From Macrostomum lignano (lineage: Eukaryota): a stretch of DNA of 64,000 nt. This document shows positions 1 through 64,000 of the stretch, piece by piece. Position numbers and translations under genes: made by a program. Location: positions 1 to 64,000 of the forward strand of contig NIVC01000303.1 of the NCBI GenBank assembly GCA_002269645.1. Direction: 5' to 3'. Each line of letters starts with the position of its first letter. The stretch's first letter is position 1. The notes under the pieces are model-generated. The model saw only the letters and a program-made list of their open reading frames with translations, ran no database searches and was not told the origin of the DNA.

Positions 1-799
1 TGGCAAAAACTGCTTGAAAAGTTGCTTTAGTCTGGAAAGGTACACGAGCTTTAAAAACTCGAGCTCAAAATGTCTATGACACCATCTTGAACCAAGCTGT
101 ACATCGGGAACGGATGTGGCGGTATAGACGGGCAGTCAGGAAAAGGGTTAGACCGTCCTAATCCATCAGTCTGAGCCAATCGGGGCGGTTTTGCTGATTG
201 GGCACAAAATCGTGCCATGCAGTCTCGTCATGGTTAAACCTCTCTTGGTTAAACCTTAAAACTTTCCAATACGTTCTGGAGGTCTCCAATCTCTCGCGGA
301 ATCTTCTCAGTACACGCTGAACTTTGCTTCCAATAGATACATGTATTACTGAGAACTCGAATTAGTTAGGTAAATAAGTGTTACTCAACACTACCAGACA
401 GAGAGAAGTTTTGCTAAATATAGTTGAGTGAACCAAAGAATCAAACTTCTCGTACACAGCAACCGGAAACGTATTGTCGTCTATTTTTGTGCAGAGAAAA
501 AGCTCACACCCGGGACATTAGGAAGCCAGACAGTCTAGACTAGAAACAGGATGTTCATTTCTAGAAGAGCTAGCTATCTAGGTTTGGATTCAAACGAAAT
601 AAAAAGTTAAACTGTTGTGAACCTAGATACAAAATTTTTAGCTCTTTTTCCCTAATAGTTCTTAGTTCCAGAAGTGCGCTTCACTGAGCAGACGAACAAA
701 ATTGTTTTTTTAAACTTAATTTTAAAACGTTTTCATATTTGGCTACTGCAGTGATTTTCTTACTCTTAGAGCAAATGTACGAAACATAGAGAATTATTC

Positions 800-3700
800 A
801 TGGATTACTTAGAGGCGCTTCTGTCAAAAAAGTTAAAAAACTTATCTAATCTGATCAAGACCGACGTATTAGCCAAGTGAATCAGGCGCGGTACCAAGGC
901 AACGGCCTTGTTCACGTGCTGCCGCCAGCTCCGACCCGGAACTGACGCGGCTTGCCATCCAGGCCGGGCTGGACCTGGAAGTGCGAAACGACGAAGACAT
1001 GACGGCTGTTCACGTCGCGGTTGCTAGCGGCAATGCCGAAGCGCTGAAGCTGCTGCTGCAGGCCGCAGCGGACCCGAACGCTGTCTACGGCAGAACCGGC
1101 TGGGGTCCCCTGCACCTAGCAGTTCGATCCGCCTCGACTGCCGCCTCCGTACAACTGGAGATGCTGCGCCTGCTGATGAAGAGCGGCGCCGATGCCAGTC
1201 TGACAGATGCGGACGGCAACACGCCGCTGCACCTGGCGGTGGAGGCCAACGCCGACAAGCGAGTCGTTGCTCAACTAGCTGACGCAATGGAGAATCGAGT
1301 CTCATGAGAAACCTTCGCAGCCTGACGCCACTGGAATATGCAGCCATGAACGGCAATCGAAAAGCGATTCAGCAGCTGGTGAAGCGAGGCGCAGTGCCGC
1401 AGATTCGACTGCTGAACCGGTTTGGCTATATTGCCTACGTTGAGGTGTTTCTGGAGATCACCATCAACAAGTTGAGCACTGACTCTGTGGCCACTCTGCT
1501 CAGGCACCCGGATTTTCAGGCGCTGATTAACTACATTGTCTCCTACAAGATCAATGAACCCAATCGGCGCGATGCTCAGAGTGGTCAGTCGACAATTCTG
1601 AGCGATTTGGTTAATTCTCGGTACAACGGTTTGGGCACCTTCAAGAGCCTGCTATTGAACAATATCAATACAAGATTCGCAAATTACCTATCTGACAATG
1701 CCAAGGCTAGAGCAGCCTGGGCTGACCTGGTTATAACCTACGTCCTATTCAGAGAATCCGTATCCCTGATAAGGATGCTAATTGAGGACAAGCTTCTGTT
1801 CTTTCTAACTGACGCTGCAATCCAAGGCCAGCTGCACAATCTGTACAAAGGCAAGTTCAATCGCTACCTACCAAGCTCTTTGTCTCAGAGCTTCGTAGCG
1901 GACGATGGAGCTAGTAAGCAGCAGATTGAGCAGATGCTGCGTCGTTGGCTAAAAAGCAAATCCGGTATCTGTTTGATGAAATTCGGTTTCCCTAGCGAGG
2001 AAGCAGTCTCTATTGGTACTAGGCAGGTGTTTCGAGCGCCAGCCTTTAGCTTGATGACCTGGGCGACTGCGTCCGGTCGCTATCACCTGTTGCCCTATCT
2101 TTTCATAGCCGAAGACACGGACAATATACCTCTCGGACTGTTCAGCATGGCGCTGCTCAATCGTCTTATGCAGGCGCGCAGCTCTGTCGGCACTCTATTC
2201 AGCCAGGATGCGGAGTACTATCGATTAGAGCTCGAAGTTCTCATACACTATCTCATATCCCGGATGTGGCACTTAGACAAGTCGCACGAGAAGTCCAACT
2301 CGGCGCTGTTCCAACTGCAACAGCTGCCCGTGTATGGCGGGGCCAGCATGCTAGACATGACTATGCAAGTTCGATCGTTGAAACTGCTCCAGTTTTCTAG
2401 CACTATCAGCGCTATGAGCCTACTGTGGTATCGCGGCCTGTCTTGGATGTCAAGCTCTCACCGGTTCCTGTTTATAGCTTCATCATTAGGCCTCTGGTTT
2501 GTGCTGCTGATTCCGGTAATTGTGCCGACGTTGGAACGGCTGATTCCAGCGCGGTCGCCCGGCTTACAGTTCCTTAGAGTCGGCCTCCTGCTGTGTCTGC
2601 GTTCATCAATCTTCTGATCGGGCTGGGCCTAGCTGGGCGCTACACCCTTCGAAGAATTGAGAAATTTCGACGAAAAGCATCAGCAGCCGAGAAGGAGCAA
2701 CGACAAAAATTTGGCAGCCTCCTGCTCACTGGAGCGCCCGGCCAACGATGGCAGTTCGACGTCATGGCCGGGGACGCGCCGACGTCGAGCGCCGACTCCG
2801 TGCTGGAGTTTCTACGCACCCCAGCAGTGAAATACCTGGCCTTCTTGCTCACGTACTTAGCCTATGCGCTATTAGGTTTATGGATTGGCACGCGAAGCTT
2901 CCGGTACATCATTTCCGACGCAGAAATCGTCTATTGGATCTTCTTCTTCGGTTTCCTATTGGAGAACGGGCAGCAGTTTGTCCGCGCAAAATTATTTGGC
3001 AGTTGTTTCTATCGGCAGTCAATCTTCTGGGCCATAGTGTCGGTGCTTACCTACCTGTTCGGCTTGACAGCGTTCATCTGGCGAATGGTTTACCACACTG
3101 CTCACCAATTCGAAAACAGGACTGCGACTTCGTTTGAAGCGCGCGAAGTTGCCGACTCAACTTTCCTGGGCGTTCGCTATCTATTCGTGCTGTCCCATTC
3201 GCTAATGTTTATGCAACTCTGGCGATTCTTTCCTCGAGGCCGTGCATCGGGCTGCTAATCCGCATGATTGAAAAACTGATTAGATACTACTTGTGCCAGT
3301 TTGTGCTGCTCATGCTGCTGGTCATGATTCGAGGAGCGTTTATCTTTGGCAGTATTTTGTATCCGCAGGTTAGTACTCTCGCAGCTACCCTTGAAAAAGT
3401 TGATTTTCAAGTAGACAGGCCAGTGAGACGATGCATCGAACAGAATTAATTAGTTTCCTTGTGCACTTAAATGGATTCTTCAGTATACGTGATGCACTCA
3501 TTTGCTAGCATGAATTTAAACTTGAAGTTTGAAAATTTAAATTGCGTATCAAGCAGGATAAAACTCGTAATTCTTGTGTGCAAATAAATGAAAGCAAAAT
3601 TTGAAAAAAAACTTTTCAGGGCTACGCAATGCACGCCAATAATGGCACGGTCACCCAGATGTCCACTCCGATCTACTTTCTAAGAGTGTTCGTGCACTCG

Positions 3701-4234
3701 TACTACTCAATAATGGGTGAATTCCTGTCAGACTATCTGAGTGGATTCGAATGCCAAGGCGACTCGATCTGTCCGGCAACTTACCTGGGCAGCTTTTTGG
3801 TTACAGTATTTCACATGTCCGGATACGCCTTCTACACCACTCTGCTGCTGCTTGGACTTCTCATCTCCTTGGTTACCATCATTGTTGACGAGCTCAACCG
3901 GAATCACATCGCTCACTGGCAGATTGCTCGGTACAACTTTGTGCAAGAGTTGAACTACTATTCTCTGCTTTATCCACCATTCAATGTGCTGCACATCTTA
4001 ATTGAATGGATCGCCATGGCGAACGACTGGAAAGCCGTAGCTCAACTGTACGACCTCGGCCAGGGTTTCTACAGCCAGTCCAGCCTGATCAACAACCTGC
4101 TCAGTCAGGCGTATGTTTTGGAGCGAGATCGAGATCGAATGCTAGCCGAGATCGAGCAACGGCGAGAGCACCGGAACAAAACCAAGATTGATACTGGAAA
4201 CAGTGGACTGCATCGTTGGCGTTGCTGCTTCTAG
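800..4234 (+). CDS. Ankyrin-repeat TRP-family cation channel (about 5 ANK repeats + TRPM-like MHR4, S1-S6, TRP box), about 1060 aa if five single-base deletions are repaired; 2 exons (800-3368, 3620-4234); frameshifted copy or assembly error
   Basis: ATG at 800 (MDYLEALL...). Consecutive ORF pieces in frames 2,1,0,2,1,0 join at about 876, 917, 1300, 2578-2617 and 3230-3255. ANK motifs GNGLVHV, DMTAVHVAV, WGPLHLAV, GNTPLHLAV, LTPLEYAA. TRPM-like SLMTWATASGRY, GGASMLDMT...LLWYRG, FLRTPAVKY, WQIARY...LLYPPFNVL. Phase-0 intron GTTAGT 3369 to TTTTCAG 3619 joins YPQ|GYAM in frame. Confidence 0.85.
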
Positions 4235-4288
4235 GGGAACGCACTGTTGTCTAAAACCTAACACACAGGGAATTAATTTCCACCTATA

Positions 4289-4767
4289 CTCAGCAACAGT
4301 CAAAAGTTCGACAACTTTTCACTCACAATTCAACCCTCAAGTTACGCAACTAAGCCGCCGCGAGAAAGGGAAAGTTAATTGAATCAATAATAAACGTCAG
4401 TCGCACAAAACAAATCATTTTCTATGCAATATACAGTTAGAATCACGATGCTTAATAACGCGTGTGGGATCCCCTCGCACGCAGAAGTGCGGCGACTCGG
4501 CGGGGCATTCCCAGGTTGACACGGCGCAGAAAGTCCTGGGGAAGCTGCTGCCAAGCGTTTTCAATGGCAGGACGCAGCTCCGCAACATTCTATGGTGGAA
4601 TTTATGGTGGATCTCAAATTCTGCGTTTTACGAAGTCCCCGACATCCTCGATGGGATTGGTGTCTGGGGCCCGGAAGTGCAGAGTGCCGTAAGTTGCGTC
4701 ATCGCAAACCCAATAAGTGAGAAAAAGAAATCTCGCTTGGAGGGTGGAACTTTTGACTGTCGCAGAG
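4289..4767 (-). mobile_element. Internally deleted non-autonomous Tc1/mariner element retaining the degenerate transposase C-terminus
   Basis: 24-bp TIRs (CTCAGCAACAGTCAAAAGTTCGAC at 4289; reverse complement of 4744-4767 matches 21/24), flanked by TA at 4287-88 and 4768-69. Minus strand 4670-4452 reads APDTNPIEDVGDFVKRRI*...NVAELRPAIENAWQQLPQDFLRRVNLGMPRRVAALLRARGSHTRY*, matching the Tc1 SPDLNPIE...MPRR...ARGGHTRY tail, with three internal stops. Confidence 0.9.
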
Positions 4768-6200
4768 TATTTATTATTTTTATCAACTGAAAGTCTGTTA
4801 CTTGGTTAAGTTACTTAGTTAATTCTTAGAATTCTCTTGGACAAACTTTTGTTTTAACGAAGCCACGTTTATCACACCGGCTGTCGTGCACCAACGAAAA
4901 ACGAACGCGTACACATGCATACAGTAATACCGTTCAGTAAAACAAAGTTGAATGTTCAAATTCTAATTTAAATCGGTATCAAATTTTATTGAGTTGAAGT
5001 TTACGCAATGATAATAAAAGACTACGAATACATACGACCTGTACGCATATAGATTTTTCAAAATGGCTTCATTAAAATCTAAATGGTCATGAAAATACAT
5101 GTTCATATGCAAAGTATTTTAAAAGTAAAAATGACTCGGAAAAGAGCGACCACTGCAGGGTAGGTTGGTGGGCCTAACATTAACATACCAGATTCATGAG
5201 AATTGTTAAATACTCGTTCGTATATGCATATATAGAGAGTAAAAATAAGCTTAGTTTTTTCATTTGCGATTCTAATGATCTTCACAAGTTTGTTCAACTT
5301 TAAACAAATTAAAAAAAAAATACATGTATTCGCAGACGTTCTTTCGGACGTGTCCATTAAGTTTTTTTACCGATATTATACTCTGATAGCCCATCAAAAA
5401 GCATTTAAGAAAACTTGTTTTTATATTTAATCAATTATTGCTGCATGTGTTTGCCTTTAACTCACGGATTGCCAAAAACCCAAGATTTAGTTTCAGGAGC
5501 GTGGCTAAGCCTATACACACTAGTGTATCAAAATTACGCTCGTATCAAAAAAAAGCAGCAGATAAAGAGAGAGAAAGTAATACAGTGAATTTCTATACTT
5601 ATCGAGTAGGATAATTAGATTTTCTTTTCAACAAAAAAACTCAACATCATGCGATCCGACTAGAAAAGTTAATTTACTCGTGTAGTTTGCAGGAACTGAA
5701 GCAAGTCACGCGTGTCAGGTAGCTACAATACGATTTCTAGCACACTGTAATAAACCAAAATTAACACAATAAATATACTAGCATTACCATCGAAGCACTT
5801 ATCAAATATTAAAATATCACCGCTCATTTCTAGGAAAATACTTTTCGTTCTATGATTAAAACACAAATTTTCGTTGAACATATCTATAAAAAAATATATT
5901 CTAATCTTGGCTATAAAAAGTTAATCTTGGCTTAAGTCAACATTATGGAACTAGTCCCACAAAGCTTGTAGCCAGGGCACGGAGACAATATGGCGCCCCC
6001 TTGCAGTAGCTAAAACTTTGTTTTAGTTGCTGCTAAAATTTAAATTATTTTATAGCTCTTACCTTAAATTTATACAACCAAAAACATCGAAGCCTATTAG
6101 CTTCTCTGAAAGCAACCCATTGCCGCTAGTTTAGTAGCAACTGCAGTTGGTGACAAAAAGGGCAATTATTTGATAACAGAACTCATGGCTATGGTCATAC

Positions 6201-9200
6201 TCAGACAGATCCTTCAGGATAGATAATCCGAGGTGCCAGGCAGCTCCTGTCAGTTGGCTGTGGCGACGCGGGCATGGCCAAACTGCTGCCGCCTCCGCTG
6301 CTGCCAACCCCGCCGAGCTCGATGGATTCTGGCAGCGCGGACATCGGGCTGGGGAGCCCAATGCCTTGGCCGAGAAATGATGATTGCTGCAGCTGTTGAT
6401 GCTGTTGCAGCTGTTGCTGGTGCAGATGATGATGCTGATGGTGCAGCAGCGGATGCAAGGCTTGCAGGTTGGACTGTCGAGACATGGAAGCGGCTGCAGC
6501 CGCCGCGGTGGAGGGGCAGAGAGCGCACGAGAGGTCCTCGTCTGAGCAGCCGCGTCCGCTGTCCGATCGATTGCCGTCGGCGCCGGGTCCAGCTGTGGCC
6601 GCGGCGGCACCGGACGAGGCCGAGGATCCGGTGGCGGTGCCCGAGGAGGCTGGGATCGCCTGGCGGTGCCTGTACAGACTGGCCATGTCTTGGACGATGA
6701 ACGGCCTGCCGCCGCACTGGAAGGTTCAACGGATGATGACGATGCTTGGAATGAATTGAACTTGGAATTGTGGCGTCACTCATTTATAACAAACGTAATC
6801 TCTTTTCAAAGCTGAATATCAAATTACTTTACACAAACTGATAACATGCTACTGATAGCGACTGCAGAACCATGGGTTGTACTTTTTTAGTCATAAAATC
6901 CCGTGTCGATTAACCTAACTAGCAGTTAGGAGTTAGGAGTAGGTTTGGCAGTTTGGAAATGAAGACAATATTTCATTTTTTTGGATTCCTGTTGTGCAGA
7001 ATTCTAAACTTCAAATCGTCCTCGTGCATCGTATTTGCGATGAAGACTCACCCCCATAGTACTGCACAGGTGAGAATGATGCGAGCCAACATCGCAACTG
7101 GCCTCTGTCAGCGGCGTCTCCTGCTCGTAATACCGTTGGTCCTCATCATCCGCGCCTTTGTTTCGGCCTCCAATGCTTGCGACGCCGCCGACACCCCTGC
7201 CGCCGTCCCGGCCACCTCTGCCGGCCCGGTAGGCGAGATCAAACAGGCCACCAGTGCACGACCGATTTATGCAAGCGACGGCTAAGATCAAAGCGACCGC
7301 CAATAGGGCCGATACTGAGGCCAGCGTGATTATAATGACGACGTTGCGTCGAGTGTGTCGCTCTGTCAGACTTGCCGCAGTCTCATCCGACGCGATTGGC
7401 AAAGAGTTGTCGACATCGATGTAGATCACCTGTTGAGAAATTAATTATAGACAAGAATTATAGACAAGCTATCTTCGCACGTTTTGTACTAGTTAGCAGA
7501 CCATGCAAAATCGTCAGAAGTTTGGTATTAAGCAACTTTATTTGCGTTGATGAAGTTATAGTGACCTATTTAGAGTTAGAGTCAGGGGGCTGTGTCCACA
7601 TTGGTGCACTTAAACCGACATTGTCGGTTTGCAGTCACCCAGGTCCCTCTCCCTGGGTGACTGCAATGGTAAAATGTCTATGGTCAAATCCTTCCATAGA
7701 GATACAGGATATTCTATAAAATATGGAAACATTCTAGTACGAGCGTATGGCTTAGCTCCAATTCACTATCTTAAATACGAAATCCAGAGACAAGCTTATG
7801 AATCCAAGGTGTAAAATAGACGCTCTTTCTTATCATTGGCTACTGCTAGCAACAACGCCCCTTTCCCTAAACCCCTAGGAATATAGAAAATCTGGAAATC
7901 TCTGGATACTATTTTTTCTAGAACATACACACGAGCTCGGGACACTCTAGTGCAATGACTTCGACAACATCGTCCCACAACCAGCGCTGACTCCTGAGCA
8001 CATACAAGCGCGCCAATACTGTTTGCAGGCACGATTTTCTAATCGTCAGGCATGTAAACTCGCTGCACGACACACCCCACGGCCAATTCAATGCAAAAAA
8101 ATTGAACCCGCGGTCGAGAGTCAGACGTTTTAACCTTTAATGTTGTCTGTTGTCTCTCCTATTCCTGCTTATTTTAATGCTCAATAGCTCACCCTGATAT
8201 CGCTCCAGTTGTGTCGTCCGCCGCCAACCACTTTGGCTATGATGGTATGCCTTCTCAGGTCCACAATGCCCAGCTCCCCGGCTACCCGAATGTCTCCGCT
8301 GCTCGAATCGATGCTGAACCTGGGCGGAAACGTCTCCGGCGCGATCAACTTGTACACCATGCGAGCATTCGCGCCGACATCCGGGTCAAAGGCGCGCACT
8401 CGAATTACTAGCGCATTCTTCGGATGCGTGTAGATGCTGATGCGCACCGAGGTGCCATTTTCGGCTGGCAAAGAAATCCTTGGCGGCTCGTCGTCCTCGT
8501 CAATGATCGTCACGACGACTTCCGCGTCAGTGTGTCGGGCCAGGCCGCCGGGTCCTTGGTCGGTGGCGCGGACGCGAAGCCGATGCTCGGGGCACTCCTC
8601 GCGATCGAAGCTCACTAGGGTGTAGAGAGATCCGTCCTGGTCCAAGCGAAAGCTGGACGCCGTCGGACTCGACAGTAAAGTGAAGGTCATTCGAGCGTTT
8701 TCACCTGTGTTTTTGGCAGGTTGAGAAAAACGAGTCTGATATATTAGTAACAACTGTCTGTACTCTTTGACATCTGATACGCTTGCTTTATTGCATGCGC
8801 TAATTCGAACAATGTACTCCTACAGTACAGGACAGTACTTGAAGTTTACTTAACATTCTTACGTGCAGAAATCAAATTTTAGAGTTTCTTGAGACATAAA
8901 TCTATAAGCTCACATGAATATCATTTGATTGTTTCTATTTGTCCCATTTGAGACAAACTAATCGAAGGATGAAGAAATAATAAAGATTAGTTAATGGTTT
9001 AGTGTACATGTAATAACAGCTTTTTTGCTTGACATGCAAAAATTTCAGAAAAATTTCAGATTTGTCCACCAAAAGACAGGGAACACCATCAAGAGACAGG
9101 GACGCCCACCAAGAGACAGGGACGCCCACCAAGAGACAGGAGAGCCTACTACTAAGAGATAGGAGCGCCCACTAAGAGACAGGGACACCCACCAAGAGAT

Positions 9201-12200
9201 AGGGACACCCACCAAAAAGACAGGGACACCCACCAAGAGACAGGGACACCCCCAAAGAGACAGCGACACCCACCAAGAGACAGGGACACCCACCAAAAAG
9301 ACAGGTACACCCACCAAGAGACAGGGACGCCCACCAAGAGACAGGAATGCCCACCAAGAGACAGGAATGCCCACCGAGAGCAGGGGCGCCCACCAAGAGA
9401 CACGAGAGCCCACTACTAAGAGACAGGAGCGCCCACTAATAGACAGGGACACCCACCAAGAGATAAGGACACCCACCAAAAAGACAGGGACGCCCATCAA
9501 AAGACAGGGACACCCACCAAGAGACAGGGACGCCCACCAAGAGACAGGAATGCCCACCAAGAGACAGGGACACCCTCCAAGAGATAGGGACACCCACCAA
9601 AAAGACAGGGGCGCCCACCAAGAGACAGGGACACCCACCAAAGAGACAGGGACGCCCACCAAGAGACAGGGGCGCCCACCAAGAGACAGGGACACCCACA
9701 AAAGAGACAGGGATGCTCACCAAGAGACAGGGGCGCCCACCAAGAGACAGGGACACTCACCAAAGAGACAGGGATACCCACCAAGAGACAAGATACTAAA
9801 TGTTGGCGTTCCTTAGGTTTGCAACCCTCCAATTCAAATTCCTTAGGTAGGCGGTCTTCAGTCTTGAAGTTAAACCCTGATAAAACACAAAGGTATAATT
9901 GTCTGCGATTTTGTCTATTTTTGCTCCCTAAAAATCCTTTAAAAATCAGTATGCTCATGCAAGCTACTAAATTAAAAGTAGCGTGAAGGAGCTTTGCTAT
10001 CCGAACACGAATGAACAATAATAAATAGCGTTAGATATTTTGTGCCCAACTCATCGTCCCCAGCTCTCAGCCGTCTTTTCCCACCATAGAAAGTTTAGAA
10101 TAGTGCAGCTGAAACTCACCCAAATCAGCGTCTCTCGCCGTCAATTGGCCCAGCTGTATCAACGCTTCGCTATTCTCTACAATAGAAAAGTGTCGAGCTC
10201 CGTAAAACTCCGGCGCATGATCGTTCGTGTCCAGTATCGACACCTTCACTGTGGCGGTCGTCGACATTGCCGGATTTCCGGCGTCAGCCGCCTCAACCAG
10301 CAGCTCGTATTTGTCGACGGACTCTCTATCCAGCAGGCTGGTGGTGGTCAAGCGGCCTGACGTCGGGTCCACCGCGAATGACACCTCCGAGGAGCTGCTA
10401 ATTAGGCGATAGGTAATCCGGGCGTTCTCTCCTTCGTCTGCGTCCGTCGCCCATACATTGACGACTTCAACGCCTGGTCGACGATTTTCTTCCACTTGAG
10501 CAGCGATGCAACCGTAGCGATCCGCGTCTTTGAATACGGGAGCATTGTCGTTGATATCTGTCACCTGAACGAGCGCCGTGTAGGTGCTTGTCAGGCTCGG
10601 ATCTCCGGCGTCCCAGCAGGTCAGAGTACCGGTGACTCTCGGCTCGACCTCTCGGTCTATGGCTCTTTGAATCGCAATTTTGTAAACACCTGAAAATTCT
10701 ACACTAGTAAATTGCAGAGCTGCTTGCTCTGAGTTGGCCGCACCGCGACAGGTCCACTGACCTCCGGGGCCAGTGTCTGGGTCCGACACGGAGACGAATC
10801 TCGGCGAAGCATCCCCGGGCAGTTCGTTCTCAGTTACGTAAAACGGCTTCGTGTCCGACTCTCGGTACCGGGGCGGGTTGTCGTTGCGGTCCAGCACTCT
10901 CAGGTGCACGGGCGCAGTGTCGTCAAAGTTACCATCGAATACGCGAACGGAGAACCGAAGTTCGGTTATTTTCTCATAGTCAAGAGGCTCCTCAGTCGTC
11001 AGCAGGCTGCCGTCGTCAGTTACGCGCAGGTGGCGACGTACATCCTCGGATGCTTCGGTCGGATCGAGACTGTAGCTGAGATTGTAGTGCAGGTCAAGAT
11101 CGTCGGCTGTGAGCTGCGGATATTCATAAGCAAAGTTTTCTATTGGATTTTCTCGTATGTTTAGAAACGTAAAAGGCATTGTTGCGGCACACCCACTCTC
11201 GGCCTAATCATATGCAGAAACGGCAATGTTAAAGACTGCAATAATTTCATAAATTAATTTAGTCCGGTGCGCTATAGATCATACTGGCTAGCGGGGTAGC
11301 TGATAGCCATAAGCCTTTGCTAAGCTAACCAACTCCCAATGATTGATCGATGATAACTGAGGATTTAGCTACCTGGCTCTCATCGTTTGCGATATATCCC
11401 ATTCCTATCTATCCAAATTGCCAATTATCGCTTCGCCAGATCTTCCGTTCTGTTCCCCAATGCAAGTCTTCATCTCTTTTCGTCTCTCCTCATCTCAAAA
11501 ACTGCTGCGTGTAGAATCTATTTTTTAGTGGCGGTGAGACAGAGAGCTATTGGACTAGCTCTTCGCAATTATGTTTTACGTGCCTGATTGGCTGACTCGC
11601 GAAATTATATTATTATATTAGACTAGAGGAAGGACGTGGCAGAAGAGGCTAGTTGATAAAAAAACTTAACTACTATATAAGGCGACTTATGGTGGCCGGT
11701 CTTACTGATGATGTTTTGACTTCCACATATGAGACCAGCTTGGGCTAGCCGACACGCGAGCAAGCCTCAGAGCCCAGAGCCCAAATGGCACGACGAAGGA
11801 AGGAAAGGGCCGGACTGAGAGAGATTTTAGAAGTTTGCGAGACGTGAATTCCGACTGGTATAACCCACCCCGCTCCCTGCCGCCGGCTAGCTGAGGGCAA
11901 GCACTGGACTGAGTTGGACCAACTGACTGGCTGATGATGTAGAACGCGTCGCGGAGGCTGGGATTGCTCCATCTCGCCTGTCTAACGGTAGAAAAATATA
12001 ACTTTAACCGGCCTGCCTTCCACTGGGGCCTACCAAACTGTAGTTCACCTGACCCCCTTACTCCCCAACCCACCTACGCCTCGCTCCCAGCAGTGGAGCG
12101 CCATTGTGGAAACTGTCTCGGTAGCTTCTGTCAAAACCGCCCCCGGCCCTCATCGTCCTGCCCACCTCACCTGCATTTCCAACTGGCTGCAGAGAGGGGT

Positions 12201-15174
12201 GCAGCGGGGAGTAAAGGACTTCTAGGCGGCTACTGGTGGGAAACAACGCTGAAAAAATAATAATTTTGCCAAGCCGGGGATGAGAAGCGCGCCCAACCAA
12301 GGCCTCTCCGGCTGCAAGTTGTACGTGTTTGGCGACTGCAGCTTTTTTGGAGGAGGCCAGCCTTGTTTATAGCTACCTACCTTTAGCGGTGTGGCATAAC
12401 GCCGCCCTGAGCTGCTGCTCTATTTGGTATTCAGGACGGGAGAAAATGGAGAGATGAAAGAGGTAAGGCAGAAAAGGTACGCGACTATTCAGCAAGGAAT
12501 CATCTCTCACATGCGGGGGTGACACTATGGAATGGAGATGTAGGAAGAATCGGTGCTGAGGAATCTGTGCTAGTCAAACTACTGGCATGGTAAACCGCGC
12601 CATACACCGCCGGGGTTCGCTTCTCGCTCGTTTTCATTCACGTCAAAACAGCCTCAAGGGCGAACGGATGATTGATGAGCTGTCTGCATCAGCTCTCATT
12701 CTAGTTGGGACTGAATTGTGTGTCGGAATGAAGTTAAGCCTTTCTTTGGCTCTCAGACGTTTCTGTTAACCATTCAGCGTGTCAATATTGAATTTCCCGT
12801 AAATTACTTAGCCAAATGTGCCTTCCTCAGTTAAATCTACGGGGGCATGTCAAATCTTTGGCAGCTGTTTGCAGAAACTTACGAAGTACTTTACCTATGA
12901 CCTAAAAATCTACTATTACACCTGTACCTCCCTATGTGTAGGAGCGAACAAAGACTTAAATTACTAAACAGAGGAGGCAGAGTAGTCCCACGTTAACCAT
13001 CGCTTTGATATCCAAAGCCCCTCCCCTAAGAATGTAAATAAATATTTAATAGTCGCTACTGGCTCCGCTGACTCCTCTGGCGCGCGCAGATATTGTATTC
13101 AGGCACGCACGCGTACACACGATCACACAGGGTGTACACTGGCCCTGGTTTTCTAATCGGTAGGCATGCACACTCTCTGATGATGTCTAAGCGCTGCTGG
13201 CTTTTGTGGGTGTGAATTAAATAGTTGTGGTCGCACAAGGAATCGAACTGGGGCTCGTGGCATGATGGAGTCAGAGCAGCCCTCTGCCCTCTCCCTAAAG
13301 CCCCTATAAAATATTCAACTGTATGAGAATCATGATCTTTTATCTTTCTAGATCAGGAAGTCTTATAGCGTTGTGACAACATATCTTTCTCTTGGTCTTC
13401 CTACATACGGAAAATGCAGCTATCTCAAATTTAAGTAGTTTTGACACAATAACTATTACTTGGAAGCTCATCATTTTTACCTAGCCTCACGCAGCTTCAC
13501 TCAAGGCTGTCCAAAACTGACCCAGTGAGTTTTAAACCGGAATCCCCAACATCAGTTTGGTAAATCCTCGATGCATCCCTGCCAAATGCATGCACAGCAA
13601 TATTTCTGACTAGGATTATTGAAGGGATTTAGCGATTCTGGAGTTCTCGTATTTTTATTATTCGCAGAATAATCTCTTGGGCTTCAGCACGGGGGTATTG
13701 ATTTAGAGGAGAAAAAACTCAAACACTTTATTACAACTCGCTTTCGTACGCCTGTACTCATCCTTGGGATGGCAATTTCATTCAGCTTTAAACAGCAGCT
13801 TTTAGTAGAGAGCTCAGAATAATCAAAACATTATACCTGCTCTGCTTCTGGCGTGATGGATAAAGTGAAGTGGACTCGTTCCTCCTCTTTGGGAATAGAT
13901 GACAGTCTTATACCTGCAGGCTGTAGACTAAGCACCTGGTTATTGGTAGCGCACTTTCCATTGACTCAAGGGATTTTTTCTGGGAAACAGTTTGGCTTCT
14001 CTTTTGTTTGGGAAAATCCTTTGCTGTCGGAGGCTTCCTACCTGCGCGGGAAGAATTTCTTAGCTCTGAGCTGGTAGTTCAAAGCATAAAAGAATTGCGT
14101 GTAGAACAAATAAAAATTTTTCTTGAAGGTATCTTTAAATTAATAAATAGAAATGTTTTTTGACAGGAAGAAAGGTTGGAGATAAAAGGAAGATTAGGAA
14201 TCGATCATCAAAGCCGCTTTGAATACAAATTTGATTTGCAGTCTTACCTGCAAGATCAGTGTGCCATTGGGTTGATTCTCCGGTACGGAGACATTGTAGA
14301 ATTTATTCCTGAACCTTGGACTGTTGTCGTTGACGTCTTTGATGGTAAGCCGGACGCGCGCCCGACCTTCCCGGCCGCGTCCGTCCCGAGCCAGCAGGTC
14401 GAACTGGTAGTATTGACGAGTTTCAGCGTCCAAGCCTTTCTGAATGAACAGATATGGTTTGCCGATGTTGTCGGTTTTCAGAGTGAAGGTCGTCGCTGTC
14501 TCCTTGCTCAAGCTGGCCGGATCGAAGCTGTAGCTAATGCTGCGAAACTCCTCAGAGAAGTCCCCGTCCGTGGCTACTGGCAGAGAAATTTTTCTAGACG
14601 AGCACGGCGTCGGTACTACAAAACAGATCGACTCGTCGCATCCGATAACGAAGTACTCCCCATCAATGCTGGGAAACTCTGGCGCGTGGTCGTTCCAATC
14701 GGTGACGTTTAAAGTGAACTGTAGCCGAGCAATTATTGGTTGGCGAATTTTCCGACGGTCGGCGACGTGTGGACGAACCAGAACAGCGAATTTGTGTCGG
14801 CCGACACCGTGCAGGCAGTTGAACGCCCTGACGCAGAGCTGTTCAAGATCGATCTTTGTGTGCAACCGAAGCCGACCTGTGCTTGCATCGACGTCCACAT
14901 ACGGATCCTGCTCGGCCATGGAATACTCGGCTCTTGCCGTCGTGGATGGCTCGACGATTTCGGAGGAATCAACGGCTAGAAGGCTGGGCAGGCGGCCCGT
15001 CAGTCCAGTGAGATCCTGGGCGACGCCTAAGTCTAGCGGAGCGGTCTCTTCTTGAACTGTCAGACGGGCTGATAGAACTGTCAGGCTGGCGTGAACGTTG
15101 GTAGGGATTTGACAGGTGATAAAAGCCGCTAGGAGAAGCAGCGACGAAAGTTTCAAGTAGCTCAGGTGCGGCAT
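6201..15174 (-). CDS. Delta-type protocadherin, 7 cadherin repeats + TM + cytoplasmic tail, about 1108 aa; exons 15174-14248, 11113-10120, 8704-8193, 7429-7052, 6716-6201
   Basis: Signal peptide MPHLSYLKLSSLLLLAAFITC; EC1 DLEQLC; repeated DxNDxxP, DRE and DxD motifs; TM VVIIITLASVSALLAVALILAVACI; tail motif SDSGRGCSDED. All four GT-AG introns are phase-compatible (0,1,0,0) and the CDS totals 3327 nt. The last acceptor (6716) is the least certain. Confidence 0.9.
9066..9790. repeat. 20-bp minisatellite (AAGAGACAGGGACGCCCACC) in a protocadherin intron
   Basis: Direct tandem periodicity with variant units and a longer-range block duplication; source of the ORFs at 9045-10018. Confidence 0.95.
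13060..13290 (-). mobile_element. Degenerate tRNA-derived SINE-like repeat
   Basis: B-box-like AGTTCGATTCC (plus strand GGAATCGAACT, 13239-13249). Shares the 16-mer TCACACAGGGTGTACA (13123-13138) with the tail of the SINE at 60209-60224, and shorter motifs with 7985-8060. Confidence 0.45.
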
Positions 15175-15247
15175 TTGGCTTCTTTCTTCTTTGAGCTGCA
15201 ATTTGACGTTGTCGAGGGGATGGGGTTGCGTCAAAATGATGTTACAT

Positions 15248-15925
15248 TTAGACCTGCAGGATGTGTCTGATGCGCCTAAATGATGATACACTTAGACCTG
15301 CATGATGTGTCTGATGAGCCTAAATGATGATACACTTAGACCTGCATGATGTGTCTGATGAGCCTAAATGATGATACACTTAGACCTGCATGATGTGTCT
15401 GATGAGCCTAAATGATGATACACTTAGACCTGCATGATGTGTCTGATGCGCCTAAATGATGATACACTTAGACCTGCATGATGTGTCTGATGCGCCTAAA
15501 TGATGATACACTTAGACCTGCATGATGTGTCTGATGCGCCTAAATGATGATACACTTAGACCTGCAGGATGTGTCTGATGCGCCTAAATGATGATACACT
15601 TAGACCTGCATGATGTGTCTGATGCGCCTAAATGATGATACACTTAGACCTGCAGGATGTGTCTGATGAGCCTAAATGATGATACACTTAGACCTGCATG
15701 ATGTGTCTGATGAGCCTAAATGATGATACACTTGGACCTGCAGGATGTGTCTGATGCGCCTAAATGATGATACACTTGGACCTGCAGGATGTGTCTGATG
15801 CGCCTAAATGATGATACACTTGGACCTGCAGGATGTGTCTGATGCGCCTAAATGATGATACACTTGGACCTGCAGGATGTGTCTGATGCGCCTAAATGAT
15901 GATACACTTGGACCTGCATGATGTC
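15248..15925. repeat. 44-bp minisatellite, about 15 copies, ending 74 bp upstream of the protocadherin ATG
   Basis: Unit TTAGACCTGCATGATGTGTCTGATGAGCCTAAATGATGATACAC; period 44 (15248 to 15292). Confidence 0.97.
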
Positions 15926-17556
15926 TGATGACTCAGATGTGTCTGAAATTTTCACTACCGCCTTTATCTAATAGACTAATTTTCAGAACAAACAGAAAAG
16001 TCTCAATTTAGTAAAATAATCTGGCATAGTTTCCAAGAAATCCAGCTTCCCATAATAATACACAGACAGGTAAAGAGCAGGCTGTACTCAGAGTATATCC
16101 GAATCGATTTTACCTCGACCAGCCTCAAGCAAAATCCCGTTGGAAGGAGCTTAAAAACTAGAGAAGAGAAAAAATTAGTCAACAAGAATATGCATGTTCC
16201 AATACGCCTAGACTGAGGGAAGGATAAGTTTCACCAAATCCCCGAGCTGTCCCGTCTCCATTTCCTGATTGGTTTGTCGAGCAGCGAACGATTTCTAGGA
16301 AACTGTAGACTTGAACCGAAGAAGCCCGTAGTACTGGAGAGCGGACAGACTCAAAGCTATATTTCCCCTAATAGTGATATCCATCTGCCGCACTAGGGTG
16401 GCACAACAAAGAATGCAAAATTAGGGAGTGAAGCTGGTTGGGGCGTTGTGTTGGTGACATATTGCTATCCAAATATTGCTCATTATTCGAAGCGCGTAAA
16501 TTTGCTCAGAACCGGCTCATTCATCATCTACACGCCAGCAGTGAGCATATGTTCCCTGGGGAGTTGGGACTGGTGGTTTTTTGTGGCTGTAGGATCCTAC
16601 TGACTGACTACCATTGCCCATCGAAACAGCATCTAGGCTCCTCTCCAATGCTTCATCAAGCTGCAGGCATCGAGGCAGCACTGTATCGAAATAGAAATTT
16701 ATGCCCGCCAAGCAAATATTCGGCATTCCATCGCCGCTACAATTGCTTCATCATGCCCGCTAGGGGGCTCGAGGAGTTTTTTTTTCAATTTCGCCAGCAA
16801 GACGTCATTTCTGGACGACACTTTCAAGTGGCGGTGCCTCATGCTGCCACTTTTGTTAGCAGAAGTTGATGCTAGCAGCGGAGGTTGTTGGTAAAACCCC
16901 TATAGTTTTGGTCTTACTTTGATCTGAAAATCTAAAATATTTGTGTCGGTTTTTCCAGAATCGTTTCTTTTCGATGGACAATTGAGGCTGCAAAATGTTT
17001 TTTTGATGTCGAAACTTGTGCATGCGCAATTCCCAATGAAGTTACACGTAAATATTTCATGTGAAGACTCATAGAAGAATCACTTCAAAAAAGTAGTGCT
17101 TCGAACGCTATTAAAGTTACTGAACTCGAAAAAAGGGGAAAATGTAGCAATCCACTGATTGCGTCTTGAGTGGCATTATGCACCCGTCTACAAGTGCCAA
17201 CTCGAGCTTCGAACGAATACTGTTTTTTCAATGCTTTCTCAATGCTTCAAACGGGTGCTTGAGGGGGGGGGGGGTATTTAAACTAGCCAACTAATCTGCA
17301 TAGTGTATTTATTAGAATATTACTCACTCTAGTATAATACCTGTCTACTGCACCCTCTTGACCTTCACGATTGCCCTATGCAATCAAGAAAATATTTTAT
17401 TAACGAAAACTGACTTCTTGGAGTGACTATTTGCGGATTTCAGCTCCGTTTGTAGAATGATGTGGTTTGTGTACTTTGGGATGGATATCCCTACTATAGA
17501 TTAGACTTAGAGTAATTGAGACAATTAGTTGACATAGTAAAGGTAAGATGGAAAGC

Positions 17557-18045
17557 ATGAGGCATGGAGATTAGAGAAGGGATGAGAGGGATACCATTAG
17601 AGGGAGAGGGACAAGGGACAAGAAGGATATCATGAAAGAGGGAGATTAAAGAAGGGACGAGAGGTTAGAACATGAGACTGGGAGATTAGAGAAGGGACGA
17701 GAGAGAAAATGAGACAGGGAGATTAGAGAAGGGACGAGAGAGAAAATGAGGCATGGAGATTAGAGAAGGGATGAGAGGGATACCATTAGAGGGAGAGGGA
17801 CAAGGGACAAGAAGGATATCATGAAAGAGGGAGATTAAAGAAGGGACGAGAGGTTAGAACATGAGACTGGGAGATTAGAGAAGGGACGAGAGAGAGAAAA
17901 TGAGACAGGAGATTGATGGGCCGAGAGAGAGAGAAAATGAGACAGGATATTAGAGAAGGGACGAGAGGGAGAGCATGAGACTGGGAGATTAGAGAAGGGA
18001 CGAGAGGGAGAGCATGAGACAGGAGATTAGAGAAGGGACGAGAGG
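17557..18045. repeat. Degenerate GA-rich minisatellite with a 189-bp block duplication
   Basis: GAGATTAGAGAAGGGACGAG units; the block starting ATGAGGCATGG recurs at 17557 and 17746. Confidence 0.85.
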
Positions 18046-18761
18046 GATTTTAAAACTGCCCTGGTTAGAGACAAAAATAGAAACACGATAAACTAATCTC
18101 CCTTCTCAACTCCCTCACCAAATGCAAAGTATTGGTAATCTTACTCTTAGAGTACAAGTGGCTGTTTATCAGTCAGTTCCCAATTCGCTTACCGGTCAGA
18201 TTATTCGTATAGAATTAAATCGAACTGAGTCGAGCTTTAGAGAAGAGCAAGCGTCGATCTCTCCAGATGTCAGATGTAAGAACTGTCGCCCGGAGCCACG
18301 TGCTCAAACTCTTGTTCGACTCTCTTGGCGGCTCTTAGTCAGGTTAGGATAGAAGAGGGAGAGAAGCTGAGGGGAGAGGGGAGCAATGGAGAGATAAAAG
18401 AGTGAATGGATAGAAATCAGCTCCAGAAGCCATTGACTCAGGCCGTCTGAGAGCAAAGGAGAAGCTGCGTCCAGCTTTGACCGTTTGATTGCTCATTCCT
18501 ATTGGCTGGTACCTGTTTGACCAATCAGATGCATTCTTTAGCCTGGATAGCGGCTGGATACGGTTTTTTGCGATTGAGATTCAATGCGTTCTGTTCTTGT
18601 CTGTTTTATTGTTTATTAATTAGTCCATTGATATGTTGTCTGTCTTTGTGTCTCCGTGTCTTCGTGTGTTTGTGTCTTAGTATAAGTGTCTTGTGTGTCT
18701 TAGTGCCTTAGAGTCTCCGTCTGTGCTTGTGTCTTAGTGCCACTGAGACAGACAGTGGCTG

Positions 18762-19574
<813 letters not shown>

Positions 19575-19974
19575 CGCGTCCTGATGCACTCAGTTGATAT
19601 CCCCAGAAGCCAGAAGTCCCAAATATTTACCGCATTTAATGCCGGGCAGCCGCCATTTCCATCATCAAAGTGGCATCAAATTTCCGCAGCAGCGTTGGCT
19701 ATGCTGGTTTTTCTTCCACGGTTTCTGTTGAGCCCACACTGTAGTGGCCATAAAACAGCCAGCGGATGCTCATATTTCATACGGCGTTTGAAATTGAAAT
19801 TACACAAAATTATTATAGACCTGCGATGCTCAAATTTTAGAGAGTACGAGCTAGAAAGCGAGTAAAAAGTAGAGAAAATCGCAATGAGATTTTTTTATCC
19901 ATCATAAGGCAAAAAGTTAATGAATCTTAGTGATGCAGTTAGAAATTTGGTTCATAAGATAAGAGATAGTAGAG

Positions 19975-20762
19975 AGAAAATGAAGTAGAGAGGAGAGAAC
20001 ACAGGGGGAATAGTGTAGATGTGAGAGGGGGAAAATATAGGGAAGAGAGGAGAGGAGAGAGGAGAGAGGACAGAGGAGAGTGGAGAGGAGAGAGGAGAGG
20101 AGAGAGGAGAGAGGACAGAGGAGAGTGGAGAGGAGAGAGGAGAGGAGAGAGTAGAGGAGAGAGGAGTGGAGGGAGGAGAGGAGAAAGGAGAGAGGAGAGA
20201 GGAGTGGAGGGAGGAGAGGAGAAAGGAGAGAGGAGAGAGGAGAGTGGAGAGAGGAGAGAGGAGAGTGGATAGAGGAGAGAGGAGAGTGGAGAGGAGAGAG
20301 GAGAGAGGAGAATGGATAGAGGAGAGAGGAGAGAGGACAGTGGAGAGAGAAGAGAGGAGAGTGGAGAGGAGAGAGGAAAGTGGAGAGTGGATAGAGGAGA
20401 GAGGAGAGAGGAGAGTGGAGAGAGAAGAGAGGAGAGTGGAGAGGAGAGAGGAGAGAGGAGAGAGGAGAGTGGATAGAGGAGAGAGGAGAGAGGACAGTGG
20501 AGAGAGAAGAGAGGAGAGTGGAGAGAGGAGAGAGGAGAGTGGAGAAGAGAGAGGAGAGAGGAGAGTGGAGAGAGGAGAGAGGAGAGTGGATAGAGGAGAG
20601 AGGAGAGAGGAGAGTGGAGAGAGGAGAGAGGAGAGTGGAGAGAGGAGAGTGGAGAGGAGAGAGGAGAGAGGAGAGTGGAGAGAGAAGAGAGGAGAGTGGA
20701 GAGGAGAGAGGAGAGAGGAGAGTGGAGAGAGGAGAGAGGAGAGTGGAGGGAGAAAGAGAAGA
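19975..20762. repeat. GA-rich (GAGAG/GGAGA) low-complexity array
   Basis: Directly visible; source of the ERRG/LSPL ORFs. Confidence 0.95.
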
Positions 20763-21239
20763 GCAGAAATAGTTAAGGCCTCGACGTGACAGGCGTGCTG
20801 GCAGCATCAAATCCATAATTGATAATCGACATGCAGAGGTCTCACATCGTCCTTCCCAATGCACAGCAGCATCAGCAGCAGCAGCTGTAACAATCGCCTT
20901 GCCCGCCAATCTCCGCACTCAGTGACTGACCAACCCAAAATTATTTTATTTTCTAATAGCTAAACCCACAGATACTATATAGTATCTGTGGCTAAACCAT
21001 GCTGACAATCTAATCTGCTAAAAGTATGTACCTCCTTGTCGTCTGGCTGTCTGCCTCTCTGTCTACATGCGCTGGCATCCGTGCGTGTGTCAGACTGCTA
21101 GAGGTTGTTGAATGACCTACTTATAGGTAGGTATGCACAGGTATATTAGATTTGCACTAACTGGTTAACCTAATTATCTGAATATGTTTGACACGTGTTA
21201 ATTTCAATGCCAATTAAAATATCTGGGGCCACTTTCAAA

Positions 21240-22163
<924 letters not shown>

Positions 22164-22617
22164 TTCCACAAGATTTTCCACAAGATGGATCCGTGACCCT
22201 AAACTGAAACGTAACCTCCGTAATCCAATTTCGTCAGTGAGCTTTTTCAGCATAAACATTGGCGTACGCAGAAACTGGGAGCTTAAAAATGAACCAAGCT
22301 TGAAGGTTTGCAACACACAGCGAGAGCTGCTGCTTCACAGCGAGAGCTGCTTGTCCCCTAAAGCAACTGATGTTTTATTCATTGATCAAGCGAGTTTTGA
22401 GTCCATCAATACCTGCTCAGAGCAACTTGAGCTCTCATCGCTCGTACAAGCTACGGAAAATGATTTAGGAATATTTTTTGAAAGTTGGACAACGAGGTGC
22501 ACAGAGTGCGCATCGACACCCAGCAGCTGGTCGCCTCCTTCCCGACTCAGCGTTCCGGCTACCAACAGCTGGGCAGTGATGACACATGACTTGGGAGACA
22601 CTGCTGAGAGAGTGCCA

Positions 22618-22865
22618 GGTCAAAGCCACGTCATAGCTAGGTCATAGCCGGGTCATAGCCAAGTCATAGCGACGTCATATCAAGGACATAGCCGGGTCAT
22701 AGTTAGGTCATAGCCGGGTCATAGTTAGGTCATAGCCGGGTCATAGCCAGATCAAAGCGAAAGTCATAGCCAGGTCATAGCTAGGTCATAGCCAGGTCAT
22801 AGCTAGGTCAAAGCCAAAGTCATAGCCAGTTCATAGCTAGGTCATAGCCAGGTCATAGTCAGGTC
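22618..22865. repeat. Short GGTCATAGCC-type 10/20-bp minisatellite
   Basis: Repeated GGTCATAGCC(A)/GGTCATAGCT units. Confidence 0.85.
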
Positions 22866-23329
22866 AATTGTAAAAACTTGTCAGTTCACGGCTGACAGGC
22901 TGACAGTTTTTATTAAGTCCACAAGTCTTCTACTTTTAGTTCCTTAAGTTGATTAAGAAATTTATTTCTTAAGATGATAGTGCATATTTTATATAATGCT
23001 TATGATTAATATTATCACTAATATCCTACTAACAGCGATATATATAAATATTTGATTTCCTTTTTGTTTAGCATAGAATCGTAGTTAAAATGGTAATTTC
23101 TATTATATTCATAAAACAATTCGCATGCTAATGGTAAGCGCAATAATAACAATAATTTCTTTAAGTACATTGTAAAGGCGCTGTAAGATATGGATTAATG
23201 ATGAAATCATGACTAATATTTTCTGTTTCATACTAGCTAAAATAAGTTAATATTACTAATTAGCTGGTAGTATAAATTATAATCTTGGTCTATCCCTCAG
23301 AAACTACATGAAACTGTTGTACCCCCCTC

Positions 23330-24128
23330 AGACAGAAACTGTTATATCCCCCAGACACTAACTGTTATATCCCCAGACACTAACTCTTATACCCCTAAGA
23401 CACTAATTGTTATATCCCCCAGACACTAACTGTTATATCCCACAGACCCTAACTGTTATATCCCCAGACACTAACTGTTATATCCCACAGACCCTAACTG
23501 TTATATCCGTCAGACACTAACTGTTATATCCCCAGACACTAACTCTTATACCCCTAAGACACTAATTGTTATATCCCCCAGACACTAACTGTTATATCCC
23601 AGACACTAACTCTTATACCCCTAAGACACTAATTGTTATATCCCCAGACACTAACTGTTATATCCCACAGACCCTAACTGTTATATCCCCAGACACTAAC
23701 TGTTATATCCCACAGACCCTAACTGTTATATCCCCAGACACTAACTCTTATACCCCTAAGACACTAACTGTTATATCCGTCAGACACTAACTGTTATATC
23801 CCCCAGACACTAATTGTTATATCCCCCAGACACTAACTGTTATATCCCACAGACCCTAACTGTTATATCCCCAGACACTAACTCTTATACCCCTAAGACA
23901 CTAACTGTTATATCCGTCAGACACTAACTGTTATATCCCCCAGACACTAACTGTTATATCCCACAGACCCTAACTGTTATATCCCCCAGACACTAACTGT
24001 TATATCCCCCGACACTAACTGTTATATCCCCCAGACACTAATTGTTATATCCGTCAGACACTAACTGTTATATCCGTCAGACACTAACTGTTATATCCGT
24101 CAGACACTAACTGTTATATCCTTCAGAC
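23330..24128. repeat. 22-23-bp minisatellite (CAGACACTAACTGTTATATCCC) forming the start of the whirlin-like 3' UTR
   Basis: Period 22 (23352 to 23374); the last unit overlaps the stop codon at 24123-24125. Confidence 0.95.
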
Positions 24129-27100
24129 GCTCTGGTCCTGGCACAGCTCAGCATGAGGTGCCAGCTCCGCAGCAGGAGCCGGAAGCAGACTCAGTCTAAT
24201 TCTGTGTCTACTCTTGACTGCCAAGGCCAGCTGGTGCAAAGTCATGTTGGCCACGGGTTCGCCTTCGAGTTCCAGCAGCTGGTCGCCTGGCTGGATGCCC
24301 TGCGGATTTTGTGAGGAGTCGAACAGACGGATTAGGATGAGGGAATGGGAATTATTGGGATCCGGGAATGAGGATTGTTGGGATCAGGGAATGAGGATTA
24401 TTGGGATCAGGGAATGAAGATTATTGAGATCAGGGAATGAGGATTATTGGGATCAGGGAATGAGGATTATTGAGATTAGAGAATGAGGACTATTGGGATC
24501 AGGGAATGAAAATTATTGGGAGCAGGGAATCAGGATTATTGAGATTAGAGAATGAGGATTATTGAGAGCAGGGAATCAGGATTATTGGGATCAGGGAATG
24601 AGGATTATTGGGAGCAGGGAATGAGGTTTATTGGGAGCAGGGAATGAGGATTATTGGGAGCAGGGAATGAGGATTATTGGGAGCAGGGAATGAGGATTAT
24701 TGGGATCAGGGAATGATAATTATTGGGATCAGGGAATGAGGATTATTGAGATCAGAGAATGAGGATTATTGGGATCAGTGAATGAGGATTTTTGGAGCAG
24801 GAAATGAGGATTATTGGGAGCAGGGAATGAGGATTATTGGGAGCAGGGAATGAGGATTTTTGGAGCAGGGAATGAGGATTATTGGAGCAGGGAATGAGGA
24901 TTTTTGGAGCAGGGAATAAGGATTATTGGGAGCAGGGAATGAGGATTATTGAGATTAGAGAATGATGATTATTGGAATCAAAGAATGAGGATTATTGGGA
25001 TCAGGGAATGAGGATTATTGAGACTAGAGAATGAGGATTATTGGAATCAAGGAATCAGGATTATTGGGATCAGGGAAAGAGGATTATTGGAATCAAGGAA
25101 TGAGGATTATTGGGATCAAGGAATGAGGATTATTGGGATCAGGGGATGAGGCTTGTTGGGATCAGGGAATTGATTTTTGGGATCAGGAGATGAAGACTAT
25201 TTGGAGCAGGGAATGAGAATTATTGAGATTAGAGAATGAGGATTATTAGAATCAAGGAATGAGGATTATTGGGATCAGGGAATGAGGATTATTGAGATTA
25301 GAGATTGAGGATTATTGGGGCAGTGAATGAGTATTATTGAGATTAGAGAATGAGGATTATTGGAATCAAGGAATGAGGATTATTGAGATCAGGGAATGAA
25401 GATTATTGGGATCAGGGAATGAGGATTATTGGGAGCAGGGAATGAGGATTATTGGGAGCAGGGAATGAGGATTATTGGGAGCAGGGAATGAGGATTATTG
25501 GGAGCAGGGAATGAGGATTATTGGGAGCAGGGAATGAGGATTATTGGGATCAGGGAATGATAATTATTGGAATCAAGGAATGAGGATTATTGAGATCAGG
25601 GAGTGAGGATTATTGGGATCAGGGAAAGAGGATTATTGGGAGCAGGGAATGAGGATTATTGGGAGCAGGGAATGAGGATTATTGGGAGCAGGGAATGAGG
25701 ATTATTGGGAGCAGGGAATGAGGATTATTGGGAGCAGGGAATGAGGATTATTGGGATCAGGGAATGATAATTATTGGGATCAGGGAATGAGGATTATTGA
25801 GATCAGAGAATGAGGATTATTGGGATCAGGGAATGAGGATTTTGGGAGCAGGGAATGAGGATTATTGGGATCAGGGAATGGGGAATATTAAGGTCAGGCA
25901 AGTCAATTGTAAATGAATATTGTAGCATTATCGAATGAAGTGACTAGGGATTATCTAAGGTTTATTAAAAACACTAAACTAGATAGTAATGCTGCCATCT
26001 GTATCGGAACAAACCTCATCACTAGCCGCACTGCCCGTCACCACAGAAGCCACCACAAACGGCGACCTCTGCAGCGGCTGCCGCAGCTCCCGCCCGGTGG
26101 CCAGGCGCACAGAAAATCCAAACGAACTCGCCGAAGCATCCTTGAGCAGCGTCACTCGACGGATCCGATCTTCGCTGCTCGATGATTGCGACGCCTGCGG
26201 CTGTCTTGCCGGACGTCCGAGTCGAAAGGAGCTCGATTGCTGCTGCTGCTGCTGTTGTTGTTGAAGCAGATTCTGGGACCAGAACTGGCTCCAGGGAAAA
26301 TAGCCGCCGCCAGGTATTGCGGACATGGGAGACGCGGCCGCTACGGAGTGATGAAGCGCGTAAGAACCAGGATAAGGAGTCGACATTGGTACAAAGTAGA
26401 ACCCGGAAGGTGGCGGATTTTGGCCGAATGAGTTCGCTTGGTGATGAGGCTTTGGCGGCAGCTGGCTTGAGAGTGGGAAGTCGGCTGGATGTCGAGGAAT
26501 GGAAATGATTTTTTGTAAGAAACTGCAAATTAATATATGATCTATCAACAAAGTCAATCAATCAAGCAATCAAGCAATCATCAAGAAATCAATAATTCAA
26601 TCAACTAATCAATTAATCAAATAAGTCAGGGTCGCTGATACACATTACTGGCATTTGAAGCACTATACTACTGACAGGTGACACACTATATTACTGACAG
26701 GTGACACACAATATACTACTGACAGGTGACACACAATATACTACTGACAGGTGACACAAAATATATTACTGACAGGTGACACACAATATACTACTGACAG
26801 GTGACACACAATATATTACTGACAGGTGACACACAATATACTACTGACAGGTGACACATACTACTTTTGATGCATCATCAAAATTCACTTTTTGTTAAAC
26901 TAAGATTTCTGTTCAATTCAATCAGCCAGAGAAGAGGGCCATTTGCTTCGAGGCAAAATGTCACCCAAGGATAAATTTTCTACCCCGTGGTTCATGCTGC
27001 ATGTCTAAAAACCAAAAAAAAAATTGGAAGCGAAAATCCCCAATATCTCTTCGACTGCATGGGATCTTCCCAAGGGATGCAGGTTTGTTGTCAGTCAACC

Positions 27101-30100
27101 ATTGAACTGCACAAGTCTTTTTTTTGCCATCGTACGACCGTATCGGCAAAGTGCACAGTTGCAGCTTGTGTGCGATGCGATGGATGACAAGGGAAAGTTG
27201 ATTTAGATAGGAATAGGAATTAATGATGATTAGAGAGAAGTGATCTGGTATAGCTAGTTTGCATCAACTGGTAATGAGCGCGAGGAAATAATTGGTTGGA
27301 AAGAGAGGGATGGAGAGGAAAATATTTCAGAGAGGGAGACAGAGAGAGAAGAGAGGGAGACAGAGAGAAGAGAGGGAGACAGAGAGAAGAGAGGGAGACA
27401 GAGAGAAGAGAGGGAGACAGAGAGAAGAGAGGAAGACAGAGAGAAGAGAGGGAGACAGAGAGAAGAGAGGGAGACAGAGAGAAGAGAGGGAGACAGAGAG
27501 AAGAGCGGAAGACAGAGAGAAGAGCGGGAGACAGAGAGAAGAGCGGGAGACAGAGAGAAGAGCGGGAGACAGAGAAGAGAGAGAGAGACAGAGAGAAGAG
27601 CGGGAGACAGAGAGAAGAGCGGGAGACAGAGAGAAGAGCGGGAGACAGAGAGAAGAGCGGGAGACAGAGAGAAGAGCGGGAGACAGAGAGAAGAGCGGGA
27701 GACAGAGAGAAGAGCGGGAGACAGAGAGAAGAGCGGAAGACAGAGAGAAGAGCGGGAGACAGAGAGAAGAGCGGGAGACAGAGAGAAGAGCGGGAGACAG
27801 AGAGAAGAGAGGAAGACAGAGAGAAGAGAGGGAAACAGAGAGAAGAGAGGGAGACAGAGAGAAGAGAGGGAGACAGAAAGAAGAGAGGGAGACAGAGAGA
27901 AGAGAGGGAGACAGAGAGAGAAGAGAGGGAGACAGAGAGAAGAGAGGGAAACAGAGAGAAGAGAGGGAAACAGAGAGAAGAGAGGGAGACAGAGAGAAGA
28001 GAGGGAGACAGAGAGAGAAGAGAGGGAGACAGAGAGAAGAGAGGGAAACAGAGAGAAGAGAGGGAAACAGAGAGAAGAGAGGGAGACAGAGAGAAGAGAG
28101 GGAAACAGAGAGAAGAGAGGGAGACAGAGAGAAGAGAGGGAGACAGAAAGAAGAGAGGGAGACAGAGAGAAGAGAGGGAGACAGAAAGAAGAGAGGGAGA
28201 CAGAGAAGAGAGAGGGAGACAGAGAGATGAGAGGGAGACAGAGAGAAGAGAGGGAGACAGAGAGAGAGAGAGGAGACAACGAACACAAACAAAACACACA
28301 TCTGCAATCGCTCGAAGAATCTGCACAAAAGTACACAGACTACCGGTTTTCCCAGATACGTTTAGCTCCATCTGCTGACAAGAACTCCCTGCAGCTGAAC
28401 TTTATCTGGTCGTCTTAAATTTCTCTTTCCCAAAACTGTGCGTCCATTCGGTCTGCCTACTGACTGCAGCGGGCTGGTGAACCAAACGAGTTCGACCATA
28501 GTCAGTGCTGGACCCCACCATCCGTGATCCCGCAGCTTTCGAGATCTGCTTCTGCCTCTGTGTGTTCTACACTCCTTTCTTTATGAGGGAAATTTGTCTG
28601 TGTACAACAGCCGCTGCGGCTTCGCTCTGTCACTTTCTCTCCCTTAGTTTCTCGTCCTTCAAATCTAGGTCATAAACCTTGGATGTGCAACGGGCACGCG
28701 CTTCTTTCTAAAAGGTGCGGATTTGCAATATTGCCTGCCAAACATGTTGTCACTTTGCAATTTTTTAGCAATTCTGCTGTCGGAGAAATGCGTTATCCGA
28801 ACTTCTGTTTTGCTCAATTACAGCTGGTTCGTTAAGGTATAGATGTCTGTGAGGGTCGCCATGAGGTTTCTGTAAGCGTCGCCATGAGGTGTCTATACGC
28901 CCGTATTGGACGCTATGAGGTATCTTCTGGGGAAGCCATGAGGTGTCTTCTGGGGGGACGCCATGAGGTGTCTTCTGGGGGGACGCCATGAGGTGTCTTC
29001 TGGGGGACGCCATGAGGTGTCTTCTGGGGACGCCATGAGGTGTCTTCTGGGGAAGCCATGAGGTATCTTCTGGGGGGACGCCATGAGGTATCTTCTGGGG
29101 AGGCCATGAGGTGTCTTCTGAGGAAGCCATGAGGTGTCTTCTGGGGAAGCCATGAGGTGTCTTCTGGGGAAGCCATGAGGTGTCTTCTGGGGAAGCCATG
29201 AGGTGTCTTCTGGGGAAGCCATGAGGTGTCTTCTGGGGGGACGCCATGAGGTATCTTCTGGGGAGGCCATGAGGTGTCTTCTGAGGAAGCCATGAGGTGT
29301 CTTCTGGGGACGCCATGAGGTATCTTCTGGGGGGACGCCATGAGGTATCTTCTGGGGGGACGCCATGAGGTGTCTTCTGGGGAAGCCATGAGGTGTCTTC
29401 TGGGGAAGCCATGAGGTGTCTTCTGGGGAAGCCATGAGGTGTCTTCTGGGGACGCCATGAGGTGTCTTCTGGGGGACGCCATGAGGTGTCATCTGGGGGA
29501 CGCCATGAAGTGTCATCTGGGGGACGCCATGAGGTGTCTTCTGGGGGACGCCATGAGGTGTATTCTGGGGGACGCTATGAGGTGTCTTCTGGGGACGCAA
29601 CGAGGTGTTCACCGAAAGCTTCACGAGGTGTCTACTGAGGTTGCCATGAAGTTGACGTGTCTACTAGGAGAGCATTGAGGTGTCTACTAGATGAGCATTG
29701 AGGTGTCTACTAGAAGAGCATTGAGGTGTCTAATCATAAGCAAGATCAGTCAATCACCTGTCAGGTCGCACTGTACCTCCCTGTCAGCTTTATCAGGCAG
29801 GCCGTACAGTCGCTGACGTTCAACACTGCTGTCAAGAGACGCTGGCGGAGCGTCGAAATCCTCGGCTAGAGAGGCCGGTACGGCGCCGGCCGCCGCGCCG
29901 ACGCGAAGGTGACGCGTCTTCATGAATTCGTCTTCCAGAGTGGACGAAGTCAGTGACGCTTGGTCTTCGGGACGGACTGCCGCGGCCGAGGAAGCGTACA
30001 GGAGTCGGTAGATGGACTGGCTGTCCGCGCCTGACTGAGCTGGAGTGTCTGCCAGCGATGAGGCTGAACGCGTTGGCGGGTGGGTTGGTTTGACGAATCC

Positions 30101-33100
30101 CAATGACAAGGATTGGATTCTTAATCCCAAAAGGAGTTCCGATTGGAATCTTTCCCAGCTATAAAGCTTCTATTCTTATTCCAAATTCAGACAAAATCGA
30201 AGTTTCATCCACACCCATGAAGGCCCAACCCCCAAGGCACAGGGAGCGCAGTATTGACGCGCTTGCATGCGCTCAGGAATCAGCGGAATGGGCGGATTTG
30301 CCGTCAGCGCTGGTTGTGTGACGATGTCGATATCATGGAATATAATATATTAATATCGCGACATCAAAGCCTTGATTAGGTAAACCCATTGATGATTATT
30401 AAGTTTGATAATCATTTTTACAGCTCGGGCCTCCTCACTCTTTGATCCCGAGCTCTCAGCAGTGGCGGCAGCAGCTGCGGCACCCGCGTCTCCGCTTTCA
30501 GCAGCCGGCCTTGCCGCTAAATGTCGATGTCGATGTCGCTGTCGATTATGCCGACGACGTCGTTCCTCGCCGCCGTCGTCGCCACCGCCGCTCGCCGAGA
30601 TCTCGGCTTGCTGCTTCCGTTTCTCCTCCAGCAAGCGTCGTGGACTGTTCAGAGCCCAGAAGCCTTTGTCGCGCAGGTCGGACAGCGGCATCCGGGATTT
30701 TGATGCCACCGCGGCGGCCGCAGCGTCGGTCAGCCGAACGTCGCTATCATACGAATCCCGCTCGCAGTCTGAACAGTCTTCTTTGTTGCTGCTGATGGCG
30801 CTGTTATTGTCGTCGAAGTCTTGGGCGCTGCTGCTGAGAGAGCTCGGGGCTTCGGCTGCTGTTGCTGCCGCTGAAGCAGAAATTGGCGGCTCTTCTTCCG
30901 GGAGCGAGGCGAATAGAGGCAGCTTTGATCTGTAGCGGACCTGTTGGAAACGTATTTGGCAGTCTTTTGTCACCTGTTGGATACTTGGATTGGAGACAGG
31001 AGTGTCACCTGTTAGACAGGAGTGTCACCTGTTGGATACTTGGATTGGAGACAGGAGTGTCACCTGTTAGACAGGAGTGTCACCTGCTAGGCAGAAGTGC
31101 CACCTGTTAGACAGGAGTCTAAGAAAAACGACCCAAAGAATCAAGGATGCTCAAATCCCCACCTGAAAAGTAGCCGACTTTAGTTTAATAACCGAAGCCG
31201 TTTTCTCGTCCGACAGTTTTCTAATGTGTCCGCTATCCGACAAAGTGATCCTCTCCTTGTCGGCCAGCTGCGCCGCCGCTCGAAGCCGTCTGGCCGCCGC
31301 CGCCGCCGACGCTGTAGCTTCGGTTAAACCGGTTGAGTTCGCGGCGGCGAACTCGCCACCAGCGCCGCTGACGGATGTTCGACGAAGCAAAGCTGGACGG
31401 CGAGTTGCGCCGCCGATGCTGGTGCCGACGCCGTCGTTGCTGATTGTTAGGGCGGCCATTTTTTGTCCGAATCGTTGTTGGAACTCAGCTGCGATGTGGT
31501 TCTCCTTGAAGGTGGTGCGAGTGGATCATTGATTGGGGTCATTTTCGGGTTATACATGTAAGGCCATGAGTTCTTTTGGATCATAGTATCAGGTTTATAC
31601 GAGCTTTGCAACGATGCGCAACCTTATATATGTCATCGTATTGGTGTCATAGGTTATGAATTGTGGGTCATAGACAGGTCATGCTGCTTAGGGTCATGGA
31701 TGAGTTGTGGGTCATGGACAGGTCATGCTGTTTAGGGTCATGGATGAGTTGTGGGTCATAGACAGGTCATGCTGTTTAGGGTCATGGATGAGTTGTGGGT
31801 CATAGACAGGTCATGCTGTTTAGGGTCATGGATGAGTTGTGGGTCATAGACAGGTCATGCTGTTTAGGGTCATGAATGGATCGTGGGTCATAGACAGGTC
31901 ATACAGTTGAGGGTCATGAATGGATCGTGGGTCATAGACAGGTCATACAGTTGAGGGTCATGAATGGATGGTGGGTCATAGACAGGTCATACTGTTGTAA
32001 GTCGTGAAAAAATCATGGATCATGGTTTTTCAAAATTTTCATCGCTTCATCGCCAACCTGCAACATAAGCTCGGCTCCTTTGAATCTGTCTCGACAAAGA
32101 GCCGCAAATTCTGGTCTTTGTTCGGCGGGCAGAAGCAACACAATTTCTCGCAGCAGATTAAACTTCTTTGGCGAATCGAGCAGCGGTTCAAGTCGGTCCA
32201 CAAGCTGGGCGGGTGTCTTTGTCGTACGAAACACCTTCAGGGCCTCCTTGAATGTCTGGCATTCTTCCGATGTAAGCACCTGGTGAGCCACTTTTCGAAG
32301 GCTCACACTCCTGCGTGCATTGACGGGTTGCCAGGGTTAGGTGTCGGGGAAAGTCATACGGTGTCAGTAGAAGCAGTTGGTTGTCAAATGAGTCATGATG
32401 GCGTCAGAATGAGGCAGTTGGGGTGTCAGGGAGAACACAGATGGGTTTGGCGTGTCAGAGAAAACACAGATGGGTGTCCGTGAAAACACAGATGGGTGTC
32501 CGTGAAAACACAGATGGGCGTCCGTGAAAACACAGATGGGTGTCCGTGAAAACACAGATGGGTGTCCGTGAAAACACAGATGGGTGTCCGAGAAAACACA
32601 GATGGGTGTCCGAGAAAACACAGATGGGTGTCCGTGAAAACACAGATGGGTGTCCGGGAAAACACAGATGGGTGTCCGAGAAAACACAGATGGGTGTCCG
32701 AGAAAACACAGATGGGTGTCCGTGAAAACACAGATGGGTGTCCGTGAAAACACAGATGGGTGTCCGAGAAAACACAGATGGGTGTCCGAGAAAACACAGA
32801 TGGGTGTCCGTGAAAACACAGATGGGTGTCCGAGAAAACACAGATGGGTGTCCGTGAAAACACAGATGGGTGTCCGTGAAAACACAGATGGGTGTCCGAG
32901 AAAACACAGATGGGTGTCCGAGAAAACACAGATGGGTGTCCGTGAAAACACAGATGGGTGTCCGGGAAAACACATGGGTGTCCGAGAAAACACAGATGGG
33001 TGTCCGAGAAAACACAGATGGGTGTCCGAGAAAACACAGATGGGTGTCCGAGAAAACACAGATGGGTGTCCGAGAAAACACAGATGGGTGTCCGAGAAAA

Positions 33101-34045
33101 CACAGATGGGTGTCCGAGAAAACACAGATGGGTGTCCGAGAAAACACAGATGGGTGTCCGTGAAAACACAGATGGGTGTCCGAGAAAACACAGATGGGTG
33201 TCCGAGAAAACACAGATGGGTGTCCGAGAAAACACAGATGGGTGTCCGAGAAAACACAGATGGGTGTCCGAGAAAACACAGATGGGTGTCCGAGAAAACA
33301 CAGATGGGTGTCCGAGAAAACACAGATGGGTGTCCGAGAAAACACAGATGGGTGTCCGAGAAAACACAGATGGGTGTCAGAAAAACCTGTGGGGTGTCAG
33401 AGAAAACAGTGGAGTGTCAATGCAGTGAAGTCAGACACTGCAGCCTTTTTTATCATAGCACAGATATTATCTAAGCTAATTTTGTGGCATCTGAATGACA
33501 CGCAAACTAACAAAACTAATTGATAAAATAAAATGCTAATAGAATAAATGACCAGCGAGTAGAAAAGTCATTTTAGCCGATTAGATCGCGCAACCAACAA
33601 TCTTAATTGAACCAATTAAATTTGCCATGGTCATAAATTGAGGCTAATTATTTTTCGGCTACTTCAATCAGAAAGCAATAAAACAAATTGCTTAGTACTG
33701 CGTCTGGTTATTCATTTATACTCGTAATTTGTTATTATTGCAGATCATTACCAACAGACTGTACTTTATAGAAGGATATATAATGAGACGACTTTAAAAA
33801 TCCTCGCGAACACAATGAAAAGATACTGATGCTGCTATAGGCGCTAAAATAGGGATGTCATGTAGGCGCCAAAATGAGGATGTCATGCTGGCGCCAAATA
33901 GGGATTTTATGGTGGCGCCGCCAAAATGGGGATGTCATGTTGGCTAGTACTAGTAAAATACTAGTGTCAACATTGGCGCCAAAATTCAACGAGGCATTTA
34001 AGCAACTTACTGACTATAATTTCGTTTATTACGCGCGGACGACAT
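24123..34045 (-). CDS. Whirlin/harmonin-family scaffold: N-terminal harmonin-homology domain (HHD), long low-complexity linker, one C-terminal PDZ; about 694 aa; exons 34045-34011, 32310-32058, 31504-31163, 30940-30439, 30063-29758, 26484-26015, 24299-24123
   Basis: HHD LRKVAHQVLTSEECQTF...LLDSPKKFNLLREI. PDZ split over two exons: RRVTLLKDASASSFGFSVRL...VVASVVTGSAASDE|GIQPGDQLLELEGEPVANMTLHQLALAVKSRHRIRLSLL. Mini-exon MSSARNKRNYS-CA|GTAAGT matches the phase-2 HHD acceptor. All phases are compatible (2,0,0,1,1,0) and the CDS totals 2085 nt. The 31504 acceptor and 30439 donor are tentative. Confidence 0.8.
24330..25885. repeat. 23-bp minisatellite (GGGATCAGGGAATGAGGATTATT) filling the last intron of the whirlin-like gene
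   Basis: Direct tandem periodicity, about 1.55 kb. Confidence 0.97.
26665..26840. repeat. 25-bp minisatellite (TACTACTGACAGGTGACACACAATA)
   Basis: About 7 units, period 25 (26719 to 26744). Confidence 0.9.
27325..28275. repeat. 20-bp AG-rich minisatellite (GAGACAGAGAGAAGAGAGGG)
   Basis: Direct periodicity; source of the 300-380 aa ORFs at 27220-28378. Confidence 0.97.
28858..29730. repeat. 21-24-bp minisatellite (GCCATGAGGTGTCTTCTGGGGAA)
   Basis: Direct periodicity with variable G-run length. Confidence 0.95.
31660..31995. repeat. 44-bp minisatellite (GGGTCATGGATGAGTTGTGGGTCATAGACAGGTCATGCTGTTTA)
   Basis: Period 44 (31691 to 31735), built from GGTCAT sub-repeats. Confidence 0.92.
32425..33405. 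repeat. 22-bp minisatellite (GAAAACACAGATGGGTGTCCGA)
   Basis: Period 22, about 44 copies; source of the FSRTPICVF ORFs. Confidence 0.98.
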
Positions 34046-34370
34046 TTCGAAGAAATTCCTAAAAAAGTCTCTAAAAAGTCTGCTTCTAAAAAACAAGGAC
34101 AGAAACTGCAGAGGCCAGTGGCTGGCCAAATGTTGCAGTGCAAACGATGATGCAGGGCCAGTTGCACTGCTTTGGAGCGCTGATATTTTTGCAGGCGGAT
34201 TTCTCTCTCTCTCTCTCTCTCTCTTCCTTCCTTCCGTTGTTCCCTTTCCCCATCGCTCCTGTATCACGGAAATGGGCCAATGGCGTGGCGGCCCAAGCCG
34301 CTGCTCCTCTCTCAGTCTATCTACGTTTCCTCTCTTCTGGATCCTCTCTCAGTCTTCTTCCCCTTAGTGG

Positions 34371-34706
34371 GAGCCTAGCTAGAAATGGCCAGCAGCCATG
34401 CTGCAGAGTTATTGGCAACCCCATTCACGGGTTGACAGGGTGGGTGAGGTAGGCAATTGGGGACTGCGGCCCCCCCCCACAATCGGCGGACAAAACATAG
34501 CACCCCATTCACGGCAGGTGCTGGCGCCCCTTGGTGTCCGAGCCTAGCTAGAAATGGCCAGCAGCCATGCTGCAGAGTTATTGGCAACCCCATTCACGGG
34601 TTGACAGGGTGGGTGAGGTAGGCAATTGGGGACTGCGGCCCCCCCCCCACAATCGGCGGACAAAACATAGCACCCCATTCACGGCAGGTGCTGGCGCCCC
34701 TTGGTG
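34371..34706. repeat. Tandem duplication of a unit of about 166 bp (period 169)
   Basis: GAGCCTAGCTAGAAATGG...CTGGCGCCCCTTGGTG at 34371-34536 and 34540-34706. Confidence 0.95.
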
Positions 34707-35809
34707 CTAAAGCCCCTTGGTGCTAAAGCCCCTTGGTGCTGAAGCCCCTTGGTGCTAAAGCCCCTTGGTGCTAAAGCCCCTTGGTGCTAAAGCCCCTTGG
34801 TGCTAAAGCCCCTTGGTGCTAAAGCCCCTTGGTGCTAAAGCCCCTTGGTGCTAAAGCCCCTTGGTGCTAAAGCCCCTTGGTGCTAAAGCCCCTTGGTGCT
34901 AAAGCCCCTTGGTGCTAAAGCCCTTTGGTGCTAAAGCCCCTTGGTGCTAAAGCCCCTTGGTGCTAAAGCCCCTTGGTGCTAAAGCCCCTTGGTGCTAAAG
35001 CCCCTTGGTGCTAAAGCCCCTTGGTGCTAAAGCCCCTTGGTGCTAAAGCCCCTTGGTGCTAAAGCCCCTTGGTGCTAAAGCCCCTTGGTGCTAAAGCCCC
35101 TTGGTGCTAAAGCCCCTTGGTGCTAAAGCCCTTTGGTGCTAAAGCCCCTTGGTGCTAAAGCCCCTTGGTGCTAAAGCCCCTTGGTGCTAAAGCCCCTTGG
35201 TGCTAAAGCCCCTTGGTGCTGGCGCCCCTTGGTGCTAAAGCCCCTTGGTGCTAAAGCCCCTTGGTGCTAAAGCCCCTTGGTGCTAAAGCCCCTTGGTGCT
35301 AAAGCCCCTTGGTGCTAAAGCCCCTTGGTGCTAAAGCCCCTTGGTGCTGGCGCCCCTTGGTGCTAAAGCCCCTTGGTGCTAAAGCCCCTTGGTGCTAAAG
35401 CCCCTTGGTGCTAAAGCCCCTTGGTGCTAAAGCCCCTTGGTGCTAAAGCCCCTTGGTGCTAAAGCCCCTTGGTGCTAAAGCCCCTTGTGCTAAAGCCCCT
35501 TGTGCTAAAGCCCCTTGGTGCTAAAGCCCCTTGGTGCTAAAGCCCCTTGGTGCTAAAGCCCCTTGGTGCTGGCGCCCCTTGGTGCTAAAGCCCCTTGGTG
35601 CTAAAGCCCCTTGGTGCTAAAGCCCCTTGGTGCTAAAGCCCCTTGGTGCTGGCGCCCCTTGGTGCTAAAGCCCCTTGGTGCTAAAGCCCCTTGGTGCTAA
35701 AGCCCCTTGGTGCTAAAGCCCCTTGGTGCTAAAGCCCCTTGGTGCTAAAGCCCCTTGGTGCTAAAGCCCCTTGGTGCTAAAGCCCCTTGGTGCTAAAGCC
35801 CCTTGGTGC
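34697..35809. repeat. Highly homogeneous 16-bp minisatellite (CCCCTTGGTGCTAAAG), about 70 copies
   Basis: Direct periodicity; rare variant unit CCCCTTGGTGCTGGCG. Confidence 0.98.
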
Positions 35810-36156
35810 ATGTTTAATTCTGAAACTTTTTATCCTGGAAAAGCTTTTTCCGCAATTAGTTTTCCATTATTTTATATTATCACAAGCATGTATAACTGCA
35901 TGCTTGTGAGCTTGGCAGCTCTTTGATCCAAGTGAATATAATGGGCTATATATAGATTTGCGCGGAATTTTATAAAAAGTATAATTGAGCAATCACTCTG
36001 AAAATTTATAGTGACAATGCGCCTGAGCAATTGCCCGTCAAACTTGAGCATCAGGAATTATAATAGTTATTGAGCATCAGGAATTAGAGTAGTTAAATAT
36101 ACAGTGAATGGGTGATGGTATGTGGATATTTTAAGCCAGCTGTGTATGCATGCGGT

Positions 36157-37380
36157 TTAGCGACACGATGCTAAGTACCGCGAACTCCTACTTAAACTAT
36201 AGTGACGCGGATATAGGACAATTGCTGTACTGTGTGGGAAATTAGTCGCCCACCTCCGGCCTGAGCGCCGTAGGTCAGGTTCTAACGGTGTCGCTGTCAC
36301 TGTCGTGACTGCGAGCGGCAAGCTCCGCACCAGTGCCGCCGAACCCACCAGGACTCGCGGCCTGCCCAGCCGGAACCTCGAGGGCCGGCACCTCCACCCC
36401 AGCCGGCTCGCCGGAATGCACGCGCGAGCAGAGCGGACCGACGAGTCGACCACCACCACTTCTGGCCCAGATTCGGCATCCCCACCTTTAACACTCTCAC
36501 CTCAGCCACCCGTGGAGGTTGCAGGGAGCTGACCCGGTTTGCGGCCGACCTGGGCATCTCAGTTCTGGCTGTCCAAGAGCATCGCAGGACCAAAGACGAA
36601 GGTGCGGACCTGGGCCTCGGGTGGCAATTCAAGGCCGCCCCAGCCACGCCCTGGGGCGTCGGGGCTGTTGGCTAGCTGCTCTCGCCCGCCGCGTCTAAAG
36701 CCCTACTGGACATCCGGTTCCCGTCTGAGCACCTTGGTCAAGCGGCTTTTGCCCTGAAGGACAGGCGCCTGCATATTGTCTGCGTGTATGCCCCGACAGC
36801 CCCTGCACCAGCAAGAATCCCGCTGAGACCAAAGTCCTCTACGACACTCTGGGCCATGCACCTGCTGAATCTATAATTCCTTCACGCGATCTTGGTTTTT
36901 TGTCGGTGATTCAATGCGCCATCTGCATGTTGATGGTCGCTTGGTGAAGAACTTCTGTGGTGTGCCGACGCCAGTTCTGCTTATCTGTCCAGCTTCACCC
37001 AGGCCAGGGATCTGATTGCCCTTTAGTACGGCACTATGAGGCAGCGTCTCTGCAAGCTCCCGACTTTCTTTGGCCCCTAGCGGGCGGACCACGTGGCTGG
37101 ACTGGGTCTTTTGCCCCTTTGCTCTCCGGTATAGAGTGCGCAGATCGTGACCAACATCCGCCCTATTTGCGTGAAGTCTCATGACCACAGCCTGAATGGT
37201 GGCCAACGCTGGACTAAGCTGATCGCCTTCCCGGGAGACTCGGCAGCCTTCCTGGACAGACTGCGCGCTGTGAACCCGGCTCTGGACCAGTCTGCTGGCT
37301 CTTTCATCAGTCATGCAGTTGAAAATGCAGCGGCCGTCCTGCCAAGGCGTGCTGTTAGGTTTCTTGTTACCAACACAGGA
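36157..37380 (+). mobile_element. Degenerate non-LTR retrotransposon fragment (AP-endonuclease domain, RTE-like), RT domain absent
   Basis: From 36469: RFGIPTFNTLT...ELTRFAADLGISVLAVQEHRR...GVGAVG*LLSP...RRLHIVCVYAPT, then frameshifted GD(F)NA, LDWVF and SHDH motifs. One in-frame stop and several frameshifts. Outer boundaries are approximate. Confidence 0.85.
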
Positions 37381-39508
37381 CCACTTGCACTATATATACT
37401 AGCTAGTAGTGGTCTACTATAAAGTACATAAAGTATATATAGTATTTCTTGTTTATTACACGCACATTCACATCATCTATCTTACACGAACTTGTAAGAA
37501 CTGTACATGTACCTGTACGTGTACCATGCAACAAATGTATGTACTTGTTGTTTATCATATTTTAATTTTGAGTCTAACTTTTAACTATATGAATTATTCA
37601 TTCTAAAAGACTCTGATATTAAGCGTACTTTTCAGTTTTCATTTTATTAGCTTTTAGTTTTTGGGCTGCTACTACATTGCAGCCAATTCAATTCTAAGAT
37701 TTTTAACACCGGTAACACAGATTAACAAAAAACTTGTTACAGTTGCAAATTTTTTTTAATTACCCTTTTTTAAATTTAAAAATGCATTTTAAAGCTTTTA
37801 GCTATTTTGTATATTACGTAACTGCCAGAAACTTGTACATCTAAAAAGTGAACGCCCCGAAAATTATCGGAAACAATTTTAAACATGGCCATTATTGTTT
37901 TTCCGAAATGATCCTTTCAGGGCGCAGGTGCGTTGTTGACCATTATGGCTGGGGCCCCTACTCCAGGCATGCTAGGCTTGTTTTGCATTTGATATAAGGC
38001 TAGTCTAGTAATCTAGATCAATAGACAGTGCTGAGTGCAGTCGCTTGCCTGGCAGCACGTATATCAATATGCATTTGTAGTGAAGCTTGATTGATTTAGA
38101 CAATTAAATTTTTATTGTATCACTACCTCGCAAGTCGCATAGCAAAAGTCATAATTTTACATTTAGTCACAAATCGTTTCAAGTATCCCAGTTTTTATCG
38201 AGATATGATATCCACTATGCCAGCAGGCAGAATATAAGCATTTGTATTCTTTAAAATTAGAATATTTAGATTTAATTGTATATTTATATTATAAAATGGC
38301 CATAAGAAATTAGCTTAAAACTATGTTCATACGAATTCATTTGAATAGTTGTTTTTCTGATATATGTGCTATGGGTAAAATAATTTTTTACATAAAATAA
38401 TTCTAAAGCAGCTTTGATAAAACACTGTTGTTTGTTTACTTCTTGTATTTTTTTATTTTATTTAAAATTATTTTTTGGTAAAGTAATTTAAAAATAATAT
38501 TTAGTGTCTTTTGATTTTATAGGAGTCTAACCAAGGAAATTTTAGGCTATTAAAAGATTTTTTTTAAACTTGAACTATTAGTAAGTATGAATTATTAAGC
38601 ATTTAAATAGATTGTAAATCACTTAGCTCATAAATAGTCAAAAATATTTCAAAGTCAGAAGACATATGCATATATATATGAGTAGACTGTAGAGTAGCTC
38701 AGTGATACTTGAACTTTGAATTTTTTAGTTTATTATATCTTATAGCAACAATTTTTAACTCTGTGAGTGGCTATATATTTAGCCTAAAATCTTATGCATT
38801 AAGAATTTGGCCTGTTAAAATTCTTTTTATGTAATTCAAGCTCAGAATGGCCAACTAACCAGGGCTCAAAGTCTCCTTGGAAATGATGTGTTCCTTTCTA
38901 CGAAGACTTTCTCAGTAATCAAGGAACAATCATTTCTAGCTACTTTGCTAGGCAATGCAGTTATCAAATGAAGGTACTGCTTACCTTGACTCTGGTTTGA
39001 GAGATTGCCTTGTAGTTCTCGTCCAATGAGTTATTCTCGCAATCTGTTGCGTTCTTGTCCTTCAGGAAGTGTAGACGTCTAGAATCGGTCGATCTGGTCC
39101 TATATCTTCTTTTACTTCCAATAAAGTTGTTTCAGGCCAGTATCTGCAGTCAGGACCAATCAGTGGCCTAGTGTCAACAATGGGTACCCTGCGCCGATCT
39201 GCAGTTTCACTTAAGCCTTCTCCTTCTAGTAGTGCCTCAATGCACTCTAGGTATTGCTCCGGTAATACCTAGAGTGCTTTGGGTGACTACAACCAATAGA
39301 GTCTCAGATGGACTCAAGAGTCTCAACAGACTCTAACACTATCACAATAGTGAGTCGACTCAAACAACAGGCGCAAATCAGCAAGGCTTACCGCAACAAC
39401 TCGACCGAAACTCGATTGACTTGGTGATCAGGAAGTCCTCCTAAGGCTTCCTCTTCGGAGCTTCTTCTATCGTCGGGAGTTGGCTCCGGGTCCGCTTTGG
39501 ACCACTTG

Positions 39509-39803
39509 TATTTATAGAGAATCGGACCCCACATGATGTCATTGGGTTCATCTTCCTAAATGTCAAAAGTTCACGGTTTGGTTGCTGTCAAGCATGACAG
39601 GGTAGAAAGTTAAGCAACTAGCCTAGTGTAAGCGCGCATGATTGATTACCGTAGCTGAGCTATTTTTAGATACCTTTGATTGGTTCATCCGGGTGCAAGC
39701 CATATGATGAATCGCAGGTGGGGTTTGAACTGACAATTGTAGGTCACACATGATTGATTGGTTGCTAAAAATAAATTGTCCGACTTTTCGCTCTTCTGAT
39801 TGG
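39509..39803 (-). promoter_or_regulatory. CCAAT-box cluster plus TATA box (candidate bidirectional promoter or solo-LTR U3)
   Basis: Minus-strand TATAAATA at 39516-39509; ATTGG at 39541, 39679, 39757 and 39799, three of them as TGATTGGTT; lies 240-500 bp upstream of the MPP5 ATG on the other strand. Confidence 0.5.
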
Positions 39804-40043
39804 TTGACTAATTTTACGCATGTGATTCAGTACTTACTTTTATACATGTAACTTGCTTTACTACTATGTAAATAGTACGTTAACAATTTTTACTACTTTT
39901 TTTGAGGGAAGTAGAACACTCTACAGAAACTAAGTCCCTAATGTACTTGAGGCGTGAATGTATCTATGCCAGATCCAGAGCAACCTTAACCAAAAAACAT
40001 TGATGTCTATTAAGCTTGCATTATCATGCTCAGCCAATAGCAG

Positions 40044-42585
40044 ATGGCCGCAATAGAGCCAGTGGCCAGTAATGCTGTCAAGTCTGACGGCGTCGACAGC
40101 ATCGAGACACTCGCCTCGGCAGCTGTCGACGATGTCAACCGTCGCCGTCAAGAAGCCCAGCGTCGTCAAGCGGAAGCAGATTTCCTTGGCGGCTCGCTGC
40201 GCGACTCCGAACGACTTCGAGCTCTGACTGTGAATTCCGGAGCGATCGGACGAGACAATCCGGCGTTCTCTAGCGAAAGAGGTACCGAGTTCGATTCTCC
40301 TCGCGAGCGTAACAGCTACATTGGCGACGCTGTGGATGACCTTGAGGAGGACGATGTTGGCGATATTGGCGACTTTCTTAGACAGCTCCGCAGCGAAGAT
40401 CCCGAAGGTTATTATGACGATGACGAGGGCAGCAGAGGGGACAGACTGGTACCCGACTGGCTGGCCCAGTTCCTCACATCGCCGCGATTCTCAGCGATCT
40501 ACGGCCTGGCTAGACGAGTATCCGACGCGGTGAACGCGGCCGTGTTTGGCGACCAGGACGCTTTTCGTGGCGGCAACGCGTTGACTTGCACGGAGGCGGT
40601 GTCGTCAACTGTCTTGCCTGGTGACGACCGCGAACGAATAGAGCTGCTTCGTCTGTTGAATGAGCCGCATCTGGTTGCGCTGATGAAGGTGCACGATGGA
40701 GCTGCGGCTCGCGCTGTGCCGTTGGAGGACCATCTGCCTGGCGTAGTTAGTGAAAGAGATTTTAGTTCTGTAATCTGAGTAGCTTGTAGCGTGCTTGGGA
40801 AGGCCTGTTGTATAGACTTTCTAGGGGAAATCGCACTTAAATTGATCTGGTCCTTCTCCTTGCCTCCTCTCCATTTCTCTTCTCATCCTCTCACCACTCT
40901 TCTCATTCCTTTCCTCTCTTCTCTGTCCCCTCTCCCCTCTCCCCCTGTCCCCTCTCCCCTCTCCCCTCTCCCCTTCACTCTCCCCTGTCTCCTCTCCTCT
41001 CCCCTCCACTCTCCCTCTCCCCTTCACCCTCCCCCTTCCCTCTCCCTTACCTCTTTCCTCTCTCTACTCCACCCTCTGCTTTCTCCTCCCCTCTCTCCCT
41101 CTCTCTTCTTCCTCTCCTCTCCTGACAGGATATCGAGCCACTTAATGTTCGCTATTACACATGTCTTGCTTTCTGACTTCCCCTCTGAGAAATATCCCCC
41201 CTCCAACCCTAAGCAGGAGGCCCCCAACGAGGCGGAGGCAGCAATCAAGACCAATAACTCGACATCATCATCGCCTCAAGTCTCAGATTCGCCGTCGAAT
41301 TCACCTGACGCATCTCAACGCCGCACTAATAAGCCCAAAGCTCTCGATATCGAGCTGGAAGAGTTCCAACCAAACAACCGTCTGGCAACTTCGTCACTGC
41401 TAGCTGCAGCAAATATTCACGTGACCGTGACTGCCCCAACCCCAAGTCCTTCGGCGTCGCCCTCTGCTAGATCGGCAGCTTCAACAAGCGACGATAATAG
41501 CGCCGAGGTGCAGTCTCCTCCGGTGCCTAGGGAATCGTTGGATTGTCGAACTGAAACCGTAGTGCAAGATGGTGTACAGTTTCGCAGGGTGACGCTTGTT
41601 AAGTCTGATTCTCCTCTGGTGCGATCGATTGTTATTTGTTAGGATTGTCAAAGTTTTTTTTCAGAGATCTTTAGGTTCTTGTCAGATATCTTCAGGTTGT
41701 TCTTGTCAGATATCTTAAGCTTTTGTCAGAGATCTCCAGCTTCTTGTCAGATATCTTCAGCTTTTGTCAGAGATCTCCAGCTTCTTGTCAGATATCTTCA
41801 GGTTATTCTTGTCAGATATCTTCAGCTTTTGTCAGAGATCTTCAGGTTCTTGTCAGAGATCGTCAGGTTTTTCTTGTCAGATATCTTCAGCTTTTGTCAG
41901 AGATCTCCAGCTTCTTGTCAGATATCTTCAGCTTTTGTCAGAGATCTTCAGGTTCTTGTCAAAGATCGTCAGGTTTTTCTTGTCAGATATCTTCAGGTTC
42001 TTGTCAGATCTGACTTTCAGGTTCTTATCAGAGATCTTCAGGTTGTTCTTGTCAGATATCTTCAGATTTTTGTCAGCGACAAAAGGTTGTTCTTGTCAGA
42101 GAGCTTCAGTTTCTTGTCGGATCTTCAGATTATTGTCAGCGATCTTGATGTTGTTGTCAGAGGTTGCTTTTTGTCAGATATCCTCAGGTTATACTGGTTA
42201 TTGTAAATGATCTTCAATAACCTTAAGGTTATTCTTTAGGAATCTCCTTGATTCTGGTCTGAAATCTCATATTTTCTTGTCAGAAAACTCATTTCATCTA
42301 GTCAAATATCCTTTAGTATAGTTTTTTTGTAGCCAAATGCCTGGCATAGATCGACTTTAATGTTTAAACCGATTCATCCAGGGCGCCACAGTGAAAAATG
42401 TTGGCGACTCGGTCGTAGTCAGTCGCATTGTCTGCGGCGGCCTGCTCGACAGAATCGGCGACCTCATTGGCGAGGGCGACGAGCTGATCTCGGTGAATGG
42501 CATCGACCTGACTGGGAAGCACGTTAACGAGGTGTACGACCTGCTGGTGAGCCGCTGCTCGCTTCTCCAGGGTGGAAGGATGGGC

Positions 42586-42616
<31 letters not shown>

Positions 42617-42619
42617 AAT

Positions 42620-42676
<57 letters not shown>

Positions 42677-42679
42677 AAT

Positions 42680-42718
<39 letters not shown>

Positions 42719-42737
42719 GGCAGACAGACAGACAGAC

Positions 42738-42776
<39 letters not shown>

Positions 42777-42779
42777 AAT

Positions 42780-42822
<43 letters not shown>

Positions 42823-42855
42823 GGCAGACACAGACAGATTGACAGACAGACAGAC

Positions 42856-42910
<55 letters not shown>

Positions 42911-42921
42911 GGCAGGCAGAC

Positions 42922-42990
<69 letters not shown>

Positions 42991-42997
42991 CACACAC

Positions 42998-43044
<47 letters not shown>

Positions 43045-45821
43045 CACACACAGACAGACAGACAGACACACAGACAGACACTTAGGCACTAAGACGGACA
43101 GGCACTCACAGACAGGACAGTCGGTGACGCGGACAGCAAAACAGACAGCCACACAAACCCACGCTGCTCCCGCTCAATCGTCTACCCCCCCCCCCAAAAA
43201 AAACGTTATTTGCAGCAAAGTCTCTCTGGACGGTTGGTTTTTCTAACAGTGCCCTGCACAGAGTATCGACCTACAGAGCGAAACAACAACAGCAGTAGCA
43301 GCAACAACAACAATAACAATGTAGAATCCTCAACCGTACTTCGCGCTCTTTTCACTTACGAGCCGTCTGAGGATCTGTATAATCCCTGTCGCGAAGCAGG
43401 ATTAGAATTTCAAGTTGGCGATTTAATCCGAGTGCTCAACACTAAAGATCCGAACTGGTGGCAGGGAGTGAAGGAGATGGAGGCGGCAACTGGGCTCAGA
43501 CCTGTGAGTTGGAATTGGTTTAGTACAACAATCCCACTTAAAAATCCCGGACCCCAATCTTAGCGAGAATTCCTGATCCCAATTCCAGCGAGGATCCCCG
43601 ATCCCAATCCCAGCAAGAATCCCTGATCCCAATCCCAGCAAAAATCCCTGATCCCAATCCCAGCAAGAATCCCTGATCCCAATCCCAGCAAGAATCCCTG
43701 ATCCCAATCCCAGCAAGAATCCATGATTCCAATCCCAGCAAGAATCCCTGATCCCAATTCCAGCAAGGATCCCTCATCCCAATCCCAGAAAGAATCCCTG
43801 ATCCCAATCCCAGCAAGAATCCCTGATCCCAAGCCCAGAAAGAATCCCTGATCTCAATCTTTTTCGAGGATCCCTGACCCCAATCCCAGACAAATCCAAA
43901 ATCCCTGATCCCAATCTCAGCCTAATCCAGAATCTTTGATCCAAATCCCAGCAAGGATCCCTCATCCCAATCTCAGCCAAATCCAGAATCCCTTATCTCA
44001 GCCCAAATGCATACTGATATGGAGTTAATAAACAGTTTAATTACAGACTGTCAGAATCAGAATGTTTACCCTCTTGCGTGTAATTCTTGGCCACATGAAC
44101 GCATAGGATAGCAAAGCCGAACCCCGTGTACCCACTTGCAGAGCAAGGCCAATGCTTAAAAGCTTTGAAAGTAACCCAAACTCCACTCTGTTTGCATTGC
44201 TAATTAGTTTTCTTATTATATTAAACAGGCACCCCAAAGTCTTACTAACAGATTGCATTACAGTCAAGTTTAATGTTAATTAACTCAACATTACGCTTGT
44301 ACATTGTGTTACCCGATGATACAAAAAACATGTGCTTTTAGTCTTCAATGACTAAATCTTGGTATTTTGAATGACTCAAAGCGACCTGAAATGAGCTAAA
44401 TGATCTAAAGTGATCCTGAATGTCCCAAAATAATCCAGAATGACCCGAAATGATTCCCAATGACTCAAGATGATCATAAACTACTCAGAGTGATCTTGAA
44501 TGACTCAACAGGATCCCAGATGACTCAAAATTATTCTGAATGACTTATAATGGTTCCGAATGACTCGTAATGGTCCCGAATGACTAGTAATGGTCCCGAA
44601 TGACTCGTAATGGTCCCGAATGACTCGTAATGGTCCCGAATGACTCGTAATAGTCTTGAATGACTCAAAGTCATGCCGAATGACTCAAAATTATCCCGAA
44701 TGACTCGTAATAGTCTCGAATGACTCAAAATCATCCCGAATGACTCGTAATAGTCTCGAATGACTCAAAATCATGCCGAATGACTCAAAATGATTCCAAA
44801 ATGACCAAACATAATCTCGAACGAGTCTTAAAATGATCGCAAGCCGCTCAAATGACCAAAAAAGATCCCGAATGACCCAAAGCAGCGGCAGGAGTCGGCC
44901 AGAAGCCTGGCCGGCTTATTTCCGTCGCCGGATTTTCAACGCCGACGCCAGCTGATGCTGTCGATGGCCGCGGCCAACGCAGCCGAGGCGACAGCGGATG
45001 CCAGCTCGAGCAGCTGCTGCTGGCGCTGTCAAAGATGCTTGCCATTGAAACGATTCGGCATCCGAGCTGGACGTCGTCGTCAAGATAACCGGTACGCGCC
45101 CGCCGACTTATCCGCTGGATCGTCGGGCTCGTCGTCGACGTCTGGAGAGTCCGACACGGAGGCTGACGTCGTCATTGATGACGGAGGCGGTCGTAATGGC
45201 GGTTAGTGTGGGTCCTGTGTTTCTTTAAATTAGAACTAAAGAGGTGGCGAGGCATTTGCTACTATAAACGAACTTTTAGTTACTCTGGCCGTTTACCCAG
45301 TTAGTCTAATAATCAATTCGCAGGCAACAGTCGAAAGCGGCATCGCGTCGGATCGTTGCGTCGTCAAAAACGGCGGCACAGAAGAAGATTTTTTGAGCCG
45401 CAGGCGCTGCTGCAACCGCAGCCGTTCCGGCGACGGCCACTCGTACTGGTTGGACCTCCCGGAGTTGGGCGACACGAACTGCGGGTTCGTCTGATCGAGT
45501 CCGACCCGGCCAGGTTCGCTCCTGCTCTGCTGCACACCACACGGCAGCGGCGCCAGGATGAGACTGACGGCGTCGACTTTGAGTTCACTACTAGACAGGT
45601 TAGTTAGTTAGTTAGTTAGTTTGTTTGTTTGTTTGTTTGTTTGTTTGTTTGTTTGTTTGTTTCTTAGTTAGGCAGTCAGTTAGTTAGTTAGTCAGTTAGT
45701 TAGTCAGTTAGTTAGTCAGTTAGTTCGTTAGTTAGTTAGTTAGTTAGTTAGTCAGTTAGTTAGTCAGTTAGTTAGTTAGTTAGTCAGTTAGTTAGTTAGT
45801 TAGTCAGTTAGTTAGTTAGTC

Positions 45822-45876
<55 letters not shown>

Positions 45877-45877
45877 C

Positions 45878-45916
<39 letters not shown>

Positions 45917-45961
45917 CAGTTAGTTAGTTAGTAAGTTAGTTAGTCAGTTAGTTAGTTAGTC

Positions 45962-46008
<47 letters not shown>

Positions 46009-46037
46009 AAGTTAGTTAGTCAGTTAGTTAGTTAGTC

Positions 46038-46088
<51 letters not shown>

Positions 46089-46169
46089 CAGTTAGTTAGT
46101 TAGTTAGTCAGTCAGTTAGTTAGTTAGTTAGTTAGTCAGTTAGTTAGTAAGTTAGTTAGTCAGTTAGTA

Positions 46170-46200
<31 letters not shown>

Positions 46201-46253
46201 CAGTTAGTTAGTTAGTTAGTCAGTTAGTTAGTTAGTCAGTTAGTTAGTTAGTC

Positions 46254-46284
<31 letters not shown>

Positions 46285-48057
46285 CAGTTAGTTAGTTAGT
46301 CAGTTAGTTAGTTAGTTAGTCAGTTAGTCAGTTAGTTAGTTAGTCAGTTAGTTAGTTAGTCAGTTAGTCAGTTAGTTTGTTTGTTTGTTGGTTACTTAGC
46401 CAGCTCTCCCTGCCACTCCGCAGGAGTTTCAGCGCCGCATTCGGGAAGGCGGCCACTTCCTGGAGACTGGCCAGTTCAACGGCGATCTGTACGGCACCAG
46501 CGTGGCGAATGTGACCAGCGTGGTGGAGTCCGGCTCGGTGTGCGTGCTCACCATGCAGCCGGCCGGTCTCAGGGCCATTCGGCGACACCCGGCAAGGTTG
46601 ATGCCCTACTCAGTTTTTGTCAGTCCGCCGCCAAGTTTAAATGGACTGCGCGCTCTGCGACGAAAATTGTCCCCCAGTGGCGCCGAAGTGGCGCCTGAGG
46701 ATAGCGTGAGTGAATGTTCTATTACCGATTGGAAGCTGAAACTAGGGTCTGGAGTCTCACGGTGAGATTCTAAGGTGTGGTATCCCAGGGTGAGATTCTA
46801 AGGTGTGGTATCTCATGGTGAGATTCTAAGGTGTAGCGTCTCAGGGTGAAATTCTAAGGTTTGGTATCTCAGGGTGAGATTCTAAGGTTTGTTATCTCAG
46901 GGTGAGATTCTAAGGTGTGGTATCTCATGGTGAGATTCTAAGGTGTGGTATCTCAGGGTGAGATTCTAAGGTGTGGTATCTCAGGGTGAGATTCTAAGGT
47001 GTGGTATCTCAGGATGAGATTCTAAGGTGTAGCGTCTCAGGGTGAAATTCTAAGGTGTAGCGTCTCAGGGTGAAATTCTAAGGTTTGGTATCTCAGGGTG
47101 AGATTCTAAGGTTTGTTATCTCAGGGTGAGATTCTAAGGTGTGGTATCTCAGGGTGAGATTCTAAGGTGTGGTATCTCAGGGTGAGATTCTAAGGTGTGG
47201 TATCTCAGGGTGAGATTCTAAGGTGTAGCGTCTCAGGGTGAAATTCTAAGGTTTGGTATCTCAGGGTGAGACTCTAAGGTTTGTTATCTCAGGGTGAGAT
47301 TCTAAGGTGTGGTATCTCATGGTGAGATTCTAAGGTGTAGCGTCTCAGGGTGAAATTCTAAGGTTTGGTATCTCAGGGTGAGATTCTAAGGTTTGTTATC
47401 TCAGGGTGAGATTCTAAGGTGTGGTATCTCATGGTGAGATTCTAAGGTGTAGCGTCTCAGGGTGAAATTCTAAGGTTTGGTATCTCAGGGTGAGATTCTA
47501 AGGTGTGGTATCTCAGGGTGAGATTCTAAGGTGTGGTATCTCAGGGTGAGATTCTAAGGTGTGGTATCTCAGGGTGAGATTCTAAGGTGTGGTATCTCAG
47601 GGTGAGATTCTAAGGTGTGGTATCTCAGGGTGAGATTCAAAGGTGTGGTATTTAAAGGTAAGATTTTGGTGTCTCGTGAATTTTCTTGTACATGTATGTG
47701 AGACTTCATATTTGTTGAGAATTCCTATAGCTGAGTAAATGTGAAATTTGCAGTAATTAGAGGTGAGCTTTCAGACTTAGCAGGTGTTTTCCAAAAAAAG
47801 TCAACTTTTTTTTATCTTTCAAGGACGCCGATTTGCGCAAACTGATCGACCTGAGCCGCCGCATGGAAGAGGCCTGCGGTCATCTGGTCGACCGAGTGTT
47901 GGTCAACACCGATTTGAGCGCCTCGGTTGCCCAACTGGTTGGCATGGTAACCCGTCTTGAACGGGAGCCGCAGTGGGTGCCAGCGTCTTGGCTGCAGCCT
48001 CCGGCGGGTGCCGCTGCTCGATTGGCTGGTAGCGAGATTGCTGACACAGCCTGCTGA
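40044..48057 (+). CDS. MPP5: MAGUK p55 subfamily member 5 (PALS1/Stardust): L27N-L27C-PDZ-SH3-HOOK-GUK, about 884 aa; exons 40044-40742(or 40745), 41217-41618, 42382-42546, 43216-43503, 44892(approx)-45201, 45324-45598, 46424-46705, 47824-48057
   Basis: N-terminal RRRQE...SERLRAL...GRDNPAF resembles PALS1 GIDNPxF. L27 [39 protein letters not shown]...GDELISVNG...[11 protein letters not shown]3 [27 protein letters not shown]...DPNWWQ...[19 protein letters not shown]...HTTR...LYGTS...[10 protein letters not shown]. Intron phases are compatible. Confidence 0.93.
40850..41125. repeat. CT-rich low-complexity tract (MPP5 intron 1)
   Basis: Polypyrimidine CCTCT/CCCCT repeats. Confidence 0.85.
41650..42200. 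repeat. 20+21-bp dimeric minisatellite (TTTTGTCAGAGATCTCCAGC TTCTTGTCAGATATCTTCAGC), MPP5 intron 2
   Basis: Period 41 (41721 to 41762). Confidence 0.9.
42585..43080. repeat. (CAGA)n microsatellite, MPP5 intron 3
   Basis: Directly visible. Confidence 0.97.
43560..44005. repeat. 25-bp minisatellite (CCCTGATCCCAATCCCAGCAAGAAT), MPP5 intron 4
   Basis: Period 25 (43621, 43646, 43671). Confidence 0.93.
44365..44880. repeat. 20-bp minisatellite (GAATGACTCGTAATGGTCCC), MPP5 intron 4
   Basis: Period 20, with degenerate flanks. Confidence 0.9.
45599..46380. repeat. (TTAG)n/(TCAG) microsatellite making up almost all of MPP5 intron 6
   Basis: Starts at the GTTAGT donor (45599) and ends about 45 nt before the acceptor (46423). 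Confidence 0.98.
46760..47650. repeat. 28-bp minisatellite (GGGTGAGATTCTAAGGTGTGGTATCTCA), MPP5 intron 7
   Basis: Period 28; each unit has an internal inverted repeat TGAGAT...ATCTCA. Confidence 0.97.
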
Positions 48058-48104
48058 AATTTCGGAATGCCCTGGACTCTCCTTGACCCCTGTTCGACTT
48101 AGAT

Positions 48105-48585
48105 CTAGGCCCTGCTGCCATAGATCTAGACCCTGATGCTATAGATCTAGACACCGATTATTGAGATCTAGACACAACGATTATTGAGATCTCGACATCG
48201 ATTATTGAGATCTAGACATCGATTATTGAGATCTAGACATCGATTATTCAGATCTAGGCACCGATTATTGAGATCTAGTCACCGATTATTGAGATCTAGA
48301 CACCGATTATTGAGATCTAGACACCGATTATTGAGATCTAGTCACCGATTATTGAGATCTAGACACCGATTATTGAGATCTAGACACCGATTATTGAGAT
48401 CTAGACACCGATTATTGAGATCTAGACACAACGATTTTTGAGATCTAGTCATTGATTATTGAGATGTAGACACCGATTATTGAGATCTAGACACAACGAT
48501 TTTTGAGATCTAGTCATTGATTATTGAGATGTAGACACCGATTATTGAGATGTAGACACCGATTATTGAGATCTAAACACCGATA
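48105..48585. repeat. 21-bp minisatellite (TTATTGAGATCTAGACACCGA) just 3' of the MPP5 stop
   Basis: Period 21 (48181, 48202, 48223). Confidence 0.95.
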
Positions 48586-49384
48586 TAGAGTGTGAGATCC
48601 AGATTTCTAACCCCACAAAATGAGTCATTTTTCAAGTTGAACTAATTCACACATTTTCTATAGTGCACATGTATTTCCAAATTCCAACCCAGTTTTACTA
48701 ATATTCTGAGCTAAGTTCGATACAGTTTTAATCTTAGCTTTTTATTTGTGTAGCGCACATTCCAACCGCGTAGTTTTCGAATTTGCATTCCCAGCGTACT
48801 TAAAACAATAAAAGTCATTTATTAAACGTACTTATGCACCTGTTGCAGCTAATCTTGATCTCTGCGTTCTACTCGTTATAATAAACTTTTTTATGCGTCT
48901 CTCTCTCTCACTACTTAGTTTTGTTAACTTAGTAGGCGCAGAAGGAAATTTGTAGTAAATATTGTTGTGCTGAAAAAATATTTGTGCCATTTTAGAAATC
49001 TCTGCTAAGTAATTTTAGCAATTTTTTTGCTGTAATTTTTTAGTGGATCTACTGAAGTATTTGAGATTGAGATGATTCAAAATGTTTCACTTTTTGAAAA
49101 TTCGATGTTAAATCTTTTTTTCATCTCTTGTTATTATGGTTTATCTGAGAAGTTACTATTTACGACATGCATTGTTTCGATTAATTGATTTTTTGATGCA
49201 CAGCTTTGAATCTCAGCCTAGGAGTGAAGTTCTAATCTCAACTCTGATTTGTGTCTTAGTGTATCTCATTTCAACTGGATCTGCTTGTAATCATACCGCC
49301 TTTCTAATCCGCCTTGCATACATGTACGTCCATATTCTGTGATCAGCATCCTTTCCTGACTAATCTCACCCATGTTGTCTCACC

Positions 49385-49880
49385 CTTATCTAATCCCATC
49401 ATTATCTAATCTCAGCCGCTTTACTTCTCTCATCTCATATCTCTTTCTGTCTAATTTCACCCCCTAATTTATCTGTCTAATCTCATTCCTCTATCTAATA
49501 TTACCCTTATCTAATCTCAGCCCTCTACGGCCTGTCCAATCTCACCCTTTTATCTGTCTAATCTCATCTATCTATTTGTCTAATCTCATCCCCCTATCTG
49601 TCCAATCTCACCATTATCTAATCTCACCCTTCTATCTGTCCAATCTCACTATTATCTAATCTCATCCTTCTATCTGTCACATCTCACTATTATCTAATCT
49701 CACCCTTCTATCCGTCTAATCTCATCCTTCTATATCTGTCTAATCTCATCCTTCTATATCTGTCTAATCTCATCCTTCTATCTATCCAATCTCACCCTTA
49801 TCTATTCTCACTCTCTACTGTTTTTCCATACATTTATCTAATCTCACTCCTCTTACCTGTCAAATATAACCCTTAGACTT
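49385..49880. repeat. Degenerate TATCT(GTC)TAATCTCA minisatellite
   Basis: Recurrent TAATCTCA/CAATCTCA cores at irregular spacing of about 15-25 bp. Confidence 0.75.
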
Positions 49881-50414
49881 GTCTAATCTCCTCAATTTTC
49901 TATCTATTTGATCTCAGCTTCTCTCCTACTCGTTTTTCAATTTTATAACTTGCTCAAATTGTAACTCTTGATTGTGCCATTTGTTTATTAATTTGCTGTT
50001 TAAATGAGTCAAATTTGTTCCTATGATAGTAGCTCGTACTAGATGCGGTAATTATGCAATATATAAGTCGGTGTACTATAATTAGGAATCGATAATAATA
50101 TTATATTTTTGTTGGTGTTGTTCTTATTGAAATACCTTTTTTCACCGCCTTTATTACTACATAACGATTTTAAGTTGCAATTCGTGTATTTTTTGAGGAT
50201 TGTGCAATAGTTCAAGTGTAGTTTATTATCACCTTGCCTCAATTATACCACTGGCTGTGCCATTATCATTTTGAAGGTGTTGCGTTTGTGTCAATAATAC
50301 CTTAGAGCAGGAGCTTATATTTTAATTGGCGTTTAGTTAAACGTAAATGTATGCCAATTAAATAAATAATTGTCGTTTCCTATCAGTCTCTGTTGAATTA
50401 TTTTGATATCATCG

Positions 50415-50955
50415 CGGTGATTCTCAGTCTGGTTTATCGGTGATTCTCAGTCTGGTTTATCGGTGATTCTCAGTCTGGTTTATCAGCGATTCTCAGTCTG
50501 GTTTATCAGCGATTCTCAGTCTGGTTTATCGGTGATTGTCAGTCTGGTTTATCAGCGATTCTCAGTCTGGTTTATCGGTGATTGTCAGTCTGGTTTATCA
50601 GCGATTCTCAGTCTGGTTTATCAGCGATTCTCAGTCTGGTTTATCGGTGATTGTCAGTCTGGTTTATCAGCGATTCTCAGTCTGGTTTATCAGCGATTCT
50701 CAGTCTGGTTTATCGGTGATTGTCAGTCTGGTTTATCAGCGATTCTCAGTCTGGTTTATCAGCGATTCTCAGTCTGGTTTATCGGTGATTCTCAGTCTGG
50801 TTTATCGGTGATTGTCAGTCTGGTTTATCAGCGATTCTCAGTCTGGTTTATCAGCGATTCTCAGTCTGGTTTATCGGTGATTGTCAGTCTGGTTTATCAG
50901 CGATTCTCAGTCTGGTTTATCAGCGATTCTCAGTCTGGTTTATCGGTGATTGTTA
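50415..50955. repeat. 23-bp minisatellite (GATTCTCAGTCTGGTTTATCGGT)
   Basis: Period 23 (50419 to 50442); source of the ORFs at 50463-50969. Confidence 0.97.
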
Positions 50956-52091
50956 ATGCTGCTATTTAGGAAGATTTATTCGAATTCGATGTAGGAGCGA
51001 ACACACAGCAATCTATATATTTTTCAGAGTAAAAAGCGTTTGCAAAACACTTCAGGGTAGTCATAGAGTGCAAATGCAAACATTCAATTTTATTTTAGTC
51101 TTTGTTCAAGAGCGGCCTTGATAACACAAAGCACCTCAGTTGAAGTCCATTCCACAATTCCTAGTCAGTCAGTGAGTCACTCCGCCAGTCATGTGATGCG
51201 ATGAATTTGCGTTCTTTAATTGTCCAATTCTTTAACGCTTTCACAAAAAACAGATGCTAGGCTTGATTACGAAGATTGGACAAGTAAAGCGCTGAAAACC
51301 AAAAATTCAAGTGCAAAGAGGGCAAACAGAACTTGTTTCGTTTTGCTGTTGAATGCATTTAGAAAATCACGTGCTTTCTTAAATTCTTATGCTAGGGCTT
51401 GCTTGTTCGTCTGCAAATAATCATCTGCATATGGCAGCATAGCATCGCACAGCTGGTGGTGGTTGTCTGTCTGTCCTGGATAGATGGATGGCGGATGATG
51501 CCCGTGCTTGTGCCTGTGCAGGCAGGCTAAGCCATAAAAGGCAGACGAATAGAAAGCAAGAGATTTGGCCTAGAACTGGAACTTTATCAACTACTAAAAG
51601 TTGCGGCCTTGCGGCCGGGGCGGGCGGGCCCAAGGCCACAAGCAAAGCCTCTCCTGCTACTGACTAATGCCCCCCCCGATCTTGTCCTTATTGGGCCAAG
51701 CGGGTGAAGGGACAGGGAGGAAAGGGAAACGGGGTTTATAGGATTATCAGTAAGATCCACGAGATGTGGAGGCCCAAGGCCGAGGAGGGGGTGGGTTTTC
51801 CTTATATTTAAAGTGAATGTACACCATAGAATCGGAATGTACATTCGCCCCTCCCCATAAGTCGAGTGTACAACCGAACAACTCCCCAACTCCCCCCATG
51901 GGCCCCGGAAAACGACGTCATTTTTTCTGATCTAAATGAACCCAAGCCCCCCCCCGCCGCCCCATAAAACCGGCACCCATCCAGTTCTGCCCTCAGCCCT
52001 CACAGCCCCCCTCCCAAATTCACATCAGCGAAGCCAAGCCCCCGTTCTTTTTTGTATCTCCTCTCCTCTCCCCTTACCCCAGGCCCCAGCC

Positions 52092-52099
52092 TATATAAA
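52092..52099 (+). promoter_or_regulatory. TATA box of the secreted cationic peptide gene
   Basis: TATATAAA 126 nt upstream of the ATG at 52225, preceded by a GC/C-rich upstream region with a CRE-like CGACGTCA near 51915. Confidence 0.65.
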
Positions 52100-52224
52100 C
52101 GTAGCAATTTTCCGCGCCTGTAAGAATTTCCTCCCCAAGAATTCTGCTTGCTTGGTTTCTTGGTTGATCCTCTTGACTATCCTAGGACCTCCTCCTACTA
52201 GATCCTATCGTACTAATCCTAACT

Positions 52225-52835
52225 ATGGGCCTGCCAACGGTAGCTCTGGCTCTATGCCTGTTCGCGGCGGCTGTCTATTATCCAGCAGAGGCTATGCCGC
52301 AACCCCCGTCTGCCGATGACAAAGGTCTGGTGCCTGTCGGAGAATCCGGGACCGGAGTGTAAGTTGATCGAGCATTACTTATGTATGCATTTTGAGTATT
52401 ATTAGCATTACAAGTTTATTTTTTATTTGTACATATTGTCTACTTTTTTGAGTAGTAAAATCAATATTTTTCGCGCAATTTTATAGTCAACGCCAGCAGC
52501 CGGGAGCTGCCAGCGGCGCTGGCGCCGTGGACGCCCAGACTCAGACAGACGGCGCCGCTCAGCAGAGCGACCGTCGGCGCGGTCGCGGCCGCGGCCGCAA
52601 AGGCCGTCGCAATCGCAAGGGCAAGCGTCGCGAAGGCAAGCGCAACCGGTGCCGCACGCCCGAGTGCAAACGAGAGCGCCGATTGCGCCGCAAGCAGCGC
52701 CGGGAGCAGCGCCGGCAGCGCAAGAACGGACGCCGCGGCGGCAGGGGCGGCAGAGGCCGGCGCCGTCGCAAGGATCGCAAGCAGCGGCCGCAGGAGCCGC
52801 AGCTGCCACAGGCTCCCGCTCCGGTGCCTCAATAA
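52225..52835 (+). CDS. Two-exon gene (52225-52358, 52487-52835) for a 160-aa secreted Arg/Lys-rich peptide of unknown family
   Basis: Exon 1 encodes a signal-peptide-like MGLPTVALALCLFAAAVYYPAEA. Consensus donor GT|GTAAGT at 52359 and acceptor TTTTATAG at 52486 are both phase 2 and join in frame (483 nt). AT-rich 128-nt intron between GC-rich exons; upstream TATA box; AATAAA at 52831-52836 overlapping the stop. Confidence 0.8.
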
Positions 52836-54466
52836 ATGTTAATTATCAATTATCATCAGCCTGGACTCAGCACCTGCATTAGTTAATCTATTTTGTACTT
52901 TTATTACAGCTAATTAAACAAACTGGCAAGCAATTTGTATAGTTTATTATTTTAGCCGAATTGCAAATTTCTTAAAATTTGAATTCGCGCCTTAATTCGT
53001 CATTTGACGAGTTAAAACAAAACGAAAGTTAATTTCCGGCTTTTCAAAAATTAATTTTCCACTTCATAATCGTTTAACCTACTATATAAGTAGCACAGTT
53101 AGCGCACATTCTTACAATAGCTTTTGTCCGAATGCGTTGCATTCTTGCTTTCTGACTGGTTTGATTTTTTTTCTTATAATAAGGCATTCTTTCATAACAG
53201 CCCTAGCCCCTCCTTTAATTAATATAAAATTATTGCATAGTATAAAAATTAAAATAGCGATTGCTTTACCGCAAACCCGACCTGTTTTCTATATTAAATA
53301 TACTGATTCAAAATTTAAAAAATAAATAAGTCGTTTGTTTTAAAATAATGCGATTCTTGAGCAATATTATTTTCTTTGGGAGCCACTTCGCCCGCTTCAC
53401 TAAAGCACACAAATGAATTATATAATAATTTGCATAATTATTAATCAAGCTTTTATTGATTTATTATTAAATATTTGTCTTTTTTCCAATTCATTTTTCT
53501 TTACACCAACAGACCATTGAACATTGTTTTCAATTGCGGTTTGTTAAAAGCAAGAAACAAACTAACAAAGTAAATTAACACATACGAAGCAAACCGAGAA
53601 CACTTGAATGCTCCATTGATTGAACAAACACAATGAACACGAGCGAGAGTAGTATATAGTTAAGTATTAGTAGTATAATGACGAGCCGTTTTCTTGTTGG
53701 CGGAGAATTAAAACTTGAAAAAAAACTTGATTTGTTATACAATACAAATCGGAACGCAAAGGTCGCTTAGGAGAGCTGAAATATCGCGGATGAGACACTG
53801 GTTGGAGAGAATCTCAATATTTGACGATTGGCTCGAATCAAGTTCTCTGTATCCGGGTTTGCCAGACTTTAATAATTAAGTAGTATTTTAGGATTTTTAT
53901 ACCTATTTAAACAATGCACAGAAATTCAACTGTAAACTACTTATTCAATGAGTAGTAGTAGAGGATATTAAAAGTAGCCATTTAGTCACAAATTTCACCA
54001 AAATAATCTGGCAAACCCGGGTTACACACAGCTGAGAGAACAATCAAAAGTGCGCCAATGCAGTTCGATCTTTATTACTTTAATTTTATAGTAGTAACAG
54101 TGGTATCCGCACTTGTTTGCAAAAGTTATTGTTTCGGAACAGAAAATGCTAATGTAATATTTTCTTTAAAGTTTGCAACGTACTTCGCTTGTTTTTGCTT
54201 GAGGAAAAACAGTCAAAGAGATGGAACAAAAATATTATAATATAAATTATACGAAGGGGAAATGAAGAAGAGTATCTGTTTCACCCAATAAATACTGAAT
54301 ATTTGAACTTCTACACTGCAAAGGTGTCAAGCGATCATGATGGTGACAGACGGATGAACGAACAAAAAACACACGCCTAACAAGTACGACTGGGGCAGAC
54401 ACACTGTTGAATAGGATTTCTGAGCTTTGCCTTAAATCACTGAACTAGCCCCAATACATCAAGGAG

Positions 54467-57400
54467 TCATCTTGCCAGACGCCTTCTGGCTTGGATTCGA
54501 CTACGGTTCGGCCGATTTGACGCCGGTACCGACTGGGCGTTGAACGGGTTGCCGGCACTGCAATTTTGCGAGAGTATGAATGAGAACAGTCATAAACTAC
54601 TTACAGATCAGTCATAACTCTACTCCCCAGTCATTGGTCATAAAGCTGCTCATACAACAGTCATAAAGATACCCACAAAACAGTCACAAAGCTACTCATA
54701 CAACAGCCATAAAGCTACTCATACAACAGCCATAAAGCTACTCATACAACAGCCATAAAGCTACTCATACAACAGCCATAAAGCTACTCATACAACAGCC
54801 ATAAAGCTACTCATACAACAGTCATAAAGCTACCCACAAAACAGTCATCAAGCTACTCATACAACAGCCATAAAGCTACTCATACAACAGTCATAAAGAT
54901 ACCCACAAAACAGTCACAAAGCTACTCATACAACAGCCATAAAGCTACTCATACAACAGCCATAAAGCTACCCACAAAACAGTCATCAAGCTATTCATAC
55001 AACAGCCATAAAGCTACCCACAAAACAGTCATCAAGCTACTCATACAACAGTCATAAAGATACCCACAAAACAGTCATCAAGCTACTCATACAACAGTCA
55101 TAAAGATACCCACAAAACAGTCATCAAGCTACTCATACAACAGCCATAAAGCTACTCATACAACAGCCATAAAGCTACCCACAAAACAGTCATCAAGCTA
55201 CTCATACAACAGTCATAGAGATACCCACAAAACAGTCATCAAGCTACTCATACAACAGCCATAAAGCTACTCATACAACAGCCATAAAGCTACTCATACA
55301 ACAGTCATAAAGCTACCCACAAAACAGTCATCAAGCTACTCATACAACAGCCATAAAGCTACTCATACAACAGTCATAAAGATACCCACAAAACAGTCAC
55401 AAAGCTACTCATACAACAGCCATAAAGCTACTCATACAACAGCCATAAAGCTACCCACAAAACAGTCATCAAGCTATTCATACAACAGCCATAAAGCTAC
55501 CCACAAAACAGTCATCAAGCTACTCATACAACAGTCATAAAGATACCCACAAAACAGTCATCAAGCTACTCATACAACAGTCATAAAGATACCCACAAAA
55601 CAGTCATCAAGCTACTCATACAACAGCCATAAAGCTACTCATACAATGATACAACAGCCATAAAGCTACCCACAAAACAGCCATAAAGCTACTCATACAA
55701 CAGCCATAAAGCTACTCATACAACAGCCATAAAGCTACCCACAAAACAGTCATCAAGCTACTCATACAACAGTCATAAAGATACCCACAAAACAGTCACA
55801 AAGCTACTCATACAACAGCCATAAAGCTACTCATACAACAGTCATAAAGATACCCACAAAACAGTCACAAAGCTACTCATACAACAGCCATAAAGCTACT
55901 CATACAACAGCCATAAAGCTACTCATACAACAGTCATCAAGCTACTCATACAACAGTCATAAAGCTACCCACAAAACAGTCATCAAGCTACTCATACAAC
56001 AGCCATAAAGCTACTCATACAACAGTCATAAAGATACCCACAAAACAGTCACAAAGCTACTCATACAACAGCCATAAAGCTACTCATACAACAGCCATAA
56101 AGCTACCCACAAAACAGTCATCAAGCTATTCATACAACAGCCATAAAGCTACCCACAAAACAGTCATCAAGCTACTCATACAACAGTCATAAAGATACCC
56201 ACAAAACAGTCATCAAGCTACTCATACAACAGTCATAAAGATACCCACAAAACAGTCATCAAGCTACTCATACAACAGCCATAAAGCTACTCATACAACA
56301 GCCATAAAGCTACTCATACAACAGCCATAAAGCTACCCACAAAACAGTCATCAAGCTACTCATACAACAGTCATAAAGATACCCACAAAACAGTCACAAA
56401 GCTACTCATACAACAGCCATAAAGCTACTCATACAACAGTCATAAAGATACCCACAAAACAGTCACAAAGCTACTCATACAACAGCCATAAAGCTACTCA
56501 TACAACAGCCATAAAGCTACCCACAAAACAGTCATCAAGCTACTCATACAACAGTCATAAAGCTACCCACAAAACAGTCATCAAGCTACTCATACAACAG
56601 TCATAAAGATACCCACAAAACAGTCATCAAGCTACTCATACAACAGTCATAAAGCTGCTCACAGAACAGTCATGAATCTACCCACAAAACAGTCATAAAG
56701 CTACCCACAGAGCTGTCATAAAGCTACTCATACAACAGTCATAAAGCTAATCACAGGATAGCCATCGGTCATAAAAGCTACTCCAACTAAGCGACATGAG
56801 CACTCACGCATCCGGTGGCAAATTTGCTGGCTGCCCAGCATGCAACAATTGCTGCGACGGTTGCTGCTGCTGCTGCGTGGCTGCAGGTCTGGAGGCGCCA
56901 AACACAAAAGTTGAAGCCGCGCCGCTTGGCGGATTGGCGCCGAAAACAAAAGTTGACGACGCCGCACTCGGTTTGGGCTCGGCATCCAAATCGACAACAG
57001 GCTGGGGAGCCTGAGCTGGCGCCAGTTTAGAGCCGAATAGCCCAGGCGGTGGTGCGGCGGCGCCTGGCGCACTATTGGCACCATTGGCGCCTCCAAACAG
57101 ACTGGCGCCATTTGACCCGCCCCCAGCGCCAAAGTTAAAAGCTGGCGCCGTCAGCTGCGATGGCGCCGAAGAGTCGGACAATTTTGATAGCTTATTGCTG
57201 GGCTGATCTGGCGCCGGCGCCGCTGGCGCGGAGGCGCCAAAAGCGAACGGAGCTGCAGTGGTAGCAGCGGCGGTGGCGGCTGGTCCCGCGCTAAAATTGA
57301 AGTTCATCGAAGGCTTAATCGATGTCGTTGTTGTTGAACTGTCCAGATTTAATTTCCGCTTTGAATCTCTCGACGACGCCGGGGTAGCGGCGGAGGCGGC

Positions 57401-60355
57401 GCTATTAAAGGAAAACAACCCGGCTGGTGCCGCAGATGCGGCGGCGCCAAAAGTCGGCGCTGGCGCCGCTGCCGATGATGAAGCTACAAAACTGAGCTTT
57501 GGACCACCATCGTTGGATGCTGAATTGCCAAACAATCCGAAGCTAGACTTTGGCACGGCATCGCTTGCGGCAGCTGAAGATGAAGCAGGAGCAGTGCTTG
57601 AAGAGACAAACGATGGAGCTCGAAATCCAGTCATACCACTTTGACCTGCTGATGGCGTACCCGACGAAATGCCAAAACTAATCTTTGGACCAGCTTCACT
57701 TGTAGCTGATGAAACTCCAAAGCTGACTTTCGCTGGGGAATCAGTCAAAGCTCCAGACAAAGGAGTACTAAAACTGATCTTTAGGCCAGACGCTACCGAT
57801 GATGGAGCGCCTAGACTGATCTTCGGTCCAACATCACTTTGAACAGCTAGGGCACCTGATGAAGCTCCAAGGTTTATTTTCGGTCCAGCATCACTTTGAG
57901 CTGCTGATGCAACCGATGAAGCTCCAAAACTGATTTTCGGTCCAGAATCACTCTGAGCTGCTGATGCAACCGATGAAGCTCCAAAGTTAATCTTCGGTCC
58001 AGCATCACTCTGAGCTGCTGATGCAACTGATGAAGCCCCAAAGTTAATCTTCGGTCCAGCATTACTCTGAGCTGCTGATGCAACTGATGAAGCTCCAAAA
58101 CTTATCTTCGGGCCAGAATCACTTGTAGTTCCAGACGATGGAGCACCAAAGCTGATCTTTGGCCCAGCATCACTTGTAGTTCCAGACGATGGGGCACCAA
58201 AGCTGATCTTCGGCCCAGCATCACTTGTAGTTCCAGACGATGGGGCACCAAAGCTGATCTTCGGCCCAGCATCACTTGTAGTTCCAGACGATGGAGCACC
58301 AAAGCTGATCTTCGGCCCAGCATCACTGTCACTTGCCGCAGCACTGGATGGTTTTGACACTGCACCTGGCCTAGGCGACTCGCAAGCAATGCAACGACTA
58401 ACAGAGACAACATTTTCAACAAGACAGGTGTCGCATTGCCACTTTGACGAGGCACTGGACTGTTGGTGCTGCTGATGCTGCTGCGAGAACATTGAAAATA
58501 TCGGAACAGTAGCTGGTCCACGGTCAATAAAACTTGGCCGCTTTGTCATACCGCCACTAGACTGAGCTGACGCCGGAGCTGTAACAGCACTAGACAATGG
58601 TCGTTTCTCTTGGCACACAACGCACACCTGAGAACTAGCTGGACTGGTGCACATACAGGTATTGCAACGCCATTCACCTGTGCCTGTCTCCGCTGATGCA
58701 GTTGACGATGCCTTAGCAGCAGTCGAAGTCATCGTAGATGTACCGGTGCTTGACGAAGACGGCCGTTTCTCTTGGCAGACAACGCACACCTGGGAACTAG
58801 CTGGACTGGTGCACATACAGGTATCGCATCGCCATTCTCCAGCAGCGTTCGCTGCCGCGGTGGCAGGAGCACTAACCGATGCTGCTGGAACCGCAGCAGA
58901 CCCTGACAATGAAGGTCGCTTCTCCTGACAGACTACACAAACCTGCGACGAAGCTGGACTGGTGCACATGCAGGTAGAACAGCGCCAATCTGTTGATGCA
59001 GCCGCCGAAGTTGAAGGCGCAACAGCACTGACGGCACTGGAAGCAGATAGTTGTTGCTTAGACTTCAAAGCGCAACTAGTGCAAGTTTTAACTCCTGGTT
59101 GATTAGTAACCATGCAACTGAGGCATTGCCAACCGGTGCTAGCGGAACTGCTACTAGTAGTAGCAGAAGCAGTAGTTGACGATTTTCCACGAAATATAGG
59201 CACAGAAAATTGAAATTGCATTGCTTCATCGTCTAATATCAGCGGCTGTTGCTGTTGCTGGTGGGACTGCTGCTTCTGGCGACTATCTAACCCTGCAGTT
59301 CGATAATTATCCGAAGCGATGGAGGCCGGCGCCGGCTGCTGATGCTGACCGCGCGACGGCGGCGTCCCGACGCCGCCACCAGCTTGAAATCGACGCCGAT
59401 AAGCAATCCGATAAGGCGGAGCGAATACCGCATTGGAACTACTACTATTAGTAGTAGCATTATTCTCATGATTGTTATTTAAACTTGAACCAGAGTAAGG
59501 AGTCGATGGAATACGACGAGCGTCTGTCAAAGGAGTTGATAGTCGATCCAGAGCGTCGAGAATCTTTTTGGCTGTAGGCGTCACCAAGTGTGGCTGCTGC
59601 TGCTGCTGCTGCTGCAAGTTGGAGAAGCTGTCCGATTGAGTCTCCAACTGTAACGGAGTGACTCTCACTGACCTACCAGGCTGAGCAGCAGCCGCCTGAG
59701 CATTGAATCTGCCGCCGTAACCTGTACGACCCGGATAGAATAAAGATGTTGAGGATGAAGACGGAGACGAGCCCAGCATAGCCATGGTTCTCGATCGCTT
59801 AGCCGAATTGCCCAGATTTAAGCTGAACTCATCATCATGGTGCCGCCTCTTGCCGCGTTCCACATTGGAAGAAACTGTTGCTGATGACCACAGATGACTG
59901 CAATTGTTGTTGCTGCTAGGGCGATTTGCCGGCCCAGTCATGACGTCATCAGTGGCGGTTCCGCCTAGACCGCGGCGACGTCTTGCCTGCTGCTGAGAGG
60001 CCGACTGTTGCTGTTGCTGTTGAGGCGATGACTGACGGGGAGAAATACCGATTGCCGACTCTGCTGTGGAATCCGACTGTTGCTGAGGCTGCTGCTGCTG
60101 CTGACTGGTGGCAGGCTAGATAGTGATGTGGGAAAAAAACAACAGAATTATGACGTACTGAAAAATCAAAATACAATTACTTTATTCTATACGCAGGCAT
60201 ACAGACGCTCACACAGGGTGTACATGTACAGCGATAACACTAATTGATTAAACATGCCCTAATAGACAAATGTGCAACCGACAGCTCAGCCGCAGCTATT
60301 GCGCAACGCATCTAAAGGCTGCGTACGGCTGTTCAGTCCAAGGACTGGGGGGTCG

Positions 60356-60394
<39 letters not shown>

Positions 60395-61077
60395 CAATTA
60401 CCCCAGCTAATACTGGCACCCATTTTACAGCTGGGTGAACTGAAGCAATGCAGAGTTAAGAGTGTCTTGCTCAAGGCCACAGATTGTTCTGAGTGGGTCA
60501 GGAATCGAACCCTTGACCTTCCAGTCGTGAATCTGACGCTCTAAACCACTAGGCTACAAGTCCCTAGGCTGACAACTTTAGTTTACGTGTAGAATACCTA
60601 AATAAATGGGACATGGAATCGAGTCTTTAATTAAATTAAACATTAATTTGGAGCTAAATTGGAATCCCGACTTGGCTCTGCTCGTGCAATTAACGCCTTT
60701 GAGAGGGCCAACCCCCAAGGCACAATGAGGTGGACATGCCTAAGGGTAAATAAAGTTAGGGCCGCTGCAAACTCCTGTGTGAGTGTCTGTCCAGGGAGTC
60801 GTGTGTGACAATGTCGCTTATATTGCGTGCACATTGCTTGATTATTAGTTACGTCACGAGGTGACAAGCAGTAATGCCTATAATTCTAATCACTATGTAG
60901 CACACTTCAACTGTTTTCTTAATCTTCAATTATACATACCTGACCGTGATTACTATTACTAACATGATTTCCATCGGTTTGTCCAGTAGCTGAGGCGCTG
61001 ACTCCTTCGCCTCGACGGTTAGGCGTCAGAGCGTTGGACACAAACGATGGCACCAGAAAAGAGGTGAGGCGCTTCAT
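54467..61077 (-). CDS. NUP153: Nuclear pore basket protein Nup153, about 1178 aa from the ATG at 61077; exons 61077-60940, 60115-56808, 54557-54467 (a further upstream exon is possible, acceptor at 61084)
   Basis: MKRLTSFLVPSFVS resembles KNIVPGWL; FYPGRTGYGG; TAKKILDALDRLSTPLTDARRIP; five W-x-C-x2-C...C-x2-C RanBP2 fingers; FG/FxFG region; basic tail NRSRIQARRRLAR*. Phase-0 and phase-2 introns join in frame (3537 nt). Confidence 0.92.
54585..56775. repeat. 23-bp minisatellite (AGCCATAAAGCTACTCATACAAC and variants) filling the last Nup153 intron
   Basis: Period 23, about 95 units, two alternating subtypes. Confidence 0.98.
60190..60560 (-). mobile_element. tRNA-derived CORE-type SINE in a Nup153 intron
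   Basis: Minus strand: A box TAGTGGTTTAG (60551-60541) and B box GGTTCGATTCC (60511-60501), followed by GTGGCCTTGAGCAAGACACTCTTAACTCTGCATTGCTTCAGTTCACCCAGCTGTAAAATGGG (60480-60418), which resembles the MIR CORE consensus; internal (CA)n. Confidence 0.8.
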
Positions 61078-61250
61078 TATGTTCTAAAATGGATGTTACA
61101 TTTACAGTATGTACACGAGTTGTAGCTTAAATAAAAACATTTGATACCATTAGGTATATTCAGTTTTGAAATCATAAAAAGGACACTACTGACTAAGTAG
61201 TAGCATTGAATAATATACTTTAGTTTGTGAAATTTTTTAAGTACCTAAAA

Positions 61251-63160
61251 TAGTGATGGACCGAATGTGGATTTTTGCAAGTTTCCGAAACTGAATCCGA
61301 ATATACAAAAAATTCCGAAGTTGAATCTGAATGTAAGCAAAAAGTAAAAGGTAAACAGTGGGAGTAACTTTGACACTTTGATCTAATTAGTGCCCCACAT
61401 TAATTGACAGACAAGATTCTCTGTCCTGGGCTTATACAATAACTATCTAGTATGGTGAATTGTTACAATCTAACAAATTCTAATTACTAATACTGACTGA
61501 TGTTACATTTGTGCAATTTGATAACTTTACTGTACCATAAGTCATTTGCATTTTGAAAACCAAGTAATGATGAGACTTAAACAATGATTACCCAAAATGT
61601 TTCTGCGACTTTAGTTTTAATGCCCCGAATGTCCCAAAGTTTAGTAACTTTACTTGATATAATTTTTTTCAAATACACATTCAAACAAAAACTGACATAT
61701 GTAAAAATGAACAATATGATATAAAATATTGCATTTTTTGTTTTTTAATTTACTTTCTTACTATAAGTGTGCAGGGCCCCTCCCAATTTCTTTATAAAAT
61801 AGTCACCATTTAGTCAATTTAAATTCACGCCAAAAACTAAGAAACATATTTTGTTTTAACACTCATATTTTCTATAATATTTTGCACTAACGAATTTTTG
61901 TTTAAAACTGTAGCAAATTTTAGTATAAATAGAAGCAATTTCAGTGGAGGAGAGACCAACCTCGCGCATCGTGGTTCCGCAATAAGTAATTGATAGTGAA
62001 TAGTAAGAGTTCCGAGAAAATAAGAATTGAAGAAGTGTTTTCTGTGTTAATTCCTTTTACGAAGTAAGAGTGAAATAGAAGCGTATACAGTACATACTAT
62101 TGAGAAGCAGCAGTATTGAGTAGTAAGAGAATACAAAGTAGATCTGAAGTGATACATGTAAGATAACCAGAGGCTGTGACCATACATGCGCAACCTTGGG
62201 AATCACTCGGCCGTTTCTATTGGCAACACACACATGTAAGTCACTATTAGCTGAGAGCAGTCACGTGACTACTATTCTGTCCAATAGCGACTTTCATGTG
62301 TGTGTTGCCAATAGAAACGGCCGGGTGAATCCCTAGGTTGCGCCCAAGCATGGCTGTGACCCTCTGATATCGGTAACGCCCAAGGACTTGCACAGTACAT
62401 GTAATACATATACCAGTATAGCCAATAGACTACTCAGGCCAAAAGTACAGTAAACGCTATCGGAATCAGAATAAATGCTACCAGCATAACAGAGGAATAA
62501 AATCTATAAGGGCTAACAGTTTTCTAAGAATAATACTCAGACTAAATACTCAGACTAAATACTCAGACCTATTCTAAGAAATATTCTTAGACTTATTCTA
62601 AGATTAATAAACTCATAATTTATTAATAGAATAGTCTTGGTGGCAGCTACCAACATTTATAAAGACAGAAGATTAGCCCTTTGACAACTTGGTGGCAGTG
62701 AGTAAGACTAGAAAAAGAATAATTAAGAGCCCTGGGACAGCTTTTGGTGGCATTTAGTGGGATTAAAATTAATAAAGCAGGAGGTAAAAGCACTGTTACA
62801 GCTTTTGGTGGCTGATCGGAGGGATTTTGTATCGCACAGGAACACCACTATTACAATTTGGTACCAGCAGTGGGATAGCTAAAGAGGGAAACAAACCCCC
62901 TGTTACAACTTTAGTACCAGCGGTGGGATAAGTGACTAGGCAAGGGCTAACAATTAGGAAGACAGAGTGAACAGGCCTATCACAAAAGGTTTATTTCTTT
63001 TTCATTTGCATTTGTTTTAGTTTTTTTATTTTTTTTCATTTTTAGAAGCACATTTGGAAATATTTAAATTTTTTTTCAAATCTAAAACATCCATATTTAC
63101 AAAAAAGTGAGACATTTTTTGGATTCAGATTCTGAATCCAAATATTTGGATTCATCACTA
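61251..63160. mobile_element. Non-autonomous hAT-type DNA transposon, 1910 bp
   Basis: Termini TAGTGATG (61251) and CATCACTA (63153-63160); identical 8-bp flanks ACCTAAAA at 61243-61250 and 63161-63168; GAATCC/GGATTC subterminal repeats at both ends; no transposase ORF. Confidence 0.85.
62165..62370. mobile_element. Fold-back/MITE-like long inverted repeat inside the hAT element
   Basis: 61-bp arms 62188-62248 and 62283-62343 are 56/61 complementary; central palindrome AGTCACGTGACT. Confidence 0.8.
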
Positions 63161-64000
63161 ACCTAAAATATTGATAAATTAAAGGCCTAAATTTCCATGT
63201 TTACTGAATATTGCACTATATATAAACTTAGAGCATTTATGGTTCCTATCTAGTTTATATATGTTTGAGTTATACAAATCCATATTTAGAAATTTTACAA
63301 ATCATTAGATTAATATTCATAAGGATTCTAACAAAATAAAAACCTATATTCAATCTAGAAGAAATGGAAGTGCTAATATGTTGCAACAAAAGTTGGAATA
63401 AGAAAAATAAATTTGTTGGACCACTTAACTCATTCCCAAAAGGATTGCAGTTGCCTGTGAATATGATAAAAGAATGTGATACAAGGTAGTAAAAGAATAT
63501 ATATATTCAGAATATTCAAACATAAATTAATTCAACTAAATATTCTGGTTAAATTAAAATTGGAAAATTGATCATCTAAATACTAAATAGTTGCTTTTAT
63601 ATGGAGCAAAGATTTGGAAAAAAAGAGTTGAGTATTAGTGTTGTGGCTCATAAATAAAGGGAAAAAATTAAAAATGGGACAATATAAGACACATCTTGAG
63701 GAAAGGCATAAGTGCTTGAGCAGTCATTAATCATGTTATGCTCAGATTTGAGGCTTTAGAAGAAATGGAACATTAAGAATCAAGTTTATAGAACATGGAT
63801 TTAGAGGCCCTAATTCCCACAAACTCATAGAGATAGGGTTGGCATTTAGTCTGGGTGCATTTCATTGAACAACAACTAAAGATATAGGCTTATTGGTTAA
63901 GGGCCAAACTTTGAAAATGTTATTTAAACCAAAAATTTTGGCATCCATTTGATTTGGTATGTATTATATACATTTGGTTCTAGAATACATTCTGGCATAT

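What the first reader, a model, noticed from the sequence alone, without database searches (positions are those of the whole stretch)
52092..52836. Hidden two-exon gene for a secreted polycationic peptide (net charge about +38 over 72 residues)
Seen in sequence: TATA box, ATG with a hydrophobic signal-like N-terminus ending in AEA, a consensus GTAAGT...TTTTATAG intron, and a second exon in frame. Spliced product: signal + neutral Gly/Ala/Gln pro-segment + a 72-aa core with 34 Arg, 9 Lys, 5 acidic residues and one Leu + a Pro/Gln tail. The core alternates RG-rich coils around a central CRTPEC Cys pair followed by a helix-like KRERRLRRKQRREQRRQRK. The ORF track shows only the signal-less second half, so automated annotation may miss or truncate it. 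Established knowledge: protamine-like Arg-rich proteins are normally nuclear and have no signal peptide, and classical antimicrobial peptides are amphipathic, whereas this core has almost no hydrophobic face. Inference: an extracellular polycation, such as an antimicrobial or cell-penetrating peptide, an adhesive/mucus/gland component or a seminal-fluid factor, possibly processed at its many RxxR/KR sites. I recognise no family for it.
Basis: partly seen in the sequence, partly recalled or inferred. Interest (0 to 1): 0.85.

Follow-up and report, generated by a model that had tools for sequence, protein, structure and literature searches.

The report
Annotated flatworm gene, secreted polycationic protein
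The two-exon gene is real and encodes a small, extremely arginine-rich protein with a signal-peptide-like start, but it is not hidden: it lies in the flatworm Macrostomum lignano, whose GenBank record already annotates it from RNA data, and its function is still untested.

Summary
The window is Macrostomum lignano contig NIVC01000303.1, bases 1-64000 (assembly GCA_002269645.1). They are ATG 52225, a GTAAGT...TTTTATAG intron at 52359-52486, an in-frame exon 2 ending at TAA 52833-35, and a 160-aa product with a +36 core. The gene is not hidden. The GenBank annotation, built only from RNA-seq and transcriptome assemblies plus TransDecoder, already calls a 160-aa product at exactly 52225..52835. 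A second genomic copy on NIVC01002420.1 is annotated as 163 aa. The two copies differ by 8 synonymous and 6 non-synonymous changes (dN/dS 0.27), with none non-synonymous in the cationic core. Their coding indels are 3 and 12 nt, both in frame. No Pfam family and no PDB relative was found. The large protein libraries turned out not to hold even the two annotated copies, so their silence says little. I read the product as a lineage-restricted secreted polycation that acts by charge-based binding of polyanions. The nearest precedent is in the same species: the GRK-rich regions of the adhesive protein Mlig-ap1. Tissue and function remain untested. Interest is moderate to low.

The parts
52091..52098 (+). 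TATA-like box TATATAAA, 127 nt upstream of the ATG
   Evidence: Read in the sequence. It is identical in the homeologous copy L003. Its function as a promoter element is inferred, not shown.
52225..52358 (+). Exon 1 coding part (134 nt, residues 1-44 plus 2 nt of codon 45); residues 1-23 form the signal-peptide-like segment MGLPTVALALCLFAAAVYYPAEA
   Evidence: The start coincides with the start of the GenBank gene. The homeolog is identical over residues 1-20, and A21T keeps a small residue at -3.
52294..52296 (+). Second in-frame ATG (Met24), immediately after the predicted cleavage site AEA|M
   Evidence: Its use as an alternative start, which would give a signal-less 137-aa form, is speculation.
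52359..52486 (+). Intron, 128 nt, GTAAGT...TTTTATAG, 25% GC
   Evidence: The homeolog has a 129-nt intron with the same splice sites. An alternative GT-AG pair at 52325-52452 gives the same product length.
52487..52835 (+). Exon 2 coding part including stop TAA 52833-35
   Evidence: The end coincides with the end of the GenBank gene.
52569..52784 (+). Polycationic core, residues 73-144 (33 R, 9 K, 6 D/E, net +36)
   Evidence: Between the homeologs there are 0 non-synonymous and 4 synonymous differences, plus an in-frame 12-nt insertion (+QRRQ).
52650..52667 (+). CRTPEC, the only two cysteines of the mature part
   Evidence: The peptide is conserved in the homeolog with two synonymous changes. 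A disulfide is inferred only.
52659..52733 (+). Predicted Arg-rich alpha-helix PECKRERRLRRKQRREQRRQRKNGR (residues 103-127)
   Evidence: AlphaFold2 single-sequence model, helix at pLDDT 89-95.
52785..52832 (+). Pro/Gln-rich C-terminal tail QRPQEPQLPQAPAPVPQ (residues 144-160; the segment mapped starts at residue 145)
   Evidence: There are two non-synonymous differences in the homeolog.
52831..52836 (+). AATAAA polyadenylation-signal-like hexamer overlapping the stop codon
   Evidence: Read in the sequence and conserved in L003. Its use is not shown here.

Best explanation
This is a genuine, transcribed and already annotated gene of Macrostomum lignano (NIVC01000303.1:52225-52835, + strand, two coding exons). 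It has at least one more genomic copy.

It encodes a 160-aa precursor with four parts:
- a cleavable signal peptide (residues 1-23);
- a weakly acidic Gly/Ala/Gln-rich disordered segment (net -4);
- a 72-residue Arg/Gly/Lys core of net charge +36, in which RG-rich coils flank a Cys-x4-Cys turn and a long Arg-rich helix;
- a Pro/Gln tail.

Shown: gene structure, transcription-derived annotation, frame conservation and composition.

Inferred: the product enters the secretory pathway and acts outside the cell or inside secretory granules purely through charge. It would bind and condense polyanions such as acidic or sulfated glycoconjugates, nucleic acids or microbial surfaces. My preferred role is a component of a gland secretion, where it cross-links or packages polyanionic glycans. 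This is the same physical principle that the GRK-rich regions of Mlig-ap1 use for cohesion in this animal's temporary adhesive. Which gland (adhesive, prostate, cement, rhabdite or mucus) is unknown.

The confidence given (0.4) is for the whole chain, including the charge-based gland-secretion role. For 'real expressed protein-coding gene' alone I would put about 0.9, and for 'enters the secretory pathway' about 0.7.
For: Organism and annotation:
- A MAGUK query hit M. lignano PAA85794.1 at 100% identity.
- Locus L001 is identical to window 30044-58057, and a 160-residue gene is called at exactly the finding's ATG and stop.
- That annotation was built only from RNA-seq (StringTie/TACO), a de novo transcriptome and TransDecoder (PMC5730564).

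Second copy:
- It is annotated as 163 aa on NIVC01002420.1.
- It has the same splice sites, the same TATA box and the same AATAAA.
- Coding indels are 3 and 12 nt, while the intron indel is 1 nt.
- There are 8 synonymous and 6 non-synonymous changes, dN/dS 0.27, one-sided P 0.015. The core has 0 non-synonymous and 4 synonymous changes.
- The two long antisense ORFs fit the substitutions badly, at 2 synonymous and 7 non-synonymous each.

Signal-like N-terminus: a 17-residue hydrophobic stretch, A-x-A before Met24, and no other hydrophobic segment.

Helix.

Precedent for secreted polycations surviving the secretory pathway in this species: the Mlig-ap1 KR regions (over 3,600 aa, pI above 14) are found in footprints, heparin blocks attachment, and cationic peptides block release (PMC6410801).
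Against: - No expression site, no secretion test and no SignalP run were available.
- No peptide of the protein was found in the text-held mass-spectrometry supplements of the adhesion paper or in the supplements of the seminal-fluid screen. This is a weak negative.
- The core carries 21 dibasic and 15 R-x-x-R positions, so convertases could shred it.
- The two homeologs are about 97% identical in non-coding DNA too, so the evidence for selection rests on only 14 substitutions.
- An antisense frame that shares the wobble positions fits the substitutions equally well. It is open for only 73 aa and runs against the intron's orientation.
- No ortholog outside M. lignano could be examined.
Confidence: 0.4

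Rival explanations
1. Host-defence polycation. After removal of the signal and the mildly anionic pro-segment, the disordered cationic core is released onto the body surface or into the gut. It kills microbes by binding their envelope and condensing nucleic acids.
For: The architecture of signal, then anionic or neutral pro-piece, then cationic C-terminal part is the usual one for cationic defence-peptide precursors (established knowledge). Non-amphipathic, disorder-rich cationic peptides are microbicidal largely independent of sequence (PMC6399351). The composition is +36 with almost no hydrophobic residues.
Against: There are no expression or infection-response data. The pro-piece (-4) cannot neutralise +36. 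The animal lives in sea water, where high ionic strength weakens purely electrostatic killing (inference). No related peptide is known in flatworms (one search found none for Macrostomum).
Confidence: 0.2
2. Prohormone-like precursor. The basic stretches are not the product but dense convertase cleavage sites. Processing would release the roughly 49-residue N-terminal peptide, a possible disulfide-cyclised CRTPEC hexapeptide, and the C-terminal QRPQEPQLPQAPAPVPQ (possibly with N-terminal pyroglutamate).
For: A signal-like N-terminus is followed by 21 dibasic positions. CRTPEC is flanked by KRNR and KR, and the tail is preceded by RK.
Against: There are far more basic residues than any cleavage function needs. 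The core shows no amino-acid change between copies, whereas the would-be peptides (pro-segment and tail) carry all 6 non-synonymous changes. That is the opposite of what is expected if those were the active parts. There is no repeated peptide unit and no clear amidation signal. A confident helix runs through the 'spacer'.
Confidence: 0.1
3. Seminal-fluid or other reproductive secretion protein (prostate or cement gland), transferred to the partner or the egg. It would act there by binding sperm, egg-shell or partner tissue polyanions.
For: M. lignano has at least 76 prostate-limited transcripts, most predicted to be secreted and lacking annotation (PMC5977470). Reproduction-related genes in the genus evolve fast and are hard to find across species (PMC7336406). 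That would fit the lack of any recognisable family.
Against: No sequence fragment of the protein occurs in the text-held supplements of the seminal-fluid screen. The homeolog comparison shows constraint, not rapid change. The library silence is uninformative, because even the annotated copies are missing from it.
Confidence: 0.15
4. Not secreted. The protein, or an isoform starting at Met24, is an intracellular nucleic-acid-binding protein: a sperm nuclear basic (protamine-like) protein or a nucleolar RGG/Arg-rich-motif protein. The hydrophobic N-terminus would be unused or would serve as a membrane anchor.
For: The composition resembles protamines, GAR/RGG boxes and Arg-rich RNA-binding helices. 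A second in-frame ATG lies exactly after the predicted cleavage site. A pyrimidine tract plus AG (about 52270-52288) lies between the two ATGs and could serve as a spliced-leader acceptor in this trans-splicing species (PMC5730564).
Against: The annotated CDS starts at ATG 52225, which has the stronger context (A at -3, G at +4). The signal-like segment is conserved in the second copy. There is no Pfam match to protamine or histone-like families.
Confidence: 0.1
5. Transcribed but not translated. The ORF would be a by-product of a GC-rich, slippage-prone low-complexity stretch picked up by TransDecoder.
For: Exon 2 contains short codon-multiple repeats. Several frames on both strands are open there. 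The window is full of minisatellites that give long meaningless ORFs.
Against: The combination of ATG, signal-like segment, consensus intron and in-frame exon is kept in two copies. Indels are frame-preserving and dN/dS is 0.27. The region is not a tandem array.
Confidence: 0.05

Closest known systems
GRK-rich (Lys/Arg-rich) regions of the Macrostomum lignano adhesive protein Mlig-ap1 (Wunderer et al. 2019, PMC6410801; PMC8621496)
   Same: Same species. Both are secreted and have an extreme positive charge built from Gly/Arg/Lys low-complexity sequence (the antigen peptide SRKPRRKNRKSRKP compares with GRKGRRNRKGKRREGKRNR here). Function through electrostatic binding to anionic glycans has been demonstrated for Mlig-ap1.
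   Different: Mlig-ap1 is a 5,000+ aa multidomain protein with lectin, vWD, EGF and other domains, while this protein is 160 aa with no domain. Homology was not tested because the Mlig-ap1 sequence was not at hand. Expression in adhesive glands is not known, and no peptides were seen in the footprint supplements.
[quoted passage not shown]
   Same: A high net positive charge, mostly disorder-promoting residues and few hydrophobic ones. The precursor has a signal and a non-cationic pro-segment.
   Different: CIDAMPs described so far are fragments of intracellular or cornified-envelope proteins of mammals. Here there are no activity data. The charge density (+36 over 72 residues) is far higher, and the pro-piece does not balance it.
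Protamines and sperm nuclear basic proteins
   Same: Arg content near 46% in the core, short length and cysteines present.
   Different: Protamines have no signal peptide and act in the nucleus. There is no Pfam or PDB sequence match. The helix and RGG-type coils are not protamine-like.
Arginine-rich-motif RNA-binding helices (e.g. HIV-1 Rev/Tat type) and RGG/GAR boxes
   Same: The predicted helix RRLRRKQRREQRRQRK and the flanking GRGRGR/GRRGGRGGRG stretches have the same composition and predicted conformation.
   Different: Those act inside cells, whereas this protein starts with a signal-like segment. The resemblance is compositional only.
Polybasic cement proteins of marine bioadhesives (sandcastle-worm Pc proteins, mussel foot proteins). 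This comparison rests on my own knowledge, not on a tool result.
   Same: Small secreted polycations that pair with polyanions and form complex coacervates in a marine animal.
   Different: Those are Lys/Gly/Tyr(DOPA)-rich. This one is Arg-rich with only two Tyr, both in the signal peptide. There is no sequence relation.

Membership tests
Protamine / sperm nuclear basic proteins | Sequence match to a protamine or SNBP family model | tested here: not met
   Pfam scan at E<=10 gave no family. PDB sequence search gave only a chance hit at E 8.8.
Protamine / sperm nuclear basic proteins | No signal peptide; nuclear protein of spermatids | tested here: not met
   The N-terminus has a 17-residue hydrophobic core and an A-x-A motif, and it is conserved in the second copy. 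Localisation itself is not testable here.
Classical amphipathic cationic antimicrobial peptide precursor | Signal peptide, then anionic pro-piece, then cationic mature part | tested here: inconclusive
   The order of segments is present. The pro-piece is only -4 against +36. SignalP is not available.
Classical amphipathic cationic antimicrobial peptide precursor | Amphipathic mature peptide with a hydrophobic face | tested here: not met
   The core has one Leu and no other large hydrophobic residue. The predicted helix is uniformly charged or polar.
Cationic intrinsically disordered antimicrobial peptides (CIDAMP) | Linear, cationic, rich in disorder-promoting and poor in order-promoting residues | tested here: met
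   Composition R 33, G 12, K 9, E/D 6, Q 3, N 3 of 72. About one third is predicted helical.
Cationic intrinsically disordered antimicrobial peptides (CIDAMP) | Microbicidal activity | not testable with these tools
   Needs a synthetic peptide and killing assays.
Flatworm temporary-adhesion proteins (Mlig-ap1-like) | Secreted Gly/Arg/Lys-rich polycationic region | tested here: met
   Composition against the description in PMC6410801 and PMC8621496. This is similarity of composition only.
Flatworm temporary-adhesion proteins (Mlig-ap1-like) | Expression in adhesive gland cells and presence in footprints | tested here: inconclusive
   No fragment of the protein occurs in the four text-held supplements of PMC6410801. 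Those files may list only ap1 and ap2 peptides. In situ data are not available.
Flatworm temporary-adhesion proteins (Mlig-ap1-like) | Sequence homology to Mlig-ap1 | not tested
Neuropeptide / prohormone precursors | Signal peptide plus bioactive peptides flanked by mono- or dibasic sites, the peptides being the conserved parts | tested here: not met
   Sites are abundant. However, all 6 amino-acid differences between the copies fall in the would-be peptides and none in the basic core.
Real protein-coding gene (as against a spurious ORF) | Transcript evidence, conserved frame and an excess of synonymous change | tested here: met
   RNA-derived GenBank models exist for both copies. Indels are in frame and dN/dS is 0.27 with P 0.015. 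The sample is small, at 14 substitutions.

The most novel reading that the evidence does not exclude
The protein is a small diffusible polycation of the flatworm's gland secretions that tunes charge-based adhesion. In the duo-gland system it would strengthen cohesion or buffer the still unidentified anionic releasing factor. Exogenous cationic peptides are already known to block detachment in this species. It would be the first small-protein component of temporary adhesion and a natural 'extracellular protamine'.
Probability: 0.12. Interest if true: 0.7.

Novelty: new variant of a known kind. Interest (0 to 1): 0.35.

Why it matters
If the product is secreted intact, it is among the most charge-dense secreted proteins one can point to: +36 over 72 residues with almost no hydrophobic residues. 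It also sits in a model animal where RNAi, in situ hybridisation, transgenesis and adhesion assays are routine, and where charge-based adhesion and release is an open mechanistic question. It would be a compact, easily synthesised test object for polycation-polyanion biology, including coacervation, glycan or nucleic-acid condensation and antimicrobial action. As it stands it is an annotated hypothetical protein without functional data, so the value lies in the lead and nothing has yet been discovered about function.

Tried and rejected
1. A word-indexed protein search with the full product gave no hit at E<=10. The 8000-candidate list was swamped by Arg-rich words.
2. A full HMMER search of 1.84 billion representatives gave only two chance hits, to kringle and HYR repeat proteins. 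A local control showed that a self hit or a 60%-diverged relative would score 100-320 bits. However, exact look-ups showed that neither splice version of the window protein nor of the annotated homeolog is in that collection. The negative result therefore cannot be read as 'no relatives'.
3. I spent one protein search on the Nup153-like ORF to identify the organism. Low-complexity words swamped it and only fish and fungal hits came back. The MAGUK query then identified the organism.
4. My initial guess of a dipteran or Drosophila origin, based on composition and neighbours, was wrong.
6. The older paralogous MAGUK locus (L002, 62% identity) shows no copy of the gene in its ORF list. The third homeologous locus (L004) ends in expanded minisatellites before the expected position.
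7. Rfam and tRNA scans of the window found nothing.
8. Literature full-text search for sequence fragments gave no paper. The supplements of the adhesion and seminal-fluid papers have no fragment. Searches for rhabdite basic proteins and Macrostomum antimicrobial peptides gave nothing specific.
9. The bacterial promoter and terminator scan is irrelevant for a eukaryote.
10. A fold search of the model was not run. A two-helix, low-pTM model (0.35) would give meaningless matches.
Full report
**1. What is in the sequence**

- TATATAAA lies at 52091-52098.
- The ATG is at 52225.
- Exon 1 runs to 52358.
- The intron is 128 nt (52359-52486) and begins GTAAGT and ends TTTTATAG. It is 25% GC, against 61% and 73% for the exons.
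- Exon 2 is in frame and ends at TAA 52833-35, which is overlapped by AATAAA (52831-36).

The product is 160 aa: MGLPTVALALCLFAAAVYYPAEA | MPQPPSADDKGLVPVGESGTGVQRQQPGAASGAGAVDAQTQTDGAAQQS | DRRRGRGRGRKGRRNRKGKRREGKRNRCRTPECKRERRLRRKQRREQRRQRKNGRRGGRGGRGRRRRKDRK | QRPQEPQLPQAPAPVPQ.

The core (residues 73-144) has 33 Arg, 9 Lys and 6 acidic residues, for a net charge of +36. The N-terminus has the form of a signal peptide: hydrophobic windows reach 2.7 on the Kyte-Doolittle scale, Ala sits at -3 and -1, and there is no further hydrophobic segment. No SignalP run was possible.

A single-sequence AlphaFold2 model of the exon-2 ORF gives three elements:
- a confident helix (pLDDT 89-95) over PECKRERRLRRKQRREQRRQRKNGR;
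- a weaker helix over KGRRNRKGKRREGKRN;
- coil elsewhere.

Exon 2 is not a tandem array. It contains only short repeats whose period is a multiple of three (6, 9, 12 and 21 nt).

**2. Where it comes from, and the claim that it is 'hidden'**

The neighbouring genes are:
- a MAGUK with L27, PDZ, SH3 and guanylate-kinase domains (+ strand, 40044-48057);
- a Nup153-like gene (- strand);
- a cadherin gene;
- an ankyrin-repeat gene.

A query assembled from the MAGUK exons hit Macrostomum lignano PAA85794.1 (BOX15_Mlig004762g1) at 100% identity. The contig that encodes it, NIVC01000303.1 of assembly GCA_002269645.1, is identical to the window, and window coordinates equal record coordinates.

In that GenBank record a gene is called at locus positions 22182-22792. 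This equals window 52225-52835, on the + strand, with a product of 160 residues and no Pfam hit. The gene is therefore annotated in full and is not hidden or truncated.

According to the genome paper, the annotation was generated only from experimental transcripts. It used STAR/StringTie/TACO on RNA-seq, a mapped de novo transcriptome, the TBONE boundary pipeline and TransDecoder (PMC5730564). The model is therefore itself evidence for a spliced transcript.

One caveat remains. Two GT-AG introns of 128 nt give an open 160-aa frame: 52359-52486 and 52325-52452. I cannot see which one the record uses. The first has the consensus donor, and it leaves the GC-rich stretch in the exon and the AT-rich stretch in the intron, so I prefer it.

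**3. A second copy and the evidence for coding constraint**

M. lignano DV1 carries large recent duplications (PMC5730564). The 90% cluster of the MAGUK holds two further M. lignano proteins on other contigs.

Around one of them (NIVC01002420.1, locus L003) the same gene order recurs, and a 163-residue gene is annotated at L003 26453-27073. Its sequence has the same TATA box, ATG, GTAAGT donor, TTTTATAG acceptor and AATAAA.

The two copies are about 97% identical everywhere, coding or not, so there is little power. What differences exist point one way:
- The only indels inside the CDS are 3 nt (-Gly) and 12 nt (+QRRQ, one more unit of the 12-nt repeat). The intron differs by 1 nt and the 5' region by 1, 3 and 5 nt.
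- The 14 coding substitutions are 8 synonymous and 6 non-synonymous. This gives pS 0.063, pN 0.017, a ratio of 0.27 and a one-sided binomial P of 0.015.
- In the polycationic core they are 4 synonymous and 0 non-synonymous.
- The two long antisense ORFs fit badly, at 2 synonymous and 7 non-synonymous each.
- One antisense frame that shares wobble positions fits equally well. It is open for only 73 aa and opposes the intron's orientation.
- The signal-like segment is unchanged over residues 1-20, and A21T keeps a small residue at -3.

The third homeologous locus could not be reached, because its flank ends in expanded minisatellites. An older paralogous MAGUK locus has no copy.

**4. Relatives elsewhere**

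- Pfam: none at E<=10.
- PDB sequences: only a chance hit.
- Word-indexed protein search: nothing, because it was swamped.
- Full HMMER search of 1.84 billion representatives: two chance hits.

A local control shows that HMMER would score the protein itself at 322 bits and a 60%-mutated version at 109 bits. However, exact look-ups show that neither the window protein nor the annotated homeolog, in either splice version, is in the collection. The library is blind to at least these two known members, so its silence is weak evidence. I can say only that no family is recognisable. Whether orthologs exist in other Macrostomum species is untested.

**5. What it most likely does**

*Shown:* an expressed, frame-conserved gene whose product has a signal-like N-terminus and a uniquely charge-dense, hydrophobic-poor core with one Cys-x4-Cys motif at the N-cap of an Arg-rich helix.

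*Inferred:* it is translocated into the ER, loses residues 1-23, and works through electrostatics.

The best-documented context is in the same animal. The cohesive adhesive protein Mlig-ap1 contains more than 3,600 residues of Lys/Arg-rich ('GRK-rich') sequence with a pI above 14. It is secreted from adhesive glands and detected in footprints. Heparin or fondaparinux blocks attachment, and free Lys, free Arg or the cationic peptide SRKPRRKNRKSRKP blocks detachment. The releasing factor is proposed to be a small anionic molecule (PMC6410801; PMC8621496).

This shows two things:
- Polybasic sequences full of R-x-x-R survive this animal's secretory pathway.
- Polycation-polyanion pairing is a working mechanism in its secretions.

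I therefore favour a gland-secretion polycation that binds, condenses or cross-links anionic glycoconjugates. The gland is unknown. Against a role in the adhesive itself, no fragment of the protein appears in the text-held footprint mass-spectrometry supplements. That is a weak negative.

**6. Rivals**

- **Defence polycation.** The precursor layout fits. Sea-water ionic strength and the lack of any data argue for caution.
- **Prohormone.** There are 21 dibasic and 15 R-x-x-R positions, and CRTPEC is neatly flanked by basic sites. However, the amino-acid changes between copies fall only in the would-be peptides and never in the 'spacer'.
- **Seminal-fluid or reproductive secretion.** This is plausible given the many unannotated secreted prostate transcripts (PMC5977470) and their fast evolution (PMC7336406). 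There was no match in that paper's supplements.
- **Intracellular nucleic-acid binder.** Met24 lies exactly after the predicted cleavage site, and a pyrimidine tract plus AG (about 52270-52288) between the two ATGs could in principle accept the spliced leader. The annotated CDS and the stronger start context favour ATG 52225.
- **Untranslated ORF.** This is unlikely given section 3.

**7. Novelty and verdict**

The 'hidden gene' framing is wrong, and the functional reading remains a hypothesis. The gene has been in GenBank as a hypothetical protein since the 2017 assembly. I found no paper that mentions its sequence.

In kind, it is a small, domain-free variant of the secreted polycations already known from this species' adhesive and from cationic disordered defence peptides. 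It is not a member of any sequence family I could test.

Interest is moderate to low (0.35). The protein is unusual and easily testable in a tractable model, but nothing here shows a new mechanism.

Noticed in passing
window 1-64000: The window is bases 1-64000 of Macrostomum lignano contig NIVC01000303.1 (Mlig_3_7, GCA_002269645.1). Window coordinates equal record coordinates.
   Followed up: yes
window 52294-52296 and about 52270-52288: A second in-frame ATG (Met24) sits exactly after the predicted signal-peptide cleavage site. A pyrimidine tract ending in AG lies between the two ATGs. In this trans-splicing species that could give a signal-less 137-aa isoform. This is pure speculation.
   Followed up: no
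window 52325-52452: An alternative GT-AG intron of the same length (128 nt) also yields an open 160-aa frame. It replaces GLVPVGESGTGV with VVKSIFFAQFYS. Both possibilities exist in the homeolog as well.
   Followed up: partly
L003 26453-27073 (NIVC01002420.1): This is a homeologous copy annotated as 163 aa. It differs by -Gly, by +QRRQ (one extra 12-nt repeat unit) and by six substitutions. The whole neighbourhood (PDZ gene, MAGUK, this gene, Nup153-like) is duplicated at about 97% identity.
   Followed up: yes
window 54637-56753: A large minisatellite (46/23-nt unit, about 46 copies, strong GC and AT skew) lies inside the annotated range of the Nup153-like gene, whose called range reaches down to 54467, only 1.6 kb from the target's stop.
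   Followed up: partly
window 18737-22100, 27220-29624, 32364-33474, 41679-43832, 48122-48584, 50419-50951: There are many long minisatellite arrays, several inside introns of the MAGUK gene. They produce long, meaningless ORFs in several frames (CLSVCLSV..., ERREGDRE..., etc.). Array lengths differ strongly between homeologous loci; for example the 21-nt array has 22 copies here and 167 in L004.
   Followed up: partly
window 40044-48057 (+): MAGUK p55/MPP5 (Pals1/Stardust-type) gene, GenBank PAA85794.1 BOX15_Mlig004762g1, 887 aa. It has two homeologs at 90% identity or more, and older paralogs at 62% identity arranged in tandem on NIVC01000625.1.
   Followed up: partly
window 30044-34219 (-), 8181-15291 (-), 1304-4234 (+): Other genes in the window are a 752-aa PDZ protein with an RTEL1-type harmonin-homology domain, a multi-cadherin-repeat gene, and an ankyrin-repeat protein followed by hydrophobic, channel-like exons.
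   Followed up: no
window 52225-52835: Arg codons in the gene are 60% CGC, against 20% in neighbouring genes. Gly codons are 67% GGC, against 39%. This is consistent with growth of the core by slippage of CGC/GGC-rich codon repeats, or with expression-linked codon bias.
   Followed up: no
protein libraries (not the window): The 15-billion-protein collection lacks both annotated M. lignano copies of this protein, although their gene positions are indexed. Negative homology results for this protein should therefore not be over-read.
   Followed up: yes
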